A stretch of 28,292 bases of DNA. Origin: a virus (taxonomy: Duplodnaviria > Caudoviricetes). Below the pieces are notes generated by a model. It was not told the DNA's origin, ran no database searches, and saw only the letters and a program-made list of their open reading frames with translations. The position numbers were made by a program, and so were the translations under genes. Shown here in pieces: positions 1-28,292 of this stretch (within the stretch, counting starts at the first letter, position 1; each line of letters opens with the position of its first letter). The DNA lies in IMG/VR virus record IMGVR_UViG_3300042446_000347, positions 1 to 28,292 of that record; one strand, 5' to 3'.

Positions 1-326
1 TCTCGTTTAGTTCAAGAGTTCGTTTGGCAGGAATAGATACTCCAGAAAGTAGAACAACAGACAAGATTGAAAAAGCATTAGGTCTTGAAGCTAAAGCATA
101 TTTAAAGAATGCAATTGATTCAGCAAAAACTGTTGTTATTAAAACAGAAAAAATGAATTCTTCAGAAAAATATGGAAGAATTTTAGGTTGGATATTTTTA
201 GACGGATCTGATGTTTCTATCAATCAAAAAATGATTAATGATGGTCATGCGTGGGGATATATGGGAGAGACTAAGGTCAAAGATTTTGATGCCTTAGCAA
301 AAGCGAGAAAAAAGAGCGGGAAGTAA
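1..326 (+). CDS. Thermonuclease (SNase-like), 5' truncated by window edge
   Basis: Frame is open from base 3 (SFSSRVRLAGIDTPE); carries the RLxGIDTPE and KYGRILG motifs of the staphylococcal nuclease family. Confidence 0.9.
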   Translation, partial: SFSSRVRLAGIDTPESRTTDKIEKALGLEAKAYLKNAIDSAKTVVIKTEKMNSSEKYGRILGWIFLDGSDVSINQKMINDGHAWGYMGETKVKDFDALAKARKKSGK

Positions 327-514
327 TGCCAGTATACGAATATCGTTGTATTGATGATGAAGAACATCCAATCATTGAAATAACAAGAGGTATCATGGAT
401 ACCGAATCTATTTATAAATGTGATGTTTGTGAGTCATTAATGACAAGACATTTCACTCCATTTGGAATTCAATTTAAAGGATCTGGGTTTTACAAGACAG
501 ATAATCCTAAATGA
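326..514 (+). CDS. FmdB-family zinc-ribbon regulatory protein
   Basis: MPVYEYRC start, CDVC, and IQFKGSGFYKTD C-terminal signature. Confidence 0.88.
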   Translation: MPVYEYRCIDDEEHPIIEITRGIMDTESIYKCDVCESLMTRHFTPFGIQFKGSGFYKTDNPK

Positions 515-519
515 TTTAA

Positions 520-528
520 TGCTATAAT
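520..528 (+). promoter_or_regulatory. Extended -10 promoter (TGCTATAAT)
   Basis: TGnTATAAT upstream of the TTG-start gene at 566, which has an AGGAG RBS; no clear -35. Confidence 0.6.
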
Positions 529-565
529 TAACTAAATAGACAATAGGTTTGTTTAGGAGTTATAG

Positions 566-2698
566 TTGACTGGGACAAAAGCATGGAGATTATCATTAGC
601 CGCCATTTTAATGTTTGGATGGGTATTCCTTACTCCTGCCCACGGAGATGATCCACTTAGTCTTGCCGCTCAAGAAATAGAAGAGCTTAATAGCAAAGTA
701 TCTAACTTAGTTTATCAAGATGATTTTATAAATCTTATAGATATAGCAGAAAATAAATTTATATATGCAAAAAATTCCATGGAACTTAGAGACGATTCCT
801 ATGATTCCTATGATGATGCAGTAGATGCAGAAGCATCAGCCTTAGAGGCAAAAGTCCTTGCCCAGTCAAATGTAGATGCACAAACAGCAGTAGTAGCACT
901 AGCACTTGAACATAAAGACAGTGCACTTGAAGATAAGGATGATGCACAGGATGCACTCAGCATAGCCAATATTAATGTTCAAACCACCCAATCAAATATT
1001 CAGAGTGCTGGTGGAACTGGGCTTTCCTATACTGTTTATAATTTATTAAGAAATGGCAATCAGGCAGTTCCAGGATCTGTTATATGTAATGGCAATTGGA
1101 ATTCAAACTCAATGAGCCTTCCAGTATGTGGTAGATATGAAAATATTATAGTTAAATTTACTGGAAGAATTACTGTTCCAGATCATTGGACACAAACATA
1201 TTTTGCAGGATCTACAGACGATGGTTTTAGAATGTATGTCGACGGCCAACTTGCTGTAAATAACTGGGTAGAACAAGGCGTTACATGGAGTGACTATTCT
1301 CAAATATATGATGTTAGCGAAGATAAGACTTTAGATGTAGAAATTTGGTGGTATAACGGAGGAGGCCCAGGTTCGTATCATCTTGGATGGGCTATTCCTG
1401 GAGGTTGGACTGGGGCAGGATGTGATTATACTGGAGGCTGGGGAGTAGGATTTTCATGCAACCTTAATACATTTTCCTCTGGATCAGGACCAACTCAAGC
1501 ACAGGTAAATGCATATAATGATGCCCTTGCAGCAAGGGCTGTAGCACAAACAAATTATAACAATAAGTCTGCAGTATACAATGATAAGCTTGTAGTATAC
1601 AACTCTGAAAACGCAACGCTGTCATCAATAAATCAGATTTTACAAACAAAGACACAGGAGCATCTTGATGCCGTTGCGGACACAGAAGATGCTTTAGAAT
1701 TAAAGAATAATAGAATAAACACATATGATCAATCTATAGTTGATTTAAATGCTGCTGTTGAAGATGCATGGAATTATTATTTTGAACAATCTGAAAGAGA
1801 ATTAAACGCTGCTATTGCACAAGCAGCAGCCAACGCTGCAGCCAATCAGCCTACACCAAAACCAAGCCCAGAACCAACTTCTGAGCCTACAGAAGAGCCC
1901 ACATCTGAACCTACAGAGGAACCTACATCAGAGCCCACAGACGAGCCTACATCAGAGCCTACATCTGAACCTACAGAGGAACCTACATCAGAGCCTACAG
2001 AGGAGCCTACATCAGAGCCTACAGAGGAACCTACATCAGAGCCTACAGAGGAGCCTACATCAGAGCCTACAGAGGAGCCTACATCAGAGCCTACAGACGA
2101 GCCAGCACCTGAGCCTACAGATGAACCTACAGAAGAACCTACACCAGAGGCCACAGATAATGTAGAAATTAAAGATGAAGAGTTAGCAGCTCTTATACCA
2201 GAAAAAGGCGAGGGAACCTCAGAAGATCTTTCTGGAGTTATAGCTAATCTAACAAGCAAAGATAATAAATTAGTTGTGTTGTCTATAGAACAAATTGCTG
2301 CAGTTAGTCAGACACTAACTGCTTTAACAAGCGAAGCTAAATCAGAAGTTGCAGAGAACCTTGGAATTAAATCTTCAGATGTTGCAGCGATTGCTGAAGC
2401 AATGAAAAGTAATCCAGAGCTAGCAACTGCATTTGTAGAGTTTGAATCTAGAGCAGCGGAGGCTGGAGATGCAAATATGCCGTATACCTTAGCAGATGCA
2501 ACAACAGAGGTGCAGACAGAAGCATTCTTGGCGGATCCAATAGGAGCACTTACAGATATAGATTTTGAGAAGATTTTAAGCCCATCGGAGTGGGGAAAAG
2601 ACATGACAGATGATCAAAGAGAAAAGGCGCAGGAAGTAGTAATACCAGTTATCATAGCATCAAATATTATTGCCGCAGCAATGACAAGGAGGATATAA
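566..2698 (+). CDS. Secreted/membrane-anchored protein with PA14 domain, coiled coil and Glu-Pro-Thr linker
   Basis: N-terminal signal peptide; FTGRITVP...TDDGFRMYVDGQLAVNNWVEQG...WWYNGGGPG is PA14-like; (EPTS/EPTE)n repeat; hydrophobic C-terminus followed by RR. Confidence 0.78.
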   Translation: MTGTKAWRLSLAAILMFGWVFLTPAHGDDPLSLAAQEIEELNSKVSNLVYQDDFINLIDIAENKFIYAKNSMELRDDSYDSYDDAVDAEASALEAKVLAQSNVDAQTAVVALALEHKDSALEDKDDAQDALSIANINVQTTQSNIQSAGGTGLSYTVYNLLRNGNQAVPGSVICNGNWNSNSMSLPVCGRYENIIVKFTGRITVPDHWTQTYFAGSTDDGFRMYVDGQLAVNNWVEQGVTWSDYSQIYDVSEDKTLDVEIWWYNGGGPGSYHLGWAIPGGWTGAGCDYTGGWGVGFSCNLNTFSSGSGPTQAQVNAYNDALAARAVAQTNYNNKSAVYNDKLVVYNSENATLSSINQILQTKTQEHLDAVADTEDALELKNNRINTYDQSIVDLNAAVEDAWNYYFEQSERELNAAIAQAAANAAANQPTPKPSPEPTSEPTEEPTSEPTEEPTSEPTDEPTSEPTSEPTEEPTSEPTEEPTSEPTEEPTSEPTEEPTSEPTEEPTSEPTDEPAPEPTDEPTEEPTPEATDNVEIKDEELAALIPEKGEGTSEDLSGVIANLTSKDNKLVVLSIEQIAAVSQTLTALTSEAKSEVAENLGIKSSDVAAIAEAMKSNPELATAFVEFESRAAEAGDANMPYTLADATTEVQTEAFLADPIGALTDIDFEKILSPSEWGKDMTDDQREKAQEVVIPVIIASNIIAAAMTRRI
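1870..2148 (+). repeat. 12-nt-unit coding tandem repeat (GAGCCTACAGAG/GAGCCTACATCA; EPTE/EPTS)
   Basis: More than 20 tetrapeptide units directly visible. Confidence 0.95.
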
Positions 2699-2892
2699 TG
2701 AAAATAATCAAGGCTATATTTAAATATATTTGGGAAGTTATCAAAGAAAGCATTGCTCAGGTATTTACCCTGCTAGGCTTCTTTATTGCATGGCTAACCC
2801 TTACGGGCTCAGCACAGCAGGTTGTTGGGGTGGCTACAGTAGCTGCCACTGCAATATGGCTACTAACCATCCCGTTGAGAAAAGAAGACTAG
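2698..2892 (+). CDS. Small two-TM membrane protein (holin-like)
   Basis: Two hydrophobic segments, charged C-terminus, upstream of the CHAP amidase. Confidence 0.6.
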   Translation: MKIIKAIFKYIWEVIKESIAQVFTLLGFFIAWLTLTGSAQQVVGVATVAATAIWLLTIPLRKED

Positions 2893-2906
2893 GGTATAAT
2901 AGAGAC

Positions 2907-3110
2907 ATGAAAAAATTAATTGCTATTGCCCTATCTGGGCTATTAATGCTACTATTATCAGGATGCTCGGTTCCGCAGGATAGATATAGATATCCATGCC
3001 AAGACCCAGCAAACTGGAAGAATGCAGAATGCAATCCCCCAATTTGTGAATCTTCTGGCACATGCACAAAAGATTTAGTAGAAGGTTATGAGGAAGTTCA
3101 AAATGGCTAG
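2907..3110 (+). CDS. Small Cys-rich lipoprotein
   Basis: Likely start is ATG 2907 (MKKLIAIALSGLLMLLLSG-C lipobox); four more Cys; TATAAT ends 6 nt before the ATG. Confidence 0.75.
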   Translation: MKKLIAIALSGLLMLLLSGCSVPQDRYRYPCQDPANWKNAECNPPICESSGTCTKDLVEGYEEVQNG

Positions 3111-3513
3111 AGTTCGTAGAAACCCTTCAGAGTTAGATGCTTTATTAAAATTTGTTTTAGGTATCACTCTTGGAAGTATTTTATTTTTAACATCGACAGG
3201 AATCCTATACGGTTTGCTATTTGTTCAGCAGCCATTAACTGGACAATCTGAAAACGACAAGATGTTCTTCAATGTCCTTGGATCTGTAGCAACATTTATT
3301 ACAGGAACACTTGCAGGTTTATTAATTGGACAGTCTGGTGCTAAAGATATTATGTCAGCACAGATAGCTAATAAAGAAATGGATGCAAAAAATACTCAAG
3401 CTGACAAAAAGCTTGAAGCAGAAATTGATGCGACTGCAGCACGCTTAGCTGCAAAACCAGATGGCGCAATGCCAGAAGAACAACCAGTAGACACTGATTG
3501 GGATAAGGATTAA
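3103..3513 (+). CDS. Two-TM membrane protein with charged C-terminal tail (holin-like)
   Basis: ATG 3103 after GAGGAAG; two TM helices; directly upstream of the amidase. Confidence 0.65.
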   Translation: MARVRRNPSELDALLKFVLGITLGSILFLTSTGILYGLLFVQQPLTGQSENDKMFFNVLGSVATFITGTLAGLLIGQSGAKDIMSAQIANKEMDAKNTQADKKLEAEIDATAARLAAKPDGAMPEEQPVDTDWDKD

Positions 3514-3515
3514 TC

Positions 3516-4106
3516 ATGGCAGAACAAGGTACAGCAGCACGTTTAATTGAAGTTGCAACAGCAGAAATTGGAACTATTGAAGGTCCAAAAGATAACGAAA
3601 CAAAGTACGGCGCATTTACAAAAGCTAACTTCCAACCATGGTGCGGAAGTTTCGTTAATTGGTGCGGGAACGAAAGTGGCGTAAAGATTCCTAATACTGT
3701 TTATACACCAGGCGGAGCAGCAGCATTTAAGAAAGCTGGAGCATGGATTGATGTTGACATCGCAGATCCAGAGCCAGGAGACATAGCCTATTTTGATTTT
3801 CCCTCAGACGGTGTCGATAGAATTTCTCACGTTGGAATTGTTGTTAAAGACAATGAAGACGGAACAGTTTGGTGCATTGAAGGAAACACTTCTTCAAATA
3901 AAAAGGGAAGTCAAAGAAATGGCGGAGAAGTTTGCAAGCAACTTCGTGCTTATAAGAAAAATAAAGCTGGTGTAATGATTTCAATTGTAGGATTTGGAAG
4001 ACCAAAGTTTGGTGGCGCAGCAAAAACAGCGGACAAGCCAGCAGCCAAGCCAACAGCAAAAGCGGCAGCGTCTAAGTCACAGAAGTGTCCTGCCTGCGGT
4101 AAGTAA
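3516..4106 (+). CDS. CHAP-domain peptidoglycan amidase (putative endolysin)
   Basis: PWCGSFVNW (Cys), SHVGIV (His) and IEGNT motifs; Lys/Ala-rich tail ending in CPAC. Confidence 0.88.
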   Translation: MAEQGTAARLIEVATAEIGTIEGPKDNETKYGAFTKANFQPWCGSFVNWCGNESGVKIPNTVYTPGGAAAFKKAGAWIDVDIADPEPGDIAYFDFPSDGVDRISHVGIVVKDNEDGTVWCIEGNTSSNKKGSQRNGGEVCKQLRAYKKNKAGVMISIVGFGRPKFGGAAKTADKPAAKPTAKAAASKSQKCPACGK

Positions 4107-4250
4107 ATGAATACTTATGTTATTAAGCTAGAAGTAGAAGCTCAAATAGAAGCTTTTAGCGAAGATGACGCAAAAGATTACATCAATGATATCTTTGGTG
4201 TTGATGATGAAGTTAAAAACGTTAAAATATTAAGCGTTAAGGAGAAATGA
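4107..4250 (+). CDS. Hypothetical protein, 47 aa (not in ORF track)
   Basis: MNTYVIKLEVEAQIEAFSEDDAKDYINDIFG...; abuts both neighbours. Confidence 0.7.
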   Translation: MNTYVIKLEVEAQIEAFSEDDAKDYINDIFGVDDEVKNVKILSVKEK

Positions 4251-5125
4251 TGGCAAAAGAAGGATACAAACCAACCTCTGGAATGCAGTCTGCAGCACGT
4301 CGTGCTATTAAATTAAAAGAGCAGGGTAAGGCTACAGGTGCAGGAACAGTCGTTGGCTGGACTCGTGCAGGACAACTATCTCGTGGAGAAACTTTAAGTC
4401 TCTCAACAGTTAAGCGCATGTATTCATATTTTTCTCGTCATGAAGTAGATAAAAAAGGAAAAGATTGGGATAATGCAGAAAACCCATCAAATGGAAAGAT
4501 CATGTGGTTAGCATGGGGCGGGGATGCAGGATTCTCTTGGTCTCGTAAGATAGTAGAAAGAGAGAAGAATATGAAGAAATCATTAACAACAAACGAATTA
4601 GTAGAAGAAATTAAAGATATACTGGAGGATGCAGTTAATCCAGTAGACACAGTAATTGAAATTCCAGACGATGAGGAAGTTACAAAAGCACTACGTCCAG
4701 AGGTAACAAAGGATCAAATGTATTCAGTAATTGAGCATTTGATGGAAGCCGTAGAAGCAATGCTAGAAATGCCAGAAGAAGAAGACGAAGGCGAGACAGA
4801 AACTGAGTCTCCAGAAAATCCTATGCCTGTTGGCAATGAAATAGAAGATGCCAATAATATGGAAAATACATGGCCAATTGCTAAGTCTGAGCACGGAGAA
4901 GACATGGAAGATGAGAAGAAGGAAGTTTACAAGAGCGATGACCCAGAAGATGCATGGGATAATGAAATGCAAAAATGCTGGACTGGTTATCGTCAAGATG
5001 GAATGAAAGAAAAGGGCGGAAGAATGGTCCCTAATTGCGTGCCTGTAAATAAAGCTGAAGATCTAACAGAAGCAGATCAGGTAACCAAGTCACTTTGGGG
5101 TGGCTCATTTAAACCTACAAGATAA
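4250..5125 (+). CDS. Phage protein with conserved N-terminal helical domain, acidic linker and C-terminal CWxGY...VPNC motif (possibly head-associated)
   Basis: TVKRMYSYFSRH...WLAWGGDAG block, recalled from phage head-maturation-associated proteins; AAGGAG RBS. Confidence 0.55.
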   Translation: MAKEGYKPTSGMQSAARRAIKLKEQGKATGAGTVVGWTRAGQLSRGETLSLSTVKRMYSYFSRHEVDKKGKDWDNAENPSNGKIMWLAWGGDAGFSWSRKIVEREKNMKKSLTTNELVEEIKDILEDAVNPVDTVIEIPDDEEVTKALRPEVTKDQMYSVIEHLMEAVEAMLEMPEEEDEGETETESPENPMPVGNEIEDANNMENTWPIAKSEHGEDMEDEKKEVYKSDDPEDAWDNEMQKCWTGYRQDGMKEKGGRMVPNCVPVNKAEDLTEADQVTKSLWGGSFKPTR

Positions 5126-5137
5126 TATAAAAACTGA

Positions 5138-5167
5138 TTGACACAGCCGTAGTTATTCCTGTATAAT
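5138..5167 (+). promoter_or_regulatory. SigA-type promoter TTGACA-N18-TATAAT
   Basis: Perfect hexamers upstream of the operon containing whiB. Confidence 0.8.
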
Positions 5168-5205
5168 AATACATAGGGATGCTACGGTTTAGTGTTTAGG
5201 AAAAT

Positions 5206-5436
5206 ATGTTAAATTTAAACCTCCGTGGTGCAGAAATATTTATAAATAGATCAAAGACAAAAACGCAGGAAGCTTTTTGGAACAATTATGAACTCATAAT
5301 CTGGAAAAAGAATGCCAATGGATTTACTCATAAAAATGGCATGTTTAGAAATGAATGGGGATTGGCAGAAAAAATATCTGTCAATGAACAAGGGATCTGG
5401 AAGTTACCTAAAAAATATGTCAAATATTTTAAATGA
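5206..5436 (+). CDS. Hypothetical protein
   Basis: ORF with AGGA RBS after a promoter. Confidence 0.75.
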   Translation: MLNLNLRGAEIFINRSKTKTQEAFWNNYELIIWKKNANGFTHKNGMFRNEWGLAEKISVNEQGIWKLPKKYVKYFK

Positions 5437-5728
5437 TTTAGGCATAGATGAAGATGACTTTGACTGGTGGCATCTAGCAGTATGTCGTGGAATGGATACT
5501 AATTTATTTTATGATAAATATGAATCCGATCCTAATATTGCAAAGAGCATAGACGAAGCCTGCTTGAGCTGTCCAGTAATTAAAATGTGCCATGAATCTG
5601 GCACACAAAATTCTGAGTATGGTATCTGGGGTGGAGTTTACCTAAATGCTGGTGCAACAGATAGAACTAGGAACTTACATAAAACTGTAGAAATATGGAA
5701 AAGGTTAAGGAGTAAAGGTGTTCATTGA
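5417..5728 (+). CDS. whiB: WhiB-family Fe-S transcription regulator
   Basis: W...AVCRGMDTNLFY...CLSCPVIKMC...YGIWGG: four Cys plus the G[IV]WGG turn; start probably ATG 5417. Confidence 0.93.
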   Translation: MSNILNDLGIDEDDFDWWHLAVCRGMDTNLFYDKYESDPNIAKSIDEACLSCPVIKMCHESGTQNSEYGIWGGVYLNAGATDRTRNLHKTVEIWKRLRSKGVH

Positions 5729-6035
5729 TAAGTCTAAGGACCACTTTAAACACGGAATTAACCAATGGACTGGTGATCCAAATAAGCCAGTATTTTATAA
5801 CAATGAGATGGCACAAAAGGTAAAACAAATTAAAGTGCCAGTAACGGGATTACAAATGGATATATCAAAGTATCCAGATTTCTTGGCTATTATGCTGTAT
5901 GAAGATAACTTTATACTTTTTGACGGGGTTAAAAAGGAAATGGTTATTGATTATGTTGGCAGAGTCAAGAAGGTAATTGAGTCATACGGAGTAAGATGCG
6001 AACTAATTGGAGTCCCAAGTGAAAGAGTATTATGA
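5718..6035 (+). CDS. Hypothetical protein
   Basis: GTG start with GGAG RBS; overlaps whiB stop. Confidence 0.75.
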   Translation: MFIDKSKDHFKHGINQWTGDPNKPVFYNNEMAQKVKQIKVPVTGLQMDISKYPDFLAIMLYEDNFILFDGVKKEMVIDYVGRVKKVIESYGVRCELIGVPSERVL

Positions 6036-6216
6036 CAGAGTGACTATAGTTTATATACATGAGGAATCTGTATATGGAACAGTTGAAAAAATGGGAGCGT
6101 TTGCTTCAAAAGTAAAGTACCAAAAGGATGGCATAGAGTATGTTGTCCTATTAGAAAATGACGAATTCGCTATTTTAGAGGAAATCGTATTTCAGCATTT
6201 TGAGGAAGAAAACTAA
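6019..6216 (+). CDS. Hypothetical protein (start uncertain)
   Basis: ORF packed between neighbours; TAATG overlap with next gene. Confidence 0.65.
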   Translation: MKEYYDRVTIVYIHEESVYGTVEKMGAFASKVKYQKDGIEYVVLLENDEFAILEEIVFQHFEEEN

Positions 6217-6452
6217 TGGAAAAAATTCTATGTTATTCGTGCAATAAGAGTAAGAATCAACTGAATGCTAAGCGTTCAGCTTTGCTACCAATTAACTTGC
6301 TTATGTGCGAGACATGCATAACATCTAAATTTGAGCCACGCTGGGTTATTATATTGGCAGGCAGATCAAATGGTGCAGATCATGTTAGGGATTTTGTGCT
6401 AAAAAAGCGATATGTTGGCAATGAAATATCAGCGTCTGAATTATTAGTTTAA
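6216..6452 (+). CDS. Zinc-finger-like hypothetical protein
   Basis: CYSC...CETC. Confidence 0.75.
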   Translation: MEKILCYSCNKSKNQLNAKRSALLPINLLMCETCITSKFEPRWVIILAGRSNGADHVRDFVLKKRYVGNEISASELLV

Positions 6453-6482
6453 CATTCATATTCCTGTATAATAGACTATATA

Positions 6483-6803
6483 ATGCCTATTGATACAACT
6501 ACTATTATTATTTCAATTTCTGCTGCAATTTTAGGCGGATTTGGAACTGCAATTGTTAATGCGATATCCCAAGCAAAAAGGGAACAAACTAGAAAATTAG
6601 AAAGATATCAGGATCAGCTTAAACTAGAATTAAAAGATTTAAAGATTCAGCTCTATCAATTAGAAAAAGATCTTACTGAATGGAAAGATAAGTATTATTC
6701 TGCTATTCAGCAATTAATAGAAGTACGGGCGGAACTGGAAGAAACCTTAGTTAAATTGTCTATTATTCATATTGAGCATGAGCATGACAATGAAGAAGAG
6801 TAG
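6483..6803 (+). CDS. N-terminal TM helix plus coiled-coil protein
   Basis: Hydrophobic residues ~7-27 followed by a heptad-rich segment. Confidence 0.75.
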   Translation: MPIDTTTIIISISAAILGGFGTAIVNAISQAKREQTRKLERYQDQLKLELKDLKIQLYQLEKDLTEWKDKYYSAIQQLIEVRAELEETLVKLSIIHIEHEHDNEEE

Positions 6804-6829
6804 ACCTTCGAATTTATATTTAGTATACT
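6801..6829 (+). promoter_or_regulatory. Promoter TAGACC-N17-TATACT, leaderless
   Basis: ATG 6836 follows the -10 after 6 nt; no RBS. Confidence 0.65.
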
Positions 6830-6835
6830 AATAGT

Positions 6836-7390
6836 ATGACTTGTATTGTGGCTATAGCTCAGAATGGAACTGTCTATATGGGTTCCGACCATGCCGCCTC
6901 AGATGATAAAAGCGGATGGGTCATGTCAAGAAAAGAGCCTAAAGTTTTTAAAGTTGGGCAATATGGAATAGCTTTTACTGATAGCTTTCGCATGGGACAG
7001 ATTCTTCAATACAACTGGACTCCACCAAAATATACTCCAACCAAAACCAATTCTGGGCTAGATAAGTTTATGCGTACAAAGTTTGTAGACTCAGTTAAAG
7101 TTGCTTTTAAAGAGCATGGGTTCGGAGACATTGGCGGAACAGATGAAGATACAGGGGGCATATTTATAGTAGGGCTAGAAGGCAGAATATTTGTAGTAGA
7201 CGAAGACTTTCATGTAGGCGAAAATGTAGTTAATTATATGGCGGAAGGCTCAGGTGGAATGTTTGCACTAGGAGCATTACATGCGACAAAGAACCAAAAG
7301 AATCCTAAAATGAGATTAAAACTAGCTTTAGAGGCAGCATCAGAATTTTCAATGAGCGTAGCCCCACCCTTTACATACATTCAGGTTTAG
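6836..7390 (+). CDS. Ntn-hydrolase, HslV/proteasome beta-subunit-like peptidase
   Basis: M-T-CIVAI start giving an N-terminal Thr; GSD; conserved Lys (EPKVFK); AEGSGG...ALGAL. Confidence 0.82.
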   Translation: MTCIVAIAQNGTVYMGSDHAASDDKSGWVMSRKEPKVFKVGQYGIAFTDSFRMGQILQYNWTPPKYTPTKTNSGLDKFMRTKFVDSVKVAFKEHGFGDIGGTDEDTGGIFIVGLEGRIFVVDEDFHVGENVVNYMAEGSGGMFALGALHATKNQKNPKMRLKLALEAASEFSMSVAPPFTYIQV

Positions 7391-7404
7391 AGTATAATTA
7401 GATT

Positions 7405-7716
7405 ATGAAGTGGCTTACTAGAATAGTTACAGTCTTCCTAGGCTTTGCATCAATTGGTGCGGTCAAGCAATTTTTTGACAAGTATACAGTGCTTGTTTTT
7501 GACAATGAAGATATTGGCGGGACCCAAGAATCTGAGGCTATGGATCTACGGGGTACCCCAACACACGCATGCATATGTGGCTCAGCAGTTTGGAACATAA
7601 AAGCCGTATTTGATAATTATGAAATAGCAACATACTTTTTAGACATGGAGTGTGCAGAATGCGGTAGTCTAGCAACTGCCCCAACCCCCCTTGATAGAGA
7701 AGGAATGGAAAATTGA
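7405..7716 (+). CDS. Membrane-anchored zinc-binding hypothetical protein
   Basis: N-terminal hydrophobic helix; HACICG...CAECG; TATAAT ends 6 nt before the ATG. Confidence 0.72.
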   Translation: MKWLTRIVTVFLGFASIGAVKQFFDKYTVLVFDNEDIGGTQESEAMDLRGTPTHACICGSAVWNIKAVFDNYEIATYFLDMECAECGSLATAPTPLDREGMEN

Positions 7717-7880
7717 GAAAATCAGAGCGATTAAGACTTCTAGAAATGGAATTATTACGCACACAATTTCAGATTGAATACTTGACAACTGCGGTAAATA
7801 TGCTTTTGCAGGACGCTAAAGTCAAGGCACCAGAGATGGACGCTGGTAAGTGGTATAAAGCTAAGCTAGACAACAAGTAA
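7713..7880 (+). CDS. Hypothetical protein, 55 aa (not in ORF track)
   Basis: TTG start overlapping upstream TGA, with AAGGA upstream; fills the gap. Confidence 0.6.
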   Translation: MRKSERLRLLEMELLRTQFQIEYLTTAVNMLLQDAKVKAPEMDAGKWYKAKLDNK

Positions 7881-7883
7881 CTA

Positions 7884-7912
7884 TTGACGGATACTTGTTC
7901 TTTTAGTAGAAT
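7884..7912 (+). promoter_or_regulatory. Promoter TTGACG-N17-TAGAAT, leaderless
   Basis: ATG 7920 follows the -10 after 7 nt. Confidence 0.75.
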
Positions 7913-7919
7913 AGAACAC

Positions 7920-9077
7920 ATGAACAAAAAAATAATCACGGCATTAATTGCCTTAACACTTATCGTACCCGCCACATCAAATGCGGCAAACCTGTCTAAT
8001 AAGACACTAACACCGACTGTTGCAATTTTAGATACAGCATTGGACTCATCGCTTCCCATTTTTAATGGTCGAATTGCAAAAGAAGTTTGTATCCTAGAAT
8101 GGAACTCTTGCCCAAACGGTAAATCATTTATGGAGGGTCCAGGATCTGCAGGGCTTCCTTCAAGTATAATTGCAAAGAATGGCTTTAATCATGGCACACA
8201 AATGTCATCAATTTTCATTGCTAATAGTCCAAATGTTAACATAGTATTTGTTAGAATTATTGGAAACACACCATCTGGAGAAAGACAATTAGCTAACGAG
8301 ATTACAGTAGTAAATGCCCTTGACTGGGTGTATAAGAATAAAGATGTTTTGAATATTCAGGCAGTTACAATGGCAATGGGACACCATAACCTAGGTCATG
8401 GAACAAGCTATTGCCCAAATACTCCAGCAACACAACTACGTTTAAAGAACTTTGTTTCTATTGGTCTTCCTGTATTTATTGCTGCTGGAAATGCTGGCGA
8501 TTTAAAGAGAATCGACTGGCCTTCATGTATTGATGATTCAATTTCAGTTGGCGCAGCAACAGCTCAGGACGAGTTAGCAATCTACAGCAATTATGATGAA
8601 AACAAAATTGATTTTATTGCTCTAGGAAATACGGTTGCTTCTCAGCCAGTAACAGGCAAGCAGATTGGCGTACGAGGAACATCTGCTTCAACACAAATTG
8701 CAGCAGCAAACTGGTTGGCAGTTAAAAATGTTCGGCCAGGAATTTCTTATCAAGATCTATATGCACTTATGCGAAACAGTGCTATTCCAGCAAAAAGTAC
8801 TAGCACAATCATTGCTAAGTTAATTAGTTATGACTCTGCAGTTAAATTTTTAAATGCTGAAGAAGCACGAAAGTCTGCAGAAGAAGCAGCAAAAGCAGCA
8901 GCACTGGCTGCAGCAAAAGCCGCTGCTATTGAATCTTTGATGAAAAAGCAGGAACAAGAAATTATGCAAATACTAGAAAGATACAATGCTTCTGTATTAG
9001 AATTAACTAAAGCAAAAGATTCTTCTATCACAGCACTAAAGGCAACAATTGCAGCGGAGGTACTGAAGCTTGGCTAA
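7920..9077 (+). CDS. Secreted subtilisin-like (S8) serine peptidase with Ala-rich coiled-coil tail
   Basis: Signal peptide; catalytic motifs VAILDT, NHGT, AAGN and GTSAS. Confidence 0.87.
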   Translation: MNKKIITALIALTLIVPATSNAANLSNKTLTPTVAILDTALDSSLPIFNGRIAKEVCILEWNSCPNGKSFMEGPGSAGLPSSIIAKNGFNHGTQMSSIFIANSPNVNIVFVRIIGNTPSGERQLANEITVVNALDWVYKNKDVLNIQAVTMAMGHHNLGHGTSYCPNTPATQLRLKNFVSIGLPVFIAAGNAGDLKRIDWPSCIDDSISVGAATAQDELAIYSNYDENKIDFIALGNTVASQPVTGKQIGVRGTSASTQIAAANWLAVKNVRPGISYQDLYALMRNSAIPAKSTSTIIAKLISYDSAVKFLNAEEARKSAEEAAKAAALAAAKAAAIESLMKKQEQEIMQILERYNASVLELTKAKDSSITALKATIAAEVLKLG

Positions 9078-9312
9078 TATGACAGTGCTTGAAGGAATTG
9101 TTGAAGAGGTCGCACAAGAATTATATCAGAAGCTTTGGAATGCAATTCCAGCTGAAGAGCAAACTGAAGATTCATCTAGAGCAATTGGATTAAACTCAAG
9201 AGAGACTACTCTTTTTGTAATTCAAAACTTTATGAATAAGTTTAATGCAGCAGCAGAAGAGCTAAAGGATCAAGAAGGGGTCTTGACACCTGAAGTACAT
9301 ATAGTAAAATAA
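9070..9312 (+). CDS. Hypothetical protein
   Basis: TTG start with GGAGG RBS. Confidence 0.7.
   Translation: MANMTVLEGIVEEVAQELYQKLWNAIPAEEQTEDSSRAIGLNSRETTLFVIQNFMNKFNAAAEELKDQEGVLTPEVHIVK
9283..9310 (+). promoter_or_regulatory. Promoter TTGACA-N16-TAAAAT, leaderless
   Basis: ATG 9317 follows the -10 after 6 nt. Confidence 0.65.
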
Positions 9313-9316
9313 GACT

Positions 9317-9787
9317 ATGCAAACATTCTTACCAGAGGCGGACTTTCAGGATACTGCAAAGCACCTTGATCGTAAAAGATTAATTAAGCAAAGTGTTGAA
9401 AACTTACAGATTCTAAAATCTCTTTCAGGGATGTATGAGTCTGGAGCTTGGAAAAATCATCCAGCAGTCAAAATGTGGCGGGGACACGAAGATTGGTTGT
9501 TCCTGTACAATGAAGCCATCATTAGAGATATAATCCTACGTGGGTATAAGAATACAACTCACGCTCTCTTTGATGAGATTTATGAAGAGAACTTCTTGGG
9601 ATTAGAGTCAGATAAACCTTGGTGGCTAGGAGATAACAAGGTTCATTACACTCACAAGGGAAGATTGTATGAAAAGGATCCAGAGTTTTATTGGTTTTAC
9701 CAAGAGTTTGCGGACTACCGTGAATTAGGGTATACTTGTTGCGAATCATGCAGTTACTTTTGGCCAACTCATGTGGAGGACAAGTGA
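9317..9787 (+). CDS. Pyrimidine dimer DNA glycosylase / endonuclease V-like (MSMEG_6728 family)
   Basis: MQTFLP...LDRKRLxKQxVE...NHPAVKMWRG...PWWLG...YFWP. Confidence 0.88.
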   Translation: MQTFLPEADFQDTAKHLDRKRLIKQSVENLQILKSLSGMYESGAWKNHPAVKMWRGHEDWLFLYNEAIIRDIILRGYKNTTHALFDEIYEENFLGLESDKPWWLGDNKVHYTHKGRLYEKDPEFYWFYQEFADYRELGYTCCESCSYFWPTHVEDK

Positions 9788-10086
9788 ATATAACCGATAA
9801 TGATTTTGAGAAAACAATTAAAGAAAACGATCTTGTACTTGTAGATTTTTGGGCGGATTGGTGTGGACCATGTAAAAAGGTTTCTCCCATTCTAGATGAA
9901 ATCTCAGAGGAATTTGGATTAACTGTAGCTAAGCTAGACGTTGATGCAAATCCTTTAAAATCAGCAGAATATCAAGTTGGATCAATTCCAACAATGATTC
10001 TGTTTGAAAATGGAGTTCCAATGAAAACCATAATTGGAGCAAAACCAAAGCATCTAATGCTTAAAGAACTTGAAGAATGGTTATAA
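9784..10086 (+). CDS. trxA: Thioredoxin
   Basis: DFWADWCGPC active site; GTG start after GGAGG. Confidence 0.95.
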   Translation: MNITDNDFEKTIKENDLVLVDFWADWCGPCKKVSPILDEISEEFGLTVAKLDVDANPLKSAEYQVGSIPTMILFENGVPMKTIIGAKPKHLMLKELEEWL

Positions 10087-10134
10087 TATTCTGTGATCAC
10101 AATAGACACAGAGAAATTAAGGAGAATAAATTAA

Positions 10135-11307
10135 ATGAACTCATTTAAGAAAATCGCTCTAGCCATGGTTGCAGCCATGACTTTGGGCACAATCGTAGCA
10201 ACACCTGCAAGTGCTGCTGTAATGACAGTGGCTGTATCGCTAAACGGAACTGCAAATACAACAAATTCCGCTATTGCTACACCTGCTGCATTGCCAGTAC
10301 CATCAGACAACAAGATTGATGCAACAGATGCACTTAGATTTGTTGCAACTGTTGACACAGGAACAGCAGTTACTGTATCAGCAACCAACGCAACAATCGT
10401 GTCTGCTCTACACTCAGATGCAGCACCAATTGGAGCATCGTCAGGATCATCATCTTTGACAATCGCAACAGGTACTGGAACAACTGCAACATTTTTTGTC
10501 TACACAAAGACAACAGCAATTGGTACAGTTACAGTTACTAACCAGGGAACTACTTTTACATACTATGTACAGGGTACTGCTGGACTAATTAACAACCTAT
10601 CAGTTTCTGCTCCAACAGCAGGTGCTGCTGGCACAAAGCATGATATTCTAGTTACAGCAACAGACGTATTTGGAAACAAGGTTTCTGGTAAGTCACTTAC
10701 TGCAACAGTATTTGCTGCAACAGCAGTCATGGATACGGCAACAGCAACAACTGGTGCTACACTTTCAGACTTTGGAGTAGCAACATTTAAGGCAACACTT
10801 CCAGCAATTGGAAATCGTTCACTTATTATGTTTGCTCCAACAACTGCTGGCGATGCATCAACCGCTGATGTGGTTGGTCTAACTGTTCGCACACTTGCAC
10901 CATTTGCAGAAATTGCAGTTCGTGATCTAGTATCAGAGCTTGCCGCACAAACTGCTGCTAAGGATGCAGCGATTGCTGCTAAGGATGCTGCAGATAAGGC
11001 TCTTGCTGATGCAAAGGTTGCTGCAGATAAGGCTCTTGCTGATGCAAAGGTTGCTGCAGATAAGGCTTTGGCTGATGCAAAGGCCGCTGCAGATGCTGCC
11101 CTTATTGCAGCAGTTAAGGTAGAGACAGATAAGGCTGCTGCTGCTAAGCTGGCATCAGATGCTGCTCTTGCTGCTAAGGATGCACAGATTGCTAAGATGA
11201 CAGCAGATAATGCTGCTGCTCTCGCTGCTTTGAAGAAGTCGTTCAACGCACTTGCTACAAAGTGGAACAAGAAGAACCCAAAGGCTAAGGTTACCTTAGT
11301 TAAGTAA
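10135..11307 (+). CDS. Secreted Thr/Ala-rich Ig-like surface protein with Ala-rich coiled-coil tail
   Basis: Signal peptide (…PASA/A); beta-strand-rich Thr/Val core with a TDVFGN motif; AADKALADAKV repeats; AAGGAG RBS. Confidence 0.75.
   Translation: MNSFKKIALAMVAAMTLGTIVATPASAAVMTVAVSLNGTANTTNSAIATPAALPVPSDNKIDATDALRFVATVDTGTAVTVSATNATIVSALHSDAAPIGASSGSSSLTIATGTGTTATFFVYTKTTAIGTVTVTNQGTTFTYYVQGTAGLINNLSVSAPTAGAAGTKHDILVTATDVFGNKVSGKSLTATVFAATAVMDTATATTGATLSDFGVATFKATLPAIGNRSLIMFAPTTAGDASTADVVGLTVRTLAPFAEIAVRDLVSELAAQTAAKDAAIAAKDAADKALADAKVAADKALADAKVAADKALADAKAAADAALIAAVKVETDKAAAAKLASDAALAAKDAQIAKMTADNAAALAALKKSFNALATKWNKKNPKAKVTLVK
10987..11094 (+). repeat. 33-nt coding tandem repeat x3 (AADKALADAKV)
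   Basis: GCTGCAGATAAGGCTCTTGCTGATGCAAAGGTT repeated with few substitutions. Confidence 0.92.
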
Positions 11308-11316
11308 TTAAATTAC

Positions 11317-11350
11317 GGTGGGGCGGGATAAACTCCCGCCCCATTTACTT
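11317..11350 (+). terminator. Intrinsic terminator
   Basis: TGGGGCGGGA-taaac-TCCCGCCCCA followed by TTTACTT. Confidence 0.8.
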
Positions 11351-11361
11351 AAGAAGGAATT

Positions 11362-11505
11362 ATGGGAAAACATTTAGATAAAATTCAAAAGGCTTTAGAG
11401 CAAAGAATTGCTGCAACACCTAACGGGGCTGGTTACAAAAAGCCTGGAAGTATGAATAAAAAGAAGACTGGCTATAGAGGACAAAAGGCCAAAGGTCCTA
11501 AATAA
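11362..11505 (+). CDS. Small basic protein, 47 aa (not in ORF track)
   Basis: AAGGA RBS; MGKHLDKIQKALEQR...KAKGPK. Confidence 0.7.
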   Translation: MGKHLDKIQKALEQRIAATPNGAGYKKPGSMNKKKTGYRGQKAKGPK

Positions 11506-11508
11506 TTA

Positions 11509-11631
11509 ATGATAGATATTGATAGATGTGAGATGCCTGGTTGTGCAAATGAAGCAACTAGGATAACCACCAGTCAGACTAAATACATAAATATATGTGA
11601 TAAGTGCTGGCACGACAAATACAAGTCTTAA
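11509..11631 (+). CDS. Small zinc-finger-like protein, 40 aa (not in ORF track)
   Basis: CEMPGC...CDKC. Confidence 0.65.
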   Translation: MIDIDRCEMPGCANEATRITTSQTKYINICDKCWHDKYKS

Positions 11632-11640
11632 ACAGGTAAA

Positions 11641-11649
11641 TGCTATAAT
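11641..11649 (+). promoter_or_regulatory. Extended -10 promoter (TGCTATAAT)
   Basis: Same element as 520-528; followed by a TAGATGG/CCATCTA hairpin and AGGAG RBS. Confidence 0.65.
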
Positions 11650-11706
11650 AGATACATAGATGGCATTCTAGACCCATCTAAATAACAAACCTATAGGAGA
11701 AATAAA

Positions 11707-11901
11707 ATGGACGGAATTAACACAGACGGATTCGCCAACACAGGCGAGCAATCAGGTTCAAACTCAATTGATGCAAAGTACGCACCAAACCCAGCTTCAG
11801 CATTCCCAGCAAAGGACATGTCACAGCAAGGTCCAGCAGGAACCACAAACAAGATGGTTCATACTGCAGCAGAGACATCAGCATTCGGCACAGGTAAGTA
11901 A
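11707..11901 (+). CDS. Small low-complexity hypothetical protein
   Basis: Strong RBS. Confidence 0.75.
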   Translation: MDGINTDGFANTGEQSGSNSIDAKYAPNPASAFPAKDMSQQGPAGTTNKMVHTAAETSAFGTGK

Positions 11902-11903
11902 TT

Positions 11904-12062
11904 ATGTGCGCTATGTGTGGATGCGGTTCAGAAGCATTCATGGGTGTAGAAATGCCTAATCAAAATGTATACGATGTAGGCGCAACTGGACTTGTTTCAA
12001 ATCCAGAAATGTTTGGCACAGAAAGCGAAACATGGAATAGAGAAATGGATTTAAACGCTTAA
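11904..12062 (+). CDS. 52-aa protein with N-terminal MCxxCGC motif (not in ORF track)
   Basis: MCAMCGCGSEAF...; TAATG overlap with next gene. Confidence 0.7.
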   Translation: MCAMCGCGSEAFMGVEMPNQNVYDVGATGLVSNPEMFGTESETWNREMDLNA

Positions 12063-12265
12063 TGTCAGATATTAATGGAACAGGAATGGAAGCTCCTCCC
12101 AACCCTACACCATCAGGTGCAGTAACAAGTAGAGAAGCAACACGAAAGAACCCAAAGCAAGGATTTAGATCAGGTATTAAAGTAGATACAAACAAGCATG
12201 GTATTCGTAGAGAAACAAGCTTGGCGCCAAAACCTCCAAAGAAAAATGGACGGAAGAAAGTATAA
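12062..12265 (+). CDS. Small basic disordered protein
   Basis: Coupled ORF with a Lys/Arg-rich C-terminus. Confidence 0.7.
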   Translation: MSDINGTGMEAPPNPTPSGAVTSREATRKNPKQGFRSGIKVDTNKHGIRRETSLAPKPPKKNGRKKV

Positions 12266-12326
12266 TTGATTATCTTAATGACAGCCCACATTTAATTATG
12301 TGGGTTTTCATTATTTAAGGAGACAT

Positions 12327-12509
12327 ATGTCAAGATACATGGATAAAGATTGGTTATATCAACAGTATGTAGTTCAAGAAAGATCGGTGGGGGAGATATC
12401 AGAAGACCTAAAAGTGCCAAGAGAGAAGATAGTCCTATGGCTAGATGAACATAAGATCTATCGTAACTGGAAAAGACCAAATATAAAACCAATTAGGAAA
12501 AGTGCTTGA
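12327..12509 (+). CDS. Small HTH-like DNA-binding protein
   Basis: AAGGAG RBS before ATG 12327; DKDWLYQQYV...SVGEISEDLKVPREKIVLWL pattern. Confidence 0.65.
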   Translation: MSRYMDKDWLYQQYVVQERSVGEISEDLKVPREKIVLWLDEHKIYRNWKRPNIKPIRKSA

Positions 12510-12534
12510 CGTAGCCAATAACATTTAGTATCAT
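12506..12534 (+). promoter_or_regulatory. Promoter TTGACG-N17-TATCAT, leaderless
   Basis: ATG 12541 follows the -10 after 6 nt. Confidence 0.7.
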
Positions 12535-12540
12535 TAAGAT

Positions 12541-12840
12541 ATGATTAAACCACTAGGAAATATTTTACTTGTTAAAAAGATTGAAAGTGCAGAAAAGACT
12601 ACAAAAACAGGGTTAGTCATTTCAGCAGCATTTACAGATACGGGCCCAACCCAAGGCACAGTAATTGCCATTGGAAATGGTGAGGCTAACTATAAGGGAG
12701 ATGTCATCCCAATTAATGATATTGATGTGGGAGATATAGTATTTTTCTCAGATCACGCAGGAACAGACATTGAAGACGAAGACGGAACAAAGTATATTCT
12801 TGTAAATTGCAAGAATGTTTTAGCTATTAAGGAGCAGTAA
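12541..12840 (+). CDS. groES: Co-chaperonin GroES (Cpn10)
   Basis: IKPLGN.LLV...KTTKTGLVI...GTVIAIGNG...VGDIV...VLAI. Confidence 0.92.
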   Translation: MIKPLGNILLVKKIESAEKTTKTGLVISAAFTDTGPTQGTVIAIGNGEANYKGDVIPINDIDVGDIVFFSDHAGTDIEDEDGTKYILVNCKNVLAIKEQ

Positions 12841-13235
12841 TGTCAAATCCAACAGTAACAATTGTGGGTAGAATTGGACAAGACCCAGAGGCGGTAGGCT
12901 CAAATGGACTACGTTTGCGAGTGGCAACAAATGATCGTGTTAAGAACGATTCAACTGGTGAATGGGAAGACAAGAACACCTCATGGTGGACTGTAAAGGC
13001 CTGGAAGCGCCTTGCAGAGCAGTCTAAGGACGTTTTAAAGAAGGGTCAGGAAGTAATCATTGTAGGCAAGGTCTATGAAGAAAACTGGACTGATAGAGAA
13101 GGCACAAAGCGTACCTCTTATGAGATCAATGCTGAATCAATTGCAGTAACTACATTCAGCTTATCTAAGTCATCAAGCACACCAAGCGACGATCAGTTCC
13201 CATCATATAAGAAGTTTGCAGAAGTTCCATTCTAA
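12840..13235 (+). CDS. ssb: Single-stranded DNA-binding protein
   Basis: VTIVGRIGQDPE...LKKGQEVIIVG...; C-terminal VPF tail. Confidence 0.92.
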   Translation: MSNPTVTIVGRIGQDPEAVGSNGLRLRVATNDRVKNDSTGEWEDKNTSWWTVKAWKRLAEQSKDVLKKGQEVIIVGKVYEENWTDREGTKRTSYEINAESIAVTTFSLSKSSSTPSDDQFPSYKKFAEVPF

Positions 13236-13264
13236 ATGAATAAGACAGGGGAGGTGCCATTATA

Positions 13265-13498
13265 ATGTGGTCATATGTATTAGCAGCCATCGGAGTTACT
13301 GGTATCTTCTTTGTTGGACGCAAGACAATATGGGGCTGGTTAATCCTATGTCTCAATGAGGTGCTATGGATTATTTATGCTGTAACAACTAAGCAATACG
13401 GATTTATATTTGCAGCAATAGCCTATGGCATTGTGTATGTTAAATCCTATCTCTTATGGAGACGGGAAGCGGAAAAGGTGTCCAGTAAAGATGAATAA
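13265..13498 (+). CDS. Small three-TM membrane protein (PnuC/SemiSWEET-like half)
   Basis: GRKTIWGW...LWIIYA...QYGF pattern; GGAGG RBS. Confidence 0.55.
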   Translation: MWSYVLAAIGVTGIFFVGRKTIWGWLILCLNEVLWIIYAVTTKQYGFIFAAIAYGIVYVKSYLLWRREAEKVSSKDE

Positions 13499-13655
13499 GT
13501 ACATATTTGTTTGCAAAGCTTGTGGTACAAAAATGACCTTTGAAACACATGTTTCAATGGGCTCATCCATAGGATGCGTTTGTGGCGGGTCAGCACGATG
13601 GATTGGATCTACAATTGATTCAAGCATTTACGAAAATCAGGTGGACTTTGAGTAA
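13491..13655 (+). CDS. Small zinc-ribbon protein
   Basis: YIFVCKACG...CVCG. Confidence 0.65.
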   Translation: MNKYIFVCKACGTKMTFETHVSMGSSIGCVCGGSARWIGSTIDSSIYENQVDFE

Positions 13656-13791
13656 GAAGCTAACTATCATTATTTTATCATTCGTAGGCATAGGGGCTAT
13701 TATCTACAACTATCTCATGCAGTTTAAAGACATGAGATTTAATTCATTTTATGATGATGATGAAAATGATGACTCATTTGATCGCAATTAG
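13648..13791 (+). CDS. Small single-TM protein with acidic tail
   Basis: TTG start; hydrophobic helix followed by an Asp-rich tail. Confidence 0.55.
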   Translation: MSKKLTIIILSFVGIGAIIYNYLMQFKDMRFNSFYDDDENDDSFDRN

Positions 13792-13824
13792 TGAAGCGAA
13801 AAAGTGCGGCGGGAGAGAGAAGAC

Positions 13825-13968
13825 ATGTTCAAAAACTTTCTAAATGGCATCATATGCAGATTTAAGGGCCATATCCTGACACAGGCAGGAACCTGCCCAT
13901 TTACTGGATCAACTTATGATCTATGTACCAGATGTTTAATAATGATTCCAATTCAGGAGGCGGTTTAA
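13825..13968 (+). CDS. 47-aa Cys/His protein (CxxxGH...CxRC, DUF1660-like; not in ORF track)
   Basis: ICRFKGH...CPF...CTRC; GGAG upstream. Confidence 0.6.
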   Translation: MFKNFLNGIICRFKGHILTQAGTCPFTGSTYDLCTRCLIMIPIQEAV

Positions 13969-13970
13969 AG

Positions 13971-14123
13971 ATGAGCGAATATTTAATTCCTTCAGAGATT
14001 GAACTAACTGATGATGAAATTGCCATGCTGAGAAGCCATGGTATAACTGTATGGGAGGCAGATAAGATGTCTAAAGAAGAGCTTGAGTCTGCCTACAACT
14101 GGGCAATTGAGAATGGATACTAA
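13971..14123 (+). CDS. Hypothetical protein
   Basis: AGGAGG RBS before ATG 13971. Confidence 0.7.
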   Translation: MSEYLIPSEIELTDDEIAMLRSHGITVWEADKMSKEELESAYNWAIENGY

Positions 14124-14124
14124 A

Positions 14125-14394
14125 ATGATTGATAGACTAGTTAACCTACTATTTTGGTGGACACCACTAAGACAGGCTATATTTGCAGAGGTTCATTTCT
14201 ATGACCACATAGATGAAGTTATGAATGAGCCTACAACTAACCTTACCTGGGAAGAGGGCGGGAAGTGGTATGGATATACCTACAATGAGATGCATAAGAT
14301 CTATCTATTTGATGATACAGGACATGAGAGCATGACTGATCTATGGGATGATCTCTGGAGAAGAGATATGGAGATGGGGCTAGGATACAAATGA
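14125..14394 (+). CDS. Hypothetical protein
   Basis: ATG just after the upstream stop. Confidence 0.65.
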   Translation: MIDRLVNLLFWWTPLRQAIFAEVHFYDHIDEVMNEPTTNLTWEEGGKWYGYTYNEMHKIYLFDDTGHESMTDLWDDLWRRDMEMGLGYK

Positions 14395-14477
14395 AGCCAT
14401 TTCTTATCATGCTCCTAGGGCTATTTATATTCCTTAACTACATGGCTTGGCTACAACAGCAAAACATGGGTCAATGA
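14391..14477 (+). CDS. 28-aa single-TM peptide
   Basis: ATGA overlap; MKPFLIMLLGLFIFLNYMAW. Confidence 0.5.
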   Translation: MKPFLIMLLGLFIFLNYMAWLQQQNMGQ

Positions 14478-14503
14478 CCCAAAGTGGGGCGGGAAGCCAA
14501 GAG

Positions 14504-14686
14504 ATGACCTATACCTATGGATGGAAATGTATATGCAAATCAGAGATGGAGATGCATATATCTAAACTAACATATATTCCTGAATGTCTACAATGTGGAG
14601 AGCTAATGTTTATGATGTACTCCATAGATCCAGATGGAGCTGTATGGATGAACAAGGCATTACTTTTGGAGGGGGGAGAAGAATGA
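14504..14686 (+). CDS. Small zinc-ribbon protein
   Basis: WKCIC...CLQCG; start uncertain. Confidence 0.6.
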   Translation: MTYTYGWKCICKSEMEMHISKLTYIPECLQCGELMFMMYSIDPDGAVWMNKALLLEGGEE

Positions 14687-14853
14687 AATACCTATTCTTA
14701 CCTATATCAACCATACTCTCTCTATATGTAGCAAATACATTTTATAGACTAATAGCAAGAAATGCACTCAATAGATCCTTACCCAAGGAGCGAAAGATTC
14801 CTATTAGGAAGATATTCTTGCTGCTTCCAGCAAAGCAATCCAAGAGGAAATAA
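14683..14853 (+). CDS. Small membrane-anchored basic protein
   Basis: ATGA overlap; GGAG RBS. Confidence 0.5.
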   Translation: MKYLFLPISTILSLYVANTFYRLIARNALNRSLPKERKIPIRKIFLLLPAKQSKRK

Positions 14854-15365
14854 GCTCCATACTCCTATATCCCCCCGCCCATAAACATGTCTTAAAACCC
14901 CCTTAGAAGCCCATTTTGACTGCATAGATATAAGGATCTATGAAATAAATTACTATTAATTAGTGTCAGGTTACTATCTATTTGTCGACATAGAGATATA
15001 TGTGTAATTGGGCAGCCTTTCCACATATCCCCACTTAATCCCATTTTGCTCCACATGTCCCCACATGCCTACATATTTCAGGGATTTTGTCAATACCCTC
15101 GTAAATATGCATATGTGCCCCCAATCTGTCAATATAAATGTCGACAATTTGTGACAAAATTTGGGCAGATTCTGCATACATTCTATCTAATTTAGTATAC
15201 ATTCTATATGTATTTAAATAGATTTGTCGACAATTTGCTACAACTTTCAGGGATTTTTTTACATATGTCGTAAAAGGGAAAACCTGCCCTCATACCCACA
15301 CATTTTGGACATGCAAAAAATCCACAAGATATAATTATCCTGTGGATCATTTGGGCAGTATGTGA

Positions 15366-15653
15366 TTATTTAGGCAAAGATAGGTTGTTGAATTGATACT
15401 TCTTTGTTATGCTTTGTATGGATTGATTGATTTCATTAGCAAGGAATAGTCCTTCTGATGTCCGCCCGTTTTCCCAATCGTTGCTATGTCGCTGGGCTTG
15501 GTATCTAATTGTTTTAACCATTAACTCAACAATGCGGTCAATGGTGTGGTATGGCTGGTCTGCTAGATAATGTGCAATGATTGATGAATTAAAGTAATGG
15601 TCGTCTGTTGCATTTGCTATCTGTTCTGCTAATTTGATTTCTGGAGTTTTCAT
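15366..15653 (-). CDS. Hypothetical protein
   Basis: ACGAAAGG leader; extended -10 TGaTAGAAT at 15683-15675. Confidence 0.8.
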   Translation of the reverse strand: MKTPEIKLAEQIANATDDHYFNSSIIAHYLADQPYHTIDRIVELMVKTIRYQAQRHSNDWENGRTSEGLFLANEINQSIQSITKKYQFNNLSLPK

Positions 15654-15690
15654 AGTTCCGCCTTTCGTCTGTAGATTCTATCACAATAGG

Positions 15691-15725
15691 GAAGGGCTGG
15701 CAACCTTGGAGTCGACCAGCCCTTC
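15691..15725 (-). terminator. Hairpin downstream of the Lsr2-like gene
   Basis: GAAGGGCTGG...CCAGCCCTTC 10-bp stem; weak U tract. Confidence 0.5.
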
Positions 15726-15737
15726 GATCTATGGTTG

Positions 15738-15887
15738 TTACTTAGCCTTTGTGACCTTTGGTTCTGCTGTGAAGGTTACGCCCTTTGAGAGAGCCTCCTG
15801 AAGAGCTACCTTAGCTGCGCCTGAGAAACGGCCACGAGCTCCTACTGTAATTCCTTGCTGCTTTAGATATTCACGCTTTGTTGTCAT
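15738..15887 (-). CDS. Stand-alone Lsr2-like DNA-binding domain, 49 aa (not in ORF track)
   Basis: MTTKREYLKQQGITVGARGRFSGAAKVAL resembles the Lsr2 C-terminal RxWAxxxGxxVxxRGR AT-hook-like core; GAAAGGGG RBS. Confidence 0.7.
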   Translation of the reverse strand: MTTKREYLKQQGITVGARGRFSGAAKVALQEALSKGVTFTAEPKVTKAK

Positions 15888-15921
15888 TTGTTATCCCCTT
15901 TCAAGAGATTGATTTGTATTT

Positions 15922-15950
15922 ATTATATCAACTATTTACGAATTTGTAAA
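15922..15950 (-). promoter_or_regulatory. SigA-type promoter TTTACA-N17-TATAAT
   Basis: Upstream of the Lsr2-like ORF. Confidence 0.65.
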
Positions 15951-15999
15951 TAGGTTCCAGCCGATATTTAATTGTGTTCGTAAGATGATTTTTCCGCCC

Positions 16000-16134
16000 C
16001 TACGAAATTTGTTCTACCCTATCTCTAATTAGTTTACTAATGATATTATGGGCTTCAATGTTCTCAGTCTCGCTGCCACCCCACAATAGCTTTTGGGCCT
16101 TGTTTAATTGATCATTGATGTACTCGTCACTCAT
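16000..16134 (-). CDS. Hypothetical protein, 44 aa (not in ORF track)
   Basis: MSDEYINDQLNKAQKLLWGGSE...; overlaps the upstream stop. Confidence 0.65.
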   Translation of the reverse strand: MSDEYINDQLNKAQKLLWGGSETENIEAHNIISKLIRDRVEQIS

Positions 16135-16438
16135 CCTCATCTTCGTCCTCCTCTTCCATATCAGGGTCTACGATGTAGTCCCGATTAATCATCCATTCAA
16201 GAACTTCTTCCTGATGTTGTTCCGCCCCATACTCTAGAGAGAATCCCTGGCCAGCCTCTACAGCCTCACACAGGTGCCCCCACATGTCGTCCATGGTTAC
16301 CTTTGCCTTGTAGTTGTCATCCTTTAAGATGTTGTCGATTGTAGACCAGGTCCACAGCCACACCATGGAGAGCCCAAGGTCGGTGGAATCCAAGATCTCT
16401 AGGCAAGCATTTAACTTATCTTTATCTTCAGGTTTCAT
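16127..16438 (-). CDS. Acidic hypothetical protein
   Basis: AGGAGG RBS; coupled. Confidence 0.8.
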   Translation of the reverse strand: MKPEDKDKLNACLEILDSTDLGLSMVWLWTWSTIDNILKDDNYKAKVTMDDMWGHLCEAVEAGQGFSLEYGAEQHQEEVLEWMINRDYIVDPDMEEEDEDEDE

Positions 16439-16680
16439 TACTCTCCTCCTACTACATTGATTGGGTCAAATTCAAACACTTCTTCTTCCTTCATATATAG
16501 TTCTTGCTCTTCATCATTTAGATATACATCTACTGGTTCAATTACATTGTCTTGCTCTATTAGATTCCATTTATCTGTAGTTAGTTTGTCAGCAAGGTCA
16601 TATGCCTCATATGAATCCTTTGCTTCTAATTCCACCCAATACATCATCATCTTTTCACCTAGCACTCTAAATGTTGGCAT
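16438..16680 (-). CDS. Acidic hypothetical protein
   Basis: TAATG overlaps at both ends. Confidence 0.8.
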   Translation of the reverse strand: MPTFRVLGEKMMMYWVELEAKDSYEAYDLADKLTTDKWNLIEQDNVIEPVDVYLNDEEQELYMKEEEVFEFDPINVVGGE

Positions 16681-16970
16681 TACAGGTGACCGTCCTTTCT
16701 ATTCTCTGTGCGAATTCCAATCGCAAATGATAGGTCGTATGTTAGTTTATATAGAGCAGTCAAGGAGTCAAGGAAGCCTTCACAGTATTTGCGTTCCATT
16801 GAGTCCATTGCCGAGCCTGACTCTTCTTCAATTTCTTGGGCCTTTTCTAGTTCTTTCTCCCAAATAAGCATAAGGTTTTTAAGTTCCCCGTGCATTATAT
16901 CTAATCCATTAATATCGTAATTAACCATACGTTGCAAATGGGGCGGGAGCCCAATGTCTTCATTATTCAT
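16680..16970 (-). CDS. Hypothetical protein
   Basis: AACGAAAGG leader and boxed promoter. Confidence 0.8.
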   Translation of the reverse strand: MNNEDIGLPPHLQRMVNYDINGLDIMHGELKNLMLIWEKELEKAQEIEEESGSAMDSMERKYCEGFLDSLTALYKLTYDLSFAIGIRTENRKDGHL

Positions 16971-17157
16971 TATTATACCTTTCGTTAGTAGAGTTCATTA
17001 TATCAGTTGCCACTGACAATAAATGCTTGGTTGCCTCAATTTGTCCTGCTACAACACATCTAGAATGCTCATCATTTATAGAAAGCTTTTCCTTGTCTTG
17101 TTCAAGACTAATTAGATGAAGCTTCATATATTCTAGGAAATGAGATGACTTAGTCAA
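16963..17157 (-). CDS. Hypothetical protein (TTG start; 3' end runs through the next promoter)
   Basis: GGAGG upstream of TTG 17157. Confidence 0.6.
   Translation of the reverse strand: MTKSSHFLEYMKLHLISLEQDKEKLSINDEHSRCVVAGQIEATKHLLSVATDIMNSTNERYNNE
16997..17018 (-). promoter_or_regulatory. TGTCAG-N10-TATAAT promoter
   Basis: Copy 1 of 13. Confidence 0.8.
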
Positions 17158-17314
17158 AATAGCCCTCCGCCCATAGTCCTTGCATGAAAGCAATTGCTTG
17201 ATGCAACTTCTCTCCCATATCTTTATCAGGTCCACCATTTTTAAGATAGAATAACTTAGCATCGTGGACGGCATTGATCATGCTATCTAGTTCATCTACT
17301 GTATAACCTAGCAT
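17150..17314 (-). CDS. Hypothetical protein, 54 aa (not in ORF track)
   Basis: MLGYTVDELDSM...QGLWAEGYFD; GGAGG RBS. Confidence 0.72.
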   Translation of the reverse strand: MLGYTVDELDSMINAVHDAKLFYLKNGGPDKDMGEKLHQAIAFMQGLWAEGYFD

Positions 17315-17454
17315 TCTATTGCCTCCATATATTTAATCATAGTATTAAGTGTTATGTGAATGTGACAATCACAATCATCTGATGTATCTCTGTCGTCAAA
17401 ATGGATTAAGTTGTCATCATAGATATAATCAATTAGTTCTTGACTGGTAATCAT
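17308..17454 (-). CDS. Hypothetical protein, 48 aa (not in ORF track)
   Basis: ATGA overlap; DDCDCHIH motif. Confidence 0.65.
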   Translation of the reverse strand: MITSQELIDYIYDDNLIHFDDRDTSDDCDCHIHITLNTMIKYMEAIEC

Positions 17455-17663
17455 AGTAAGAATTCATCTCCTTCAATATAACCATAGTATTCGTTGTATG
17501 ATTGTTTTAAGTTATCAGGAGCAAATTGCATGAATTTATATTCAGCAAATGCTGAGCCTTCATCTAAGTTAGCATTGTTCCATTGCTCAAATAGATGTTG
17601 CTCAATATCTACCTGGATTGCTCCAAGAATATGCTCTCCAACTGTATCTGTAAATGCTTCCAT
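17451..17663 (-). CDS. Hypothetical protein
   Basis: True start is ATG 17663, after AACGAAAGGG. Confidence 0.78.
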   Translation of the reverse strand: MEAFTDTVGEHILGAIQVDIEQHLFEQWNNANLDEGSAFAEYKFMQFAPDNLKQSYNEYYGYIEGDEFLL

Positions 17664-17687
17664 TTTTATCCCTTTCGTTATGTGATT

Positions 17688-17709
17688 ATTATATATTAAG
17701 GCACTGACA
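17688..17709 (-). promoter_or_regulatory. TGTCAG-N10-TATAAT promoter
   Basis: Copy 2 of 13. Confidence 0.8.
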
Positions 17710-17827
17710 AATGGAATAGATTTCCTATGTGATCCCGCCCACATTGCAGCAAAGCTGCTAAATTTTCAGGGGTTTTTATATTGATCTCGTAAGAAGATTA
17801 TGGTACCCTCCTTCTTTGAGGGCATAT

Positions 17828-17859
17828 AAAAAATCCCCCAGATCTTACCTGGAGGATTT
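17828..17859 (-). terminator. Intrinsic terminator
   Basis: AAAUCCUCCAG-loop-CUGGGGGAUUUUUU on the minus strand. Confidence 0.75.
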
Positions 17860-17945
17860 AATATAAGGCTGCTAGGTACCAACGAAAGTAAAAACCTGCT
17901 TTATTTAACCCCTGGCCGAATGACTATAGAGGCACCTTTACTTAT

Positions 17946-18347
17946 TTAAACTAATGCTGGTGAATGCTTCTTAACAAAACTATCAAGAGACATATCAAAC
18001 ATTGGTGTGTCTAACATTCCACGGACCTTGTACTCTGTCGACTCTGACCATGGCGCCTCCTCATGAAGGCTAAACGTTTGCGTGCTCCAATCAATTAATG
18101 GAATTTTATGTTCGTTATCAGAAATTGAATTGACTGAAAGGCCCCAGCCTGTTTCTGATTTCCAATCATCCCCAACCAATTGTGAAATACAAATTCGTGT
18201 TGCATATGATTCATCTGCCCAGCGTGCTCGTGCTTTGTCTACAGCATCCGCTAGTTTTGCTAGCATGTTATGTCCTGCCCAGTGCCCGTACAGTACAATT
18301 GTTTCACCGTTTGACTGTCTGAATGCAAAGTTTGCTCTGTCTCCCAT
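17946..18347 (-). CDS. Conserved phage hypothetical protein (MGDRAN...LYGHWAG)
   Basis: 133-aa coupled ORF with AAGG RBS. Confidence 0.8.
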   Translation of the reverse strand: MGDRANFAFRQSNGETIVLYGHWAGHNMLAKLADAVDKARARWADESYATRICISQLVGDDWKSETGWGLSVNSISDNEHKIPLIDWSTQTFSLHEEAPWSESTEYKVRGMLDTPMFDMSLDSFVKKHSPALV

Positions 18348-18556
18348 TATAGTTCCGCCTCTTCTAATGTAGGTACTTCTTCGGTCTTATTTAATTCTAT
18401 CATTTCATATGCGACTTTGTCTAGCGCCGCCTCGAACTTATTCTTATGGTGCCCACAGAAATATAGTTCACCTTCAACTAGTTTAATTAACCACATAGCT
18501 TGTGCAGAATCTCCGCATTTATCGCAAGCAATCCATCTAGTTAAATCTTCAGTCAT
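18347..18556 (-). CDS. Zinc-binding hypothetical protein
   Basis: CDKC...FCGHH. Confidence 0.78.
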   Translation of the reverse strand: MTEDLTRWIACDKCGDSAQAMWLIKLVEGELYFCGHHKNKFEAALDKVAYEMIELNKTEEVPTLEEAEL

Positions 18557-18702
18557 AGGTTTCCGCCTTCAATCATGTCTGCTAGTTTATCTAATAACCA
18601 TGAATCGATATCCATGATGTCAATCTCACGCAACTTCTCTGTGATTTCCTCACGAGCCCAGCGTGCCCCATCATTGAATCCATCTTGGTATGTGTCGCCC
18701 AT
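18553..18702 (-). CDS. Hypothetical protein
   Basis: AGGAGA RBS before ATG 18702. Confidence 0.7.
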   Translation of the reverse strand: MGDTYQDGFNDGARWAREEITEKLREIDIMDIDSWLLDKLADMIEGGNL

Positions 18703-18703
18703 T

Positions 18704-18916
18704 TTAATCTCTCCTATATCCCGTTGGTTCTGAATCGCTTTCATGAATTAGTTTTAAGTTATGCTTCTCACGAAGGCGTGTTACTTTCTCAATACTACCA
18801 GTTCCAATGTTGAATGTCAACGACTCCATTGCCTCTGGATCTAAACCAATTAACTCTGCATCCCAGATGGCCCTCGCAAAGGCCACCTGGTTTGGAGCGG
18901 TAAGTTCAAAGTACAT
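18704..18916 (-). CDS. Hypothetical protein
   Basis: GAGG RBS; TAATG overlap. Confidence 0.75.
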   Translation of the reverse strand: MYFELTAPNQVAFARAIWDAELIGLDPEAMESLTFNIGTGSIEKVTRLREKHNLKLIHESDSEPTGYRRD

Positions 18917-19533
18917 TAGTCCACCTCTACTGAATCGATAGATGATGACATATATGTAATTGGTTCATCATATGATACTGTGTCAAAGTCTGTCTCATGA
19001 ATTGCATTGATAGCAGACTCCTCGTCACGAGCATTAACTGTAACTGAATACTGAACTGTTACGGTCAACTCAAATTCATTTGTTAGTTCAAAGCCACAGA
19101 TGCTTGCAATCTCTTCTGCTTGATATTCTGTAATAGAATCATCATCAAGGCCCTCTAAGGTAAAGATCTTCATATCATCACGCAACTTATTTAATGTTCC
19201 TGCAGTTGCATAGTCACGTTGTGTGACACGTTGAATCTGCTCTTCAAGTTGCTGAATGCGTGCCTTGTTTTCTACTAACTGAGTTTCCAGGAACTCCCGT
19301 GTCATATAGTAGTTGTCTGTTGTTGTTTCCATTTTTTCCTCTTTCGTTTGGTTAGTTGTTGGTAGTGTAGCATGCTCCACTGACAATAATGTGGTCTTAC
19401 GGCCACAAGGACATGTTAGCTCTGTCACACCAGATGGGAACCCAAATCCATCTGATGATGTTAGTTCGATTAAAGAATCACATTCATTTGGGTCACAGAC
19501 AAATGTATATTTAGATGAGACTAGGTCTGTCAT
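18916..19533 (-). CDS. Hypothetical protein with an internal in-frame start at 19332
   Basis: N-terminal Cys-rich module followed by a coiled-coil/acidic module that has its own promoter and RBS. Confidence 0.75.
   Translation of the reverse strand: MTDLVSSKYTFVCDPNECDSLIELTSSDGFGFPSGVTELTCPCGRKTTLLSVEHATLPTTNQTKEEKMETTTDNYYMTREFLETQLVENKARIQQLEEQIQRVTQRDYATAGTLNKLRDDMKIFTLEGLDDDSITEYQAEEIASICGFELTNEFELTVTVQYSVTVNARDEESAINAIHETDFDTVSYDEPITYMSSSIDSVEVD
19364..19385 (-). promoter_or_regulatory. TGTCAG-N10-TACACT promoter (intragenic)
   Basis: Copy 3 of 13. Confidence 0.75.
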
Positions 19534-20183
19534 GATTCATACCCACACTTCTGACATGTCTCTACACCCTTTTCATCATCATAGATTAAACAATCAGTCT
19601 CATCACATTCACGACAAATGTTATCGTATTCTGATTCTGAGATAACTACACCACGAAGGATTTCTAGTTCACCGCCCCAGCCAGTCTCTTCCTCATATGA
19701 TAAAGTAAATAGCAAGTCAGGGTATTGTGCAGATAGTTTAGTTAATGCACCCATTGGGCGAGACCAAGCGGTATTAAAGTTGTAGTGAACGACATGGTTA
19801 TCACCATTGGCGGTGTCCTCCATATTAGTATCAGGATACTTGTCACCTACGGATACGGCAACATCCCATTTAGTTCCCCACTCACGGATATTAAAGTTAT
19901 ACCAATCATTGGTAAGACACTTCATTGCTTCTTGAATTGGGAGGGAATGGTCAGGCTGACCAAGATATACTTCTTCAGTAATACCAGCATCCATATAGTT
20001 ATAGATATTATGAAATGCAAAGACAGGCTCTGCATATATAGTATTCTTCTTCATGAATGTATTAGCGCTTACATCCCATGAATCATGTAGTTGAGTAAAT
20101 GGCTTATTTAATTGAGCCATCATTTTCTTTACAGAATCAGGATTACCTTCTACAGTTAATCCGTTATATACCCAGTTTGGCAT
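19530..20183 (-). CDS. YubB/DUF1281-like ferredoxin-fold protein
   Basis: MPNWVYNGL...DWYNFNIREWGTKWD...FNTAWSRP...YPDL; true start 20183. Confidence 0.8.
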   Translation of the reverse strand: MPNWVYNGLTVEGNPDSVKKMMAQLNKPFTQLHDSWDVSANTFMKKNTIYAEPVFAFHNIYNYMDAGITEEVYLGQPDHSLPIQEAMKCLTNDWYNFNIREWGTKWDVAVSVGDKYPDTNMEDTANGDNHVVHYNFNTAWSRPMGALTKLSAQYPDLLFTLSYEEETGWGGELEILRGVVISESEYDNICRECDETDCLIYDDEKGVETCQKCGYES

Positions 20184-20214
20184 ATTTATATCCTTTCGTT
20201 GGTGATATGTCAGA

Positions 20215-20244
20215 ATTATAGCGGATGCCACTGACAAATGTCAA
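20215..20244 (-). promoter_or_regulatory. TGTCAG-N10-TATAAT promoter, also with TTGACA at N18
   Basis: Copy 4 of 13; a reversed CTGACA lies just downstream of the -10. Confidence 0.85.
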
Positions 20245-20337
20245 TGCGGTTTCAGGGGTTTTTTAAAATCTTTCGTAACAAGATTTCCCCGCCTTCCATA
20301 TTGGGGGCATAGCAGCAGCTTTGTCAAATTAAAAAGA

Positions 20338-20366
20338 TGAGCAGTTTTAAATCATGCTCAGGATCT
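20338..20366 (-). ncRNA. Putative H-type pseudoknot, copy 1
   Basis: AGAUC-CUGAGCAU-GAUUU-AAAAC-UGCUCA. Confidence 0.6.
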
Positions 20367-20374
20367 TTTGCTAT

Positions 20375-21379
20375 TTAGAAAGCAGAAACCAATTTCTTGA
20401 TTTTGTTTTTCTCAGCAGTTAGAACAGGGTCAAATCCTGATGCACCTGCAATAAGTGATTCAGAGTTGCCTCGTGATGTGCGATAGTAATCTAGGCGTTC
20501 AGTAAGCGCATTAAATGCACCCCACTTTGTTCCCTTGATTGTCGCATTGGTTGGTGAGTTATGATACAAATCATCAAGCAAGACAACTTTGTTTTCCCAC
20601 TTCTTTAGCGCACCCTTAGAATCCTTTTCAGGCTTTGGGTAGATTGTGTGAATCAACTTTGAGAATTCTGCATCTGTAATTGATTGATTGAACATTGCTT
20701 GTGCTTCCTTCTCAAATTCATCAAAGTAGCCGAGAGCAAGACCAAGAGTCTCACGGGCAACTTGAATTCGTCCTTCAACTGATTGTGTGTGACGAATCTT
20801 GAAAGATTGCTTTGCATTACGCATTGCAAGGTTAAGAGTGTTTTGGCATACAACACGAACAGGAGTAACAGCAGCCTGAACAGCAACTGACCCGTCATGA
20901 GATGTCCAAACAATTAAATAAAGTTTTGTCTCGTCATTTGCACCTTGTGGGTCAAGCACCATTGTGCGGGGAATGTCCACAGTACCAAAAACAACTTTAC
21001 CGCTACGCAATGAGCCAGCAGATTCCCAAAAGCAATTTGGGTCTGCATCATGAATTGCATCAGCAAATGCAAATAATTCTTCATTCTGCACTGGCTTGTA
21101 ACGCTTACCAACAGTAGCAAGAACATCAGTTCCGCCGTTGAATGGATTGTCACGCAATACAAGAGATGCGGTAGAAACATCATTCCATGATTCTGGAATG
21201 TGCTCAGTGATTGGAGATAGACGAACATTCCAATTAGACAACTTTGCTTCATCAAGCATTGTTTGTGTTGTAACTTCTTCATCTTGATTAAAGATGCGAT
21301 TTGCTAATCCATGCCATGCTGGTTTTCCACGCAAAGCAAAAGCAACTTCGCCGTTTTCAGTTTCTAGATTATGAGCCAT
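20375..21379 (-). CDS. DUF932/DUF945 (TIGR03299-like) phage/plasmid protein
   Basis: PAWHGL, YKPVQN, ESAGSL, SHDGS, RVVCQNTL, RHT and GTKWGAFNALTE motifs. Confidence 0.92.
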   Translation of the reverse strand: MAHNLETENGEVAFALRGKPAWHGLANRIFNQDEEVTTQTMLDEAKLSNWNVRLSPITEHIPESWNDVSTASLVLRDNPFNGGTDVLATVGKRYKPVQNEELFAFADAIHDADPNCFWESAGSLRSGKVVFGTVDIPRTMVLDPQGANDETKLYLIVWTSHDGSVAVQAAVTPVRVVCQNTLNLAMRNAKQSFKIRHTQSVEGRIQVARETLGLALGYFDEFEKEAQAMFNQSITDAEFSKLIHTIYPKPEKDSKGALKKWENKVVLLDDLYHNSPTNATIKGTKWGAFNALTERLDYYRTSRGNSESLIAGASGFDPVLTAEKNKIKKLVSAF

Positions 21380-21411
21380 AATTTATTTCCTTTCGATTGG
21401 TTAATAAACTG

Positions 21412-21433
21412 AGTATAACATAGGGGTCTGACA
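21412..21433 (-). promoter_or_regulatory. TGTCAG-N10-TATACT promoter
   Basis: Copy 5 of 13. Confidence 0.8.
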
Positions 21434-21470
21434 TTAACAAGATTAGACAGTCATTTGTCGACAATTATTG

Positions 21471-21486
21471 TGTGATCAATCTCACA
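21471..21486. promoter_or_regulatory. CRP/GlxR consensus site
   Basis: TGTGA-TCAATC-TCACA. Confidence 0.7.
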
Positions 21487-21500
21487 TTTTTTCAGGGGAT

Positions 21501-21530
21501 TGTGGATAACCTTCTTAAACCTGTGGATAA
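21501..21530. promoter_or_regulatory. Two perfect DnaA boxes
   Basis: TGTGGATAA at 21501 and 21522. Confidence 0.7.
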
Positions 21531-21560
21531 CCCCGCAGTATTGGGGGCAGCTTAGGAAGA

Positions 21561-21585
21561 TGGGGCGGGATCTTGTCCCGCCCCA
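21561..21585 (-). terminator. GC-rich hairpin after gene 21590
   Basis: TGGGGCGGGA-tcttg-TCCCGCCCCA. Confidence 0.65.
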
Positions 21586-21589
21586 AGCC

Positions 21590-21853
21590 TTATGCTATGT
21601 GCAACTCTTTAGAAGTCAGTTGCTTTGTTTTGCTATTTACTTTATTAACTATGTCCTCGTTAATAAACATTGCAGTTGTTTTCTTTTTCTTTAGTGTATC
21701 AACAACGTATGCATTTACTTTACCACTAAAGCGGCGGAGATTAGAAAATACTAATTCAGTTAGATAATCTTTATCTACACCCTGTTCAGAATAGATTGTT
21801 AAATCATTTGCTTTGTTTGCGTCATAGATTTCTATTCTAAAACGATTACGCAT
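21590..21853 (-). CDS. Basic hypothetical protein
   Basis: AAAGGA RBS. Confidence 0.78.
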   Translation of the reverse strand: MRNRFRIEIYDANKANDLTIYSEQGVDKDYLTELVFSNLRRFSGKVNAYVVDTLKKKKTTAMFINEDIVNKVNSKTKQLTSKELHIA

Positions 21854-21888
21854 TTTATTTCCTTTGTTAGTAGGGACACCCGAAGGTG

Positions 21889-21918
21889 TGAGCAGTTTTA
21901 GTTGTCATGCTCAGGACA
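21889..21918 (-). ncRNA. Putative H-type pseudoknot, copy 2
   Basis: UGUC-CUGAGCAU-GACA-ACUAAAAC-UGCUCA, followed by an ACACC-UUCG-GGUGU hairpin. Confidence 0.6.
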
Positions 21919-21934
21919 TTTTCCTTATTAGGAA

Positions 21935-22360
21935 TTATAGATAACGAGCAATCGCATTGTAAGTTGAGGTATTAACTGTTTCCTCATCTGTCATTTTAAG
22001 AATACGAATAGCGTTTTCGATTTCTTGCTTCTGCTCTAAGTAGTTGTGACGACCCATCTGCTCAAACTCACGCTCAGGCTCTGTTGGTAGTTCTGCCTGT
22101 GTAACTGTTAAGTCAAAGTCAATGTTGAGTGTGTTGTTCCAAGAACGATAGTTTGTGCGAAAGTTCTCTGCTTTCTTGATGTTAGCAGTTGCATAGGCAA
22201 TAAGTTCCTTCTTATACTTCTCAAAAGCCTTTGTGTATTTTGCTTCGTTTGCTTCTTGATTAGCATAGTTAGTTTCTAGTTCTGCTAGGCGAGTTTCTAG
22301 TGCCTTGATTACCTTTGGTGTTGCGATTTTTACTGAGATTGATTTTCCGTTTCTAGCCAT
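21935..22360 (-). CDS. Helical hypothetical protein
   Basis: AACGAAAGAGGA leader. Confidence 0.82.
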   Translation of the reverse strand: MARNGKSISVKIATPKVIKALETRLAELETNYANQEANEAKYTKAFEKYKKELIAYATANIKKAENFRTNYRSWNNTLNIDFDLTVTQAELPTEPEREFEQMGRHNYLEQKQEIENAIRILKMTDEETVNTSTYNAIARYL

Positions 22361-22396
22361 TTGTTTCCTCTTTCGTTGGTTGGTTGGTTTAGTTGT

Positions 22397-22418
22397 ATTA
22401 TAGCGGAGGGGTCTGACA
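22397..22418 (-). promoter_or_regulatory. TGTCAG-N10-TATAAT promoter
   Basis: Copy 6 of 13; overlapped by a GGAGGGGTCT/AGACCCCTCC hairpin. Confidence 0.8.
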
Positions 22419-22441
22419 AGTCGTGAGACCCCTCCACTTCC

Positions 22442-22618
22442 TTATACTAGGGCTTCGTTGCTAACTGTTGTCCAACGAGTTTCCTTTGTTGGCATTTCCA
22501 GTAGCACACGCACCGAGCCAGATGCGTTAGGAATAATCTCCTTGATTACTCCAGTTTTCTTTGACTTTAGGGTGGTGAATAAATCGCCAACCTTGTAAGT
22601 GTATCCATTTACTGTCAT
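22442..22618 (-). CDS. 58-aa SH3/KOW-like small beta protein (not in ORF track)
   Basis: YKVGDLF...KTGVIKEI...VRVLL; own promoter and GAAAGGA RBS. Confidence 0.75.
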   Translation of the reverse strand: MTVNGYTYKVGDLFTTLKSKKTGVIKEIIPNASGSVRVLLEMPTKETRWTTVSNEALV

Positions 22619-22644
22619 TTTGCTTCCTTTCTGTTTAGGGTGTT

Positions 22645-22666
22645 ATTGTATCATTAGGGTCTGACA
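22645..22666 (-). promoter_or_regulatory. TGTCAG-N10-TACAAT promoter
   Basis: Copy 7 of 13. Confidence 0.8.
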
Positions 22667-22684
22667 TTTATCAAGACCCTGCGG

Positions 22685-22700
22685 TGTGATAAGCATCACA
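22685..22700. promoter_or_regulatory. CRP/GlxR consensus site
   Basis: TGTGA-TAAGCA-TCACA. Confidence 0.65.
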
Positions 22701-22836
22701 AGTATTCTGTTAGGTCTCCGTCCATAATTTCGTTCAGCTCCAAGCCTTCTGAGTCTGCGATAGCCTCCCATAGATCCATTTCATTAAAGTCTCCGTCTGG
22801 GTGTCTTTCGGATAAGATAGAATAAAGATTGTCCAT
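22696..22836 (-). CDS. Very acidic 46-aa protein (not in ORF track)
   Basis: GAGGAGGA RBS; TAATG overlap. Confidence 0.72.
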   Translation of the reverse strand: MDNLYSILSERHPDGDFNEMDLWEAIADSEGLELNEIMDGDLTEYL

Positions 22837-23105
22837 TAGTAATCCTCCTCTGGTAGCCAAGCCTCTAAGTGGTGTTGCTCAATAATTGCAGATGCGGGTG
22901 CAGTTACCTGCCCACGCCATGATATGCCTTCAGGTAAGGCGATTTCACGATTGTAGTCCTCATCATAGAAAGCATCAATTGCTTCTATGCAAGGATCCAC
23001 CATAGAAAGCGGGACGGGTGGATAGTGATTACCTTGCAAGTGATAACCAATAGCAACCTCTATGTCTAATTCATTAGATAAATCTAGCGCTGTATTGTAT
23101 CCCAT
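22836..23105 (-). CDS. Conserved phage hypothetical protein (HLQGNHYPPVP)
   Basis: Coupled ORF. Confidence 0.8.
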   Translation of the reverse strand: MGYNTALDLSNELDIEVAIGYHLQGNHYPPVPLSMVDPCIEAIDAFYDEDYNREIALPEGISWRGQVTAPASAIIEQHHLEAWLPEEDY

Positions 23106-23308
23106 TATTCTGCCACCTTAAGAATTGCATAGGACCCGTTAGCATTTATTTCATCAAGGATTGGTTTTAGTCGGCTACCGACTAAATCTTTTAGCATTGA
23201 CTCTAGCATAAAGATACGAGTATTTTCATCAAGTGCCATGACCTGTTGAGTTACTGGATGATTGTCTGCAAACTCTGTTACAAACTTTAGATTGTGTTCT
23301 ACTAGCAT
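23105..23308 (-). CDS. Hypothetical protein
   Basis: AACGAAAGG leader. Confidence 0.8.
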   Translation of the reverse strand: MLVEHNLKFVTEFADNHPVTQQVMALDENTRIFMLESMLKDLVGSRLKPILDEINANGSYAILKVAE

Positions 23309-23337
23309 TGTTTACCTTTCGTTGTTGGAATAAGAGT

Positions 23338-23359
23338 ATTTTAGCATGGGCCACTGACA
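23338..23359 (-). promoter_or_regulatory. TGTCAG-N10-TAAAAT promoter
   Basis: Copy 8 of 13. Confidence 0.8.
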
Positions 23360-23396
23360 AATAGATAAACACGCCCTATGTTTATCTAATTTATTT

Positions 23397-23412
23397 TGTG
23401 ATAAACCTCACA
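23397..23412. promoter_or_regulatory. CRP/GlxR consensus site
   Basis: TGTGA-TAAACC-TCACA. Confidence 0.7.
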
Positions 23413-23489
23413 ATTTCAGGGGTATTTTGGTGCTTGACTTAAACTATGTTTTGCCCCCACGAACTTAGGGGCAGCTGCATACTTATGCA

Positions 23490-23621
23490 TTATTCTGCAT
23501 TTTTATTTTTGTGTTTGATCTTGCGTGTGTATTTTTTTTTATTGCGTACAGGTTGCGCCGCATTACTGCGACGCAATTCCTGTATGCGTTTTACTTTATC
23601 TCGAAGTGAAGTTTGGAACAT
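23490..23621 (-). CDS. 43-aa highly basic protein with KKKYTRKIKHK tail (not in ORF track)
   Basis: Open frame MFQTSLRDKVKRIQELRRSNAAQPVRNKKKYTRKIKHKNKNAE. Confidence 0.6.
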   Translation of the reverse strand: MFQTSLRDKVKRIQELRRSNAAQPVRNKKKYTRKIKHKNKNAE

Positions 23622-23787
23622 TGTACCCACACGCTTCATGAAATCGCTTTACATCAAATCGGTCATTATCTTTCGCAAACATTTCAGCAAAATCATTTAC
23701 AATTTTAGAAAATAAAGCGGGGTGCGATTTATCGCTTGCATACTTTAGAATTTCTGCGGTTGCTACATAGTCTTTACGAGTCATCAT
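23596..23787 (-). CDS. Conserved small phage protein (MTRKDY...DNDRFDVKRF)
   Basis: GAAAGG RBS; coupled. Confidence 0.8.
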   Translation of the reverse strand: MMTRKDYVATAEILKYASDKSHPALFSKIVNDFAEMFAKDNDRFDVKRFHEACGYNVPNFTSR

Positions 23788-23987
23788 TTAATTGTTACCT
23801 TTCCCATTCGGTCAATTACTTTTGTGTACATCTTGCCTGTCGGCATTGATAGGTTAATCGTTGAGTATTCGTTAGCAAATCCAACATCAGTAAATTTAGC
23901 AAATGCGGTAAATGCTTCCAATGCATCATCATAGTCGCCACTCCAGCGAACAGAATTTCCGTCATAGGATAAAGTAATCTTATACAT
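23784..23987 (-). CDS. Hypothetical protein
   Basis: GGAG RBS before ATG 23987. Confidence 0.75.
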   Translation of the reverse strand: MYKITLSYDGNSVRWSGDYDDALEAFTAFAKFTDVGFANEYSTINLSMPTGKMYTKVIDRMGKVTIK

Positions 23988-23988
23988 C

Positions 23989-24141
23989 TTAGTAATCTCC
24001 AATTTCGTTAGTTACGCAATCGCATGGCTCGACATCATAGGAGTTTTCATCTCCCCAAAAAATTGCACCAAAACCTAAGCAATCATCACACACAATGACG
24101 GAGATAGTTCCCTCATCTAATACATCTAAAAAATTTCCCAT
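23989..24141 (-). CDS. 50-aa acidic Cys-containing protein (not in ORF track)
   Basis: CDDC...PCDC; AACGAAAGGA leader. Confidence 0.75.
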   Translation of the reverse strand: MGNFLDVLDEGTISVIVCDDCLGFGAIFWGDENSYDVEPCDCVTNEIGDY

Positions 24142-24174
24142 TTATAGTTTTCCTTTCGTTGTTGTTATAGTGGA

Positions 24175-24196
24175 ATTATAGCGGAAGGGTCTGACA
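24175..24196 (-). promoter_or_regulatory. TGTCAG-N10-TATAAT promoter
   Basis: Copy 9 of 13. Confidence 0.8.
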
Positions 24197-24198
24197 AA

Positions 24199-24408
24199 TT
24201 AGTCAGACACCTTCACGGCAACAGTAGCCCAAAAATTAGCAATGTTGCGAGTGGAAGAAACCTGAATTGCATACGCTTCAAGGTCGTCTCCGTAGTAAAT
24301 ACCCTCACGCTTTTCTGCGTGTAGTATAGTGCCCTCATCATGGCGAGAGCGTGAGCGGTAGTGCTTGCCTACAAGTAGGGCGGGGACGGATAGAATTAGT
24401 GCTGACAT
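24199..24408 (-). CDS. Hypothetical protein
   Basis: AACGAAAGG leader. Confidence 0.8.
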   Translation of the reverse strand: MSALILSVPALLVGKHYRSRSRHDEGTILHAEKREGIYYGDDLEAYAIQVSSTRNIANFWATVAVKVSD

Positions 24409-24438
24409 GGTGTCACCTTTCGTTTGTTGAATAAGAGT

Positions 24439-24460
24439 ATTGTACCAAAAGCCACTGACA
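24439..24460 (-). promoter_or_regulatory. TGTCAG-N10-TACAAT promoter
   Basis: Copy 10 of 13. Confidence 0.8.
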
Positions 24461-24508
24461 TAAACTAATTACTAGTCAGTAATTCCAAGATGTGAGACGC
24501 TCAAGTCA

Positions 24509-24524
24509 TGTGATAAATCTCACA
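24509..24524. promoter_or_regulatory. CRP/GlxR consensus site
   Basis: TGTGA-TAAATC-TCACA. Confidence 0.7.
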
Positions 24525-24549
24525 AGATCTCGGGCGTGTCGTACATAGG

Positions 24550-24600
24550 TTATCCACATTTTTTCAGGGGTTTTCCACATTTATACGTAAGTTATCCACA
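24550..24600. promoter_or_regulatory. DnaA box cluster (2 perfect, 1 with one mismatch)
   Basis: TTATCCACA 24550, TTTTCCACA 24571, TTATCCACA 24592, at 21-bp period. Confidence 0.72.
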
Positions 24601-24658
24601 GCCCCCACATATTTGGGGGCGGCATGCCGATTTGTCAAGTCGACACGCCACCTTTTAT

Positions 24659-24847
24659 TTATTCGTTATGAGACAAACTATCTTGGTAGTCATAGAAACC
24701 TTGTTCCCACATAACAGGATCGCAAGAAAAAAGAATTTCAGATGCGGTAAAAGTTGCATAACCGATTTTAACTTCTGGATAGCATTCGTCAAGCATTTGA
24801 TTATATGCTTCTTTCATTTCTAGTTCAATTTCAAAATCTGTTTTCAT
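24659..24847 (-). CDS. Acidic hypothetical protein
   Basis: AAGGGGGG RBS; ATGA overlap. Confidence 0.78.
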   Translation of the reverse strand: MKTDFEIELEMKEAYNQMLDECYPEVKIGYATFTASEILFSCDPVMWEQGFYDYQDSLSHNE

Positions 24848-25008
24848 TTGCCCCCCTTATAAAGAAAATCCCAAGCCTTGCGGCATAACACAATAGATTG
24901 GCAGTTATCGCAACAAATAACGCCATCACGATTTAATTCTAAATCGTACATATCGATTGTGGTAGTTACTGCACCACATACAGAGTTTACAGATACAAAA
25001 GTGCTCAT
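24844..25008 (-). CDS. Small Cys-rich protein
   Basis: AAGGA RBS before ATG 25008; ATGA overlap. Confidence 0.7.
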   Translation of the reverse strand: MSTFVSVNSVCGAVTTTIDMYDLELNRDGVICCDNCQSIVLCRKAWDFLYKGGK

Positions 25009-25151
25009 ATATAAAGTCCTTCCGTTGAGCGGTCTAATTCCCAATACATCTTTTCTTCTTGCCACTCAAAGTAATGAGTATCGCAAAGGTCAGATGGCTT
25101 AATAGAATAACAAGTTATTCCGTTTTCAATAGCGTAACATGAAGCGCACAT
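25005..25151 (-). CDS. Small zinc-finger-like protein
   Basis: MCASC...LCDTH; AACGAAAGGA leader. Confidence 0.72.
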   Translation of the reverse strand: MCASCYAIENGITCYSIKPSDLCDTHYFEWQEEKMYWELDRSTEGLYI

Positions 25152-25179
25152 GAAGTTTTCCTTTCGTTTGATTATTGAA

Positions 25180-25201
25180 AGACTATCACAATGTACCGAC
25201 A
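25180..25201 (-). promoter_or_regulatory. TGTCGG-N10-TAGTCT promoter
   Basis: Copy 11 of 13 (variant box). Confidence 0.7.
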
Positions 25202-25218
25202 AATCCTAATCCATTCCG

Positions 25219-25234
25219 TGTGAGGTTCGTCACA
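25219..25234. promoter_or_regulatory. CRP/GlxR consensus site
   Basis: TGTGA-GGTTCG-TCACA. Confidence 0.65.
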
Positions 25235-25248
25235 AATTTCTAGGGTGT

Positions 25249-25281
25249 TTATCCACAGCTCCTTAATGCCCCTGTGGATAA
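25249..25281. promoter_or_regulatory. Two perfect DnaA boxes, inverted
   Basis: TTATCCACA 25249 and TGTGGATAA 25273. Confidence 0.7.
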
Positions 25282-25386
25282 CCGCCCCCAAAAGATAGGG
25301 GCGGGTCTCCCTGAAAGTCAAGGAGACACGCTGTTAGTTAGCTAACAGATACGCTAACCCAAAACCTACCATGGCACATAGTATGA

Positions 25387-25542
25387 CTACCATTTATCTA
25401 ACCTCATTCTATAGATCTTGTATGCAACAGTAATAAAAACGGCGGTGGCAATAGTATGCCAAGGTAGATAGATAGCCCCTAAGAAACTATCTAACTCCAT
25501 GCCATAGTCATTAATACGAAACACTAATCCACTAATACTCAT
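25387..25542 (-). CDS. 51-aa membrane protein (not in ORF track)
   Basis: GGAG RBS; C-terminal TM followed by basic residues. Confidence 0.65.
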   Translation of the reverse strand: MSISGLVFRINDYGMELDSFLGAIYLPWHTIATAVFITVAYKIYRMRLDKW

Positions 25543-25728
25543 TTACTTATCTCCAAACATGTTAAAGACCTCATCTAGTTGTTCATCTGTTAAGTGGTCT
25601 ATCTGTATAGCCTTAACAAATCCGAACACATCTTCTTCTTCTGCCATAAGTTGTTCGTACATCTCCTCTTCTGCTAGGTGTGCGTATGCATCGCTTACAT
25701 CTGCCTGAATTGTATCCCATTTAGTCAT
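25543..25728 (-). CDS. Acidic hypothetical protein
   Basis: AGGAG RBS. Confidence 0.8.
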   Translation of the reverse strand: MTKWDTIQADVSDAYAHLAEEEMYEQLMAEEEDVFGFVKAIQIDHLTDEQLDEVFNMFGDK

Positions 25729-25731
25729 TTA

Positions 25732-25899
25732 TTATTCTCCTACCTTGATAGACATTACATTAGCGGTAAACTTTTTAATCTTTCCTAATTCGCTAGCATT
25801 AAGAGAGTTGATTAGGTGGTCAATAGCCTTGACCTCATGTGCTACATTGTCAATAGAGATTAGTTTAGAGCCTTGCCAAATTGAGTAAGTGATAGTCAT
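25732..25899 (-). CDS. 55-aa hypothetical protein (not in ORF track)
   Basis: MTITYSIWQGSKLISIDN...; AACGAAAG leader. Confidence 0.72.
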   Translation of the reverse strand: MTITYSIWQGSKLISIDNVAHEVKAIDHLINSLNASELGKIKKFTANVMSIKVGE

Positions 25900-25934
25900 T
25901 GTCTGTTCTTCTTTCGTTAGTAGGTTATAGTGGA

Positions 25935-25956
25935 ATTGTAGAGGATAGGGCTGACA
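25935..25956 (-). promoter_or_regulatory. TGTCAG-N10-TACAAT promoter
   Basis: Copy 12 of 13. Confidence 0.8.
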
Positions 25957-25974
25957 AATGGTAGCGACACGCTA

Positions 25975-26112
25975 TTAGTTAGAGTGTGATTTAGAACACC
26001 ATGTCTGGTGTATTGCTAGGTATCTGCACTCTGAGCAGATAGCGTCTCCTAGTCGTGCTAGTAGTTGCTCTCTACTTTCTAGAGAGTTTCTGTTTTCATG
26101 TATTGAGTTCAT
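25975..26112 (-). CDS. Small zinc-binding protein; first gene of the minus-strand array
   Basis: CSEC...HQTWC; AAAGGAG RBS before ATG 26112. Confidence 0.72.
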   Translation of the reverse strand: MNSIHENRNSLESREQLLARLGDAICSECRYLAIHQTWCSKSHSN

Positions 26113-26141
26113 CTGAACTCCTTTCTTTATCTTATGTCTTA

Positions 26142-26163
26142 AGACTAACATGGGGCACTGACA
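26142..26163 (-). promoter_or_regulatory. TGTCAG-N10-TAGTCT promoter
   Basis: Copy 13 of 13. Confidence 0.75.
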
Positions 26164-26329
26164 AAAATCTAATCGAAATTCGGACATTAAGGACATTTAT
26201 AAAAATAATTGCAAAAAAGCATGTGATAAGGGTCACTTATGGGGGCACTAACTAGACAATTCGGACATTTTTATAGTGTGTATCATACATAATAAAATCC
26301 TATTAACATTTTCTAAAATGTGAAAGCTA

Positions 26330-26359
26330 TTGACCTGCAAAAATATCTCATGTTACAAT
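26330..26359 (+). promoter_or_regulatory. Promoter TTGACC-N18-TACAAT with extended -10 TG
   Basis: Diverges from the minus-strand array; about 210 nt to the next ATG. Confidence 0.7.
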
Positions 26360-26575
26360 TGGAAAGGTTTCGGGGGTTACACTAAGAACTCAATATGCCA
26401 GATGTAATGCATAGCGATATTGGTAAACTTTCTTCTACTTTCCTTTAAGTTAAAAAAAGGGGGGTAGGGGGGGTTTGCTAAAAATCTAATTTCCAGATGA
26501 AGTATTAAAAAAAATATTATATTAACATTTTATAAAATCTAATATCCTAGTTGACTAGAATATATAGGGGGAATT

Positions 26576-26815
26576 ATGAGAAAGCTTTATATAGATCAAA
26601 TAGCCAGACGGATCACAGATAGAAAATATTCTACGAAAACGTATTATAGTTCAGATATTGATCAAGCAACGGCGGCAATGCAATGGTTCATAGATTACCT
26701 TGATGTAGAATTACAAAGATGTGACAATGTAGAAGATGGCAAATGTGACATTGAATGGAAGCATGAAGATTGTGAAAGAATTTCAAGAATACTTAAAGAC
26801 TTGAAAACTAGTTGA
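26576..26815 (+). CDS. Hypothetical protein
   Basis: AGGGGG RBS. Confidence 0.75.
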   Translation: MRKLYIDQIARRITDRKYSTKTYYSSDIDQATAAMQWFIDYLDVELQRCDNVEDGKCDIEWKHEDCERISRILKDLKTS

Positions 26816-26831
26816 CTAGGATATAAATACA

Positions 26832-27026
26832 ATGGCTACAAAAAAAGCGGGAACAGAAGTAGAAAACACCACTTGCTACACATATAAAGTAGAGATGTTA
26901 ATTCAAGTCCTTGCTAAGGATGAACCAACAGCTTTGGATCAATTAGAAAAATCAGGTGGCTATGTTACAGATAGACAAGTTACTCTAATGGATAGTGTTT
27001 CTTTATATAATGGCGAAAAGGGATAA
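26832..27026 (+). CDS. Hypothetical protein
   Basis: AGGA RBS; 64 aa. Confidence 0.75.
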   Translation: MATKKAGTEVENTTCYTYKVEMLIQVLAKDEPTALDQLEKSGGYVTDRQVTLMDSVSLYNGEKG

Positions 27027-27232
27027 CTTTTTATCTCCCGCCCTTTTAAGGGTGGATGTATACCGAAGGTAACAAATAACCCTGTTAGGGCCTTAAAACC
27101 CTCTCAGGGTATTTTTATGGCCTATTCCAGCAAATAGCTAAGATGTTGAAATGGGGTCTCTTCTCGCCGAAGCACTTTTTTCGCACTAATTGCACTATAT
27201 GACCGATATGTCCTATATTATATGCATATATA

Positions 27233-27323
27233 ACAAGAAACCCAATCAGAGGCGGATCCGATTGGGTTCTCATATCTTGCGATATATGTACGTAGGAACA
27301 TGTGGGATGCTACAACTACGCAC
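27233..27323 (-). ncRNA. Putative ~90-nt three-hairpin small RNA
   Basis: Starts 6 nt after a consensus -10; three stems, one with a GCAA tetraloop; ends in a terminator-like hairpin. Confidence 0.62.
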
Positions 27324-27329
27324 AATTCA

Positions 27330-27358
27330 ATTGTAAAATAGCTTTTATTCTAAGTCAA
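27330..27358 (-). promoter_or_regulatory. Promoter TTGACT-N17-TACAAT
   Basis: Near-consensus hexamers at optimal spacing. Confidence 0.75.
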
Positions 27359-27364
27359 CTGTTT

Positions 27365-27589
27365 TTAGAATAAAGTTTGCTGCCCGTCTTCTTCTGTTGG
27401 AGCAGAGTATGATGGGGCGGGTCCAAGAAGGTACCCTTCCTCATGATATGAAACCATCTTAGATACATCCTCTGGCCCAACTAGTTTATTTGCAATAATT
27501 GTCAATAGGTCATATATACGGTGAAGCATAATATAGTTAACCATTGGTAGGTTATCTTCTAATGCTGATGATTTTTCTTCATTTTTCAT
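27365..27589 (-). CDS. Hypothetical protein
   Basis: 74-aa ORF, last of its operon. Confidence 0.75.
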   Translation of the reverse strand: MKNEEKSSALEDNLPMVNYIMLHRIYDLLTIIANKLVGPEDVSKMVSYHEEGYLLGPAPSYSAPTEEDGQQTLF

Positions 27590-27686
27590 CTGGTCTACCT
27601 AAGTCTTCCCAAAATTTTTCCCGCCCCATATTATCAATAGGAATAATTGGGGTGCTGTTGCATTGGCAGTCTTTATCACATGTCAT
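27579..27686 (-). CDS. 35-aa hypothetical protein (not in ORF track)
   Basis: MTCDKDCQC...MGREKFWEDLGRP; overlaps both neighbours. Confidence 0.55.
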   Translation of the reverse strand: MTCDKDCQCNSTPIIPIDNMGREKFWEDLGRPDEK

Positions 27687-27897
27687 CTTGGACCTTCTTC
27701 ATAGTCTTTATAATCTCATCATAAAAACCAAATCCTATAAACTTTTTATATTCACAAGATAGGCAATACAAGTATACCTCGTCTTCATTTGTCTGATTAG
27801 GAAGAAGAAGACCTTGATCTAGTGGGCAAACCAGTCTAGGAACAAGGCCTTCTTCAGAAAGTGCTATGTATTGAGATACTTGCTGTATCCTACGCAT
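27676..27897 (-). CDS. Zinc-ribbon-like hypothetical protein
   Basis: CPLD...CLSC; AGGAG RBS. Confidence 0.78.
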   Translation of the reverse strand: MRRIQQVSQYIALSEEGLVPRLVCPLDQGLLLPNQTNEDEVYLYCLSCEYKKFIGFGFYDEIIKTMKKVQDDM

Positions 27898-27903
27898 TTT
27901 CTC

Positions 27904-28292
27904 CTACTTCAAGGTAGTTGGGAATTTAGTATAAAATTCCTTCGCTCTTGGGGTTAAACCCTTCCAAGCTGACCAATTTGTACCGCCCTTGGTCATATAG
28001 TACGTTATCTCTGCGTTTATTACTGGATCAAATAATAGTACATTTGATCTCAGGTCAAATTTTTCTTTACGAGCAACACCAAGGTTTCCCAACATGTTGA
28101 TCTGAAAAATTCCATAGGAACTGTCTCCAGTATTCCTGTTGCCATTATATGCTAGTGGGCGTCCACTGGACTCCGTCTTTGCAATGGCCCAAGCCGTTCT
28201 AAGGGCTTTTCCTTCAAAACCTACTGCTGCCAGTAGTTCTTTCAATTCGATGTCTGAAAGCTTTTCCGAAGGCTTGTAAACAGTATTGCTGT
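27904..28292 (-). CDS. Lytic transglycosylase (SLT/lysozyme-like) domain protein, 5' end beyond window
   Basis: AIAKTESS (catalytic Glu), SYGIFQIN, LFDPVINA, NWSAW; frame open to the window edge. Confidence 0.87.
   Translation of the reverse strand, partial: SNTVYKPSEKLSDIELKELLAAVGFEGKALRTAWAIAKTESSGRPLAYNGNRNTGDSSYGIFQINMLGNLGVARKEKFDLRSNVLLFDPVINAEITYYMTKGGTNWSAWKGLTPRAKEFYTKFPTTLK

Follow-up and report, generated by a model that had tools for sequence, protein, structure and literature searches.

In the cluster K phages the SAS, in the part of the report available, is a non-palindromic repeat at ribosome-binding sites that is conserved beyond its pairing with 16S rRNA, occurs in one orientation and is confined to non-structural genes (PMC3203893). 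A single reversed SAS lying away from a gene start was noted in four K1 phages, with the authors, in the same part of the report, leaving open whether its partner is RNA or protein (PMC3203893). The post-transcriptional end of the early programme in phages is known mainly from proteins of T4, with the locus described here pointing instead to an RNA.

The window (the whole stretch of DNA analysed, 28,292 nucleotides) is a 28-kb virus record in which WhiB, DUF932 and lysozyme-like genes are present, with near-complete relatives reaching 110-120 kb. Its minus-strand arm from 15.4 to 26.2 kb is a series of small genes that, judged by layout, may constitute the early class. The host would be an actinobacterium, and the low GC content together with two 151-nt contigs from a lake metatranscriptome, at least 99% alike to the window, suggests a freshwater one. 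Comparison of the window locus with cultured phages by blastn gave no match, and homologues of the gene at 18347-17946 occur in Streptomyces (including BE), Gordonia and Nocardia phages (39 records). Searching for relatives by this protein yielded 76 loci (L001-L076) out of 80 candidates, L001 being the window sequence itself and many of the 76 being near-duplicates.

The 8-mer AACGAAAG occurs 12 times in the window against an expectation of 0.60 +/- 0.71, with 0 of 100 shuffles reaching 12. Ten copies lie in minus-strand leaders, one is reversed at 17881-17888 and one is in sense orientation within a plus-strand gene (3669-3676), such that the reversed copy is the single one in the early arm; the uniqueness claimed for it in the preliminary description holds for that arm, the whole window having the further sense copy. 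Sites resembling a TGTCAG-N10-TANNNT promoter number 13 on the minus strand (17709-26163) and 0 on the plus strand, and all ten leader boxes are found 8-19 nt past such a promoter and 7-11 nt before an ATG, so that the box marks the first gene of each unit. The GAAAG of the likely Shine-Dalgarno sequence is part of the box. Across L001-L076 a TGTCAG-type promoter stands upstream of 466 of the 512 boxes, while in five genomes that are 92-100% complete the 58 AACGAAAG matches comprise 49 in sense orientation in the small-gene arm, five in the RNA loop and four elsewhere. The boxed leaders of the window are as follows.

25911..25918, minus strand: leader box AACGAAAG; gene start 25899, promoter 25956
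25161..25168, minus strand: leader box; ATG 25151, promoter 25201
24417..24424, minus strand: leader box; gene start 24408, promoter 24460
24153..24160, minus strand: leader box; gene start 24141, promoter 24196
23316..23323, minus strand: leader box; gene start 23308, promoter 23359
22370..22380, minus strand: leader box ACCAACGAAAG, 11-nt match; gene start 22360, promoter 22418, predicted pairing -14.0 kcal/mol
20193..20203, minus strand: leader box ACCAACGAAAG, 11-nt match; gene start 20183, promoter 20236, predicted pairing -14.3 kcal/mol
19341..19348, minus strand: leader box; ATG 19332, promoter 19385, the closest TGTCAG-class promoter upstream of the RNA
17672..17679, minus strand: leader box; gene start 17663, promoter 17709
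16979..16986, minus strand: leader box; gene start 16970, promoter 17018

Other repeats and start types were also seen in the window. Two near-identical hairpin-like repeats (about 21918-21888 and 20365-20335, minus strand) directly follow the stops of a 141-aa gene and the DUF932 gene, with no Rfam match at E<=5. A second repeat, reading TTACG...CCCTGAAA on the minus strand, is present at 15076, 15245, 17764, 20250, 21490 and 24562, upstream of several promoters; it is also found 3' of the RNA in most relatives and may be a protein site. On the plus strand the genes starting at 6836, 7405 and 12541 begin 6 nt past a -10-like hexamer and are apparently leaderless, such that they would escape an RNA directed against ribosome-binding sites.

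The reversed copy belongs to a longer complement. The 11-mer ACCAACGAAAG has exactly three copies, at 20203-20193 and 22380-22370 on the minus strand and reversed at 17878-17888; this exact-match count confirms the earlier claim that the minus-strand RNA carries at 17888-17878 an exact complement of two leaders, those of the genes that start at 20183 and 22360. That RNA lies between the gene at 18347-17946 and a terminator, both placed as previously described, and is made up of the following elements.

17946..18347, minus strand: upstream 133-aa gene, function unassigned (phrog_31860); stop at 17946, with the RNA beginning 8 nt past it
17865..17938, minus strand: structured RNA core, three-way junction, 74 nt; 78.4 bits with CM R1, the window copy being identical to one training sequence; covariation; minimum-energy fold equal to the covariation fold
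17934..17938, minus strand: P1 5' strand AAGGU, pairing with 17869-17865; outer pairs covary
17908..17933, minus strand: P2 arm, a 6-bp stem, internal loop and 3-bp stem with a variable loop
17900..17908, minus strand: conserved junction YUAARUAA, the covarying Y and R flanking UAA as a predicted lone pair
17871..17899, minus strand: P3 arm with a variable U-rich loop, containing the seed
17878..17888, minus strand: seed CUUUCGUUGGU, with the conserved core CUUUCGUU at 17888-17881, complementing the AACGAAAG box of ten leaders
17865..17869, minus strand: P1 3' strand GCCUU, pairing with 17938-17934; covariation
17826..17859, minus strand: intrinsic-terminator-like hairpin and U tract, with a 13-pair stem at 17859-17831

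The seed is accessible rather than buried in structure, with a predicted opening cost of about 2.3 kcal/mol. Including opening costs, predicted pairing averaged -10.2 kcal/mol at the ten boxed starts, -4.6 at 21 other minus-strand starts and -3.1 at 24 plus-strand starts, in line with the proposal that the seed would favour boxed leaders, this contrast being partly circular as the seed match itself defines the boxed leaders. The starts were picked by hand from the list of open reading frames, two of them 2 nt off, and the unboxed DUF932 leader also reached a predicted -9.6 kcal/mol with a one-base bulge. That the RNA pairs with the leaders is highly probable.

Pairing could in principle help rather than hinder, with the scaffold recruiting a protein or the ribosome or shielding mRNA 5' ends from decay. 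The pairing site is about 2-20 nt from where the transcripts are inferred to start, which would suit such protection, and the invariant junction bases and predicted lone pair of the scaffold suggest a binding surface. Against this, the conserved core lies over the GAAAG that stands 7-11 nt ahead of the ATG, and in one clade over all of GAAAGGAA, and a helping role is considered unlikely. The Shine-Dalgarno region has to be free for 30S binding.

Energy minimisation of the window copy returned the covariation fold of the RNA as well. With RNAalifold on distinct relatives the result was a three-way junction of 19 pairs, 9 of them with changes on both sides; two P2 pairs had both sides changed in 20 and 21 of 41 sequences. 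In the helices 97.4% of cells were paired, compared with 23-50% in slid controls, with 116 two-sided changes against 41.8 in shuffles, while measures of covariation based on pair count and pair type showed no excess over shuffles (91 and 287 of 500). The 74-nt core of the window by itself was no more stable than shuffles (z -0.17). The strand of the RNA is fixed by G-U pairs. The bases flanking the junction UAA in 91 sequences were U..A in 43, C..G in 39 and other combinations in 9, suggesting that they may form a tertiary lone pair. The preliminary description had overlooked this conserved scaffold, which also exists without the seed; it had correctly placed the seed in a U-rich stretch, which is the P3 loop of the three-way junction, but the AGGUGCC/GGUACCU stem proposed to close that stretch is possible in this genome only, GGUACCU being present in 3 of 41 distinct relatives and the conserved P1 being AAGGU/GCCUU.

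The origin of the RNA differs between seed types. Among the other two seed types (B and C), 59 of 62 distinct upstream regions contain a TGnTATAAT-like extended -10 promoter belonging to the RNA itself, often with an extra hairpin downstream of it, compared with 4 of 38 regions of the seed type of the window (A); the promoter is absent in the window and in one further upstream region of another type. Of eight sequencing runs compared as contigs, four were RNA runs in which no contig covered the seed, a lack that carries no weight as evidence, and the other four are probably DNA. The view that this is a 3'-UTR RNA is thus apt for the subclade of this genome, in which such an origin is likely since the RNA begins 8 nt past the stop, while in the other two types it is a stand-alone gene. 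The lack of a clear promoter of its own in this subclade and the position 8 nt past the stop would fit action in cis, in which the 3' end of the operon transcript pairs with its own 5' leader, the boxed leader at 19348 lying upstream with no notable terminator-like site listed between. Such an arrangement is very unlikely given the RNA's own promoters in the other two types and the distribution of ten boxes over separate promoter units facing a single complement.

Exactly one CTTTCGTT is present on the gene strand in each of the 76 loci, in 75 of them inside one scaffold (41 distinct scaffolds). A loop-free pattern scan of half of IMG/VR, in which the seed was not used, returned 119 scaffold matches, some from the same contigs, and 113 of these (70 of 75 distinct cores) hold the 8-mer seed, with the loop positions other than UU-N-CUUUCGUU-GG being 28-76% conserved. 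The seed is therefore kept where the leader is kept, as the preliminary proposal implied. The same 8-mer recurs across relatives with a neighbouring protein 57-100% identical, predicting cross-inhibition, and by analogy with the c4 RNA of P1 and P7, which in the part of the source available acts in immunity (PMC12197685), the main job of the RNA could be superinfection exclusion or a carrier state, with accumulated RNA silencing the first mRNAs of a related phage entering the cell. Immunity RNAs would, however, be expected to diversify, as in c4 heteroimmunity, while this seed is nearly invariant, an invariance for which the ten targets of the phage itself already account; nor was a repressor or integrase identified among the 12 window proteins scanned. 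Exclusion as the main function is accordingly considered improbable.

In the remaining locus (L076) the seed lies in the 15-nt loop of a plain hairpin before a terminator, a fold unrelated to the scaffold, and no scaffold was detected in this 22%-complete record. A pattern for this plain-hairpin type gave two matches, L076 itself and one inside an unrelated coding region. Conversely, the fold recurs with different loops, under promoters of its own, in three distant uncultured clades (CM 38-55 bits). The genomes of these clades hold 1-6 AACGAAAG matches in total; one to three boxes, or none, lie close to the RNA, and no reversed copy does. A search for alternative seeds in five loci of these clades found no repeated complement upstream of starts. 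The scaffolds without a seed and the seed without a scaffold in L076 indicate that seed and fold are separable modules.

The fold also extends to cultured phages. In Streptomyces phage BoomerJR the CM found a match in each of the two terminal repeats (E 1.4e-4) with a TTGACA promoter upstream, and extension by blastn reached 92 Streptomyces phage records, unannotated under 58 of the 60 matches listed, and, for BK phages, 34 records. All 14 Streptomyces BE/BK loci tested scored 23-34 bits (E 2e-4 to 0.07, the model E-values being rough) and showed the same helices as judged by eye; in DSL-LC01 the neighbouring gene is present with no CM candidate. No 7-mer of the BE/BK RNA matches more than four of its own leaders, and the 6-mer CCUUUC in the BE 3' tail matches 3-7 of 18-23 leaders. 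These seedless RNAs (L228 791-851, L229-L232, L230 8993-9052) share a conserved GUCGG loop and carry extras in the form of a CCUUUCAA 3' tail (BE) and a UUCGUU-containing 5' extension (BK). A bacterial origin was rejected, the 12 GTDB pattern matches consisting of three CM-scoring short phage-like MAG contigs and nine chance matches. The scaffold predates the seed, and its persistence without a seed in clades lacking the box and in cultured BE/BK phages implies that the fold has another role, probably in supplying stability or a protein-binding surface.

This raises the question of whether the scaffold has its own function involving a host or phage protein, with the reversed box being a passenger or a double-stranded DNA site of a leader-binding protein. 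Scaffolds without the seed, present in several uncultured clades as well as 92 Streptomyces phage records, would allow this, and in L097 (6999-7073) and its kin the P3 loop includes TTGAC, the -35 box of the following gene, which looks leaderless, demonstrating that constraint on the loop at the DNA level occurs. Retention in 70 of 75 distinct cores would not be expected of a passenger, and the reversed copy is always single and always in the predicted loop of the transcribed strand; moreover, the seed outlives the loss of the scaffold (L076), with its flanks following complementarity to the leaders. An explanation of this type is rated as having little probability.

The flanks of the seed shift with those of the leaders between clades, in agreement with antisense pairing. 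Where loops read UUCCUUUCGUUUG the leaders continue with G in 71 of 71, followed by A (85%) and A (92%), and loops reading UUCCUUUCGUU accompany leaders that continue with GAA. A CC ahead of the box accompanies loops that end in GG (21 of 129 and 21 of 100 leaders, compared with 1 of 71), and these loops tolerate an A after the box. Pairing of each seed with its own leaders had an advantage of -0.72 kcal/mol (0 of 20,000 permutations; 28 groups, each with at least four leaders), while within seed types the permutation p was 0.13. One orthologous leader reads GAAAG-A in 35 of the 39 loci with a GG-type seed and GAAAG-G in all 23 remaining loci, the loci not being deduplicated. On a quick DUF932 tree of 93 rows the UUCC phages form a basal grade or lie nested, and the GG phages form a derived clade apart from a single basal one, suggesting that only some three or four independent contrasts may underlie the co-change. 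In the seed type of the window the A 5' of the core mismatches a target A and a target G alike, such that the change is a loss of pairing rather than compensation, and a point change in the seed of L192 had no matching leader change. The co-change is thus at the level of clades, with few events, and lends what appears to be moderate support to antisense pairing.

The reading that we favour builds on the observed complementarity, the position of the box downstream of a single class of promoter, the covariation of the fold, the conservation of the seed and the clade-level co-change of flanks. It is that the RNA probably acts in trans as an antisense RNA occluding early ribosome-binding sites and damping this class together. 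In most relatives the RNA would be made from an extended -10 promoter of its own, in the subclade of this genome by read-through or processing of the upstream operon, and it would accumulate as a stable species. One loop would present the complement of AACGAAAG and pair in trans with ten short leaders, covering the GAAAG of their ribosome-binding sites and repressing initiation at the first genes of TGTCAG-class units, the predicted early class. The outcome would be a delayed negative feedback by which ribosomes are passed to later genes, several of them leaderless-looking.

Several known RNAs were considered as identities. Rfam 15 gave no match at the gathering score in the window (14500-28292) or in 16 loci. 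NsiR1 (RF02399) was rejected at 24.4 and 23.1 bits against a gathering score of 39, mostly over the terminator, and Rfam C4 gave no match at E<=5 in 14500-28292 nor at E<=1 in 16 loci. A remnant of tmRNA was considered because in BoomerJR (L222 20416-20694) a tmRNA directly follows the homologue of the gene at 18347-17946; it was discarded as ARAGORN found none, the loop lengths modulo 3 were distributed 36/31/21 and the CM showed no similarity between the BoomerJR tmRNA and the scaffold RNA. Likenesses to self-cleaving ribozymes, SAM-I, xrRNA, Y RNA and tracrRNA came from comparison by eye only and had no Rfam support. A Cas9-guide mimic was dropped since, in the parts of the sources available, homology to crRNA and tracrRNA is what defines rAcrIIA1, and the Nanopelagicales are without CRISPR (PMC10202952). 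No description of the scaffold RNA or of the BE/BK RNA was found in the literature searched, which left out most subscription journals; the motif was not found in the part of the supplement of Fremin 2023 that was searched and may still be among its candidates (PMC10690425).

Among described systems, cluster K SAS is alike in the one-orientation repeat at ribosome-binding sites and the single reversed copy off gene starts. On the accessible part of that report it differs in that the leaders here read AACGAAAG rather than the 13-bp SAS consensus, in that the repeat families listed here include no 17-bp inverted repeats like those of SAS/ESAS and have a TGTCAG-N10-TANNNT promoter instead, and in that the reversed copy here sits in a covarying three-way junction (PMC3203893). 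In the cluster K mycobacteriophage Anaya, positions 30,000-60,835 hold 15 forward SAS-like matches and one reversed (L324 29871-29883, about 59,870 in the genome), which is intergenic and in this one genome predicted to lie in a 10-nt hairpin loop, making the hairpin a candidate anti-SAS RNA. Pairing of the kind proposed here would offer a reason for the conservation of phage leaders beyond the Shine-Dalgarno core, which for the SAS was, in the part of the 2011 report available, an open question.

The c4 RNA of P1 and P7 resembles the RNA described here as a structured phage RNA that displays in a loop the sequence by which it pairs in trans close to a ribosome-binding site of the phage; from the part of the source available, c4 controls one operon (ant) in immunity, whereas here one seed faces about ten targets on separate promoter units (PMC12197685). 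T4 RegB and RegA provide, in the portion of the account available, a class-wide post-transcriptional shut-down of early genes through a shared motif in the translation-initiation region, but these are proteins, with RegB cutting GGAG, while here an RNA is proposed and no cleavage is implied (PMC3014915). The RNA of the Stanwilliamsviridae (Streptomyces BE/BK) has the same P1-P2-YUAANUA-P3 fold, its own promoter and a position near a DUF932-sized gene of the small-gene arm, unlike the seed-bearing RNA in its GUCGG P3 loop and in having no clear pairing to its own leaders. As the seed-bearing phages are uncultured, the occurrence of the RNA family in 92 Streptomyces phage records makes the fold open to genetics. 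In function the RNA would be a variant of loop-displayed antisense control in trans, on a fold absent from Rfam. A wider extension, offered tentatively and with more doubt than conviction, is that an ancient fold of large actinophages serves as a modular platform on which one lineage placed a loop guide that acts against a leader tag to end the early class, as an RNA counterpart of T4 RegB, and that the same design explains cluster K SAS and would represent a general phage strategy.
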